Positions 1 through 39,129 of a stretch of DNA of 39,129 nucleotides are shown in pieces. The stretch spans positions 1-39,129 of the IMG/VR virus record IMGVR_UViG_3300037188_000033; one strand, 5' to 3'. Numbering within the stretch: position 1 is the stretch's first letter; each line of letters starts with the position of its first letter. This DNA comes from a virus. Lineage: Duplodnaviria > Caudoviricetes. The notes beneath the pieces are model-generated. The model did not search any database. It worked only from the letters and a program-made list of their open reading frames with translations, and was not told the origin of the DNA. The position numbers were made by a program, and so were the translations under genes.

Positions 1-131
1 AGGTTCTGCCACCTACTATGTTAACTGGTTCTCGTCGGTCGCTCCGCGTTTTACGCATACGATTTACATCCTATTACCAAGGGGTGGTCCAACCACGGCC
101 CCAGTTGACCTGTCCGTAATTTATTGCATAA
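1..131. repeat. Terminal direct repeat (circular-contig overlap), copy 1
   Basis: 1-131 matches 38999-39129 with one mismatch (position 5 vs 39003). Joining the ends places the gp4-like stop just before the gp10-like start. Confidence 0.95.
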
Positions 132-1102
132 TGCCGCGTCATCGTAGATACTTTATGAATTGATAAGTCTAAAGGTGCAGATCTCTTTGAAATCATTTGT
201 TTATACATTAACAATTGAGTAGCGCATCCTTCTGGTACTATAAAGTTATATTTCGTGCAAAGACGTTCAGCTAATCGGTACTGAAGATAGTTTATGTAGA
301 ATTGGTCCAAAGATTGAGCCATGAATGTTTGATTAAGTGGACCATTAGTCGTGCTAAAGCCTGTGAAGGTTAAATTGTTTACAAATCCTTGATTGCCACT
401 TGTTGAAACATTAATATTTCCATTTGAACGATTACTTAGAATAAAACGACCACCGGTAATAGCAGCGCTCACATAAGGAATCGGCGGCATAGTATTAATA
501 AAATTTACTAATGCTTGAGGTGTTGCATAAGTTCCAGCTAAATCGATACCATTAATAACAAGTTCACGTGGATTTAAAGTTCCTGTTCCCATAACGGAAG
601 GAACACCTAAATCAGCAAATGCTAATGGAGACATTAAATCTTGATAGAGACTAACAGATCTTAATGCAAACCATCCTGTAATTTGAGCTGGGAAACATCT
701 TTCTGGTCTAAAATAAAGGAATATATTCATCCCACCTGGGACGCGCTCACAATTATAATTAAAAGGTAATGATGTTACATTCTCAGCTCGTCCACTTCCA
801 AAGAATCTATCTTTTTGAGTAAGATACATTTGATATCGAACAGTATCAATAAAGAATGTAATGGTTTCGCAATGCGTCAAACCGGGGATAAAATATCGTT
901 CTTGTGATGCGACTAATGGAAAATCATAGCGCGTTGTATAGTACGGTATCATATCATCTTCAATTACCGTATCTGTCAATATCTCATTTAGCGCGTCGAA
1001 TGCGGTCTGCTCTTGGTCACCCGCCACTGTCTGAAATTGTCGCGATACTATGCCAGAGGTATAGAAACTTTCAGCTATTAACTTCGTTACGCTGTATGAC
1101 AT
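74..1102 (-). CDS. Head-to-tail adaptor, P22 gp4-like, with an inserted domain
   Basis: Lies between the coat/decoration genes and the gp10-like gene on the circle. Has a gp4-type N-terminus (LIAESFYTSGIV...AFDALNEIL) and C-terminal YLQYRLAERLC..Y. About twice the length of P22 gp4. Confidence 0.7.
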   Translation of the reverse strand: MSYSVTKLIAESFYTSGIVSRQFQTVAGDQEQTAFDALNEILTDTVIEDDMIPYYTTRYDFPLVASQERYFIPGLTHCETITFFIDTVRYQMYLTQKDRFFGSGRAENVTSLPFNYNCERVPGGMNIFLYFRPERCFPAQITGWFALRSVSLYQDLMSPLAFADLGVPSVMGTGTLNPRELVINGIDLAGTYATPQALVNFINTMPPIPYVSAAITGGRFILSNRSNGNINVSTSGNQGFVNNLTFTGFSTTNGPLNQTFMAQSLDQFYINYLQYRLAERLCTKYNFIVPEGCATQLLMYKQMISKRSAPLDLSIHKVSTMTRHYAINYGQVNWGRGWTTPW

Positions 1103-1116
1103 GATTCATCCTGAAT

Positions 1117-1146
1117 ATTACCCCAGGATATGTTTCCTGGGGTAAT
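1117..1146. terminator. Stem-loop, probable terminator after the decoration gene
   Basis: Perfect 12-bp inverted repeat ATTACCCCAGGA-tatgtt-TCCTGGGGTAAT in an intergenic gap; no strong U-tract. Confidence 0.6.
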
Positions 1147-1169
1147 CGCCTAAAAGACCTAACCTACTA

Positions 1170-2000
1170 TTACAATGAATCAACATACCCAGTTACAGTC
1201 AATGTCAAAGCCGCAGCAGCATTTGAAACTTCATAATCGAAGCTTGTAACGCCAGCCGTGGTTGTGACAGGGATTGTTAATGTTTGAGTCGTAACAGTGC
1301 TTGCAGGGGATACCATTGACATGGTAGCTGTTTGACCTGTAGCTCTAAATGTTGCAGTACGTGCACCACCTGCATCAGAGGTAAGAGCCGCTGATACAAT
1401 CGCAAAACTTGCACTTGGAGGAACTTCAGCAGATACATTCACTAAGGTGAATGCAGTTGCATCTCCAGCTGTTAGAACAACAACACCTGGTGTAAATTCA
1501 ATTACAGAAGATGGTCCAAATCCAAATGGTATGAAGGTTAGAATTGCACCTGCGCCACTTGTTAGTACGGAACCAATTCTACGATACATATCAAACGGAG
1601 CTGGTAAAGCTGGAGCTGTGAAACTTAATGACAGCAAACCTGCGCCTGGTCTGAAATAACCGCCTGTTGAAGCAACAACGGTAACAGGTGGTTGAACATT
1701 AGGAATGGGTTGTGGAACTGCAGCAAGTAATGTCCAATCATTTTCATTGGAATCACCAATAACATATACCGCATATGAAGTACTATCAGCTAAAACGCCT
1801 TCATCTAAACCGTTAGCGCCATTAAAAGCTGCGTTAATAGTTACTAGATTTGGAAGAACGATGTCATTAGTATTAGTATGATCTCTTGCTTGACCAGGAC
1901 CAATACTAATTGATGTACCTGATACGAATGAAGTTAAAAGGCCATTCAAATACAAATTGCCCTTATTGAAGCGTGGAATGCTTGGAATTAAAGTAGGCAT
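1170..2000 (-). CDS. Virion structural protein (capsid decoration/fibre-like)
   Basis: Directly downstream of coat, AGGAG RBS, T/S/G/A/V-rich beta composition, motifs GANGLDEG and YRRIGSVLT seen in phage fibre-type proteins. Confidence 0.55.
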   Translation of the reverse strand: MPTLIPSIPRFNKGNLYLNGLLTSFVSGTSISIGPGQARDHTNTNDIVLPNLVTINAAFNGANGLDEGVLADSTSYAVYVIGDSNENDWTLLAAVPQPIPNVQPPVTVVASTGGYFRPGAGLLSLSFTAPALPAPFDMYRRIGSVLTSGAGAILTFIPFGFGPSSVIEFTPGVVVLTAGDATAFTLVNVSAEVPPSASFAIVSAALTSDAGGARTATFRATGQTATMSMVSPASTVTTQTLTIPVTTTAGVTSFDYEVSNAAAALTLTVTGYVDSL

Positions 2001-2027
2001 GATTGCGTCTCCTATGATTAGTTAATT

Positions 2028-2046
2028 AAGGGGTGTTGCCACCCCC
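2028..2046 (-). terminator. Hairpin/terminator after the coat gene
   Basis: GGGGTG-GCAA-CACCCC (GNRA loop) followed by TTAATT. Confidence 0.55.
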
Positions 2047-2052
2047 ATAAGA

Positions 2053-3303
2053 TTAGAGAGGGAAAATTAATGCCATGCCGTATTCAGGTACTAGCGTACT
2101 ACCCCAAATTGCGTCATGAATCATACCCATTTGGTTTTGCCCGAAGACCGAACCATAAGTAAGACGCATAGCAGCACCAGTTACATCATCAATAGCATTA
2201 GCCGTTGGGAACGGAATTTGTTCTGGCAAACGAGGCATTGCTAAGAATAATGGGTCACCTGCAATGATTAATCCCGAACGATGCGAAGGTAATACCGAAA
2301 CTGTCATGCCCACTTGAACTTGTGAACTTAAGTTTTGGTTATTAGTAGCTGCAGCTTGTAAAGGAGGATTAATGAATACAGTTACTTGGCTACCGCCGGT
2401 TGAAGCTGCAGCAGATATGGCTTGGAACTGTACAGGGTTAGAAGATATTTCATGCCCGATAAAGGTTCTATAACGAAGATTTGGAACACCTGCTACCCCG
2501 TCATTGAACTGGAACTTATCGTATTGAGCCACAGATAATGGGTCAGCAGCTGCATGCGTACCACTAAAAGTAATACTATCAATGGAGCCTTGAGGGCCAT
2601 TTTGTGTGAATGATACAACAGTCAATACAGATGCATTTTGACCTTCTGTACCTGCAGTATGAACTGGTAATAAATTGGATTCGTACCATCTAGAATTTTT
2701 AAAGTTACCTAATTCCCAGGAATTAGCAAGCTTGTTATTTCTATCTTGTGCAAATTGATTTAAACCAGAACCTACGATATTAGGGGTTACTGTATCTGAG
2801 ATGTAACACTTAGCTTCGCCCTTCGCTGCACCGTAGTTACGATACAAAGCTAAAGCATTAGCTAATTGAGTAAAGCTGTTAATTGGATTAACACCATCAC
2901 CAAAGAAACGGTAAGTATTGGTTAAGCAGTTGCGAGCAACACTATGTTCAATCTTGGCACCAATTTCTTCAACGCCAGATTTACCGAATTTCTTCATGTA
3001 ATCTTCAACGTTAAAAATGAATTGTTGTGCTGTGAATTCAACAGAAGCTGAGATTGCTTCGTTAACAACCAAGTTCTGTACGCGTTGATCAGCAGGCTGG
3101 AACTGAGCTACCAATGAACGGACAGTGGTCATACGGGGTGGTAAATCGAAAGAAACTGTATCACCTAAGTTACCAGTCATTTTTTCGAAGTCTTTAAATC
3201 TCTTGTTTGATGTTGAGATAAAAGGACAAATGTTTTGAAGGTAAGCAAGTTCCGACATTTGGTAGGTAATAACTTGCTGTAAAATATTATTTGGAATCGC
3301 CAT
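2053..3303 (-). CDS. Major capsid protein, P22 gp5 coat family
   Basis: 416 aa after the scaffold gene. Has GDTVSFDLPPR, a telokin/I-domain-like insertion (DKFQFNDGV...FQA) and a C-terminal D.IWG..LVPEY typical of P22-like coats. Confidence 0.88.
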   Translation of the reverse strand: MAIPNNILQQVITYQMSELAYLQNICPFISTSNKRFKDFEKMTGNLGDTVSFDLPPRMTTVRSLVAQFQPADQRVQNLVVNEAISASVEFTAQQFIFNVEDYMKKFGKSGVEEIGAKIEHSVARNCLTNTYRFFGDGVNPINSFTQLANALALYRNYGAAKGEAKCYISDTVTPNIVGSGLNQFAQDRNNKLANSWELGNFKNSRWYESNLLPVHTAGTEGQNASVLTVVSFTQNGPQGSIDSITFSGTHAAADPLSVAQYDKFQFNDGVAGVPNLRYRTFIGHEISSNPVQFQAISAAASTGGSQVTVFINPPLQAAATNNQNLSSQVQVGMTVSVLPSHRSGLIIAGDPLFLAMPRLPEQIPFPTANAIDDVTGAAMRLTYGSVFGQNQMGMIHDAIWGSTLVPEYGMALIFPL

Positions 3304-3363
3304 GAGTTAAATCCTCGCATATGAGTTTCATACCCAGCGAAGAGTCACGGCAATTCTAGGTGT

Positions 3364-4071
3364 TTAGCCTTTCAACCAAGGTTGATCTTTAAGGTCTTGC
3401 AAACCCATTTTACCGTTATCTACGCCGACTGTTGAAGATTTAAGTCTAGATAAAGGAGCGGGCGCACTAACGTTATTTTGTTTAGCAGCAATATTAGCTT
3501 CAATTGATTTCGATAATTTCTCTAGTTGTTTCTGCGCCATTCCTGGTGAGCGTTCAGCTAAAGAATTTATCTCTAACAATTTAGAAGGATTGTTGGCCAA
3601 CTCGTACATTATTTCAGCCGTGTTGGGCATTCCTTCAGCAAGTAATGCAGCATTGGGAAATTCATGAGCCTTAAAGTCACCCATTACTTCGTTATAGTCA
3701 TCGAATATTTCTGAGCCCTTTGACATTTTTAAATGAAAAGAATCAGCTCTTGACTTTAACTCACGTTCATGTGTTTCTTTCTCTAAAGCATCACGATGGG
3801 TTTGCAAATCATTCATGAACTTGTCATAGACACGTTGTTCTATGCCGTCTATATCTACGGCCGGAGCTCCACCTTGCGTCATAGATTGACCTTGGGTTTC
3901 TGCCCGAACTCTTTCAAGCTCTTCACGATGTTTTGATTCCATCTCACGCCGTACGCGGTCTGCGACACCGGCCTTTTCCCTTTTAACAACTTCATTCACC
4001 TGGCTTTGCGTCAATGATTTCTCACTTGGCTGCCCTGGTGCTGTAGCTAATGCAACTTCTTCATCTTCCAT
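3364..4071 (-). CDS. Scaffolding protein
   Basis: Acidic, helical 235 aa upstream of coat, with AEIMYELANNP and a C-terminal APAPLSRLKS typical of P22-like scaffolds. Confidence 0.8.
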   Translation of the reverse strand: MEDEEVALATAPGQPSEKSLTQSQVNEVVKREKAGVADRVRREMESKHREELERVRAETQGQSMTQGGAPAVDIDGIEQRVYDKFMNDLQTHRDALEKETHERELKSRADSFHLKMSKGSEIFDDYNEVMGDFKAHEFPNAALLAEGMPNTAEIMYELANNPSKLLEINSLAERSPGMAQKQLEKLSKSIEANIAAKQNNVSAPAPLSRLKSSTVGVDNGKMGLQDLKDQPWLKG

Positions 4072-4245
4072 AAATCCACGATCTCCCCGTGACGGTATTC
4101 CCTCATACGCTGAGTGGCGGCCAATTTCCCCTAATGGCGAGGTTAAACCTAGCTAAATAAATAGCTAGTAATTTAAGCTTAGTAGGGGTTGGTAAATTTG
4201 CAAATTATGTTATTATTTAAAACATTTTCAAAAAGAGTAGTAGAA

Positions 4246-4470
4246 ATGAATAAAATAGAAAAGATATATATTAGTGAAAAAGAGGCTGCGCATAGATATT
4301 GTTTATCGGTCCACTGGTTTAGAAGAAAAAGGTGGTTTGGCAACGGTCCAGAATACAGTAAGGTTCAAGGCGGAAAGATTCTTTATAATATAGAAGCAAC
4401 CGACAAATGGTTTGAAAGCTTTAAAACTAAAAGCACTTCAATTAGTCCACAGATTGCGCACCAATTATAA
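4246..4470 (+). CDS. Excisionase/AlpA-like winged-HTH DNA-binding protein
   Basis: YISEKEAAHRYCLSVHWFRRKRWFGNGPEYSK..GKILY....DKW pattern; ATG 4246 preferred over the TTG at 4189. Confidence 0.75.
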   Translation: MNKIEKIYISEKEAAHRYCLSVHWFRRKRWFGNGPEYSKVQGGKILYNIEATDKWFESFKTKSTSISPQIAHQL

Positions 4471-4602
4471 ATCCTGTTATTATTCGGTCCAAGCAGTCTG
4501 TTTGAGACAAACTTTCTGGATTTGCGGTTCTTGTTAATCTAATTGAATCGTCTCATTCGGATTGCCCATGCAGCTCGTTAGTCGAGAACTTTGTGCGAAA
4601 TT

Positions 4603-4899
4603 TTAGCTTCGGGCTGCATCTAACTTATTTAATCCCTTTCTTCTTACCAATACCCATGAATTTGCAAATTCTACTGATTCGGCATCAATATTTGACTTGG
4701 CATCATGAGCAGTATCTCTTATCAAATCAGCTAATTGCATAGCTTCTTCCGGTGTTAATATAAAATCATTTAGCTTAAAATCTTCAGCAATTTCAATTTT
4801 AACCTGTCCTAATAATGTATTTTGCATTTGTATCCAATAATCGGGTTCATCTTTAATATATATAGAACGTCTTGTGGTAATAAAGCTTCTATCAACCAT
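4603..4899 (-). CDS. Hypothetical protein
   Basis: 98 aa ORF coupled (TAATG) to the upstream gene; LTPEEAMQLADLI motif. Confidence 0.65.
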   Translation of the reverse strand: MVDRSFITTRRSIYIKDEPDYWIQMQNTLLGQVKIEIAEDFKLNDFILTPEEAMQLADLIRDTAHDAKSNIDAESVEFANSWVLVRRKGLNKLDAARS

Positions 4900-5546
4900 T
4901 ATTTAGTCCCCTTTTTCTTACCTTTGCTCAATATTCGATTAGCCTTAGCATCAATCTTCTTCTTTAGGCCACCAGATAGTTTGCCTTTCTTGGCTTCTTC
5001 AGAAGCTCTAGCTTTTGCGTTAGCTGCGTGACTTTTGTCAGGCATAGGATATTTGCGAGCCTTAGGCTCACCAAATTCTGATGCTGGGATTTTGCTGCGT
5101 GTCTTTGCGGTTAATTTAGCCATTTGTTGGGTCTCCATGAGTTGATTGCGGATAAAATTTAATGAATCTTGCAAATGTATAATACTTTTATTCAATTCAT
5201 TCAACTGAGATTGATGATCATTCTTGAAATCAACTATCATTTGATATCTACTTGTTTCCCTTGTCCTAATATTTTCCAAATCATGCTTAATATCCTTAGA
5301 TTTATGGAAAAGTTGTTCTATTTTATATCCTTTGTGGACTAGATTTTCATTTAGTTCCTTAATTACACTATCATTTTTCTCGAATAAACAATTAAATTTC
5401 GTAAATTCACCTAGAAACTCATTCTTTACAGAAAAATAATCTAGGAATCCTAATAATACTTTAGCAAGTCCAGATTGAGGTTCATTAGGATTATCAGCAT
5501 AAGCCTTGATTAAAAGTTTCCCCTGTTTAAATTCATTGTCAGTCAT
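4899..5546 (-). CDS. Coiled-coil protein in frame with a small basic protein (probable internal start at 5123)
   Basis: 215 aa ORF; the last 74 aa (MAKLTAKTRSKIP...KYPMPDKSHAANAKARA) have their own GGAG RBS. Confidence 0.65.
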   Translation of the reverse strand: MTDNEFKQGKLLIKAYADNPNEPQSGLAKVLLGFLDYFSVKNEFLGEFTKFNCLFEKNDSVIKELNENLVHKGYKIEQLFHKSKDIKHDLENIRTRETSRYQMIVDFKNDHQSQLNELNKSIIHLQDSLNFIRNQLMETQQMAKLTAKTRSKIPASEFGEPKARKYPMPDKSHAANAKARASEEAKKGKLSGGLKKKIDAKANRILSKGKKKGTK

Positions 5547-5767
5547 TATTTCCCCTCCTTTAGTTTGTGAAGCTTCAATTCTAATTCAATTTCTTCCATC
5601 ATGCCAAGTTCCTTGGCTAATGCATAATATGGCGGCAAAGGTCTAATACGTGGATTCAAGAGGAAAGCCCCTCGAACTACAGCTTTCTTCATATCATCAG
5701 TATAGCCTTGAATGTCTTTGGCTAAACGAAGGCGCATTTCATCAAGTTCCTTCGTTGTGTAAATCAT
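5546..5767 (-). CDS. Hypothetical protein
   Basis: ATG 5767 overlaps the upstream stop (TAATG). Confidence 0.6.
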   Translation of the reverse strand: MIYTTKELDEMRLRLAKDIQGYTDDMKKAVVRGAFLLNPRIRPLPPYYALAKELGMMEEIELELKLHKLKEGK

Positions 5768-5877
5768 TACCAAAACTTAATTACAAAATGTAAAATAATA
5801 TAAATACTTATCGCCCAAATACTAAGAACAACCGCCATAACCGTACCTTTCAATACATCTTCAAGTTTGGTTGTCAT
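5767..5877 (-). CDS. Small single-TM protein (36 aa)
   Basis: MTTKLEDVLKGTVMAVVLSIWAISIYIILHFVIKFW*, with GGAG RBS; fills the gap between coupled genes. Not in the ORF track. Confidence 0.55.
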   Translation of the reverse strand: MTTKLEDVLKGTVMAVVLSIWAISIYIILHFVIKFW

Positions 5878-6064
5878 TTTCAACTTGCTCCTTTATGTTA
5901 TTACGTAAAAATTCTAATTTACTAATGACTATTTCCAACGTTCCTTCTTCTTTCATTTTATAAGTGCCGAACAATTTCCCATCATAATAAATAAGCATTT
6001 GAGGTATTTGTAGAACTGCATGAAAAATAAAGCGATAGGTTAGAAGTGTGCGGTCAAACTTCAT
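5861..6064 (-). CDS. Hypothetical protein
   Basis: 67 aa ORF coupled (ATGA) to the portal stop. Confidence 0.55.
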   Translation of the reverse strand: MKFDRTLLTYRFIFHAVLQIPQMLIYYDGKLFGTYKMKEEGTLEIVISKLEFLRNNIKEQVENDNQT

Positions 6065-8163
6065 TCAGCTCCCCTTCTATTCTCGTGCAACTGTTTAGTG
6101 AAGCTAATAGCTGTCTCAACCGCAGATCGACTATTCTCCGCATCAACCTTCTCTTGGTCAATGGCGAGTTTAACATTACCTTGTTCCAATTTACCCATAA
6201 CTTCCATGAACTTAATATCCAATGCTTGTTTCTCATTGGCCACTTTAGCAGATTGAATAGCTAAATCGCCTTCAGTCTTATTGGCTAACTGTTCGACCTT
6301 AGCCATTTCAATTTCCTTCAATGTTTCCATCTGCATCTGTTCAGGTGAAGGTTGTTGCGCAGCTTGCTCCTGCTTCTCTTGCTGTTGCTTCATGAATATC
6401 ATAGCTTGCGCTTTAAGATGCTCAATACCCCTAATATCCATGTTATCGAGGATAGTTTCAAGACCCATCGATTGAATAAATTCAGCAAATGCCGGTGATG
6501 CCTGAGTCATACGGATAATTTGCTCGATGGCAACTTGTTTCTGAATACCCGAACTAACACTGGCTTCAACCTTAATCTGGAAACTGTTAGGATTGTATTT
6601 CAAATCAATACTATTGGGATCATCTGGGTGATTAATAACTTGGTAGGAGCGCTTGCCATCTTTTCCCTTGATTGGAAGACTCCTAGGGGTAACGTAGTAT
6701 TTCGGAATCAAGTCTACTACGATTTGAGCAATTCTATTGATACCCTTTATATATCCCTTGAGGTACGGAATAGCGGCTGCATTAGATTGGAGGGCACCTT
6801 GCTGGATTGCAACCCCGGAGATCTGTTTGTCGTTAGTGCTCAAAATAGAATCGTATGTTCCTAGAATGCTTTGAATCATTCGATTGGTACCATTGAATGT
6901 ATTCTCGACGATAGGTGGCGTTGGAGTTCTTTGAATCTCACGAGGCGGTGGTAAAGGCTGTTCTGGATTGTCTTTGTAGAATGCATTGTAAACTAGAGTT
7001 GAGGCTTGCTGAACATTCTTGTAAGCATCTTCATAGCCTTCTGGTATACCCTCTAACGGCACCATAATCTTATGCATTACCATATTTTCTATTTCAGCGG
7101 CTACAGTTTGACCGGCAAAGTTAATCAGTTGTTGAGCGCCTTTGGCATGCATTACGAATGGGCGACATACTTGCATTGATGCGTTTCCAACAGATTCCTT
7201 TATAATCACGCTATTACCATCAATAAATACAAGTGGTAAATATTTGAAGTTTGTCTTCTGATGCGACAATATCTTGTTTTCACAGACTAAATAACGTTCA
7301 ATAGTTTCGATTACACTCTCTCTTTCCTGTATAATAATCGGCGCTTGTTCAATGAATCCCTGGTCACTCCATAGCTTCATAAAGTCTTCATAATGTTTCT
7401 TAACAAGAACATGTCCATTTGAAAGCTTAACAATCTTCTCTTTCTTACGAACTTTACAATAATAATCGGCTATTAATATGACTTCTTGTTGTTGAGATAA
7501 ATAACTCCAATTAAAATCGCCCACGCTACTGCTACGTGTAAATTGCATTTCATCTGCCATTCCCTTCCCGAACTCGGCCTCGAATTCATCTTTTGTTTTA
7601 GGGATGCACATGAAGCAATAGCCACCGTCTCCTTTATGGGATTCACGAGCCATAGGGTCAAAGCCAGTTAATGTCGGGTCAAAAGCTCGTTCAATTCTAA
7701 TATTCTGCTCGAATGACATCTCATTAATATAATCGGTGAAGACACCGGCGACTGACCATCCACCGCCCAGTAAATCTGAATATACATTGTATTCAAAGCC
7801 ATCATTCGCAGCATCGAAAAATAGTTCTTTAAGATGGGCAATGACAGCATCTAATTGGGCTAGAAATTCTGGTGTTAGTTCTTCAACTCTAACGCCATCT
7901 GCGGCGCGACCAATAATATCTGGCTCTTGCTTTGCAAACTCGCCCCGAAGGCGGGATAAGACAGCTTCTAGGACGTTGAACTCAAGAGGTGGTTTGTTTA
8001 ATATGTCTAGCGTATCAAGGTCAGCACTTGATAAAGAGGTCTCAAATACAAACTTCATAAACATTTCATAGCGTTCAACATTGCGTCTGAAATAGGTATA
8101 GGATGCTTGAATGTTATCTTTTATTTCTTGTAATTTATCAACAGGTTTCTTTTTGGATGCCAT
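6061..8163 (-). CDS. Portal protein, P22 gp1-like
   Basis: 700 aa after terL, with PPLEFNVLE..LSRLRGE, FDP.A...(K)GDG.YCF, ISGVAIQ, IPKYY...R and a Q-rich coiled-coil C-terminal barrel. Confidence 0.9.
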   Translation of the reverse strand: MASKKKPVDKLQEIKDNIQASYTYFRRNVERYEMFMKFVFETSLSSADLDTLDILNKPPLEFNVLEAVLSRLRGEFAKQEPDIIGRAADGVRVEELTPEFLAQLDAVIAHLKELFFDAANDGFEYNVYSDLLGGGWSVAGVFTDYINEMSFEQNIRIERAFDPTLTGFDPMARESHKGDGGYCFMCIPKTKDEFEAEFGKGMADEMQFTRSSSVGDFNWSYLSQQQEVILIADYYCKVRKKEKIVKLSNGHVLVKKHYEDFMKLWSDQGFIEQAPIIIQERESVIETIERYLVCENKILSHQKTNFKYLPLVFIDGNSVIIKESVGNASMQVCRPFVMHAKGAQQLINFAGQTVAAEIENMVMHKIMVPLEGIPEGYEDAYKNVQQASTLVYNAFYKDNPEQPLPPPREIQRTPTPPIVENTFNGTNRMIQSILGTYDSILSTNDKQISGVAIQQGALQSNAAAIPYLKGYIKGINRIAQIVVDLIPKYYVTPRSLPIKGKDGKRSYQVINHPDDPNSIDLKYNPNSFQIKVEASVSSGIQKQVAIEQIIRMTQASPAFAEFIQSMGLETILDNMDIRGIEHLKAQAMIFMKQQQEKQEQAAQQPSPEQMQMETLKEIEMAKVEQLANKTEGDLAIQSAKVANEKQALDIKFMEVMGKLEQGNVKLAIDQEKVDAENSRSAVETAISFTKQLHENRRGAE

Positions 8164-8167
8164 TTCG

Positions 8168-9745
8168 TCACTTCCTTGCGCGTTTCATCGCTGAGAGTTT
8201 CAGGTTAAAATCATTAGCCAACGATTTAACTATAGGAGCTGATGATTTGCGTGGCAAATAGGCCGAGGCTGGAAGTGCAAAGGTTAGACATAGTGCGTCG
8301 GATTCATCAGGTGAACGCACTCCGCGGGCTCGCATCTCCTCTTTCTTTTCCATAATTAGCTGAGAATTAGAGCTATGTTTGTATTTAATGCCGCATAGGT
8401 CAGCATGAAGTGAATCGACATCGGGTATTTGGCAAGGAAGATTCATTAGCCATTCTTTAGTCTCTCCCCACATCTCGGCACGTTTGTTGGAATAGTACTT
8501 TTCATTGTAAGCACTCTCACCCGCATTAATGCCAACGACCAATGAGCCGATACGGTCGTTATGTGTGCCATATCCGAGCTCATAGAGCCTATCAATCAGA
8601 CCTGCTCCTAACCCACCAATATCAATCAGAACTTTATCTGGGTTGTGTTCACGAATTAACATCACTACAATACCCACAACCTCCATTACATCTTTTTTGG
8701 TGTAACTTTGAAGACCATAGGCAACGCGGCCTTGTCGGAAGATAATGGAGGTTCTATCGTCGCCGAATCGGGCCGGATCGACTCCCAATATTTTGGGACC
8801 ATATGGTTCGGCGACGGCCTTTCGAGCTCGCATAACAATAGCTGAATCAATGAATGTGTTTTCGCCCGTTAATTGGAATGCTTCATTGGCATTGCATGGA
8901 TATTCTTGGCAGAATGATTTCTCACCATCTTGGCCATTGACTGATAGGTCTACAATCTTATAACGACGCCAAGCGAGCTGACCCAATGTTAAGTTATATG
9001 TATCTTGTAAAGTGACTTCTATTTCTGTTAGAGCGAATTCTTCAGGAACATTACGTGTATATTCTTCTTGCCAGAACCAGGGAACGAAGATAGCAATGAA
9101 GTCGGATATTCCAGCTTCAGCTTTCTGCCACATCTGGTGAAAGTAATTGCCTACTCCGTTTGCGGTTGATTCAAGTATAATCTCCGTACCGTGTGCGTCA
9201 GGTACCGCTTGCATAATTCCTTTAGCATGCTCTGACGCGTTAGTCCAAAAAGCCACTTCCGAGCCGTGAAAGAGTTGAATGGTGGAAGAGCGGCCGACTG
9301 CTTTGTTTTCGGCGGTTCCAATCTTATATCCAGAATCAAGGGTTCCAAACATAAGTGCTTTAGAATTGTTCGTACTGACAGCTGGCCTGACGGTATCCGG
9401 GGTGTTTTCATAAAACCTCTGCGCCATCTCATATAGGTTGTTGGTAGCGTCACCCAAATGGGTTAGTATGAAGCATTGTATACCGAAGTGATGGGTAACT
9501 CTATGATAGAAGCGTCCACCTACGTATGTTGAGCATCCTTGTTGACGTCCTTTTAAAATTAATGCTCTTACTCGGCCAATCGAGCCTTTTTGCTCTTCAA
9601 GCTTGGTGTGTATATATGATTGGGCTCGGTTTAATTGAAATTGTTCGACTTGTCCAGCTTTTGTTCTAATCTTTAGGCATTTAGTAGCATAATGTTTGAA
9701 GTTGGTACGAAGTAGGTCTCTGATGCGCTTTTCGTCATCATTCAT
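8168..9745 (-). CDS. terL: Terminase large subunit
   Basis: Walker A ILKGRQQGCST, Walker B LFHGSEVAFW, ESTANG coupling motif, RNase H-like GVDPARFGDD and SPDESDAL. ATG 9745 preferred over the TTG at 9769. Confidence 0.95.
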   Translation of the reverse strand: MNDDEKRIRDLLRTNFKHYATKCLKIRTKAGQVEQFQLNRAQSYIHTKLEEQKGSIGRVRALILKGRQQGCSTYVGGRFYHRVTHHFGIQCFILTHLGDATNNLYEMAQRFYENTPDTVRPAVSTNNSKALMFGTLDSGYKIGTAENKAVGRSSTIQLFHGSEVAFWTNASEHAKGIMQAVPDAHGTEIILESTANGVGNYFHQMWQKAEAGISDFIAIFVPWFWQEEYTRNVPEEFALTEIEVTLQDTYNLTLGQLAWRRYKIVDLSVNGQDGEKSFCQEYPCNANEAFQLTGENTFIDSAIVMRARKAVAEPYGPKILGVDPARFGDDRTSIIFRQGRVAYGLQSYTKKDVMEVVGIVVMLIREHNPDKVLIDIGGLGAGLIDRLYELGYGTHNDRIGSLVVGINAGESAYNEKYYSNKRAEMWGETKEWLMNLPCQIPDVDSLHADLCGIKYKHSSNSQLIMEKKEEMRARGVRSPDESDALCLTFALPASAYLPRKSSAPIVKSLANDFNLKLSAMKRARK

Positions 9746-9977
9746 TTGTGATGCCGTATTTATCTTCAAGCTTAACTAACGCAACTGTTCGCATACATAT
9801 TTCTAATTGCTTTAAATCTTCTTCGCTTTTAATAATCTTCTCGCTTATTATCTTGTTCAATACAATGGCACGCATTACAACTTCAGCTGAGAAAAGATGT
9901 TTTACATATATTATTTTCTGAACTTCGGTTCTATCTTTATCTAATTCGTCTAATTTTTCCACTATTTCTGCTCTCAT
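9738..9977 (-). CDS. Hypothetical protein
   Basis: 79 aa ORF coupled between terS and terL. Confidence 0.55.
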   Translation of the reverse strand: MRAEIVEKLDELDKDRTEVQKIIYVKHLFSAEVVMRAIVLNKIISEKIIKSEEDLKQLEICMRTVALVKLEDKYGITNE

Positions 9978-10315
9978 TTGTCCAGCTCCTTAAGCGCGTC
10001 TTCATGCGTAATGTTAATGACATCTGCTTCCTTACCAAAATTACGGTCAAAGACTTCTTGAATAGCTTTAATGTTACCCTTCTGTGCTTGCGATAATAGC
10101 GACAAAATAATGCCGTCTAATACCGATTTGTCTTGAATTGAACCGTCGGGCATTTTCATTTTGATATCAAGCTCTAGGTATTTTCTCATTCTGTCTTTAA
10201 GCGATAGAGCACCCAGTGGTCGGCCCGCACCTGGTGGGCAAAAGCCTTTCTTCCATTTGGTAGGCTCTAATGCCGCCTTGCTATTTGGGTTAGTTCCCTT
10301 ACCCTTAGTTTTCAC
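9974..10315 (-). CDS. terS: Terminase small subunit
   Basis: WKKG..P..GRP.G N-terminus and AQKGNIKAIQEVFDRNFGK motif; lies upstream of terL. Confidence 0.75.
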   Translation of the reverse strand: MKTKGKGTNPNSKAALEPTKWKKGFCPPGAGRPLGALSLKDRMRKYLELDIKMKMPDGSIQDKSVLDGIILSLLSQAQKGNIKAIQEVFDRNFGKEADVINITHEDALKELDK

Positions 10316-10329
10316 CGTTCTATCTCCCT

Positions 10330-11481
10330 TTATTGATTAGTTAACTTAGCTTTTTCACCTGTCAGTTTTTCCCAGCGAGCGATTATCACATCGCAATAAT
10401 GAGGTGATAGCTCCATCATGAAACATTTACGCTTTGATTTCTCACAGGCCATGAGTGTTGAACCAGAGCCGCCAAATAAATCCAAAATGGTTTTAGCGTC
10501 TTTGCCGTATTCTTTTAGGCACCATAGGGCTAGCTCTATGGGTTTTTGGGTGGGATGGACTCGCTTTTGGTCGTGCTCTGAAGCTTTTATCATCCCATTC
10601 CACATATGTTTAAATATTCGCGTGGCCCTATCTTGATTAGTCCAGGCTAATTCGCAATCAGCGAAATCACCAGTATTCTCTTTATCCCAAACTATCCACC
10701 CTTGTGAATTCGGTAATGCGCTTGCATAATAGTTACCACCCCAGAAAACTAAAATCGATATATTTAAAGTTGAACAAAGATTATAAGAATCGACTGCAGT
10801 TTGAGTGCTATCATCACCTATTATTTTCGCATAAGTATTACATTTAGCTATTTTACCGCCGCCAATTTTATTATTTTTAACAATATTAACCCCATATGGA
10901 GGATCGGTATAAACCATATCAACGATATTTCCGTCAATAAGCCTTTCAACATCAGTAATCGCAACAGAATCCCCACACATCAATCTATGTTCGCCTAACA
11001 GCCATATATCACCTAGCTTTGTAGTTGGCTCATCTGGGATCTCGGGGATCTCATTATCTGATTCTTCAACTTCAATCTCCATATCCTCTTCTACTAATTG
11101 CAACCAATCCGTAGGCATTCCCCATTCAATCAATTGTGATGGGTCAAATAGATTAGCAAGCATGTCAAAATCGAATGCACCATATGGCAAGTTGTCTCTT
11201 ATATTTATGCGGTCAAAATCATCGCCTTCCAATAATCTATCAGGAACTAAAACATCTATTTCATCGTTTTCTTTATAGCCGGATTTTAATAATGCTTTCT
11301 TACGCGCATGGCCACCAATGATTGTTCCATCTTGGTTTATCAATAGACGTTGATGATAGCCATCGCTCATTAGGCTATCTACCAATTTACCAAACTCTTC
11401 TTTGCCCATCTTGCGTGGGTTATTATCATAGTCCTTTAGGTCTTTAAGCTTTCTTTTTTCGCTTATCCATTTTAGTGTCAT
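10330..11481 (-). CDS. ParB-like N-terminal domain fused to an N6A/N4C DNA methyltransferase
   Basis: LKDYDNNPR and IIGGHAR (ParB/Srx-like), GDIWLLGEHRLMCGDS, DPPY, HPTQKP, DLFGGSGST. Confidence 0.9.
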   Translation of the reverse strand: MTLKWISEKRKLKDLKDYDNNPRKMGKEEFGKLVDSLMSDGYHQRLLINQDGTIIGGHARKKALLKSGYKENDEIDVLVPDRLLEGDDFDRINIRDNLPYGAFDFDMLANLFDPSQLIEWGMPTDWLQLVEEDMEIEVEESDNEIPEIPDEPTTKLGDIWLLGEHRLMCGDSVAITDVERLIDGNIVDMVYTDPPYGVNIVKNNKIGGGKIAKCNTYAKIIGDDSTQTAVDSYNLCSTLNISILVFWGGNYYASALPNSQGWIVWDKENTGDFADCELAWTNQDRATRIFKHMWNGMIKASEHDQKRVHPTQKPIELALWCLKEYGKDAKTILDLFGGSGSTLMACEKSKRKCFMMELSPHYCDVIIARWEKLTGEKAKLTNQ

Positions 11482-11701
11482 GTTTAGTAACTTCCTTTGT
11501 AATGCTTGCCACTAAATCTTCAGTATTTGTAGTTCTTACCGTTTCTGTGAATACTTCGCCTTCTGGTCTATATGTCACAACTGATTTAGGCTCATCAATC
11601 TCAATATGCCCTTTACCTTTACAAGCATCACACTCGCCCATAATATTTCCAAGTTTTCTAATTTCTTTATAGCCATGACAGGCTAGGCAGCGTTTTTTCA
11701 T
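11444..11701 (-). CDS. Small DnaJ-type zinc-finger protein
   Basis: CLACHG...CDACKGKG; GAGG RBS. Confidence 0.7.
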   Translation of the reverse strand: MKKRCLACHGYKEIRKLGNIMGECDACKGKGHIEIDEPKSVVTYRPEGEVFTETVRTTNTEDLVASITKEVTKHDTKMDKRKKKA

Positions 11702-11771
11702 GTGTATATTCCTCTGTGTATCTACATCTAAACCTAGGTCTAGTTTTAAAATAAATCAAATTAAATCGATC

Positions 11772-11806
11772 TACGTGTTGACAATTGATACACGTATTGA
11801 TATTAT
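11772..11806 (+). promoter_or_regulatory. sigma70 promoter with overlapping palindromic operator
   Basis: TTGACA(11778)-N17-TATTAT(11801); inverted repeat TACGTGT-N11-ACACGTA at 11772-11796. Confidence 0.75.
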
Positions 11807-11832
11807 GGTTTACAACTTAATAGGAGATGAAC

Positions 11833-12006
11833 ATGAGAAATACCAAGCTATATGATGCCCAATTGCACGTTAAGGTTTCCAAGGATATGCAACATAAATT
11901 GGAATTGATTGCCACGAAGAGAAATATCACTTCTAGCCAAATAGTTCGTACACTTATTTATGATATAATCAACGACGAATTCCAAGAATATGCACGGGGA
12001 GATTAA
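11833..12006 (+). CDS. Ribbon-helix-helix (CopG/Arc-like) regulator, 57 aa
   Basis: MRNTKLYDAQLHVKVSKDMQHKLELIATKRNITSSQIVRTLIYD..., with AGGAG RBS. Below the ORF-track cutoff. Confidence 0.75.
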   Translation: MRNTKLYDAQLHVKVSKDMQHKLELIATKRNITSSQIVRTLIYDIINDEFQEYARGD

Positions 12007-12009
12007 TAT

Positions 12010-12291
12010 ATGAGTCATTCAGATATATTGAATTTATATAAAGACTATCAAACTAAAGGTTTCACAGAACAACAGGCAATGGCTTTAATTCAGAGTTTGG
12101 ATATAAATACTTTAGATTTCGTCACTAAATCAGAATTGCATTATGAAATGGGTGAATTTAAAGCAGAAATGAGAACAGACTTCCAATTATTAAGACAAGA
12201 ATTTAAGGGTCTACGTTGGTTAGTAATAGGAGGAGGAAGTGCAATATGGGTCACAATAATGGTTCCAAAAATAATATCTTGGTTCTCATAA
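12010..12291 (+). CDS. DUF1640/CCDC90-like coiled-coil protein with C-terminal membrane anchor
   Basis: D.L.LY......GFTEQQA head, FVTKSEL neck, coiled coil and C-terminal TM. Confidence 0.75.
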   Translation: MSHSDILNLYKDYQTKGFTEQQAMALIQSLDINTLDFVTKSELHYEMGEFKAEMRTDFQLLRQEFKGLRWLVIGGGSAIWVTIMVPKIISWFS

Positions 12292-12384
12292 ATGACCTCG
12301 ATGGATTTATTAATATTAAAGATAATAGAATATTTTTGTTATATCGGAATGATAGTGAGCATATATATAATCATTAAAGACTAA
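12292..12384 (+). CDS. Small single-TM peptide (30 aa)
   Basis: MTSMDLLILKIIEYFCYIGMIVSIYIIIKD*, directly after the upstream stop. Confidence 0.4.
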   Translation: MTSMDLLILKIIEYFCYIGMIVSIYIIIKD

Positions 12385-12467
12385 GTTAGCTTCTATTCCA
12401 AATAATTGCTTTTCATTAGCCTACTACCTATACGTTAAATATGTTTAAAAACGTAGAGGGTCCCATT

Positions 12468-13157
12468 ATGAAACGCATATTACTTTTAACTTTATTTGCA
12501 TTATTGAGTACTTCTTTAAGAGCTGAAGATGTTGTTGAACCATTTCATCCATATGCGGGTGTTAATATCACATCTCGCCATATGTCGTATAAGGAAGGTT
12601 TTGGCGATAATCTATTCGCTTCCCAAACTGCCCAACATCATGCTTTTGTCGGTTTAAGAATGAATCAAAATTTTGGTGTTGAAATCGGTTACAATACTAC
12701 TCCCACTAGAGTTCGCATTACCCATCTGAGTGCTGGCGATGCAGGTTTAGGTATTCCAGTTCAGAATGCCCCTGAAAAGCATATGGCCAAACATAAGATT
12801 TCTAGTTGGCATCTAGGTCCAATGTGGTTTATGCCAATTACTGAGTATTTAGAATGGGTTGGCATGACTGGTGTTTCATTTACAAAGGTCAAGCATGACC
12901 ATGTCATCTTGGCTGATAATTTGGGGCCTTTAGACTTCGCCTCAAGTACTCGTCGATTCAGAAAGAATCAAGCCGTGCTAAAACTCTCTGGTGGTCTACA
13001 ATTACTTACCGATAATGGTGGAATTAGGGCAATGGCTCACTATGAGAACACTCGTTCTATTGGCACTCTGCGGCCTTCTGATAATGCGATTAGCAATAAA
13101 AGACTTACCTTTCGAGACACAATCTCGTTTGGGCTTGGCGCATTTGCTACATATTAG
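12468..13157 (+). CDS. Outer-membrane beta-barrel protein (OmpA-like TM domain)
   Basis: Signal peptide MKRILLLTLFALLSTSLRA, PYAG, FVGLRMNQNFGVEIGY, GGLQ and C-terminal beta-signal FGLGAFATY. Confidence 0.8.
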   Translation: MKRILLLTLFALLSTSLRAEDVVEPFHPYAGVNITSRHMSYKEGFGDNLFASQTAQHHAFVGLRMNQNFGVEIGYNTTPTRVRITHLSAGDAGLGIPVQNAPEKHMAKHKISSWHLGPMWFMPITEYLEWVGMTGVSFTKVKHDHVILADNLGPLDFASSTRRFRKNQAVLKLSGGLQLLTDNGGIRAMAHYENTRSIGTLRPSDNAISNKRLTFRDTISFGLGAFATY

Positions 13158-13672
13158 TCTCGTTGACGAGAATGCCGACGGGCGTGCTCAGCACGCTCGT
13201 AAGCTTGCAGTAAATGCGGAGCGGCAACAATAGCTTTGGGTGATAGTGCTTTAGGTTTAGGAGCTTTAGGGGATGGTGTCTGAGGTCTGGATATTAGCAT
13301 TGGTGATAATGGGATTTGTGGCAGGATTACTTGCTGCCTGGATTTCAGGATCCTAATTTCTTCTTCTAAAGCTTCCTTTTCTCTTTCTAAAGTACCAATC
13401 TTTTCCCTTTCTCTAAGAATTATTCCAGCTTGATTACGAGTCACAGCTTCCAATACATCTGTTCTTGACCTAAGCATAGTGCAGCTCTGTCTTCTTGACT
13501 CTAAACTTTGTTGAAGAACTTTATTTTCTTCTTTAAGAGTTTCAATAATAGGAATTAGTTCACCCTTAATCCTTGTTGTTATCTCTTCCGACATATGTTT
13601 GATTTGAGATTGGGTGAGCCATTCGTCATCATCTGGTAATAGTTCTGATACTGTTAGTGAGGGAGTTGACAT
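13154..13672 (-). CDS. Coiled-coil protein with Pro/Ser-rich, Arg-rich C-terminus
   Basis: 172 aa with AGGAG RBS and an upstream CTATAAT. Confidence 0.65.
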   Translation of the reverse strand: MSTPSLTVSELLPDDDEWLTQSQIKHMSEEITTRIKGELIPIIETLKEENKVLQQSLESRRQSCTMLRSRTDVLEAVTRNQAGIILREREKIGTLEREKEALEEEIRILKSRQQVILPQIPLSPMLISRPQTPSPKAPKPKALSPKAIVAAPHLLQAYERAEHARRHSRQRD

Positions 13673-13713
13673 GATATGCTCTCCTATATGGGCTTATTAT
13701 GATTATAGCTTAA

Positions 13714-13902
13714 TTAATGATTAGATTTTTCACCCTGAACCTCTTTTAATACCTTCTCTACTGCTTGCAAATAAATTCTATCCAACAAAAACGAAAACTG
13801 TTCATCATCTAAATCTGAGATTCGTTTCATTTTATACATAAAATCTTCTGGTTCAGCTTCTTGAAGTTCCGCAAACGTTAATTCATTTTCAGTGTGCTGC
13901 AT
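13714..13902 (-). CDS. Small acidic hypothetical protein
   Basis: 62 aa ORF in a run of overlapping genes. Confidence 0.55.
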   Translation of the reverse strand: MQHTENELTFAELQEAEPEDFMYKMKRISDLDDEQFSFLLDRIYLQAVEKVLKEVQGEKSNH

Positions 13903-14137
13903 CTTTTTTATTACCTTTTGTCATTTTGTTCAATTCTATAATAAATGCGTTTTTCAAATCTTCTTTACTCTCCGGAGATAAAGGGTCAAATAAGCTACTC
14001 ATTAGAGTACAAAGGGCATTAAAAACAAGTAAGCTATTTTTTCCAAGAAAAAGTTCGGACACTTTTTTGGCTAGTTCATAAGCTTCCTCAGCTAATCTTT
14101 TTTTTTGTTCGAGGATCAATTCAAAATTATTCTGCAT
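13889..14137 (-). CDS. Small helical protein (putative paralogue family)
   Basis: 82 aa with GGAGG RBS; ELFLG-KNSLLVFNALCTLM. Confidence 0.65.
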   Translation of the reverse strand: MQNNFELILEQKKRLAEEAYELAKKVSELFLGKNSLLVFNALCTLMSSLFDPLSPESKEDLKNAFIIELNKMTKGNKKDAAH

Positions 14138-14364
14138 TCATTGTCCTCCAACTTCTTAACGCTCTCTTGAAATATCTTATGTTGCGCTTTAAAATATTCT
14201 TCCACAAAAGCTTTAGCTGTACCTTTATTTTTTGCCTGCTTATAAAAACTAACTAGAGCCTCGTTTAAGGTATATCCTAATAGTTGAGATACATCATCTG
14301 TTGTTAACCCTTGCAAAGCCAAGATTAATTTATTTATTACAATCTGGTGTTTTTCTTTATCCAT
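14116..14364 (-). CDS. Small helical protein (putative paralogue family)
   Basis: 82 aa; LALQG-LTTDDVSQLLGYTL. Confidence 0.6.
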   Translation of the reverse strand: MDKEKHQIVINKLILALQGLTTDDVSQLLGYTLNEALVSFYKQAKNKGTAKAFVEEYFKAQHKIFQESVKKLEDNECRIILN

Positions 14365-14584
14365 CTTTATGTCTTCTCCTAATATCTTTTAATATATCTT
14401 CAAATGAAGTAATATAAATTTCATCTTCATTAACTATAAATAGTTCAATTAAGTTACAAATAAATGCAAACGTCAAAACATTAGTTTCACCAAGCAACAA
14501 TTTATTCCAAACCTCATTAGCCATTTGCTCGGCTTGTGTTTCACATTCAATCAATTGTTTTATGGATAAATCTGATATTTTCAT
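14357..14584 (-). CDS. Small helical protein (putative paralogue family)
   Basis: 75 aa coupled (ATGA) to recT; KLLLG-ETNVLTFAFICNLI. Confidence 0.6.
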   Translation of the reverse strand: MKISDLSIKQLIECETQAEQMANEVWNKLLLGETNVLTFAFICNLIELFIVNEDEIYITSFEDILKDIRRRHKDG

Positions 14585-15471
14585 TCTTCAACCTCAAAGA
14601 ACTCTTTAGCTAATGGCGTCATCTCTGTTTCATGAAGTATCTTGTTGGTATCTAATTCTTCAGCTTTCTTACGCTTAGATATCTTCATCTTTAGCAATTT
14701 GCATACTCCTTCCCATTTAGATTCTGGCATCATTTCTAGGCAATCTATCTTAAGATAATGAAGCAAGTCATCTTCCTGTGAATCAATCTTTGTATCTTCA
14801 ATTAACGCCTTGAGAATACTTAATTCATCATCGGATATCAATAAGTCTTCAGAGATTATTTTACCCTCAAAAGTGTTGCCCGTTGTCTTACTGTAATCTT
14901 TACGCCTAACTTTATCTTTGGGCATATCTTCAGCTTCTTCGCATGTAATGATACCCCGCAATAAATCTGGATATGCATCTCTCAAGCAAAAGCCTCTAGC
15001 TCTCATTTGAAGCATTCGACGCGGATATTGTGCCCATGGTCCCTGTTTGCCCCAAAGACCTGCAAGCTTTGCATCGGCTTCAGAGAATGATTGCTCAAAT
15101 TCTGGTTCAAACTTACGCTTAACTCTGCATATGTAAGTCTTAGAGTCTTTTAGATATTCTTCCTTAATGTATTCAAAGTCAGGAGATTGACGAGCTACCG
15201 CTAACATTGCATCGCCCCAAAGAGATGGCCTGCCATTTATGACTGCAATATTTTGAAGAGCTTGTAATGGCTTAAGCCCAAGCTCTTGACCCATCTGCAT
15301 GGCTACAACGACATCCCCTGGCTTGCCAACCATTCCCTTTGGGCAGAATGACGACTTAGCGATGAATTCAGCGCATCGTATGGCAGAGTCAAGTGTATCT
15401 ACCTGCATGAATCCAGGATTGCTGGGCATGATGCGACGGTCTGGTCTGATTTCTGTTTCTTCAGCGCTCAT
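14581..15471 (-). CDS. recT: RecT/Redbeta-family single-strand annealing protein
   Basis: GKPGDVVVAMQMGQELGLKPLQALQNIAVINGRPSLWGD...AKLAGLWGKQGPWAQYPRRML..RA..FCLRDAYPD.L.G. Confidence 0.85.
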   Translation of the reverse strand: MSAEETEIRPDRRIMPSNPGFMQVDTLDSAIRCAEFIAKSSFCPKGMVGKPGDVVVAMQMGQELGLKPLQALQNIAVINGRPSLWGDAMLAVARQSPDFEYIKEEYLKDSKTYICRVKRKFEPEFEQSFSEADAKLAGLWGKQGPWAQYPRRMLQMRARGFCLRDAYPDLLRGIITCEEAEDMPKDKVRRKDYSKTTGNTFEGKIISEDLLISDDELSILKALIEDTKIDSQEDDLLHYLKIDCLEMMPESKWEGVCKLLKMKISKRKKAEELDTNKILHETEMTPLAKEFFEVEE

Positions 15472-16307
15472 TAAGTTGACTCCTCTTCTTTACTAAATGC
15501 CCAAGCTGGCAGACTAATCTTCTGTACGTCTTCAGTATATCCAGGCCATTCATTATTCTTTATACATTCGGCATAAAGGATGGCTGAATCTAGATATTCT
15601 TCGCGACCTTGTGATAAAGACATTTCATCTAGTTCAAAGCAAGCTGTCAAATATGGAGCCTTATCTTCAACCACAAAGAATGCGAACTTACGTTGCTTGC
15701 CATCTACAGTTTGAAGACCATCTACTTGCATAGCTGCTTGTCTGTGATATCCAAAGTTATAAATTGATTTACTGAAATTGGAAATAGAGCTTGTTGTTTT
15801 TATTTCCATGACTATTTGGTCATTGAACACATCAGGACGTGCACGCAATGGAGTTTCAAATATACCGCCATTCCAGAATATTGATTGTTCAACTTTAGCT
15901 TCTTTTCTAAACTTACTCCAAATGGAATGTGCCTTAATAGATTCAGACATAAGCTTAATATCTTTCCATTTATCTGCACGTAATATTTCACGACCATTTG
16001 CTTCGGCTTCAGCTTTTGCATAAATCTCTTTGCCAATCTTAGTCGTAAGATTCACCTCTTCTTCCATACAATAGAATGTACTTTCAAACTTTTCTGGTTC
16101 TAATACGAGCATATGCACAGCTCTACCCATCTTATATTTCTCAGCTTCTTTTTTGGCTTCTTTTGGGTCGATCTCACGCTCTTCTATATATTCGTAATGA
16201 TAACGCTTTGGACAATCACGTAATAGTGTAATACCACTAGAACTAATACCTGCAGATGCGTGATATTCATTGATGTCGATATCGCTGTATATGCCCGGTT
16301 GTCTCAT
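15471..16307 (-). CDS. PD-(D/E)XK exonuclease (RecE/Exo VIII C-terminal, DUF3799-like)
   Basis: YH....ISSSG, GRAVH..VLEP, RARPD...EIKT, YHRQAA, FFVVED.APY, WPGY; adjacent to recT. Confidence 0.85.
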   Translation of the reverse strand: MRQPGIYSDIDINEYHASAGISSSGITLLRDCPKRYHYEYIEEREIDPKEAKKEAEKYKMGRAVHMLVLEPEKFESTFYCMEEEVNLTTKIGKEIYAKAEAEANGREILRADKWKDIKLMSESIKAHSIWSKFRKEAKVEQSIFWNGGIFETPLRARPDVFNDQIVMEIKTTSSISNFSKSIYNFGYHRQAAMQVDGLQTVDGKQRKFAFFVVEDKAPYLTACFELDEMSLSQGREEYLDSAILYAECIKNNEWPGYTEDVQKISLPAWAFSKEEEST

Positions 16308-16357
16308 TTTATGGCCCTCTTGTAATGTTGGTGAACTTATGTAACTATAGAAGCCTT

Positions 16358-16386
16358 ACTGTACGACAACGTCCGACACATGTCAA
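16358..16386 (-). promoter_or_regulatory. sigma70 promoter for the recE/recT operon with direct-repeat operator
   Basis: TTGACA-N17-TACAGT; TGTCGGAC/TGTCGTAC repeat at an 11-bp period across the spacer and -10. Confidence 0.7.
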
Positions 16387-16397
16387 GAGGTTTTTTA

Positions 16398-16538
16398 ATG
16401 AAAGATGAAAGATTAGATATAAGAATATCCAAAAAGGTTCATGATGATTTAAAAAAGTCAGCTAAATCAAAAGGTATGGTTACCAGTGCACTTGCACGCT
16501 TTTGGATTGAAGAGAAACTTAAGCGAGAAAAGGATTAG
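16398..16538 (+). CDS. Ribbon-helix-helix regulator, 46 aa
   Basis: MKDERLDIRISKKVHDDLKKSAKSKGMVTSALARFWIEEKL..., with GAGG RBS; divergent from the recET promoter. Confidence 0.75.
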   Translation: MKDERLDIRISKKVHDDLKKSAKSKGMVTSALARFWIEEKLKREKD

Positions 16539-16837
16539 CAGGAAGCTTCGCCTTCATTTCCTTTTAATTTTATATATGACCCAGCTTTAAAACTTCTTAT
16601 AACACCATCCACGGCTATTTCAAATGTTCTAATAAATTGACGTTTATAATCGTGAATATCTTTTAATGTATATTCTTTATTTTTCAGGCATGCTTTATTG
16701 GCCACGAATTGCGAACACATTACCGCTAAAATTGATTCAAAATTATTTGTTGACAGTTCATTAGCCATGATTTCTTTTGATAAAGCTAGGTAATGCTTAA
16801 TTTGTATATCATTTAATAATAAATTTTTCTTATCCAT
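16535..16837 (-). CDS. Small helical hypothetical protein
   Basis: 100 aa with GGAGG RBS. Confidence 0.6.
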   Translation of the reverse strand: MDKKNLLLNDIQIKHYLALSKEIMANELSTNNFESILAVMCSQFVANKACLKNKEYTLKDIHDYKRQFIRTFEIAVDGVIRSFKAGSYIKLKGNEGEASC

Positions 16838-16839
16838 TC

Positions 16840-17106
16840 TTAACCTCCTTTTGTTGGAAATTCACATTTATATTTATCTTGTTCGTTTTTACCAATGATT
16901 TCAAAAACGCGTACCAGGCTTTTAAAAAGGTTTGCTGCAACGAGCTTTCTATCTTCTTCATCTGAGATATGAGATAAGTAGGTCATAACAAGGCTGCCAA
17001 TCAAGTTATTGCAAATTATACAATCCTTACCCTGCATCATTTTTAGCATATCAGGTAGCAATTTATCTATTGCCGCAGATATTTCTTCTTTTTTGTCATA
17101 ATCCAT
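16840..17106 (-). CDS. Small helical protein (putative paralogue family)
   Basis: 88 aa; KMMQG-KDCIICNNLIGSLV. Confidence 0.65.
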   Translation of the reverse strand: MDYDKKEEISAAIDKLLPDMLKMMQGKDCIICNNLIGSLVMTYLSHISDEEDRKLVAANLFKSLVRVFEIIGKNEQDKYKCEFPTKGG

Positions 17107-17366
17107 TAATTTTCTCCCTTATTCCAATTTTCTGCATCCGTAAAGGCTCTTGATATGCTTTTTTTAAAAATATCCGTTAATTCATTTCTTTTCTCAAACG
17201 ACAATCTACTGTCATCTTTTACGCCTAATAAATAAAAATAAACCATCCTACTTAAAGTAATTTGAACGACCATAGTAGGTTGACCATGAAAAATTTTAGA
17301 AATTATATTTATATATTCGTCAATTTTATTAGCTAGTTCTTGTTCTCTTTTTGTAGGTTTCCTCAT
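17106..17366 (-). CDS. Small helical protein (putative paralogue family)
   Basis: 86 aa; KIFHG-QPTMVVQITLSRMV. Confidence 0.65.
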   Translation of the reverse strand: MRKPTKREQELANKIDEYINIISKIFHGQPTMVVQITLSRMVYFYLLGVKDDSRLSFEKRNELTDIFKKSISRAFTDAENWNKGEN

Positions 17367-17566
17367 TAACCCTCTCCACTATCCCTATACAAATCCAACA
17401 GCCTATCCAATTTGGCCCTATTGGCACCGAGGTACGATTTTATAAACAAAGTTAATACAGGTGCCATACCTTCGCCGCGCAAGGCTGTAACGGCTTTAAA
17501 TTCATCCTTCAGTTTAGGAGGAACATCAAGCGGTATTCTAACTCTGGTTCTAGGATAATAGCTCAT
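17366..17566 (-). CDS. RHH/ParG-like regulator, probably leaderless
   Basis: RVRIPLDVPPKLKDEFKAVTALRGEGMAPVLTLFIKSY; only 8 nt separate the ATG from a -10 box. Confidence 0.7.
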   Translation of the reverse strand: MSYYPRTRVRIPLDVPPKLKDEFKAVTALRGEGMAPVLTLFIKSYLGANRAKLDRLLDLYRDSGEG

Positions 17567-17567
17567 A

Positions 17568-17603
17568 GCGTACTAATGTACGCCGAGTGCTTCTTTCTGT
17601 CAA
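17568..17603 (-). promoter_or_regulatory. sigma70 promoter with palindromic operator over the -10
   Basis: TTGACA-N17-TACATT; GCGTAC-N4-GTACGC palindrome at 17568-17583. Confidence 0.75.
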
Positions 17604-17772
17604 GATGTTATCGATTATTTTTTAATAATTATGTTTCCCTCCATTAAGCTTAGTCACAGCCCATGGTTATTGCGTCGCAATTTTGTAAGATATTGTCCAT
17701 TAGTTATGTGAGCAATTAATGTTTGTTTTCTTTCCCATTTGAAGTTATAATATGGACACAATCTCTGTAATT

Positions 17773-17806
17773 GCCCAAGGTTATCCATATTCCTTGGGCT
17801 TTTTTT
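17773..17806 (+). terminator. Rho-independent terminator
   Basis: GCCCAAGG-N11-CCTTGGGC followed by T7. Confidence 0.65.
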
Positions 17807-17908
17807 CGAGCAAACATTATGGATGATGAACCAAAACGAACCCACTATCTGAAAATAGATGTCCAAGTCGGCAGCATTTGGCTTATCAAAATAATTATCG
17901 TTGTTATT

Positions 17909-18730
17909 CTATGCTGTCTCGCTTCTCGTATTTCTAACTAAGTCTTTCCATTCTTGAGGTCTATTTTGGGACTTAGGTATTAATTTATCTGCTTCCATCC
18001 GTTTGGTTGTCTCTTCGACGGTATTGTATGGCATGCAATAGGCCACAGAGGGCCCTTTTTTTGTTGGTAGGGCGATCATACGCTTCAAGACGCCTCGTAT
18101 ATAGGCTGGAAGATTTCCCGGCCTCTCCGGCTTCTCAGTTGAGATTTTAATAGCCTCCCGACATTTGTCTGAACCATATTGTTCAAATAAGGCCCTGGCA
18201 TCTTGACGATTGAATCCTTTTTTCATTAAAAAATCAAATTCAACAACAACCTTATCATCCCTTTCCATCTCGATATCTCCTGTTGTTTGTTTTTTAAGAT
18301 CTGTTTTATTTGTATTGTTATTATTTTTGTTATTTCTATATGGTCGCATAATGCGACTGTCGCAAAATGCGACTGTCGCTTTTTGTAACTTTCGGGAATC
18401 AATGTTATCCACACATACTTTGACTGCAAAATTTTTATGAATTGAAAATTTTAATCTTGAGCCATAAAGAGATCCCCCTCTCAAAAGTTCCATATATCCT
18501 TCTTTTCTCAATTCACCACAGACTTTGTCCCATTTACGCTTACCCCACCCGAAGTGTTCTTTTATTTGAGAAGGTCTTGGAGTCCAATTTGGCGGTAAAC
18601 TATGTAAATAACCACCTAATGCACGAGATGAATCAGAAAGATTTTTATCTTGAAAAAATTTGACTGGAAAAGTTTTATATAATTCTGGTGAGTTATCTAA
18701 TTCAATTATTGAGTTTAAATCCTGAGCCAT
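17909..18730 (-). CDS. Replication initiator (N-terminal HTH, lambda O-like organisation)
   Basis: LSDSSRALGGYLHSLPPNW.......HFG.G......V..ELRKEGY HTH, an N/K-rich linker and C-terminal NLPAYIRGVL. ATG 18730 has an AAGGAA RBS, and the gene contains iterons. Confidence 0.75.
   Translation of the reverse strand: MAQDLNSIIELDNSPELYKTFPVKFFQDKNLSDSSRALGGYLHSLPPNWTPRPSQIKEHFGWGKRKWDKVCGELRKEGYMELLRGGSLYGSRLKFSIHKNFAVKVCVDNIDSRKLQKATVAFCDSRIMRPYRNNKNNNNTNKTDLKKQTTGDIEMERDDKVVVEFDFLMKKGFNRQDARALFEQYGSDKCREAIKISTEKPERPGNLPAYIRGVLKRMIALPTKKGPSVAYCMPYNTVEETTKRMEADKLIPKSQNRPQEWKDLVRNTRSETA
18280..18413. other. Replication origin: AT-rich tract, iterons and DnaA box
   Basis: GCGACTGTCGC at 18353 and 18369, with degenerate copies at 18337 and 18385 (16-bp period); TTATCCACA at 18405-18413; A/T tract at about 18280-18340. 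Confidence 0.7.
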
Positions 18731-18759
18731 AAACTTATTCCTTTGTTGCCAAATAAATA

Positions 18760-18788
18760 TTGACAAACAACAGGAACCTTCATAAAAT
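18760..18788 (+). promoter_or_regulatory. sigma70 promoter antisense to the rep leader
   Basis: TTGACA(18760)-N17-TAAAAT(18783). Confidence 0.7.
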
Positions 18789-18794
18789 GCTCGG

Positions 18795-18882
18795 GTCTGT
18801 GGAGCATTGACAGAATTTTTGAAGGTTCCTGTCATTCGAAATGAAAAAAAGCCCCGATCTAATAAGTCGGGGCTTTTGTTTT
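18795..18882 (+). ncRNA. Putative antisense copy-control RNA (about 85 nt)
   Basis: Bounded by a consensus promoter and the AAAAGCCCCGA/TCGGGGCTTTT terminator; complementary to the rep leader. Ends are estimated. Confidence 0.5.
18844..18882. terminator. Bidirectional Rho-independent terminator
   Basis: AAAAAAAGCCCCGA-tctaataag-TCGGGGCTTTTGTTTT gives a U-tract on both strands. Confidence 0.75.
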
Positions 18883-18921
18883 ATAGCCTAAAAATTAAAG
18901 CGTGTATAGTCCCAAATTTCA

Positions 18922-19006
18922 TTGACATACCTTTTTGTATTCGTTATGGTGATTTTGCTTATTGAAAAGCATAATCGCCCCAGAGAGAGATTTTTGGGGT
19001 TTTTTT
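18922..19006 (+). ncRNA. Second promoter-hairpin-terminator unit (putative sRNA of about 50 nt, coordinates include the promoter)
   Basis: TTGACA(18922)-N17-TATGGT, then hairpin GATTTTGCTT/AAGCATAATC, then GCCCCAGAG...TTTTGGGGT plus a T-run. Confidence 0.4.
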
Positions 19007-19044
19007 AATGTTATGTAATAAAATATGCTAATCAAATATTAGAG

Positions 19045-19086
19045 AAGCCCTAGAATTTATTCACGAGATAGTTCTAGGGTTTTTTT
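19045..19086. terminator. Stem-loop terminator at the end of the 19085-19417 gene
   Basis: AAGCCCTAGAA...TTCTAGGGTTTTTTT. Confidence 0.55.
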
Positions 19087-19417
19087 ATACTATATTTTTG
19101 AGTAAATGTTTAAGCCTTTCTTCAGTTCCCTCTGATTTTTCTATAACGAAATGTTCTACAACTGCCCAAATTAATTTCTTTAGATTATTTATATCTGTTG
19201 TATTAGGATAATGAGTCCTAATTTTACCAGGTCTTTCATATGGTTTTAAATTATATGCCCAGTTTTCTAGTTCGCTTGCTAAATATTGCGGCTTTCCTTT
19301 AAGTGTACCGGGTTTTCGTTTTGGGAAGCCAGGCAATTTTACTAATTTATACCATTCTGTAATACCAACTCCCACAAACTTTTGTGCTTCTGTTACAGTT
19401 AACATTAATGTTTCCAT
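19085..19417 (-). CDS. AlpA/excisionase-like HTH DNA-binding protein
   Basis: MLTVTEAQKFVGVGITEWYKLVKLPGFPK...QYLASELENW; GAGGAG RBS. Confidence 0.7.
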   Translation of the reverse strand: METLMLTVTEAQKFVGVGITEWYKLVKLPGFPKRKPGTLKGKPQYLASELENWAYNLKPYERPGKIRTHYPNTTDINNLKKLIWAVVEHFVIEKSEGTEERLKHLLKNIV

Positions 19418-19439
19418 AATTTCTCCTCTTTAAAAAATT

Positions 19440-19519
19440 TGGTTCCCCAAGCCGGATTCGAACCGACACTCACAGCAGAATTATTAGTTCCATGCTCTGG
19501 CCATTTGAGCTATTGAGGA
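19440..19519 (-). tRNA. tRNA with AAT anticodon (nominally Ile), atypical
   Basis: Cloverleaf: acceptor TCCTCAA/TTGGGGA, D stem GCTC/GAGC, anticodon arm TGGAA-CTAATAA-TTCTG, 8-nt variable loop, T arm GTCGG-TTCGAAT-CCGGC, then A73-CCA. Confidence 0.75.
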
Positions 19520-19522
19520 ATA

Positions 19523-19598
19523 TGGCTCCCCAAGACGGGCTCGAACCGCCGACCTAGTGATTAACAGTCACTTGCTCTACCGGCTGAGCTATTGGGGA
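19523..19598 (-). tRNA. tRNA-Asn(GTT)
   Basis: Canonical 76-nt cloverleaf: acceptor TCCCCAA/TTGGGGA, anticodon arm AGTGA-CTGTTAA-TCACT, G73-CCA. Confidence 0.95.
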
Positions 19599-19603
19599 AT
19601 TAT

Positions 19604-19876
19604 CTAGTTTCCTGGATATTGTAATATATTAAACTCTCCAAACTCATTCATATCAACATATTTCGGAAAACAACGATAACATCCGAAATAATATTGCTTT
19701 TGTAGATATTTAGCTTTCACATATGCATCATATTTTTTTGGTCCAATCCACATATCCTGCTGACAATACTCACAGGGAAGTTTTATAGCTAAAGATAAGT
19801 CTGGAACGCCATCAGGAAAATCTTTTACAGGAATGCAAGGCAATGCTAGAAACTGTTTCTGTTCTTTCTTAGCCAT
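19604..19876 (-). CDS. Zinc-finger hypothetical protein
   Basis: CEYC...CYRC; AGGAGG RBS. Confidence 0.65.
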   Translation of the reverse strand: MAKKEQKQFLALPCIPVKDFPDGVPDLSLAIKLPCEYCQQDMWIGPKKYDAYVKAKYLQKQYYFGCYRCFPKYVDMNEFGEFNILQYPGN

Positions 19877-19938
19877 TTAACCTCCTGTTAATAAATTCGT
19901 TCTTATAATTTTACATAAAAAGTGCATTACAAATAGCA

Positions 19939-20202
19939 TTACATCACTTCCCCAAGAGACCGCATGAGATGTGACTTGTCGACCTTTAAGCCGTGCTTAA
20001 TTAAAGCCTTAATTACATGAGTATTTGTCATAACTTTTTGGCTATAATTGTTCATCTCTTTTCGTATCTTATTTAAATTGCTTTTATCGATTGGCCCTAA
20101 TCGGAATGAACACATGAACCATTCCTTTTTAGGTTCTTTGAGGTTCAGTTTCTCTACTCTAGGCTTAACACTAAACTCCTTAAGTTGTTTCTTTTTTGCC
20201 AT
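19939..20202 (-). CDS. Small DNA-binding partner of ParA (type Ib ParB/ParG-like, probable RHH)
   Basis: Overlaps the parA 3' end; basic N-tail then MCSFRLGPIDKSNLNKI....TNTHVIKALI. Confidence 0.6.
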   Translation of the reverse strand: MAKKKQLKEFSVKPRVEKLNLKEPKKEWFMCSFRLGPIDKSNLNKIRKEMNNYSQKVMTNTHVIKALIKHGLKVDKSHLMRSLGEVM

Positions 20203-20989
20203 TTATCTTCTCCAATATTTCCGATGTTAGTTGATTGAAATCTTTTATAGCTGGACTATCCGCATCGAAAGTGTAAATACTTTCTTCATTTATTTGGGCT
20301 TTGTTAATCGCCTCAACTTTCTTGATAATGGTTTTTAATACCATATTTCTATAAGTTGAATGTTCTAATGCATGCTCAATACTATTGTTAGTTATGGAGG
20401 TTCTCACATCAAAACAATTACGAAGAATATGATATTTCATTATGGGAGAATCCAGGAAATCATCGTCTTTAATTTCTTTTATCAAATTAACTAAATCTCT
20501 AATTCCTTCCAAAGCAAATCGGCCATAAGTTATGGGTATTATGATATGGGTTGCCGCATAAATAGCATTTGAAAGCAAAACGCCGAAGGTAGGAGGGCAG
20601 TCTATTATTACGAAATCAAATAGGTTTCTAACTTTTTTTAGGCAGTTAAATAATATTTTCTCTCGATGAAATCTAGTTATTGCATGCTCAGCAGCTATAG
20701 CCAATCCTATATTGGAACTGATAATTGAAAGATTTTTAATAGGTACCTTAAATGGGTCAGTAGCCGGGTGAATTATATCCATTATGTTAGCATTTTTAAA
20801 GTTAAAAATCTGTTCAATTCCAAGACAAGAAGCTGGGCTTTTATTATAAATAAGTGAAGAATTTCCTTGCGGATCTAAATCTATTAAAAGAACATTATTG
20901 TTCTCTAAAGCCAATGAATACGCCAGGTTTGTGGAGGTAGTTGTTTTACCAACTCCGCCTTTTTGTGATGCGAAAGATAATATTTCCAT
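20180..20989 (-). CDS. parA: ParA/Soj family partition ATPase
   Basis: SQKGGVGKTT, VLLIDLDPQGN, FDFVIIDCPP; no N-terminal HTH (type Ib). Confidence 0.92.
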   Translation of the reverse strand: MEILSFASQKGGVGKTTTSTNLAYSLALENNNVLLIDLDPQGNSSLIYNKSPASCLGIEQIFNFKNANIMDIIHPATDPFKVPIKNLSIISSNIGLAIAAEHAITRFHREKILFNCLKKVRNLFDFVIIDCPPTFGVLLSNAIYAATHIIIPITYGRFALEGIRDLVNLIKEIKDDDFLDSPIMKYHILRNCFDVRTSITNNSIEHALEHSTYRNMVLKTIIKKVEAINKAQINEESIYTFDADSPAIKDFNQLTSEILEKINGKKETT

Positions 20990-21023
20990 AAACTCCTTTT
21001 TAATAAAATCGTACTTAAAAAAT

Positions 21024-21081
21024 GCATTACAATTTTAATGCGCTAGATTAGTTGCAGATAGGGTTATGTGTCAAGTATAAT
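21024..21081. promoter_or_regulatory. Overlapping divergent promoters (parA and the DUF1640 operon) with palindrome
   Basis: Minus strand TTGACA-N18-TAATCT; plus strand TTGCAG-N18-TATAAT; GCATTA-N6-TAATGC at 21024-21041. Confidence 0.55.
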
Positions 21082-21103
21082 TCTGGCGAAGGAGAAGATT
21101 AAT

Positions 21104-21301
21104 ATGAGTTACAAAGATAGTTTGACAATATATGAAGAGCTTTTGGAAGGTGGATGTACCGAAGCACAAGCAAAGATACAGGCGCATCAATTAGGTGCAG
21201 TTACAGATATCATGGGAAAGATTGAAAAAGATTTAATATGGATGAGAGTAATAGGAGCTGGCATGATTGCAGCTTGCTTTGCGACTTTATGGAGGGGATA
21301 A
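21104..21301 (+). CDS. DUF1640/CCDC90-like short membrane-anchored protein
   Basis: MSYKDSLTIYEELLEGGCTEAQA...C-terminal TM; AAGGAG RBS. Confidence 0.7.
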   Translation: MSYKDSLTIYEELLEGGCTEAQAKIQAHQLGAVTDIMGKIEKDLIWMRVIGAGMIAACFATLWRG

Positions 21302-21304
21302 AGG

Positions 21305-21502
21305 ATGAAGCGTTTAGATACATTGAAAATATATGATAACTTTATTCTGGCCGGATTTACTAAAGAACAATCAAGTGCTTTAGCTCGTGCTTTAAATAAC
21401 CTTTTTATAGACATAATTAATGAAAAAGGTTTAGAAGTATCTTCATTGCATGAAAAATATATTAATGACCTTGAAAGAGTTTTAGAAAATATTGGTGATT
21501 AA
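21305..21502 (+). CDS. DUF1640-like head-domain protein without TM
   Basis: LDTLKIYDNFILAGFTKEQSSALARAL. Confidence 0.65.
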   Translation: MKRLDTLKIYDNFILAGFTKEQSSALARALNNLFIDIINEKGLEVSSLHEKYINDLERVLENIGD

Positions 21503-21513
21503 AAAGGACCAAG

Positions 21514-21804
21514 ATGCCATTCCTGATTAATTTCTTTAAAGATTGCGATAGGGAGAATAGTATGAACGATTATATAGATAGGTTTTCAGTTGGACCACCA
21601 GGATTTCAAAGTTTAACTGTCAAAATCAATAATGAAAATATAGGTCTTAATATGCTATTATGCGTTACTTTTAGTAGTATATTTGCTATTAGTGTACATT
21701 ATGCATTTTGTGGAAATGCTAATTTAAGAATGTATGCTGGAATAATAGCAGGATCTTGCATTGGGAATATTTTAGCTGAAATATATAAAGCGTTGAAAAA
21801 ATGA
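21514..21804 (+). CDS. Small membrane protein (2 TM)
   Basis: Two hydrophobic segments; start uncertain. Confidence 0.5.
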   Translation: MPFLINFFKDCDRENSMNDYIDRFSVGPPGFQSLTVKINNENIGLNMLLCVTFSSIFAISVHYAFCGNANLRMYAGIIAGSCIGNILAEIYKALKK

Positions 21805-21851
21805 AATTCTTAAAATTTATAGTTGAAAAAATGAAATTCTTAAAATTTATA
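21792..21851. repeat. 30-bp tandem duplication spanning a gene start
   Basis: GTTGAAAAAATGAAATTCTTAAAATTTATA occurs twice exactly. Confidence 0.85.
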
Positions 21852-22067
21852 ATTGAAAGTGGAATAACTTCTTTATTTTGTTGTCTATGTGGTATCTATT
21901 CGGCTATTTATGCATTTAATGATCATAGTTATTGGTGTCTTCTCCATGCTTTCTGCGGTGGTGCTTGTCTGATTATTGCGATTTATTTCTTTAGTCGTTA
22001 CAGAAGCAATAGGGAATTTGATCGTATATGTGAAGAATTGGATAGGAAGCATAATGAGACATCCTGA
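21801..22067 (+). CDS. Cys-rich small membrane protein (2 TM)
   Basis: Two TM segments and a charged C-tail (holin-like topology). Confidence 0.55.
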   Translation: MKFLKFIVEKMKFLKFIIESGITSLFCCLCGIYSAIYAFNDHSYWCLLHAFCGGACLIIAIYFFSRYRSNREFDRICEELDRKHNETS

Positions 22068-22239
22068 TTACTTAAATATATTCTTTGGCGGATTGATTTA
22101 TAGTATTATTCCATGCTCAGCTAGATATGCTATATCTGGCGTTCATGATTTTAGAAGCTATGCGCTCTTAATATGTTCAGGTTTTATTATAAGTAATGGT
22201 TTACTAGTATTCTTTAATTGGATCGATAGAAGATACTAA
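22054..22239 (+). CDS. Small membrane protein (2 TM)
   Basis: MRHPDYLNIFFGG...; AGGA RBS. Confidence 0.5.
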   Translation: MRHPDYLNIFFGGLIYSIIPCSARYAISGVHDFRSYALLICSGFIISNGLLVFFNWIDRRY

Positions 22240-22430
22240 TCATTCTTAGAATCACATCCTTTGCAAACTAACTTAGTTTTAGAGTCACTATAATCTTTAG
22301 CATTGAAGAATTGATTGGCTTTATATTGTTTACATTCATGGCATCTCATAACGACAAAATCATAAGGTGTTTTTAGTTCACCGACTTTTTTTGGTTTCTT
22401 ATATGAAATTTTCTCATCTGTATCATTCAT
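22236..22430 (-). CDS. Small zinc-finger protein
   Basis: CHECKQYK...CKGC. Confidence 0.6.
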   Translation of the reverse strand: MNDTDEKISYKKPKKVGELKTPYDFVVMRCHECKQYKANQFFNAKDYSDSKTKLVCKGCDSKND

Positions 22431-22698
22431 TTGTTACGCCTTCTATTTTCTTCAAAAGATTAATGGGAACATTACTATGTCCAGAGATAAATTCATTAGC
22501 ACCTTCTTCAATTGGACCGTTTTTATCTATCAAACCGAAAGCTCCAAATACAATAATTGATATAGCCAAAAGATAGCTGAAGCCTACCACAATTATGGTA
22601 AATCTTTTACTAATAAACGCTAAGAGAAATGTCAATATCAGGATACATTGAGTCATATAACTGTTCCTTGTCGAAATCAGTTTCGTTATCACAAGCAT
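22423..22698 (-). CDS. Small membrane protein
   Basis: Two hydrophobic segments; the true start may be downstream (MTQCIL). Confidence 0.45.
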   Translation of the reverse strand: MLVITKLISTRNSYMTQCILILTFLLAFISKRFTIIVVGFSYLLAISIIVFGAFGLIDKNGPIEEGANEFISGHSNVPINLLKKIEGVTNE

Positions 22699-22825
22699 AG
22701 GTTATAGGTGTTCTATATTCTGTAAAATATAAAGAGAAGGTCAATAACATAAACGCGAGAAAGCATATCATTACAAGCGCCAGAATGTCCGATAGTACTC
22801 TAAGGTTATAATTATATTTGCCCAT
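22610..22825 (-). CDS. Single-TM hypothetical protein
   Basis: AGGA RBS; hydrophobic N-terminal segment. Confidence 0.45.
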   Translation of the reverse strand: MGKYNYNLRVLSDILALVMICFLAFMLLTFSLYFTEYRTPITYACDNETDFDKEQLYDSMYPDIDISLSVY

Positions 22826-22856
22826 GGTTAATTCCTAATACTATCGGACATCTAGT

Positions 22857-22952
22857 TTAGTAACAATCTTTCCCTTTTTCTTTCTTTGGTTTTTTACTAA
22901 AAGGTGTTTTAGAACCTTTGCTATCTTTTTTCATTCCTTTACCCATTGCCAT
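22857..22952 (-). CDS. Lys-rich microprotein (31 aa)
   Basis: MAMGKGMKKDSKGSKTPFSKKPKKEKGKDCY*; AAGGAG RBS. Confidence 0.6.
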   Translation of the reverse strand: MAMGKGMKKDSKGSKTPFSKKPKKEKGKDCY

Positions 22953-22972
22953 GATAAACTCCTTAATATTGG

Positions 22973-23140
22973 TTAATAACTATCGTCTTTGCTATTGCTA
23001 TCTTTCTTTACAGATTTCTTAGCATCCTTTGCGTCAATTTTCTTTGTATCTTTATTGTATCCTTCGACTTTTCCTTTAACGGAAAACTTCTTAGGTAGTT
23101 TCTTTGTTTTAGCTGTTTCTAATTTGCTTGCCTTTTTCAT
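22973..23140 (-). CDS. Lys-rich small basic protein
   Basis: MKKASKLETAKTKKLPKK...; AAGGAG RBS before ATG 23140. Confidence 0.6.
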   Translation of the reverse strand: MKKASKLETAKTKKLPKKFSVKGKVEGYNKDTKKIDAKDAKKSVKKDSNSKDDSY

Positions 23141-23151
23141 TAATTGCTCCT

Positions 23152-23511
23152 TTAACAAATTTCCTTTAATGTAACCCATATTTCACCTGGCCCTAAAGTA
23201 CGTGGTTGTCGTTCAACATGGATAATATCTATCTGAGAATCATTTAGAAAATATCCTGCAAACTCCATGGCATCGAAAGTTACTTTGAGGATGTTATCCA
23301 AATCGCGCTTTCGTCTGTCTGGTGGATGCGCCATTATTGAAACTGACAATCTACCTTTAAGGGGAATTCGACCACCCAAATTCTCTATATAAGATAATTG
23401 TCTAACAGTTCTCTTATATAAATGGGCTTCTTTTGAAACTATAGTGCGGCCCCTCACATTCCGCCAATAACGATTGGCGGAAGGAGGCCAAGGCAATTCA
23501 ACATCAATCAT
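23152..23511 (-). CDS. rusA: Holliday junction resolvase RusA
   Basis: LPWPPSANRYWR...PPDRRKRDLDNILK...D......NDSQID. Confidence 0.92.
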   Translation of the reverse strand: MIDVELPWPPSANRYWRNVRGRTIVSKEAHLYKRTVRQLSYIENLGGRIPLKGRLSVSIMAHPPDRRKRDLDNILKVTFDAMEFAGYFLNDSQIDIIHVERQPRTLGPGEIWVTLKEIC

Positions 23512-23671
23512 TTGAGCTCTTTTTTAAATCATCGGCAATTTGCTTGTCCATTACTTCAAGCATATATTTACATTCAGCTAAACGTCCACAACGTGCATTA
23601 TGTTCCGCTAATGATTGACTGATTGCTTCTTCCACCATTTTGATTCTTGCTACTAAATCATCTCTATTCAT
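23504..23671 (-). CDS. Small coiled-coil protein (55 aa)
   Basis: MNRDDLVARIKMVEEAISQSLAEHNARCGRLAEC...; AGGAG RBS. Not in the ORF track. Confidence 0.6.
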   Translation of the reverse strand: MNRDDLVARIKMVEEAISQSLAEHNARCGRLAECKYMLEVMDKQIADDLKKSSND

Positions 23672-23682
23672 AAAAACTCCTA

Positions 23683-25602
23683 TTAAGTGATAGATGTACT
23701 TGCCACTATATAATATGTGGTTCCATCTATTGAAATAGCAAGTTTTTTGATTACTCCACCAGGAGTTCCAGATGCACCAGAAGTGACATAAGTAGGCCCG
23801 ACAAGGCCGGCATTGGTATTTAATAAAAGAAGATTTGTAGCTCCACCTACTAAATATATTTGACCACCAAGAATAGCGGCCGTGGTATTTGTCATAGCTA
23901 TACCATACATTCCAGTAGTATTTGTAAGAGTACCTGAGGTAGCACCGTAATCTCCCCAGAGAGGAGCCGTCTGTCCGGCATTAATGGTAGCGGCTGAAAT
24001 ATCTAATTGACCAAACACCCCAGCATTCCAAGAAGAGCCAGACAATGTGCCTGTTGGAATTAATTTACCTTCAACACCGTATAAGAACCCACCACTAGCT
24101 CCAACATAATTTACTACACCTCGTACGCCAACCAAATTGCCTGATGTCATCGTAGTAGCTAACTCTGAAACCTGACCAGTTATAGAGCGAATCGTACCAG
24201 GGGTTGCCGATGTGGTTGACGCAGTATTTAATGATGGTAAATTTTGTGATAGTGCACCTGAACCTCCGAAAACACCTATATTTCCAGGAGTACCACTTCC
24301 ACCGCCGCCACCTGCTGATGCTGTTGCAATGTACCCAATAACAGAAACGCCGGGGTCAGCCGATGCCAAAATAGTTAAAGTTCCGGCAGATGGAGTAACT
24401 TTTTGTATAAGATGCGCGCCTGCTTGAGACTTAAAATCTGCAGTCACAATACTTGATGCTGTAATGCTCGCATCTGAAATTACAATAGAGGCGAAACCAC
24501 CTGCATAACTATAATTTGCAGCGTGAAGACCCAAAGCACTTATGTTACCTGGCAACATTGCTGCATATTGCATAACGGCTACACCAGGGCCAGAAGTTAC
24601 GACAAATGTTATTGTCCCAGCTCCAGCCGTTGCAGTATAGATTTCTGATGGAGTTCCTTGACTTGCGAAATTGGCAGTTACCACCATGCCTGCGGTAATA
24701 TTTGGATCAGCTATTACGAATGTTGCAGGGCCACTACTGAATGAAACTTTACCAACAACTACACCTGCGGTTAATAAAGCTGCCGATGGCGTGAAGGAAA
24801 TATATTCAAGAACCCCAGTTGAAGGTGCTGTATCTGTTGTAACGGTAAATGAACCTGCGGCTGGTAATACTGTTTGGATAGTTACAACGTTTGCACTACT
24901 GACAAAACGTGCAATCACTACAGAGCTTGTAGTAATAGCGGAGTCAGTTATAACAGTCGAAGCAGTTGGAAAAGAACCAGCGATAGTTGCAGAATGCACG
25001 CTTGAACCACCACCACCACCTGCTATAAGGGCAGCTACACTGGCTGCGGTTATACCAGAATCAATCATTACACCCTGGGTTCCACTGGCAACTGGAAAGT
25101 CTCCAGAAACAAATGGATGAGTACCTGGAGCAATTAGCAATTGAGCATTAGCATTGCCTGGGTCTGGAATAACAATAGTAGTATCTTGCCCCATATTGGC
25201 ATTAGCTAATAAAGTATCAAAACCGCCTGTGCTTGGAATAGCTTGGATGGTTAAAGATCCATCAGCTGGGTTTGCCGTAGCATCAATAGTAATGTGACCT
25301 ATAAAAATTGAATTTTCTTCGGTTGGGGTAATTAAACTATAAGCTAAATCGCCAGGAAGTCCCGTAACAGCGACTTGATACCAGGCAGTTGCAATAGTGG
25401 CATTAGCTGCCATGGAGTTTTGTGTGATTACAGCGACCAAATCGCCATTACTAAGACCTGGCAATAATCCTTCATGAATAGGATTTGTTAAATAGCCGGT
25501 TGTGGTAACGGTGGCTATGGTATCGTTTGTTTTAAGAAAAGCTAAATTAGGTCTAATCCCGGCTAATCCTGGGAAACTTACTTGTGATGATAAAATAGGC
25601 AT
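23683..25602 (-). CDS. Virion fibre/decoration protein with three tandem beta-rich repeats
   Basis: 639 aa, G/A/T/S-rich; repeats ITDSAITTSSVVIARF, IADPNITAGMVVTANF and ISDASITASSIVTADF; ends KLAISIDGTTYYI. Confidence 0.65.
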   Translation of the reverse strand: MPILSSQVSFPGLAGIRPNLAFLKTNDTIATVTTTGYLTNPIHEGLLPGLSNGDLVAVITQNSMAANATIATAWYQVAVTGLPGDLAYSLITPTEENSIFIGHITIDATANPADGSLTIQAIPSTGGFDTLLANANMGQDTTIVIPDPGNANAQLLIAPGTHPFVSGDFPVASGTQGVMIDSGITAASVAALIAGGGGGSSVHSATIAGSFPTASTVITDSAITTSSVVIARFVSSANVVTIQTVLPAAGSFTVTTDTAPSTGVLEYISFTPSAALLTAGVVVGKVSFSSGPATFVIADPNITAGMVVTANFASQGTPSEIYTATAGAGTITFVVTSGPGVAVMQYAAMLPGNISALGLHAANYSYAGGFASIVISDASITASSIVTADFKSQAGAHLIQKVTPSAGTLTILASADPGVSVIGYIATASAGGGGGSGTPGNIGVFGGSGALSQNLPSLNTASTTSATPGTIRSITGQVSELATTMTSGNLVGVRGVVNYVGASGGFLYGVEGKLIPTGTLSGSSWNAGVFGQLDISAATINAGQTAPLWGDYGATSGTLTNTTGMYGIAMTNTTAAILGGQIYLVGGATNLLLLNTNAGLVGPTYVTSGASGTPGGVIKKLAISIDGTTYYIVASTSIT

Positions 25603-25712
25603 GGAAAGCGCTCCTTGATAAATGTATAATTGCGAAGCAAAATCCAGCTTTTGGACTTTGCAGTAAATCCTATTTAAAGTGTAGTAAAGGTATTGAGAAA
25701 TGCTATTTAGTT

Positions 25713-25934
25713 GTGAAACTTATGAGTGAACCCAAAACCAAGCTCAAACCATTAGATTTAACTTTCAAAGATAAGGATGCGTCCCAATCTAAAGCTGAAA
25801 AGAGATTAAACGAGAAACAATTAAGAATTATGGAAACCAGAATGAAAAAACAAATGGAAGCACTTTATGATAGCGAATCTAGTGATGACGATGCAGACAA
25901 AGAAGTGCAGAGCATATTGAAGGTAAAGTTATGA
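25713..25934 (+). CDS. Hypothetical protein
   Basis: Charged ORF coupled (ATGA) to the next gene; the start may be ATG 25722. Confidence 0.55.
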   Translation: MKLMSEPKTKLKPLDLTFKDKDASQSKAEKRLNEKQLRIMETRMKKQMEALYDSESSDDDADKEVQSILKVKL

Positions 25935-26134
25935 CAATTACAAACCCAATGACATCTATCGCAACTGAAGAAGCTTTATTGGATATTGTTAAAAGCATGC
26001 AACGAAGGATAGGCGAATTGGAGCTGAGAATAGAAGTTTTAGAACAAGCTTCCTTCAAACATGAAATGACATTAATTCAGCATAAGAAAGCAGCCGAGAA
26101 TTTTATAGAGCGATATAATATAGTCGATAAATAA
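25931..26134 (+). CDS. Coiled-coil hypothetical protein
   Basis: 67 aa; IGELELRIEVLEQ heptads. Confidence 0.55.
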   Translation: MTITNPMTSIATEEALLDIVKSMQRRIGELELRIEVLEQASFKHEMTLIQHKKAAENFIERYNIVDK

Positions 26135-26161
26135 GTTCGCATAATGTATGTTATGTTAAAT
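26134..26161 (+). other. dif-like XerC/XerD recombination site
   Basis: AGTTCGCATAA-TGTATG-TTATGTTAAAT versus E. coli dif GGTGCGCATAA-TGTATA-TTATGTTAAAT; the XerD arm is identical, 25/28 overall; intergenic. Confidence 0.88.
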
Positions 26162-26179
26162 TGTATGGAGAAATAGAAA

Positions 26180-26353
26180 ATGTTTGAAATATTATTTGAT
26201 ATCTATAAAGTAGTATGTTTCACGTGCTTAACTTTGGTATTAGTTAGTTCAACTATAGCTTTCATGCATTATCTTTTGAAGGATTTATTTAGAAAGCAAC
26301 CCTTGAAAGATATTTACGACTACCGCAAGAAACACTCCACCAATTCCGATTGA
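26180..26353 (+). CDS. Small single-TM protein (57 aa)
   Basis: MFEILFDIYKVVCFTCLTLVLVSSTIAFMHY...; GGAG RBS; its 3' end overlaps the convergent gene. Confidence 0.4.
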   Translation: MFEILFDIYKVVCFTCLTLVLVSSTIAFMHYLLKDLFRKQPLKDIYDYRKKHSTNSD

Positions 26354-26551
26354 TAAGTATTTGTAACTTAAATCCATTTTTAAAATTATTTTATCCATTG
26401 CATTAGCAAAGTCATTTCTAATGTCTTTAATATCTTGTTTAGTTACTTGAATAGAGTCTGAAATAGCTCTGGCTTGAGCATGCGCTTGTTCTTTTGAAAT
26501 TCCAGCAGCTAATAAATTATCATATATTTCTAATGCATCTTTATGGCTCAT
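26285..26551 (-). CDS. DUF1640/CCDC90-like membrane-anchored coiled-coil protein
   Basis: MSHKDALEIYDNLLAAGISKEQA...VTKQDI...C-terminal TM; GAGGTG RBS and an upstream extended -10 TGATATAAT. Confidence 0.75.
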   Translation of the reverse strand: MSHKDALEIYDNLLAAGISKEQAHAQARAISDSIQVTKQDIKDIRNDFANAMDKIILKMDLSYKYLSIGIGGVFLAVVVNIFQGLLSK

Positions 26552-26591
26552 ATCTCACCTCTGTAACTAACTTTTATATGGCTATATTATA

Positions 26592-27275
26592 TCATACCGA
26601 TGCTTTCAGTCCCATATTGTAATAATCTCTAGCTCCGGTTCCATAAGCATCTTTGCGATTTCTGCCAGCTAATAAAGCTTTTACGCCTCCAGGTCCGGCT
26701 AAATGAGCGGCTGCTATCATTGCATTAATTTGTTGTTGTGGGGTATCTTTTTTGATTAATCCGAGTTTAGTTAATGTCTTTTTATTGGAATCCATAAATC
26801 TTTGCATGGCAGAATCTTGAATGCCTTTATCTCCCAAGAAAGCTTGCTTACCTCCAGGTATTGTCCAGTTTTCTGCATTATTTAAAGCTTTATTTCCAAG
26901 CTTTCCAGCACCTGGTTTTAAAAGCCCAACGGTTTCTAATGCAGGCGCACCAAATTGGTAGGCTCCCGTAAAACCTAAATTATTAGTAACACCGTAATTA
27001 CCGCCAGATTCACGTTTTCTCAATATATCCATCAATGAACCGCCATTAGCTGCGGGCATTTGTTGTTGCCTCATATTACCACTTTGTAATATTTGGCTAA
27101 AATCATTGCCTTGAGCAGGATTGAAATTATTTTGCATTTGTTGTTGCTGTTGTTGGTTTTGTTGAATAGGATTCCACAAATTTTGAAAGCGTTGGAAGTA
27201 ATCTTGAACGGGCCGTTGTTGACGTCCATATCCTTGGTCGTTTCCTATATCAAAGTTGTATGTTTGAATTGGCAT
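26592..27275 (-). CDS. Lysozyme/lytic-transglycosylase-like protein with Q-rich N-terminus
   Basis: RESGGNY (candidate catalytic Glu), GAYQF, QD..M, AAHLAGPGG, DAYGT. Confidence 0.7.
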   Translation of the reverse strand: MPIQTYNFDIGNDQGYGRQQRPVQDYFQRFQNLWNPIQQNQQQQQQMQNNFNPAQGNDFSQILQSGNMRQQQMPAANGGSLMDILRKRESGGNYGVTNNLGFTGAYQFGAPALETVGLLKPGAGKLGNKALNNAENWTIPGGKQAFLGDKGIQDSAMQRFMDSNKKTLTKLGLIKKDTPQQQINAMIAAAHLAGPGGVKALLAGRNRKDAYGTGARDYYNMGLKASV

Positions 27276-27284
27276 TTGAAGTTC

Positions 27285-27401
27285 CTATTTTTTCTTCTTA
27301 GGCTTAATACCTTTCATGCCTTTATGCATATTTTCAAGTTTCTCTATTGCTTTCATTTCAGCTTTTTCATGCTTTAAATTGTTTGATTTAACTTTTTTCA
27401 T
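27285..27401 (-). CDS. Lys-rich microprotein (38 aa)
   Basis: [38 protein letters not shown]; ATGA-coupled. Confidence 0.55.
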
Positions 27402-27544
27402 TTCTTTGCTCCTTTTTTGGGTTTAGATTTTCCAGCTTTTGACATTGCAATTGCAATACTTTGTTTCTGAGGCTTTCCCGCATGCATTTCTGTGCGAATA
27501 TTTTCAGATATAACTTTTTTAGATTTTCCGGATTTAAGTGGCAT
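27398..27544 (-). CDS. Small basic phage protein (48 aa)
   Basis: [41 protein letters not shown]..., a pattern common in tailed phages; AAGGAG RBS. Confidence 0.7.
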
Positions 27545-27556
27545 CGTTGACTCTCC

Positions 27557-30091
27557 TTAACACCAAATTGATCCTATTATCCCAGTTAAATAATTGACAC
27601 TATTTACTGATGTCGTTCCATAAAACGTTGTTGATCCTGTTGCTGAGGATATTTCTAACCAAGCTAAATAATTATTACCGATTGGTGGATATCCTTTATA
27701 GAAAGAAGAAGCGGCGGTAGCTTGTGTATTACTAGCCATTTGAGTACTTCCTAATAAATTTGTTGTGCTAATAGATGTTGTTGAATTCAGTGCTACCGCA
27801 GTTCCTATTGAAGCGGCTGATGAATTACTGGCGGAACCATTTGCAATTCCATTAACAATGCATTCAGAAACTCCTATGAAGAAGTTTAATTGATTTGCTA
27901 CATTCGCATTAGATTGCCTCCATGTGGCAGTTGTATATGTCCAGGAAGCAGTTGGATCATTTCTTATCATATCTTTTTCTACGCGATTATAATAATTAGA
28001 TAAAAATCTATTGGCAACGCTATCTTCCGTTTGACCAGATACCCCAGTTGTTTGGAATGAACCCAAATAGCGTTTGCCTAAATCTCCTGATTTGCAGTAG
28101 ATACCATCTTGGAAAACTATAGCAGTAGCTCTAGTTGTTAAATTTGTCCAAGCAACTAACTGTAATGTTAGTGTGCCTCCTCCGCTATCATAACAAAACA
28201 CATCATATCCTGTAACAGTTGTAGCAGGAACTGCAATACTAAGCTGAGCATTTTGATAAAGTTGCCATGTTCCTGAAGTAAAAAGGGCAATGTAATTTCC
28301 CTTATATGGAACACAATATATGGTGGTTGCAGCTAAAACATCAGCGGTAGTGACGGGAACTGCTGTGGTTAATGATAATCTGAATTGACAAAATGAATTT
28401 ATTAGTGCACTTATAGTGCCAGTTGTGGTAATTGTTCCACCACCCAAACCTACTCCAGTTGCAACGCTTGTCACTGTTCCGGTTCCAGGGGCAGATGAAG
28501 CAATAGTAATGGTCCCTGCACCTGGAGTAATAGTTATGTTAGCGCCAGCCGTTAAAGAGGCTGCCACAGGAGTTTCTCCAGTTGATCCAATAATAATCTG
28601 GCCGTTAGTCATAGTGCCACTCATGACTGGAACGCCTGTCGATGTTGTAACTAAAGTTGCGGAATTGGCAGTAGCTAATCCCGCTATCACATTATTCGCA
28701 GAGGAATAAAGCAACTGATTAATAGTGGAAGTTGCTGGCCATGTTGTTGTTGACCATAATGGTGCAGAAGATGCGCCTGATTGTATCATCTGATTAGCGG
28801 TTGCAGTTCCTGCAAGAATTGCCCCTGCGGTTGCAGTGGAATAGAATATGCCGCCATTAGACGCTGTTAGATTCGCATTGGTACCACCATAAGCTAAAGG
28901 AATAACAGAACCGTTCCAAACGCCTGTTGTTATAGTTCCTAATGTTGTTATTGAAGTTTGTCCAACATAAGTTGCAGCTATATCGATAACGGGCGTAGCC
29001 CCCCCGGTGGATGTAATTCTATTTACTGTTCCGGAAACAGAAGTTACAGTGCCACTTCCTAATGATACTGATGACCATGTAATACCATCATTGGTTAATT
29101 CAGTGAGTCCGGTTGTTGTATTAAATCTTATTGTTCCTGCTCCTCCCGCTTCCTGTAAAGTAGTTCCAGCAGGTAAGGTAACCCCGCCTGTTCCAGGCAA
29201 TATAGGATTATTAGCAATTGAGATTACAGGTGTAGCACCGCCTGTACTTGCTATTTGATTGGCTGTGCCACTTACGCTAGTCACTGTTCCAACAGTCGTC
29301 GATAAAGTTCCGGATGTTGGAAAAATTACAGCAGTATTGCCGACAAGTGTCCCAGTGAATGTATAAGCGCCAGAAAAAGCAACATTGCCGCCAATTGTAA
29401 TTGTGTTACTACCATTATTGATTCCTGTTCCGCCATAAGTTGGGCCAATTATGCTGCCATTCCATGTTCCAGTTGTGATTGTACCGAGAGTGGTTATGCT
29501 CGTTTGACCGATATATCCAGGGTCAATACTAATCGTTGAAACCGTTCCTAAAGTTACTACATCTATTTGGCCGGGAGTTCCAGCGACGGTATAACTTACG
29601 CCGGTATTAAATGCCTGAAAAACAATAGGACTTATACCTATTGCCGATACAACTGCAACTTCAATCCATTGAGTATTATCATTTGTAAAGCCATTCAATA
29701 TGGTAAAAGTGCTTCCTTGATAAACTTGTGCAGGGGTATTGTAATCTACTGAACGGGTTAAGACCCAATTTACGGACGCTGAACCAACTGTAGTTATTGT
29801 ATATACACCGTTTTGAAGAGCGCTTGCTTGATTCTTGACTAGAACCCTAGAGCCCAATGGAGGATTAATTCCATCAACTAAGAATGCCGCCATTGCGCCA
29901 GAATTTGTTAATGTAGCGCCTACACCATTTGTTCCATTATTATAGACAGCAGTTAGATTAACTGTAGTAGCGGCAAAAACAATAGGTTGTAATGTAGAAA
30001 ATTGAGTGTCTTGGCCATTTCTAAGACCAACTAAAATATCGCCAGCAATAATCTGACCACCGGCATTAAATTGACTGAATTTAGTTGGCAT
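27557..30091 (-). CDS. Tail fibre / receptor-binding protein
   Basis: 844 aa; RVLVKNQ....QNGVY...WVLTR..D domain, repeated GQTSITTLGTITTG.WNGS and GTVTSVSGT...STGGATPVI, C-terminal RYLGSF. Confidence 0.8.
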   Translation of the reverse strand: MPTKFSQFNAGGQIIAGDILVGLRNGQDTQFSTLQPIVFAATTVNLTAVYNNGTNGVGATLTNSGAMAAFLVDGINPPLGSRVLVKNQASALQNGVYTITTVGSASVNWVLTRSVDYNTPAQVYQGSTFTILNGFTNDNTQWIEVAVVSAIGISPIVFQAFNTGVSYTVAGTPGQIDVVTLGTVSTISIDPGYIGQTSITTLGTITTGTWNGSIIGPTYGGTGINNGSNTITIGGNVAFSGAYTFTGTLVGNTAVIFPTSGTLSTTVGTVTSVSGTANQIASTGGATPVISIANNPILPGTGGVTLPAGTTLQEAGGAGTIRFNTTTGLTELTNDGITWSSVSLGSGTVTSVSGTVNRITSTGGATPVIDIAATYVGQTSITTLGTITTGVWNGSVIPLAYGGTNANLTASNGGIFYSTATAGAILAGTATANQMIQSGASSAPLWSTTTWPATSTINQLLYSSANNVIAGLATANSATLVTTSTGVPVMSGTMTNGQIIIGSTGETPVAASLTAGANITITPGAGTITIASSAPGTGTVTSVATGVGLGGGTITTTGTISALINSFCQFRLSLTTAVPVTTADVLAATTIYCVPYKGNYIALFTSGTWQLYQNAQLSIAVPATTVTGYDVFCYDSGGGTLTLQLVAWTNLTTRATAIVFQDGIYCKSGDLGKRYLGSFQTTGVSGQTEDSVANRFLSNYYNRVEKDMIRNDPTASWTYTTATWRQSNANVANQLNFFIGVSECIVNGIANGSASNSSAASIGTAVALNSTTSISTTNLLGSTQMASNTQATAASSFYKGYPPIGNNYLAWLEISSATGSTTFYGTTSVNSVNYLTGIIGSIWC

Positions 30092-30094
30092 TGC

Positions 30095-30502
30095 CTACTC
30101 CTGAACGGCGTAAAATTGCACTATTACGTTGGGTGTTCCGCCAGAGATAAAGTTTAAAACATCGCCTGATTTAACCAAAAAGCAAAGACCATCTTCTGGT
30201 ATCAAAACAGACGAAACAGCATTTAAAACTATACCTACCGCAGGCGCAATAGGTTTAACAGCAGCCGTATTTAATGCAACAAAAGTATCGGTTGCAGCGG
30301 TTGTTGCAGGAGTACAGTTTATTAATGCATAAAACTTATTAAACTGGGTTGCGGTGGGTGCTCCCATTGCGGCCGTTAATGGAACAGCAATAGTGCTATT
30401 TGTATTCGCTGCAAGAAGAGCAGAATAAACCGTATCTGAGAATTGGCGGCTCCAACCGTTGACGCCATTTCTTGTTCTGTCAGCATTATAATTTGTAGTC
30501 AT
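30095..30502 (-). CDS. Tail-associated structural protein
   Basis: 135 aa beta-rich ORF between the fibre genes; AAGGAG RBS. Confidence 0.55.
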   Translation of the reverse strand: MTTNYNADRTRNGVNGWSRQFSDTVYSALLAANTNSTIAVPLTAAMGAPTATQFNKFYALINCTPATTAATDTFVALNTAAVKPIAPAVGIVLNAVSSVLIPEDGLCFLVKSGDVLNFISGGTPNVIVQFYAVQE

Positions 30503-30519
30503 GAAAAACTCCTTTTAAA

Positions 30520-32601
30520 CTATTGACCTAATCTTGAATCCGCTGTCCATTGCAACGCATATGCTCCACTTTGATGAGCTCCTGCATCTTGATCAAAACT
30601 AACATAATATCCTCGTTGTGTTACATTTTTTGCAAAAATAACACAAGAGGTAGCTGTGCTAACGTCATATATTCCAGATCCCGCGGCCGCTGGATTATAT
30701 GTAGTAAATGTAGTAGGCACAGTAATCATTTCTGTTTCCCAATCTTCACTTACTGTATTTGTGGTGCTTTGAGCAAAAGATGTTCCACTTATGAAATAAC
30801 TTTCATTATTTCCTAATCCTAGGCCAGATGCTGGCACTTGACCCGGAGCAAAGGACATTTGATAATAACGTTGACACTGGCTTAAAACTTCATCGAATGT
30901 TTTGGCACCAGGCTGAGTTGCTATAAAGCCTTTTTGTAAAGATATGTTTTCTACAGAAAAATTATTACCAGCTGAAATAACACCAGTTCCCACTACTATT
31001 GCTAACCATTTAGCATTCGTAATGCCCACATTTCTCCAGCCAGAAAATGAATTAAATTGGAATGTAACATTGCTAACAGGAAAGATTGCTGGTCCTAAAT
31101 TACTTCTAGGAATTTCAGTCCAATTACCTGTTAATAAGGATGGATGACCATTAGCATCTACAGATGCCACTAATGAAATATTTCCAGCTATTGTACTTGG
31201 TAAAACAGCATCAGAAGAAAGCCATAAAGAAATACTTGCATTAAAAGCAGGTCCATTTGTCACACAAGATATAGCAGAGCATAAATCGAAGTATTGCAGG
31301 GTTGTGACATCAGGCAAAGGTATATATTGAATAATGGCTAATTGTGTATTCGCAGTTGCTGATAATCTCAATGCACCACTTTGTCCTCTACTAGTTGTAA
31401 AACTATTTGTAACACTTTGAAATACAATTGTTTGATCCCATACATAATTCGAAGTATTAACCCCGGTATTGAAAGCTCCAATAGTAGTTCCTAAGAACTG
31501 CGCAGGATTTAATGGAAAGTCCCATCCTACTAGATAACTTGGTATGGGTTTATATTGTAGTTGGGAAAAAAAGTAATCAAACATATTAGCTATTTGACGA
31601 TTTACAGGCGTTTCGTCATAAACAACTGGCACATTGCGTTGAATGCCTAATACCTGGACATTACTGAATTGAGTAGGATTAGTTGTCGATAAAACCAAAT
31701 TAATATTGACAAATCCCACATCTGAAAAGTCGGTGTTCGTTGCCGGCGCTAATTGGACGGTATTATTGAATTGTGTAAATACACCTGTTGTATTATTTGC
31801 CGTTAATACGGTTTGTGCTGGGCCTTGGCTTGGTGCGTATTGCATTGTGACAGCGCTGCCTGGAGCCAAAAGAATGCTTGAGGCTAGCCAACCGTTAAGA
31901 CCGCCGGGTTGTGGTGACCAAATATCAGGATTATGGAATAGTTCTTGGGTCAAACTAAGTGCGCTTACATTAGCGCCGGGCGTTACGGTCAGGGTATAGG
32001 GAGGATTAAATGGATATGCAGCACTTCCTCTAATTGTATTTCTGGTTACCGTGACAGAACCTGCGCCGGTTGATGTTATATTTAGAATCCAATCTGGGGC
32101 TATTGGAACATTGATAGTACCTGCGCCCGCAAATGTAATGACATCGGGAGCAGTTGGAACAAAGTTCACCAAAGCGAACTGAGGATTGCTCAGTTTATTG
32201 CCGGTATTGCCTAAGGTGCCTATCGCAACATCGCCGCCGTTAGTGATGGCTTCATTTGGCCATGCTTCACGTGTGAATTGAGGCACTAACATAGAATTGG
32301 TAACAGTCACATAATATAGTTGTAGATTCCCGGCGGCATCATATGGGTTTGCATAGAGGGCGATATTGTTGCCAGCCATATCTTGAATAGTGCCTACTGA
32401 GCTTAGAATGACTGGATTTGGCAGTGGCTCATAGGTATAATTTGGCGGAGCTCCTGCAAGCTCATAGACGAGTTTCGGTGTTGTTCTTGCGTTATCCTGG
32501 TAGAAGGTTACAATGCCGCCAGATAAAGGAAGACCCGTGTCTTTATCGACAAAGTACATTTCGAGTTCGAAGCCGGTAATGAAGTGCGGATCAAGTGCCA
32601 T
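30520..32601 (-). CDS. Tailspike/tail-fibre adaptor with head-binding N-terminal domain
   Basis: FVDKDTGLPLSGGIVTFY...NPVILSSVG N-terminus; late EVLSQCQRYY; at the P22 gp9 position. Confidence 0.75.
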   Translation of the reverse strand: MALDPHFITGFELEMYFVDKDTGLPLSGGIVTFYQDNARTTPKLVYELAGAPPNYTYEPLPNPVILSSVGTIQDMAGNNIALYANPYDAAGNLQLYYVTVTNSMLVPQFTREAWPNEAITNGGDVAIGTLGNTGNKLSNPQFALVNFVPTAPDVITFAGAGTINVPIAPDWILNITSTGAGSVTVTRNTIRGSAAYPFNPPYTLTVTPGANVSALSLTQELFHNPDIWSPQPGGLNGWLASSILLAPGSAVTMQYAPSQGPAQTVLTANNTTGVFTQFNNTVQLAPATNTDFSDVGFVNINLVLSTTNPTQFSNVQVLGIQRNVPVVYDETPVNRQIANMFDYFFSQLQYKPIPSYLVGWDFPLNPAQFLGTTIGAFNTGVNTSNYVWDQTIVFQSVTNSFTTSRGQSGALRLSATANTQLAIIQYIPLPDVTTLQYFDLCSAISCVTNGPAFNASISLWLSSDAVLPSTIAGNISLVASVDANGHPSLLTGNWTEIPRSNLGPAIFPVSNVTFQFNSFSGWRNVGITNAKWLAIVVGTGVISAGNNFSVENISLQKGFIATQPGAKTFDEVLSQCQRYYQMSFAPGQVPASGLGLGNNESYFISGTSFAQSTTNTVSEDWETEMITVPTTFTTYNPAAAGSGIYDVSTATSCVIFAKNVTQRGYYVSFDQDAGAHQSGAYALQWTADSRLGQ

Positions 32602-32620
32602 GAGTCAGTCCTTTAAAGGG

Positions 32621-32649
32621 TTGCATTCCTATATTTAGTGTAGTAGAAT
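32621..32649 (+). promoter_or_regulatory. sigma70-like promoter for the 32700 moron, overlapping a divergent -10
   Basis: TTGCAT-N17-TAGAAT; CTACTACACTAAAT on the opposite strand. Confidence 0.55.
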
Positions 32650-32699
32650 TTAGGAATAACAAGATTAAGTTATTAAGAAAACTATGAGGAGATACACGT

Positions 32700-32951
32700 A
32701 TGGCATTAGAGATTGGTGAAGCAGTAGAAACAAGCAACATTCCTACAACTCCAGTAAGAGATGTCGCTAATTTAGTTACCGATAAAGATTTAAAGATAGC
32801 TTTCTTTGAATTTAGAAGAGATTTGGATGAAATATTCCATAAAATAGATTTAAGATTTAATACAATAGAAGCTAAATTGAGTTTAGCTATGTGGTTCATG
32901 GGTATTACAGTAAGTTGTGTAATAGCCATTACAATTAAATTATTCTTATAA
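32700..32951 (+). CDS. Membrane-anchored coiled-coil moron (DUF1640-like neck/stalk/TM)
   Basis: GAGGAG RBS; LVTDKDL neck, IDLRFNTIEAKL coil, C-terminal TM; on the opposite strand between the gp16-like and tailspike genes. Confidence 0.7.
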   Translation: MALEIGEAVETSNIPTTPVRDVANLVTDKDLKIAFFEFRRDLDEIFHKIDLRFNTIEAKLSLAMWFMGITVSCVIAITIKLFL

Positions 32952-33030
32952 AATAGAGGAGATAGAATATGTTTATGTGTATTTTTTGTTTTTTGCTTGT
33001 AGGACTGCTGCTCGGTTGGTATAAATAGCA

Positions 33031-35139
33031 TTATCTGCGTTCCTCTTTTTTGTGGGAAACAGCTTCAGACCTAAAAGCAGCTTTGCCGAATTCTTTGGTT
33101 CCTTTTTTAGCGGCTTGGGCTTCTCTTGAATTATTGATACGTTCAAGTAATTTAAGAGTTTTAGCCATTCTAGTTTTAGGTGCTTCTTTTAATGTTGGTA
33201 AGAAATATTGATCCCATTTCCCTGAAGTAATTAATTCTACTGCTGCCTTATCATATTTACCTTTAGTTACTTTCGTATATATTTCTTTTATAGCTTCAGG
33301 AACACTTGTAGGAATTTTGGGTGCGCCATGAGCTGCATTAACAGAAGGTTCATTTATAAGATCTCTAAATACATCTCTCATCATTGTTAATTTTTCTTGG
33401 GCTACAGGATTTCCTTTCAATGCTTCTTTAAATTGTTTGAATGATTGTTCATTAGCCAAAATATTTTTATGGAAATTAGAACCCGGATTTCTGGAGGTCC
33501 CAGCTTGACCACTAGTTATCCTTCTTTCCATTTCATTGTGTATTATTCTATCCCAGGCTTGGGGATTCTCCTGTTTAAAAGCATCCCTTAATTTGGCTAA
33601 GACTCTGGGATCGGTTTGATTTGCATCGAATATAGTTTTAGAAATATTTTTAACATTCACATCATTTGTATTTGCAATTTTACCTAATTCACTATTTTTT
33701 AATTCTTCTAAAGGTTTGGCACCTTCTGAATAGACATTTCTTGCTTCACTGTATGCAGGACTAACCTTATCTAATCCCTCAACAAGTTTTTTTCTTGCTA
33801 TACCAATTATTCTGGCATCATTATTTTTTCCAGCTTTTAAAGCTACTTTAATGTCATCATCCATAACTCGTTTAACCTGATCTAATACTTTTAAACTTGT
33901 TGGATGATGACCATGAATTTCTGATTCATATAATTTACTTTTCATAACTCTTTCATATGCATTATGAATGTTACTATCTTTCAAAAATGCATTTAATTGA
34001 TTATTAGAAACATTTTCTTTATAGGCTTCCTCATAGATAGGTTTAGCTTTTTCTTGTAAAGCTTTAGATTGTTTCTCAATAATAGTTTCAGCAGTATTTT
34101 TAATCGCCCCCCCAGCTACCTCAGGTTTATTGGTGACATCATTCATTAATTTATCAATTGATTCTTGTTGGGCAACTTTCTGTTCTTTCTTGAATCTATG
34201 ATAGTTTTGCTCACCTTCAGGAGATGTCCCTAATTTACCTTCTTTAGCAGCTAATATTTTACTTCCTGATGCCTCAGCTGGAGTGAGATTGACACCCATT
34301 TTCTTGGCTTCTGAAGCCCTTTGTAAGGCTGGTGCGACTTCTTCTGGTAATAATCCTCCCATTACATCCTTTGCAACAGCAGCTTTATTTCCAAAGATCT
34401 TTTTGCCTTCATTAATGAGAGGCGGGACGGTATGCTTATAAGTTGTTCCAACGGTTTTAGCTATTACTTTTCCACCTAGTTCTGGCACGGCTGTCATTAA
34501 CGCAGCCTTTACGGGGTTTTCATTTTGTATCGCAGCGTTGCCGCCCATGGAAAGCGCACGTTGACCTGTTCTTAGTAATCCACCAGCAGCACCAAGTTCG
34601 CCCATAAATAAAGCAGGCATATTTCTAGCTAATCCTCGCATAATCCTATCGCCAGGTTTTTCGCCTTCGACTCCTAACATTTCATGATATTTATAATCAG
34701 GTAGTCTTTCTTTAATGCCCTGTTCCTTAGGAATAAATCCTTTTTTAATTAAATAATTAGAAAAAGTATTAGGCGCATTCAATACATCTCGGCCAAATTC
34801 AGCTGTTCCAGCCAAATAATTTTTAGCTATTCTACTTGGTTCCCATAAAGCTTGTCCGGTGGCACCATGCAATTCACTATGAGCTTCACCTGGTAAAGTC
34901 TTAGCTAAATGTGCAATATCTTCGGGCAGTTCTTCAACGCTTTGTGTAACATCTCGCCCAACGCCGCTCCAGCCATGTGCTGGATTTTGAGGAATAGGCA
35001 TTCCTCTTTTTTGAAATTCAGCTTCTAGTTCTTTTTTTCTGGCATCCTTATTATTTCCGCCACCACCAGCAGGAGCTTGAGGAATAGGAATACCACGTTT
35101 TTGAAATTCAGCTTCTAGTTCAGCTTTTCTTGAACTCAT
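33031..35139 (-). CDS. DNA ejection protein, P22 gp16-like
   Basis: 702 aa helical protein, third of three ejection-position genes; GVNLTPAEASG, AKPIYEEAY, YSEARNVY. Confidence 0.65.
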   Translation of the reverse strand: MSSRKAELEAEFQKRGIPIPQAPAGGGGNNKDARKKELEAEFQKRGMPIPQNPAHGWSGVGRDVTQSVEELPEDIAHLAKTLPGEAHSELHGATGQALWEPSRIAKNYLAGTAEFGRDVLNAPNTFSNYLIKKGFIPKEQGIKERLPDYKYHEMLGVEGEKPGDRIMRGLARNMPALFMGELGAAGGLLRTGQRALSMGGNAAIQNENPVKAALMTAVPELGGKVIAKTVGTTYKHTVPPLINEGKKIFGNKAAVAKDVMGGLLPEEVAPALQRASEAKKMGVNLTPAEASGSKILAAKEGKLGTSPEGEQNYHRFKKEQKVAQQESIDKLMNDVTNKPEVAGGAIKNTAETIIEKQSKALQEKAKPIYEEAYKENVSNNQLNAFLKDSNIHNAYERVMKSKLYESEIHGHHPTSLKVLDQVKRVMDDDIKVALKAGKNNDARIIGIARKKLVEGLDKVSPAYSEARNVYSEGAKPLEELKNSELGKIANTNDVNVKNISKTIFDANQTDPRVLAKLRDAFKQENPQAWDRIIHNEMERRITSGQAGTSRNPGSNFHKNILANEQSFKQFKEALKGNPVAQEKLTMMRDVFRDLINEPSVNAAHGAPKIPTSVPEAIKEIYTKVTKGKYDKAAVELITSGKWDQYFLPTLKEAPKTRMAKTLKLLERINNSREAQAAKKGTKEFGKAAFRSEAVSHKKEERR
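34987..35130. repeat. Two ~54-bp imperfect repeats 90 bp apart in the gp16-like N-terminus
   Basis: RKAELEAEFQKRGIPIPQ and RKKELEAEFQKRGMPIPQ. Confidence 0.8.
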
Positions 35140-36257
35140 TGAATCATCCTCAAATATTCTTCTTGCATTTCTTCTGGGGTCAATTGTCCGGTAGGTTTAA
35201 CTGGAGCTGTCTCTTGGAGTTTTCCTGCGAATTCTTCACCTTTCTGCCCTTCGGATTTTTTTGGTCTATATTTTTCATAATTAGGTGAAACTGGGTAATA
35301 TTCATTTAATCCTTTTGTTAATGCTTCTGTATAATTATCAACATAGTCGTAATGATGTTCAATATCATTTGCAATACTATCGTTAACTTTCCAAGGGAAT
35401 TTTGAATTCATTTTTGTTTTTTGAATTGATTTAAATTTTGTATCGGTAAAATTTTTACCGAATTCAGTACCGCTTCGTAAAGCAATCTGATTCGCATATT
35501 TTGAAGCTAGAATAATTGCAGAGACTTTATCTTCATTTCCAGCATATTTTTTTAATAAGAGATCTTTAACTTTTAAAACCTCATCCGGATCATCTATTGC
35601 AATTAATTGATTAAAGTCTTTCCATAAATCAGGATATTTATTATTAATCTCTCTAAATTTTTTCACATTGTAAAGGACTTCTTTAGCATCATTCATTTTA
35701 GCCATTTCATTGTTCATTCTTTCGATTGTTTTACCTTGTTGATTAACACCCGCTAAAGCTAATGAACCTGGGACTCCTTCTTTGGCATGATTGGTTGTAC
35801 TCAAATCATATTGTCTTTTCATAGCTTCTTGGAACTCAGGCGATCCCGGTTCAAATCCCGCATTCTCTAAATCTTTATAGGTTGGCGTTTTGCCAGCATG
35901 TAATGCCTCTTGATTGGTTTTAAATGCTTGCGCTTTTTTATGTTCAAGGTCAGCTTTTTCAGCATCCATAGCATATTTTGCTTGTGCTTCTTTTATTTTG
36001 GATTCGTGACCCGCTTTGCTAGCTTCGTTTTTATAAAGTTCAGGGGCATGTAATGCTTTAGCTCCTGCTGTAGTAGTTTCATGCCCGGCCAATAAAGCCT
36101 TCTGTCTATTGAGTTCAGGAGCATATTCTGCCTCAGCTCCGGCTTTTTTGTTCTCATGATAAGCTTTGGAAGTTGCAAGCATCTTGCCAAATACATCACC
36201 AACTTTAACACCTGGAAGTGGTTCAGCATTTCCCAAACCAAAAGTTTGAATAGGCAT
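35136..36257 (-). CDS. DNA ejection protein, P22 gp20-like
   Basis: Synteny between the gp7-like and gp16-like genes; TAATG-coupled start MPIQTF; helical. Confidence 0.6.
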   Translation of the reverse strand: MPIQTFGLGNAEPLPGVKVGDVFGKMLATSKAYHENKKAGAEAEYAPELNRQKALLAGHETTTAGAKALHAPELYKNEASKAGHESKIKEAQAKYAMDAEKADLEHKKAQAFKTNQEALHAGKTPTYKDLENAGFEPGSPEFQEAMKRQYDLSTTNHAKEGVPGSLALAGVNQQGKTIERMNNEMAKMNDAKEVLYNVKKFREINNKYPDLWKDFNQLIAIDDPDEVLKVKDLLLKKYAGNEDKVSAIILASKYANQIALRSGTEFGKNFTDTKFKSIQKTKMNSKFPWKVNDSIANDIEHHYDYVDNYTEALTKGLNEYYPVSPNYEKYRPKKSEGQKGEEFAGKLQETAPVKPTGQLTPEEMQEEYLRMIQ

Positions 36258-37126
36258 TACCAACCTCCTCCATTGGGATTATATCTAGGTCTAGCTTGGA
36301 ATGGATTGCCACCTCCTCCCATGCCGCCGCCGCCGCCAGCACCCATAAATCCACCACCTAAGCTCATTAACATATCGCCAATGTTTTGGCGTCTATTATC
36401 ACGATTCTGCATTTGTTGACGTTGGCCGTTATATGCATAATTTCCTTGTTGTCCCATATTAGAACCAAGAATATTTGCGATATCTCCGGCCGCGGCATAC
36501 CCATTTTGATATATATCTTTGCCTAACCCTCCTGAATTCTGTAATGCTGTTCCCTGTCCAGCGGCTCTGAATTGTTGTGCTTGTTGTTTGCCTTGTAATT
36601 GACGTTCAAGACCCTCCAAACCTGTACCTTGAATACCCAAAACATTATTTAAATATTCCTGCATATCCTGGCCGAGCATACCTTGAATCATGCCTGCTTG
36701 GTTTTCTTGGTCAGCTTGAGTCCCTGAAAATCCGCCTTGCGCGGCAGAATTTCTAGCGCCTTGAAGCATACGTTTTTCTTTATAATTATAGCCTTCTGAG
36801 GGTCTATAGGATTGTTGTATTCTATTCAAGAAATCGACTGGACTTCGACCCATCTGACCGAATTCTTGGGGGAATTCTTGACCATAGATATCTGGCAAAT
36901 CTCTAAATAAATTATGCTGTTGATTATAGGCACCGCGTGCTTCATTCAAACCACCTTGTCCCGCATTTGCATAGGGCTCCAAATATTGACGGGCCATCCC
37001 TGGTATTTGATTGAAATGTCCCTGTGCCGCATCAGCAGGGTTTCCACCATTACCTCCGCGCATACCTTGAAGAGCACCTAATCCGCCTAAAGCTAATCCT
37101 GCTATATTTCCTATTCCAAATGGCAT
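36257..37126 (-). CDS. DNA ejection/pilot protein, P22 gp7-like
   Basis: G/Q/A-rich; YLEPYANAG, PSEGY, ARNSAAQGGFSG; AGGAG RBS before MPFGIG. Confidence 0.75.
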   Translation of the reverse strand: MPFGIGNIAGLALGGLGALQGMRGGNGGNPADAAQGHFNQIPGMARQYLEPYANAGQGGLNEARGAYNQQHNLFRDLPDIYGQEFPQEFGQMGRSPVDFLNRIQQSYRPSEGYNYKEKRMLQGARNSAAQGGFSGTQADQENQAGMIQGMLGQDMQEYLNNVLGIQGTGLEGLERQLQGKQQAQQFRAAGQGTALQNSGGLGKDIYQNGYAAAGDIANILGSNMGQQGNYAYNGQRQQMQNRDNRRQNIGDMLMSLGGGFMGAGGGGGMGGGGNPFQARPRYNPNGGGW

Positions 37127-37137
37127 ATCCTTTGCTC

Positions 37138-37398
37138 CTATACACTTGTAACTGTTTCGACTGTGCCAACAGCTACTAAAACTTGTAATTTGCCTAAAGT
37201 TGAGTTGAACCATGTCTTAGGCGGCTGTACTGCCGGGGTCAATGCTAATAAAAGCGCAACTTCTGCGGCTGTTAATGATGGCTGCACGAATCCGTCACTG
37301 TTAAACCATTCACGTAATGTTTGATTTAACTCTTGATTATAATCGTCTTGTTTATCGCCTGAAAAATAAGACGGTAAATTGATTGGATAAGTTGACAT
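37138..37398 (-). CDS. Small tail protein (tail-needle gp26 position)
   Basis: 86 aa between the gp10-like and gp7-like genes; TWFNSTLGKLQV. Confidence 0.55.
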   Translation of the reverse strand: MSTYPINLPSYFSGDKQDDYNQELNQTLREWFNSDGFVQPSLTAAEVALLLALTPAVQPPKTWFNSTLGKLQVLVAVGTVETVTSV

Positions 37399-37409
37399 AA
37401 ATGAATTTC

Positions 37410-39056
37410 CTAATACACTTCTACCCAGCCATTGTTACAAACAAATCGGCTTAAGCCCCAGAATCTAAGCTTGATGGTGAGACTATTAGCAGAGCCTAGA
37501 TTTTCCCAATTGATAATGTTTTGACGAATGGCTACGGGATTTAAGTTACGAGCAACTGTATTGCTCCAGGTTATGCCACCATCTCGAGATATACTCATAT
37601 CGACTCGAGGTTGGTATGGTGGAGGTAAATCACCTGCACCCACACCGGCACCTGAATCTTCATCAGCCATTGGAACCCCAAATTCAGTATAGATAACATC
37701 ATCTGGTGGCGCGAATGCGTCCTCGGTAATTAGTAAATCTTCATTATTTAAGAGGGAAACACCGCTAATCAACGTATCTTGACCTTGTTCTATGATGAAC
37801 ACGAAAGTATTAGCTCGGAATTGGCTACTATCAGCAGTCATGACGGTATCACATACTCTTATTCTCTGAATCTCAAGATTCATGGTTGGATCTTGTGCTA
37901 CAGTTGGTAAATTTTCGTTATAAGTAGTGTAATTACTGGAACTTTGGTAAATTGAGCCATTATTCAGACTGATAAAGTAAGTTTTACCGTTAAAGTAAAC
38001 ATATTCACGTGCGGGATGATAGTTTAAAGCCGCATCACTTAGATTAAAGAATGTTTGGGATGTAAAATCATATAAATAGGTGACATTATCAACTGGGTTG
38101 TAGAATGTTAACTGATAAAATAAATGACCATCTTGTCTAAATAGTGTCGCTGTAGATTGGTCTGGGAATTGAATTTGAGATAACTCGTAATCTATGCCAT
38201 CGCTTGAAATTGGTGTAATACTTTCTCCAGCAAAAACCATAATCACGGGCGCATTACTTTCGTTTATACCAAGCCAGACCACATATTGGTCAGACTTTGC
38301 AATAGTTGAAATGGATGCGACGCCATAATCGATATTGATATTGCTATTGCGTCTATAATTTTGAAGACCGCCTACTTGAAGCCAGATTTCGCAAACTGAA
38401 GAGCCAAGCACAAGAACATTATTACCGCGCCCTGGTAACCGTACAACAGCTAAGGCAAAGTCTGGCTTTGTTTGTAATGCAAATTGTCCGCCTGGGGCCG
38501 TGACCTGTACAATTGTGGTAGGAGTATCAAACTGATAGACATACCATGCCGCGCCATTCGAGGTCATATTAGCATTGCCGAATAAGAAAAAAGTATTATG
38601 ATATTCGACATAATTCGGAATTAAACTGCCCGTTATAGCTTGAATTGTAATGACTGGGCCAACTTGATAGTTATAAATATATGCATTAACGCCGTCTACA
38701 ATACAAATCTGAGCATTTAGATTTTCATCTATAAATACTTCACCGGTCTCTGTTGCAAGGTTTCCAACAGTAGTAATAACTAAACTTGGAGAGATAGAAA
38801 ATACAGTACTACCTACAATTGCAATCATTATATTGCCGCGAATACTGACAAATAGGCCGCGACCTGTCGCGCCAGGTCCTGTTCCACCACTTGCAAATAA
38901 TTGTAATACTCGTTGATATCCAGCAGTATTGATTAACCATTTATCGGAGACAAACATATTAATTGTGCGCGCAGATGATATCTTTTGATAGCGCCCGAAG
39001 GTACTGCCACCTACTATGTTAACTGGTTCTCGTCGGTCGCTCCGCGTTTTACGCAT
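37410..39056 (-). CDS. Tail hub / packaged-DNA stabilisation protein, P22 gp10-like
   Basis: 548 aa; TINMF, GRGLF, QDGHLFYQLTF..DNVTYLYD, ISRDGGITWSN. Confidence 0.85.
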   Translation of the reverse strand: MRKTRSDRREPVNIVGGSTFGRYQKISSARTINMFVSDKWLINTAGYQRVLQLFASGGTGPGATGRGLFVSIRGNIMIAIVGSTVFSISPSLVITTVGNLATETGEVFIDENLNAQICIVDGVNAYIYNYQVGPVITIQAITGSLIPNYVEYHNTFFLFGNANMTSNGAAWYVYQFDTPTTIVQVTAPGGQFALQTKPDFALAVVRLPGRGNNVLVLGSSVCEIWLQVGGLQNYRRNSNINIDYGVASISTIAKSDQYVVWLGINESNAPVIMVFAGESITPISSDGIDYELSQIQFPDQSTATLFRQDGHLFYQLTFYNPVDNVTYLYDFTSQTFFNLSDAALNYHPAREYVYFNGKTYFISLNNGSIYQSSSNYTTYNENLPTVAQDPTMNLEIQRIRVCDTVMTADSSQFRANTFVFIIEQGQDTLISGVSLLNNEDLLITEDAFAPPDDVIYTEFGVPMADEDSGAGVGAGDLPPPYQPRVDMSISRDGGITWSNTVARNLNPVAIRQNIINWENLGSANSLTIKLRFWGLSRFVCNNGWVEVY

Positions 39057-39129
39057 ACGATTTACATCCTATTACCAAGGGGTGGTCCAACCACGGCCCC
39101 AGTTGACCTGTCCGTAATTTATTGCATAA
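38999..39129. repeat. Terminal direct repeat (circular-contig overlap), copy 2
   Basis: Matches 1-131. Confidence 0.95.

Follow-up and report, generated by a model that had tools for sequence, protein, structure and literature searches.

An integrase-free P22/Sf6-type podophage genome with partition genes and an intergenic dif site: a probable plasmid prophage with chromosomally integrated relatives in Legionellaceae

Here we describe a 39,129-nt viral genome (the window: the whole stretch of DNA analysed) that is probably a plasmid prophage—a low-copy circle whose dimers host XerCD would resolve at a dif site carried by the phage. We prefer this reading because the window combines an intact ParA and partner gene with flanking repeats, a predicted antisense switch, no recombinase and an intergenic dif, and because its closest relatives carry plasmid-type genes. 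The first-pass annotation had also proposed a low-copy circular prophage borrowing host DnaA and XerCD, which stands as the best reading; it had left unweighed an integration by host Xer at dif, as in two relatives and phage LME-1. More tentatively, with less than even confidence, we propose that the place and form of a copied dif set lifestyle across an extensive and so far undescribed group of P22/Sf6-type podophages without integrase, in Legionellaceae and probably other protist-associated bacteria, which would have abandoned a recombinase of their own and mimic their host's XerL- or XerCD-type dif. Where a shortened site lies in rep, the prophage would be integrated with its replication off; where the site is intact and intergenic and a ParA has been swapped in, the phage would be a phage-plasmid; and a genome with both (G007) could switch; the family would include a second Legionella prophage lineage besides LME-1.

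The window is a whole phage genome, circular or permuted, with a 131-nt terminal repeat whose copies differ by one mismatch (Table 1). The earlier claim of a circular genome holds to that extent; assembly circularity cannot tell plasmid DNA from permuted virion DNA. The P22-type virion genes also reported earlier are borne out by portal, capsid, scaffold, terminase and head-closure matches, and the virion gene set is complete, as in a phage-plasmid. The best-matching solved structures are 7sfs ('gene 3' portal) and 5l35 ('gene 5' capsid), which we take to be proteins of Shigella phage Sf6. Profile search of the window's 59 ORFs found no tape-measure or sheath profile, and the genes point to a short-tailed particle. 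The outer-membrane beta-barrel gene is likely lysogenic-conversion cargo; a word search gave no relative of its protein, and Atlas taxa were uninformative as to host.

Table 1. Features of the window and the matches on which their names rest
Feature	Position	Strand	Match or remark
Terminal direct repeat	1..131 (copy 1); 38999-39129 (copy 2)		Circle about 38,998 bp
Adaptor-like gene	74-1102	(-)	Name rests on location and on conservation among relatives
Decoration-like gene	within 74..4071	(-)	Name rests on location and on conservation among relatives
Major capsid protein	2053-3303	(-)	phrog_283
Scaffold	3364-4071	(-)	Profile match
P22-like portal	6061-8163	(-)	PF16510, E 1.6e-76
Terminase large subunit	8168-9769	(-)	Profile match
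Terminase small subunit, likely	9974-10315	(-)	
Outer-membrane beta-barrel gene	12441..13157	(+)	
RecT-like annealase and exonuclease VIII (RecE-like)	14581..16307	(-)	Profile search
Promoter-like site for exo/RecT operon	16358..16386	(-)	10 of 12; back to back with Arc-like gene
Arc-like ribbon-helix-helix repressor candidate	16380..16538	(+)	phrog_582, E 4.6e-4
Replication initiator candidate (rep), 273 aa	17909..18730	(-)	phrog_186, E 6.7e-9
16-bp palindromic repeats, two and a partial third, inside rep	18343..18379		Predicted initiator sites
Perfect DnaA box	18405..18413	(+)	Sole one in genome
Antisense promoter facing rep leader	18760..18788	(+)	11 of 12; region's best promoter match
rep leader stem-loop	18770..18832	(-)	3' arm predicted over ribosome-binding site once 5' arm blocked
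Hairpin, T runs on either side	18844..18880		Likely two-way terminator
Second antisense promoter-like site and terminator-like hairpin	18922..19007	(+)	10 of 12
Third hairpin	19040-19087		
AlpA/excisionase-like (Xis-like) HTH protein	19085..19417	(-)	phrog_66, E 0.002; phrog_668, E 9e-4
tRNA, anticodon AAT (Ile)	19440..19519	(-)	Resembles adjoining tRNA-Asn
tRNA-Asn (GTT)	19523..19598	(-)	
Two repeat blocks 3' of par genes	19888..19943		Match 21000-21035, same order; candidate centromere
Small partner gene, 87 aa	19939..20202	(-)	Overlaps parA end; predicted centromere-binding protein
ParA Walker-type ATPase, no N-terminal HTH (type Ib size)	20180..20989	(-)	AAA_31, E 1.4e-45
Upstream copy of par repeat blocks	21000..21035		Candidate operator/centromere
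XerCD-type dif, 28 bp (11+6+11)	26134..26161	(+)	Intergenic; central hexamer ends in G
Lysozyme-like, fibre and ejection-protein-like genes; region includes the head-closure gene of the next row	26592..39056	(-)	Profile search; gene order kept in relatives
Head-closure (gp10-like) gene	37410-39056	(-)	Profile match

Six-frame profile searches of the window (E<=1) gave no match to PF00589, PF00239, PF07508, PF00717 or PF01381, in agreement with the earlier statement that it has no integrase of the tyrosine or serine recombinase kind; the tyrosine integrase and cI/Cro immunity region of Lederbergvirus are likewise absent. The companion statement that there is no repressor is true for cI (no HTH-S24-type match in six frames), but an Arc-like candidate is present and is kept in relatives G001-G003 at 39-41%. 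The outcomes named beforehand as telling against a plasmid prophage were a recombinase or repressor match, or relatives known solely as non-dif integrants or lytic phages, and neither was found.

Along with the Arc-like candidate, two tRNA genes and an AlpA/Xis-like gene had been overlooked. Relatives of the Xis-like protein were found; Rfam returned tRNAs alone at gathering score, the weak sub-cut-off hairpin matches being chance. The pairing of a Xis-like gene with a tRNA resembles an integration relic, which counts against a plasmid. The window's ancestor might have been a prophage that targeted a tRNA; after loss of the integrase, integration at tRNA-Asn would now need a helper, or never happen. 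A Xis-like gene also adjoins tRNA-Asn in G004, there with a 139-aa Arm-binding integrase fragment (PF13356). We regard this descent as very improbable: the window's tRNA is whole and no integrase piece accompanies it, the family as a whole carries diverse tRNAs, and ParA and dif would be left unexplained.

The plasmid-prophage reading draws in part on the partition module. The ParA match confirms the earlier call and establishes a partition system, in which partner and repeats are present with predicted roles; the protein is intact, and its best plasmid matches are plasmid ParAs (40-43%). The partner, earlier called RHH-like, is a real gene, since a similar small ORF follows ParA in four relatives (21-26% identity), but its RHH fold is putative at most—the protein has no Pfam match, and its low-confidence structure model has no fold match. 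As a caveat to the repeats, one 17-mer recurring within 1.5 kb was seen in 5/40 random AT-rich windows. A capsid-independent scan found ParA with a small partner in four further relatives (4/80 loci); 20 metagenome loci were not extended to whole contigs. The 'complete plasmid-maintenance kit' announced earlier does contain ParA, partner gene, initiator and origin, antisense promoter and dif; it is not complete in that sense because no toxin-antitoxin pair was found.

The initiator candidate has a predicted winged-helix N-domain, a flexible linker and a helical C-domain (DnaD/lambda-O-like); its fold matches (DnaB-N, RepA_N, RctB) are all weak, and its profile match is to phage DnaD/O-like proteins alone. 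We place its start at 18730, giving 273 aa, and not at 18835 as first annotated. A single DnaA box is chance-level per se (0.47 expected), but its place 25 bp from the palindromes is not. Of the iteron/DnaA-box origin described earlier, the palindromes with adjacent box inside rep remain, while 2⅓ repeats and one box make no iteron array; the origin is small, intragenic and lambda-O-style, whereas P1/F-type origins have an iteron array. Judged by sequence, rep and origin are not plasmid-specific, because the rep that integration disrupts in G630 belongs to the same initiator family (E 5e-13) and the window's rep has no PLSDB relative. The Rep alignment is too diverse for scanning, and single-protein scans of viral contigs with portal or Rep gave no matches.

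The antisense-type rep leader also proposed earlier is upheld by the opposite-strand promoter match, the hairpin end and the leader folding (z -6.0). The predicted RNA spans ~18795-18880 (about 85 nt) and ends at the hairpin at 18844-18880. Blocking the antisense-paired part lowers the ribosome-binding site's mean probability of being unpaired from 0.46 to 0.05, a drop equalled in 2% of 200 shuffles. The antisense promoter pattern occurs near rep in 1/7 relatives checked, weakly, so the switch is without comparative support.

The dif annotated earlier proved canonical, with one mismatch to the search pattern and 0 matches in 100 shuffles; both arms are intact, and it lies 7.4 kb from rep. None of 118 dif matches from 401 class-level genomes has a hexamer-final G and 14 of them combine arms identical to the window's with a hexamer ending in A, in a sample that may not include the host's site. 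Central-hexamer differences are what keeps replicons of one cell from fusing, according to the part of PMC2731167 available to us. The exact site occurs in 0 other viral contigs, GC skew does not place it opposite the origin, and just one KOPS motif is present. The window has no XerL arm, no shortened XerL-type site inside rep of the LME-1 type—its own site being XerCD-type and intergenic—and no XafT-like DUF3653 factor of the TLC-type IMEX.

Relatives show a second use of dif. Two relatives sit in Legionellaceae chromosomes at XerL-type dif, with rep cut by the insertion and no ParA: G028:C27, 48.2-89.2 kb (from a record titled Legionella maceachernii ATCC 35300; capsid 60%, rep split between both ends), and G630:C1, 1,738.55-1,774.20 kb (one site intact, the other degenerate). 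Of 206 Legionellaceae genomes, all but 3 were scored. Podophage LME-1 also integrates at the host dif, as described in the accessible text of PMC9765430 and PMC12407071. That family members integrate in this way counts against a plasmid. It favours an integrative element exploiting Xer, in which host XerCD inserts the phage at the chromosomal dif and ParA, antisense leader and Xis-like protein serve an excised or transient circle, or both states alternate. XerL-type palindromes in G007 and G033 (0/40 shuffles) and an XerCD-type site in G017 (1/40 shuffles) point the same way and, at sequence level, show that dif was captured repeatedly. Circular G007 combines ParA with a further, full palindrome and, within rep, a half site like that of LME-1; possession of ParA is thus compatible with integration. 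A mismatch in the overlap can likewise stabilise the integrated state, as the available LME-1 text shows for arm changes.

We nonetheless hold integration through Xer, the strongest rival reading, to be unlikely for the window. Its site is intergenic with both arms intact, and insertion there would leave rep on because the site is intergenic; the XafT-like factor is missing. In favour of a plasmid, the window carries ParA and its site lies between genes, whereas both demonstrated integrants lack ParA and have the site in rep. In the likely source run one contig crosses dif with no junction there, although it is not independent and contigs drop rare forms. In run X4 two short contigs break off at the dif centre, one from each side, and one of them continues into 10 foreign letters that do not resemble dif; as these are single low-depth contigs, a junction was rejected.

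The window's capsid belongs to a large family without cultured members (at least 2,500 homologues) and is at most ~25% identical to that of any cultured phage. An integrase catalytic domain or resolvase occurs in 0/26 related virus records. ParA is a recurrent minority trait, present in 3/8 complete capsid-selected virus records and 0/10 phage-sized MAG contigs, counts that leave out G027 and G035 (relatives inside long archaeon and acidobacterium contigs, possible mis-joins). Saccharibacteria, archaea and Bacteroidetes, to which MAGs with phage-sized contigs were assigned, were set aside as hosts because these labels likely reflect mis-binning. No PLSDB plasmid matches the capsid, and the sole portal match there comes from a classical P22-like prophage that has been excised and encodes integrase, Cro/CI and DnaB. 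G001-G003, the closest of the long relatives (73% capsid; G001 and G002 near-identical), have toxin-antitoxin genes, 4-6 perfect DnaA boxes (0.5 expected) and, at the same kind of position as the window's module, a ParA beside a 484-501 aa protein related to Legionella and Piscirickettsia plasmid proteins. Because this ParA is non-orthologous and comes with other plasmid-type genes, plasmid modules have apparently been swapped into the family more than once.

Many complete relatives have no ParA, integrase or dif, and several have primase/helicase-like genes. The minority status of ParA, a canonical dif in 1/35 relatives, the lack of a toxin-antitoxin pair, the single KOPS and the scarcity of Xer sites on enterobacterial plasmids of 30-100 kb all count against a plasmid; such relatives, the rarity of dif and an IMG/VR record without a host would suit a lytic or carrier-state phage, its ParA and dif being recent pick-ups or lytic-growth aids and its circle a permuted virion genome. 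That account is improbable in our view: the window has an intact par operon with flanking repeats, predicted antisense control of rep, an Arc-like repressor candidate, an outer-membrane cargo gene and no helicase of its own, and ParA with its partner is retained across distant relatives.

As a plasmid prophage, the injected DNA would circularise, probably by the RecE/RecT-like pair, which would also make dimers of the circle. The initiator would bind the palindromes within rep and, together with DnaA of the host at the neighbouring box, bring in the host replisome, because profile search found no helicase, helicase loader or primase in the window. By folding, the ~85-nt antisense RNA is predicted to pair with the rep leader, freeing the strand that covers the ribosome-binding site and keeping copy number low. 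The partner may bind the repeats at both par operon ends and, with ParA, segregate the plasmid, while XerCD would resolve dimers by recombining the two dif sites that each contains. The hexamer G on the XerD side, absent from the 118 sampled sites, may impede exchange with a host dif whose hexamer ends in A, and the Arc-like protein could repress a lytic promoter in cI's stead.

If true, a P22/Sf6-type virion would join the phage-plasmid catalogue, and a 39-kb replicon would use a chromosome-type dif in a size class (30-100 kb) in which Xer sites tend to be missing from enterobacterial plasmids (PMC11724359). The available text of a 2024 review states that transition between prophage and phage-plasmid by phages gaining plasmid genes has not been observed (PMC11652158); the family offers natural intermediates between the two. 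In metagenome practice integrase-free genomes are usually scored lytic, and two concealed ways of being temperate come to light in the window's family. The family also indicates that Legionellaceae, for which one tailed phage has been described, harbour prophages of P22/Sf6 type.

Several known systems share parts of this design. P22/Sf6-like phages (Lederbergvirus and kin) are characterized by the order portal, scaffold, coat, gp4/gp10-like and ejection genes, an O-like initiator with an intragenic origin and an Arc-like protein; the window shares all three traits, but is without integrase, cI/Cro, helicase or loader. In type Ib partition (TP228 ParFG, pSM19035), a ParA without N-terminal HTH is followed by a small basic protein, with operon-flanking repeats. 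The window's ParA, next-door partner and flanking repeats fit this pattern, the partner's fold and binding being predicted at most. As in repABC plasmids, so far as PMC3155836 could be consulted, par genes lie upstream of rep on one strand, an antisense RNA is predicted in the leader and the origin is inside rep; in contrast to repABC, the initiator is unrelated (no RepB or RepC homologue by Pfam in the window), a small partner replaces RepB, a DnaA box and repeats are present, tRNAs and an HTH gene lie in between, and the predicted effect is on the ribosome-binding site and not on a terminator.

In the available portion of PMC7969092, classified phage-plasmids are 95.9% sipho- or myoviruses, so the earlier characterization of the best-studied phage-plasmids by those morphologies fits in that podovirus ones are rarer, but they are already on record (F116 community). 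Like those phage-plasmids (P1, N15 and SSU5 groups; F116 community), the window has virion genes with partition and replication control and no integrase; they may carry dimer-resolution functions, and the window differs in having a host-type dif rather than its own recombinase (same portion of PMC7969092). LME-1, as far as the accessible text of PMC9765430 and PMC12407071 describes it, is likewise an integrase-free podophage genome with a dif mimic, and G028 and G630 share its XerL-type site and its cutting of rep. By description LME-1 is set apart, with a T7/Carin-1-like structure, whereas in the window's family the matching portal and capsid profiles are of P22/Sf6 type; the window further differs in its XerCD-type, intergenic site with both arms intact and in having ParA. 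Like an IMEX, the window carries a dif mimic, and integration at the host dif is observed for its relatives G028 and G630.

On the evidence of its sequence, the window is probably a plasmid prophage, a reading in which we infer every functional step. We favour it because a ParA kit and a controlled rep gene accompany an intact, intergenic dif site with a non-typical central base, and because the integrated relatives lack ParA. Listings from searches of the open-access literature showed us neither a P22/Sf6-type phage-plasmid that combines ParA with dif nor any account of the family; the podoviral phage-plasmid tables of PMC7969092 may bear on novelty.

The window, an entire 39,129-nt virus record, shares a 131-nt terminal repeat (1 mismatch) between its ends. 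Of the 133 listed ORFs, 59 likely genes that are not nested in others were scanned against Pfam and PHROGs, which named a P22-like portal, coat, scaffold, terminase and head closure—the circular (or permuted) genome with P22-type virion genes described in the first-pass annotation is borne out. RecT, exonuclease VIII, RusA, a methylase and ParA were also named. The PDB chains matched by the portal and capsid are those of Sf6, and gp4/gp10-like genes are shared with the P22/Sf6 group. Six-frame profile searches of the window for tyrosine integrases, resolvases and large serine recombinase domains gave no match, in agreement with the reported lack of an integrase. The same searches found no S24 peptidase, HTH_3 or DUF3653, so that the claim of a missing repressor holds for S24 and HTH_3, but is tempered by a weak Arc-like match; the Arc-like gene stands back to back with a 10/12 promoter match for the recombination genes. 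None of the 59 ORFs matched a helicase, a loader or a primase, nor did any two of them form a recognised toxin-antitoxin pair; in this last respect the maintenance kit of ParA, a rep under predicted control and dif is not complete, as it was once called. Two tRNAs lie inside the studied interval (ARAGORN, Rfam), one with an AAT (Ile) anticodon, which is unusual in bacteria.

Homologues place the Rep start at 18730 (89 relatives at E<=0.001). In the structure model a disordered linker joins a winged-helix domain to a helical one, and fold matches are weak (best E 0.05). A 16-bp palindrome occurs 2⅓ times in the DNA of the linker, and at a distance of 25 bp lies the sole perfect DnaA box of the genome; chance alone would give 0.47 such boxes, or one about half the time. 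The proposed iteron/DnaA-box origin is a small one lying within rep, unlike a P1/F-type iteron array. The nearest long relatives (G001-G003), however, have 4-6 DnaA boxes, clustered both inside an O-like gene and ahead of parA. For the single boxes of the related contigs, placing covered G004, G043 and G046, where the box falls within a rep-like gene or some 145 bp past its end; 10 other listed contigs have single boxes as well. G001-G003 also have several toxin-antitoxin genes, a VapD/Cas2-like gene, and both O-like and plasmid-type replication candidates.

Of all promoter matches between 16 and 26.6 kb, the best-scoring one faces rep from the opposite strand, and its unit closes with a two-way hairpin; since the scan returned 45 sites in total, the chance number, only the score and placing of this antisense promoter count. 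The rep leader is predicted to fold far more stably than its shuffles (z -6.0). With the antisense-paired part blocked, the probability that the ribosome-binding site is unpaired falls from 0.46 to 0.05, which 2% of 200 shuffles match. These sequence and folding predictions are in line with the antisense-type leader and with a putative switch acting on it; a similar promoter lies near rep in one of seven relatives, weakly. Rep has no relative in PLSDB, a plasmid database, whereas a search with its profile picks up the reps of the relatives G016, G034, G023 and G032 and of the integrated relative in G630, a Legionellaceae genome; Rep therefore reads not as a plasmid Rep but as a phage initiator that has come under putative plasmid-like control.

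ParA, of type Ib size, lacks an HTH at its N-terminus, and its gene overlaps one of 87 aa; both members of the proposed pair are present, the RHH-like fold of the predicted partner being putative. The best PLSDB matches of ParA (40-43%) are on plasmids of Ca. Megaira, Rickettsia felis, Skermanella and Vibrio. Two sequence blocks are repeated in the same order at both operon ends; among 40 random AT-rich windows, 5 showed one such recurrence within 1.5 kb, a figure that applies to one block rather than to two colinear ones.

At least 2,500 homologues of the capsid exist; identity is 62-82% for the best 120 of them and about 25% for cultured phages, and PLSDB has no match. Relatives were scored on the longest contigs of the 80 viral loci kept in the capsid scan (22 records), and 12 of 21 genome loci entered the profile searches. 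Integrase was absent from all 22 virus records, 4 further records and 10 phage-sized MAG contigs, and resolvase from all 26 virus records; one MAG contig (G030) has a small resolvase-like gene, and in G004 a fragment of an integrase arm, 139 aa long, persists. ParA occurs in 5 of the 22 records (3 of 8 complete ones) and in none of the 10 MAG contigs, and a ParA-led scan, with 80 loci of its own, adds four of these (G040, G041, G043, G046), with a distant capsid in G041. The scatter of carriers over several places of a quick capsid tree, together with the existence of three ParA types, suggests that ParA may have been gained repeatedly.

The dif site noted in the first-pass annotation is 28 bp long (11+6+11 bp), is intergenic and gave no chance matches. 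An XerCD-type dif was found in one of 35 relatives (G017; 1 match in 40 shuffles), and XerL-type sites in G007 and G033 (0 in 40 shuffles). Within 3 mismatches, 118 matches lie in 117 of the 401 genomes sampled from the class to which Legionella maceachernii (G028) belongs. Counted by eye, 14 matches share the window's arms but close the central hexamer with A; not one of the 118 closes it with G. Two of the matching genomes, G085 and G342 (unpublished), are not among the 14. Vibrio cholerae dif1 has the same central G, so G can be a host base. As Legionellales use a different, XerL-type site (PMC9765430) and Rickettsiales a different XerD arm (PMC2731167), a proteobacterium of another group with XerCD is the likely host. 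In the best-matching run, a peat metagenome and perhaps the source, the contig is continuous through dif.

Coordinates of features in the window and in related records
Feature	Record	Position (strand)	Remark
Short paralogue-like genes	window	12010-12291, 21068-21301, 21305-21502, 26285-26551	helical N-part, hydrophobic C-end; no profile match; copies in many relatives; CCDC90-like
Outer-membrane beta-barrel cargo gene	window	12441-13157 (+)	distant copies in related loci L083, L319, L361, L363
Arc-like protein	window	16380-16538	weak PHROGs match
Second antisense promoter-terminator unit, third hairpin	window	18922-19087	upstream of rep leader; possibly encodes more small RNAs
AlpA/Xis-like protein	window	19085-19417	weak PHROGs match
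tRNA, AAT (Ile)	window	19440-19519 (-)	resembles adjoining tRNA-Asn; perhaps its diverged duplicate
rusA-adjoining likely endolysin family of 9 relatives	window	22236-23511	no match in window
Strain difference, metagenome run X4	window	26130-26303	related strain has other DNA replacing ORF 25931-26134; two short contigs stop either side of dif centre
Lysozyme-like gene	window	26592-27275	sole one of window
Second XerCD-type site of family	G017	364-391	26-kb fragment; RecT 68% identical to window's
XerL-type sites	G007	18150-18179 and 32786-32815	full palindrome outside long genes and half-degenerate site inside rep; circular, ParA with Arc-type partner; candidate dual-lifestyle phage
Replication candidates of another kind, 313-335 aa	G041, G043, G046	16973-17980, 17009-17950, 8365-9309	oriented divergently to parA; G041 candidate weakly matches IncFII RepA (E 1.7e-4)
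KfrA_N plasmid protein	G023:C28	5357-5692	relative without ParA
Prophage recombinase	G028:C27	80512-81729	57% identical to host's chromosomal XerL

Integrated relatives do exist. In L. maceachernii ATCC 35300 a 41-kb prophage has a palindromic site on one side and a degenerate version of it on the other, with rep split between both prophage ends and a recombinase resembling the chromosomal XerL of the host, which agrees with an entry in Table S3 of PMC9765430 over the 70 residues printed there. This prophage also has a small serine resolvase. Among 203 scored Legionellaceae genomes there were three strong capsid matches, including G630, whose 35.6-kb prophage has ends of the same kind, a truncated rep and no ParA. 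That these ends are dif of the XerL type we conclude from the dyad symmetry they show and from the description in PMC9765430, not from its site letters. The serious rival to the low-copy circular prophage borrowing XerCD that was first proposed is integration at dif or a dual state, and it gains from the circular relative G007, which carries ParA together with both kinds of site; however, ParA is absent from both integrants and the window's dif is intergenic and intact, so we hold this rival to be less likely and retain the plasmid prophage, with its ParA kit and controlled rep.

Such integrated prophages may have been noticed before, as Table S1 of PMC9765430 lists a Legionella chromosome with a non-intergenic site adjoining a putative phage replication gene. 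The same strategy is known from LME-1, an integrase-free Legionella podophage whose repO is disrupted on integration (PMC12407071, with the strategy also in PMC9765430)—like the prophages of G028 and G630, its rep is cut at a dif-type site. LME-1, however, is described as T7/Carin-1-like, whereas the window's family matches P22/Sf6-type profiles.

Follow-up and report, generated by a model that had tools for sequence, protein, structure and literature searches.

What is a near-canonical dif site, the target of the host recombinases XerC and XerD, doing in a tailed phage in which no site-specific recombinase was matched? The window analysed here (39,129 nucleotides, the whole of one virus record) ends in a 131-nt repeat of its own start, with one mismatch, giving a circle of 38,998 bp, and is a complete, P22-like tailed phage genome of 39 kb. 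Of 63 ORFs scanned, those with matches include the P22 portal, TerL, capsid, scaffold and head closure proteins, RecE/RecT, RusA, a methyltransferase, a rep-like protein and ParA. P22-type phages package DNA by a headful mechanism. The features used in the argument are as follows.

2053..9745, minus strand: P22-like head and packaging genes (capsid 2053-3303, scaffold, portal 6061-8163, TerL 8168-9745), from family matches
4207..4470, plus strand: small AlpA/excisionase-like HTH protein (PHROG 66, E 3.5e-4)
12441..13157, plus strand: outer-membrane beta-barrel (OMP) gene, the host marker, from a family match and homologue searches
14581..15471 and 15471..16307, minus strand: RecT and RecE-like exonuclease, from family matches
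17909..18835, minus strand: replication initiator-like ORF (PHROG 186, E 7e-9) with internal repeats near 18340-18380
19939..20202, minus strand: small partner ORF overlapping parA, matching the ORF that follows parA on a Megaera plasmid at 27% over 70 aa (E 5e-5 in a pairwise comparison)
20180..20989, minus strand: plasmid-type ParA partition ATPase, about 42% to the ParA of Megaera and Rickettsia felis plasmids
23152..23511, minus strand: RusA Holliday-junction resolvase, from family matches
25722-25934 and 25931-26134, plus strand: two small ORFs of no family on the XerC side, the second ending on the first base of the site
26134..26144, plus strand: predicted XerC-binding arm of the dif mimic, AGTTCGCATAA, 9/11 to E. 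coli dif
26145..26150, plus strand: 6-bp overlap region (spacer) TGTATG, in which the G at 26150 is the XerD-proximal change relative to the candidate host TGTATA
26151..26161, plus strand: predicted XerD-binding arm, TTATGTTAAAT, identical to E. coli and candidate host dif
26180..26353, plus strand: small ORF without a family match on the XerD side
38999..39129, plus strand: 131-nt repeat of bases 1-131, indicating a circular assembly

A sequence-only reading of this DNA had placed the site at 26134-26161, with 25 of 28 bases in common with E. coli dif and a perfect XerD arm, and on both counts it was exact. Relative to the chromosomal dif of E. coli K-12 as taken from a record (GGTGCGCATAA TGTATA TTATGTTAAAT), for which almost every one of 5426 genomes gives one match per chromosome, the changes lie at positions 1, 4 and 17, the last being the only one in the spacer. 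The site was also rightly called intergenic, apart from its first base, which is shared with the TAA stop of ORF 25931-26134; the remainder is non-coding and the next ORF begins at 26180. The resemblance to dif is far beyond chance: none of 100 dinucleotide shuffles gave a match with three or fewer mismatches, and a Markov model predicts the 18-base arm core about 1e-5 times per window. With its 11-6-11 layout, XerC arm core and XerD arm, the site would by its sequence be classed as an XerC/XerD-type site. It is present in a single copy, the runner-up place in the window having seven arm mismatches (the opposite-strand reading of the site being set aside). The exact 28-mer was found in no other IMG/VR record, and a 26-mer with G at the spacer end occurred twice in JGI metagenomes, both times in GC-rich bacterial DNA. 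Junction-type patterns searched from either side of the site gave three and three matches, none of them a relative, and a promoter scan around the site returned nothing usefully above noise. KOPS, which provide a test of polarity, occur once in the genome.

A six-frame search of the window for a tyrosine recombinase (PF00589), a serine resolvase (PF00239) or DUF3653/PF12375, the XafT domain (PMC6744903), gave no match, nor was a site-specific recombinase matched among the 63 ORFs, as is the case for IMEX. Complete virion genes, a partition locus and the absence of an integrase also give the genome the make-up of a phage-plasmid. ORF 19939..20202 is likely, from its sequence, to encode the centromere-binding protein, and a search of IMG/VR with ParA returned distant ParAs only (37% at most); no relative of ORF 25722-25934 was found in the same database. 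The rep-like ORF is intact and is not divided by the dif-like site. No CI-like repressor was matched among the scanned ORFs, the regulators that did match being two ribbon-helix-helix and two AlpA-like proteins; homologues of the AlpA-like ORF 4207..4470 lie before the scaffold gene in relatives. A tRNA scan found two tRNAs in all, neither near the dif-like site: a tRNA-Asn(GTT) and an unusual tRNA-Ile with an AAT anticodon, at 19440-19598 on the minus strand, between the partition locus and rep. Five short ORFs resemble, by eye, coiled-coil genes of the CCDC90/DUF1640 type (12010-12291, 21104-21502, 26285-26551, 32700-32951), and their homologues in one genome (G003) match PF07798 weakly; the family is common in intracellular bacteria. 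An exact 30-bp tandem duplication occupies 21792-21851, at the start of ORF 21801-22067.

The OMP gene was used to look for the host. Searched singly against 401 Gammaproteobacteria, the protein (33% identity as a host marker) matched three at E<=1e-8, two of them from the order of the best match, a genome with five copies (G214). With a profile of 25 homologues, 33 of the 41 genomes in this order proved to have 3-14 copies, the eight without a copy being 0.3-0.4 Mb in size. By sequence, then, the gene points to this one gammaproteobacterial order, which is probably UBA6186/'Ca. Azoamicales': its Azoamicaceae endosymbionts have genomes of 284-374 kb (PMC11549363), a family that the 0.3-0.4 Mb members would fit. 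One member (G068) carries a relative of the capsid gene. XerD scored above the curated cut-off in four of five tested members, each with a second Xer-like gene, and an XerL-like gene is present in another. Together with dif sites of up to 26/28 (see below), the OMP marker and XerD make a gammaproteobacterium with XerD the most likely host, in agreement with the proteobacterial host proposed earlier. The orders of two other genomes (G077 and G057) were dropped as hosts, having no E. coli-type dif near that of the phage, and Legionella proper was excluded because it uses XerL. A word-index search with the OMP matched only itself, and the named members of the ParA and OMP clusters yielded almost no taxonomy. 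The phage has one copy of a family that is expanded 3- to 14-fold in the candidate order, possibly a receptor mimic or a surface conversion gene.

A dif pattern was found in 12 of the 41 genomes of the candidate order (15 sites), and 11 of these sites are clear dif. The best three share 26 of 28 bases with the phage site, and the phage XerC arm is 10/11 to three dif sites from the order. Nine of the 11 have a TGTATA spacer, so that position 17 is the sole spacer difference against nine candidate host sites, for a host placed at the level of order. It had been suggested that the change in the central hexamer might matter, and this gains weight here: the G adjoins the XerD cleavage point, and all 11 clear sites have an A in its place. 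In the class-wide sample, which takes in four unpublished genomes that enter no other result here (G119, G221, G376 and G388), a dif pattern allowing G at position 17 matched 183 of 401 genomes, and no G was seen at that position among the 150 of 187 matches listed. A junction in V. cholerae has the spacer TGTATG, which implies that such a spacer is functional; TGTATG is thus natural in chromosomes elsewhere, and the dif of the true host could match the phage spacer fully.

Strand exchange requires base pairing beside the cut, and where homology is missing beside the XerD cut the XerD exchange is blocked; in dimer resolution at dif, XerD activated by FtsK acts first, whereas integration of VGJphi and CTXphi consists of one XerC exchange that is resolved by replication (PMC3442271, PMC5357621, PMC9226527). 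The G/A difference beside the XerD cut would thus leave XerC exchange with the host dif possible and XerD exchange not. Given the inferred host, the phage spacer agrees with dif on the XerC side and differs from it on the XerD side, the arrangement of VGJphi. On these grounds, with both arms matching a host-type dif and no recombinase detectable in the phage, we favour, tentatively and with somewhat less confidence than doubt, integration: the 28-bp site would be a VGJphi-type attachment site through which a plasmid-capable phage enters chromosomal dif by means of the host XerC and XerD. XerC and XerD would bind the phage site and pair it with the host dif, XerC would exchange the top strands, where the spacers agree (TGTAT), and the G/A difference would block XerD, leaving the junction to be resolved by replication. 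The prophage would then lie between one TGTATG and one TGTATA site, and its excision by FtsK-XerD would fail in spite of perfect arms. ParA and its partner would maintain the phage as a free circle, either before integration or after an excision led by XerC. The same sequence would permit recombination of the site with itself, and dimer resolution may be a side benefit.

By the logic of its sequence the site belongs with the VGJ-type IMEX, a membership that depends on the spacer comparison with the inferred host. Like VGJphi of Vibrio cholerae (PMC5357621, PMC3442271), the phage has one dsDNA dif-like site, a spacer match on the XerC side, a mismatch on the XerD side and no integrase; VGJphi, however, is small and filamentous and has four spacer differences, whereas the window phage is tailed, has a single difference and carries a partition locus. 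CTXphi-type elements use two inverted dif-like sites that fold in ssDNA, in contrast to the one site of this dsDNA phage. TLCphi and the gonococcal genetic island (GGI) are also dsDNA elements with a single dif mimic, but theirs has a degenerate XerD arm, to which TLC adds XafT (PMC6744903, PMC9226527); the window phage has a perfect XerD arm and no DUF3653 match, and is not of the TLCphi type. The GGI likewise encodes ParA/ParB, which serve DNA secretion there. In cer and psi the host XerCD also works on an episome; both have some 180-200 bp of accessory DNA that serves PepA together with ArgR or ArcA, and the spacer of cer is 8 bp long (PMC5357621). No such conserved accessory DNA is evident in the phage, the XerC side being an ORF that is swapped for unrelated DNA in a relative. 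Enterogokushoviruses and the dif-type double-jelly-roll (DJR) vibriophages, which are small and tailless unlike the window phage, have patchy, repeatedly gained dif motifs and occur both integrated and as circles, and the DJR phages exchange integrase-type for dif-type modules while keeping one virion backbone (PMC7062461, PMC12715192), an exchange also seen across the relatives of the window phage. In the literature searched, which covered few subscription papers, no report was found of a tailed phage or phage-plasmid using an XerC/XerD dif.

Capsid searches yielded 53 viral and 35 genome loci, from which 32 longer relatives (capsid 38-74%) were compared, 31 picked by capsid and one (G546) picked for having a dif. 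Among the 31, XerCD sites do not rise above the control level, with five two-mismatch matches against seven in reversed sequence; the two of these matches that were checked fall inside ORFs. A pattern search of 50 of the 53 viral records (the three shortest contigs omitted) gave three-mismatch matches only, in nine records, and the four contexts inspected were a recurring coding stretch or had no arm structure. Integrases were sought with Pfam among the non-structural ORFs of six genomes and of the L198 locus, and with three recombinases as tblastn queries in every relative. ParA is present in the four closest complete relatives (capsid 73-74%) and in G041, none of which has a Xer site or an integrase match, and it follows that partition in this lineage comes without a resolver. 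The four closest also have in common a palindrome whose 13-bp arms match perfectly around an AT-rich centre of 9 bp (L264:5825, L266:1563, L268:4026, L270:17679) and which is absent from the window; it was rejected as a Legionella dif and may be an operator or a recombination site. More distant relatives do have Xer sites. G546 (capsid 43%) has an intergenic XerCD-type GGTGCGCATAA TAAATA TTATGTTAAAT, and in G071, a free 35-kb circle in which neither ParA nor an integrase was matched, converging genes flank AAGTCTGATTA TTACAG TAACCAGACTT. The latter reads as an XerL-type site, the Legionella att core being AAGTCTGATTATTTTGATAATC (PMC5071653), and its spacer agrees with the host spacer on one side only. 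A palindrome in another relative (G055) may be a terminator and was left out of the Xer-site count.

One relative is integrated at a host XerL dif. A prophage of Legionella maceachernii (G062:C27:48219-89174; capsid 60%, portal 45% and RecT 46% to the window phage) is flanked by AAGTCTGATTA TTTTGA TAATCAGACCT and TATGCCGGTTA TTTTGA TAATCAGGCTT, sites 40,928 bp apart with a 16-bp direct repeat in common, and its phage genes reach both borders. A rep-like ORF spans the left site, in phase with an ORF inside the right site, as for repO of LME-1 (PMC12407071). The prophage has no ParA and has, mid-genome, an XerL-like recombinase gene that is 57% to the copy of the host. PMC12407071 does not mention the species in its main text; the prophage may already be in the supplements of the LME-1 papers. 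In a further relative, which encodes its own integrase, the insertion is at a tRNA (45-bp repeat, 38,020 bp), and the long contigs of two others (G072 and G056) showed neither an att repeat nor a Xer site. The XerL prophage, the tRNA-integrated relative and the XerCD and XerL sites of others together indicate a lineage that swaps lifestyle modules. Sites with XerL arms are present in 119 of the 151 genomes of the Legionellales sample, and many of these genomes have several (up to 11) with differing spacers, TTTTGA being the commonest spacer among the sites listed; by analogy, they look like a pdif-like population of mobile XerL sites.

The elements first listed as exploiting Xer were mostly filamentous phages and satellites, the GGI and plasmid sites, and a tailed precedent, LME-1, had been left out. 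LME-1 integrates at the dimer-resolution site of its host through XerL (PMC9765430, PMC12407071). It resembles the window phage as a short-tailed dsDNA phage with a dif mimic (PMC9765430, PMC12407071, PMC5071653), and the L. maceachernii relative shares its target and has the rep-like ORF across att. LME-1 is T7-like and 30 kb long and has a single recombinase, a shortened arm and a split repO, whereas the window phage is P22-like and 39 kb long, with an XerC/XerD-type site of two full arms, an intact rep and ParA.

Parts of the region occur in four metagenome runs, of which two (X2 and X4) leave the site uncovered. In the likely source run (X1) one 4,213-nt contig runs unbroken through the site at an even depth of 8.4, and neither a phage-host junction nor an integrated form was seen. 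In an independent study (run X3) a 302-nt contig (depth 25.6) matches 25812-25936, then has 153 other bases replacing the next ORF, and then matches 26130-26149 exactly before it ends. A related phage in X3 thus keeps the XerC arm and five spacer bases while the adjoining gene is replaced, which argues for selection on the arm and against accessory DNA of the cer/psi type. The contig stops at the base preceding G17, the point at which free (G) and integrated (A) forms would diverge, a weak hint from one contig, noticed post hoc. A second X3 contig is identical to the window over 26151-26303, from the XerD arm on, behind 10 unrelated bases; it fits no part of the integration model and is possibly an artefact. 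A look for reads that break at 26145-26150 had been proposed: the X1 contig is unbroken there, and the X3 contig ends at 26149. Homologous prophages flanked by dif hybrids, also proposed as a check, did not appear, as none of the 35 genome loci holds a relative flanked by XerCD dif sites, the nearest case being the one at an XerL dif. Conservation of the site in related phages fails for the close complete relatives and stands in part elsewhere, in the X3 phage and in the two kinds of Xer site found in distant relatives.

Dif-like arms occur in other phages too. We estimate that about 700 IMG/VR stretches hold the arm core CGCATAA-N6-TTATGTTAAAT (120 seen in 12 of 64 parts). Among 80 such loci with flanks (L144-L263), 22 have packaging genes like those of the window; their spacers are 2-5 changes from TGTATA, none being TGTATA or TATATA, and 19 of the sites lie 0.9-2.4 kb from TerL. 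The window site does not belong to this terminase-linked class (within about 2.5 kb of TerL, spacer 2-5 changes away), lying about 16 kb from TerL with one spacer change.

Several other accounts of the site have to be set against integration, of which dimer resolution is a real, if minority, possibility: the phage would persist as a low-copy circle partitioned by ParA, dimers made by RecA/RecET would be monomerised by the host XerCD, and G17 would mainly insulate the circle from FtsK/XerD fusion with the chromosome. The partition genes, which resemble rickettsial plasmid loci, and the lack of a CI-like repressor match suit a plasmid prophage and count against integration; so does the lack of a phage-host junction in the likely source run. 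Dimer resolution is further favoured by the missing integrase, by the circular assembly without a fork at the site in that run, although a circular assembly fits virion DNA as well as a plasmid, and by the four closest relatives, which likewise have ParA and no integrase match. Both arms are perfect, moreover, whereas those of the TLC, GGI and LME-1 attachment sites are weakened (PMC9226527, PMC9765430). Yet those same four relatives, and G041, partition without any Xer site or detected resolvase; accessory DNA of the cer/psi type is missing on the XerC side, which is coding and replaced in a relative, and there is one KOPS only, points that count for integration. The phage sites that look like self-recombination sites differ from TGTATA at 2-5 positions (22 of 22), and the one XerD-side change here would still allow XerC-first recombination with the host dif. 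Integration itself is weakened by a site that does not split rep, so that the switch of the LME-1 type is missing, by the integrated L. maceachernii relative, which uses another Xer system, has no ParA and encodes its own XerL-like recombinase, and by the lack of an XerCD-dif-flanked relative. Still, where the job of a Xer site is visible in the lineage, in that same relative, it is integration, which counts in its favour; it is this prophage and the host dif comparison that lead us to rank integration above dimer resolution.

That the site is a passenger, a dif copy that came in from a host terminus or a plasmid as part of a small cargo cassette and has no selected role, we consider unlikely. 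Around it, between tail genes, is a block of small genes that is AT-rich and variable and is lacking in close relatives; the site itself is missing from all 31 capsid-chosen relatives, the close ones included, and has only two changes from candidate host dif, all of which a passenger would explain. It would not explain why the X3 phage retains its part of the site exactly beside a replaced gene, why Xer sites of two systems recur at different places in relatives, or why the sole spacer change hits a mechanistically meaningful position. Least probable, to the point of being remote, is a use in the lytic cycle, with XerCD acting on incoming or replicating phage DNA in circularisation via terminal redundancy or in the unlinking of circles. 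The 19 viral loci with a site close to TerL speak for such a use, as do Vequintavirinae of five genera with E. coli-type arms and private spacers, one of them inside a 519-bp terminal repeat; the present site, however, is far from the terminase genes and has a host-like rather than private spacer, and RecET can circularise a redundant genome.

If integration through the host XerCD is correct, a 28-bp non-coding site would open a lysogenic route and name the host group, integrase-less tailed phages with partition genes could not be filed simply as plasmid-only or lytic, and the lineage, in which one virion backbone has Xer sites of two different host systems, would carry what is published for tailed phages, the one case of LME-1, over to the common XerC/XerD system. 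A broader proposal, which we advance as doubtful, is that in a P22-like lineage of protist-associated Gammaproteobacteria the dimer-resolution site is a swappable module, the choices being an XerCD or XerL mimic according to the host, a tRNA integrase, or ParA alone. This phage would join ParA to an XerCD mimic, whose one spacer change would let the phage switch between a plasmid prophage and an FtsK-proof chromosomal prophage without a recombinase of its own, and tailed phages, cultured lytic rV5-like ones among them, would draw on host Xer much more frequently than published work suggests. The same motif in cultured lytic coliphages would make the role of host Xer in tailed phages testable in E. 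coli K-12.

The rV5-like phages (Vequintavirinae) have a lytic lifestyle, and their dif-like sites were not found in print in the literature searched. Six cultured members from five genera, FV3, GAP31, Hena1, PVP-SE1, KpS8 and CR9, have non-coding E. coli-type dif arms (L368:2500-2527, L371-L375) around the private spacers TGGGTA, CGTGTA, GGTGTA and CGTGTT. The FV3 stretch is matched over most of its length by 120 phage records. The Hena1 site is the one within the 519-bp terminal repeat, a position that suggests Xer-aided circularisation.
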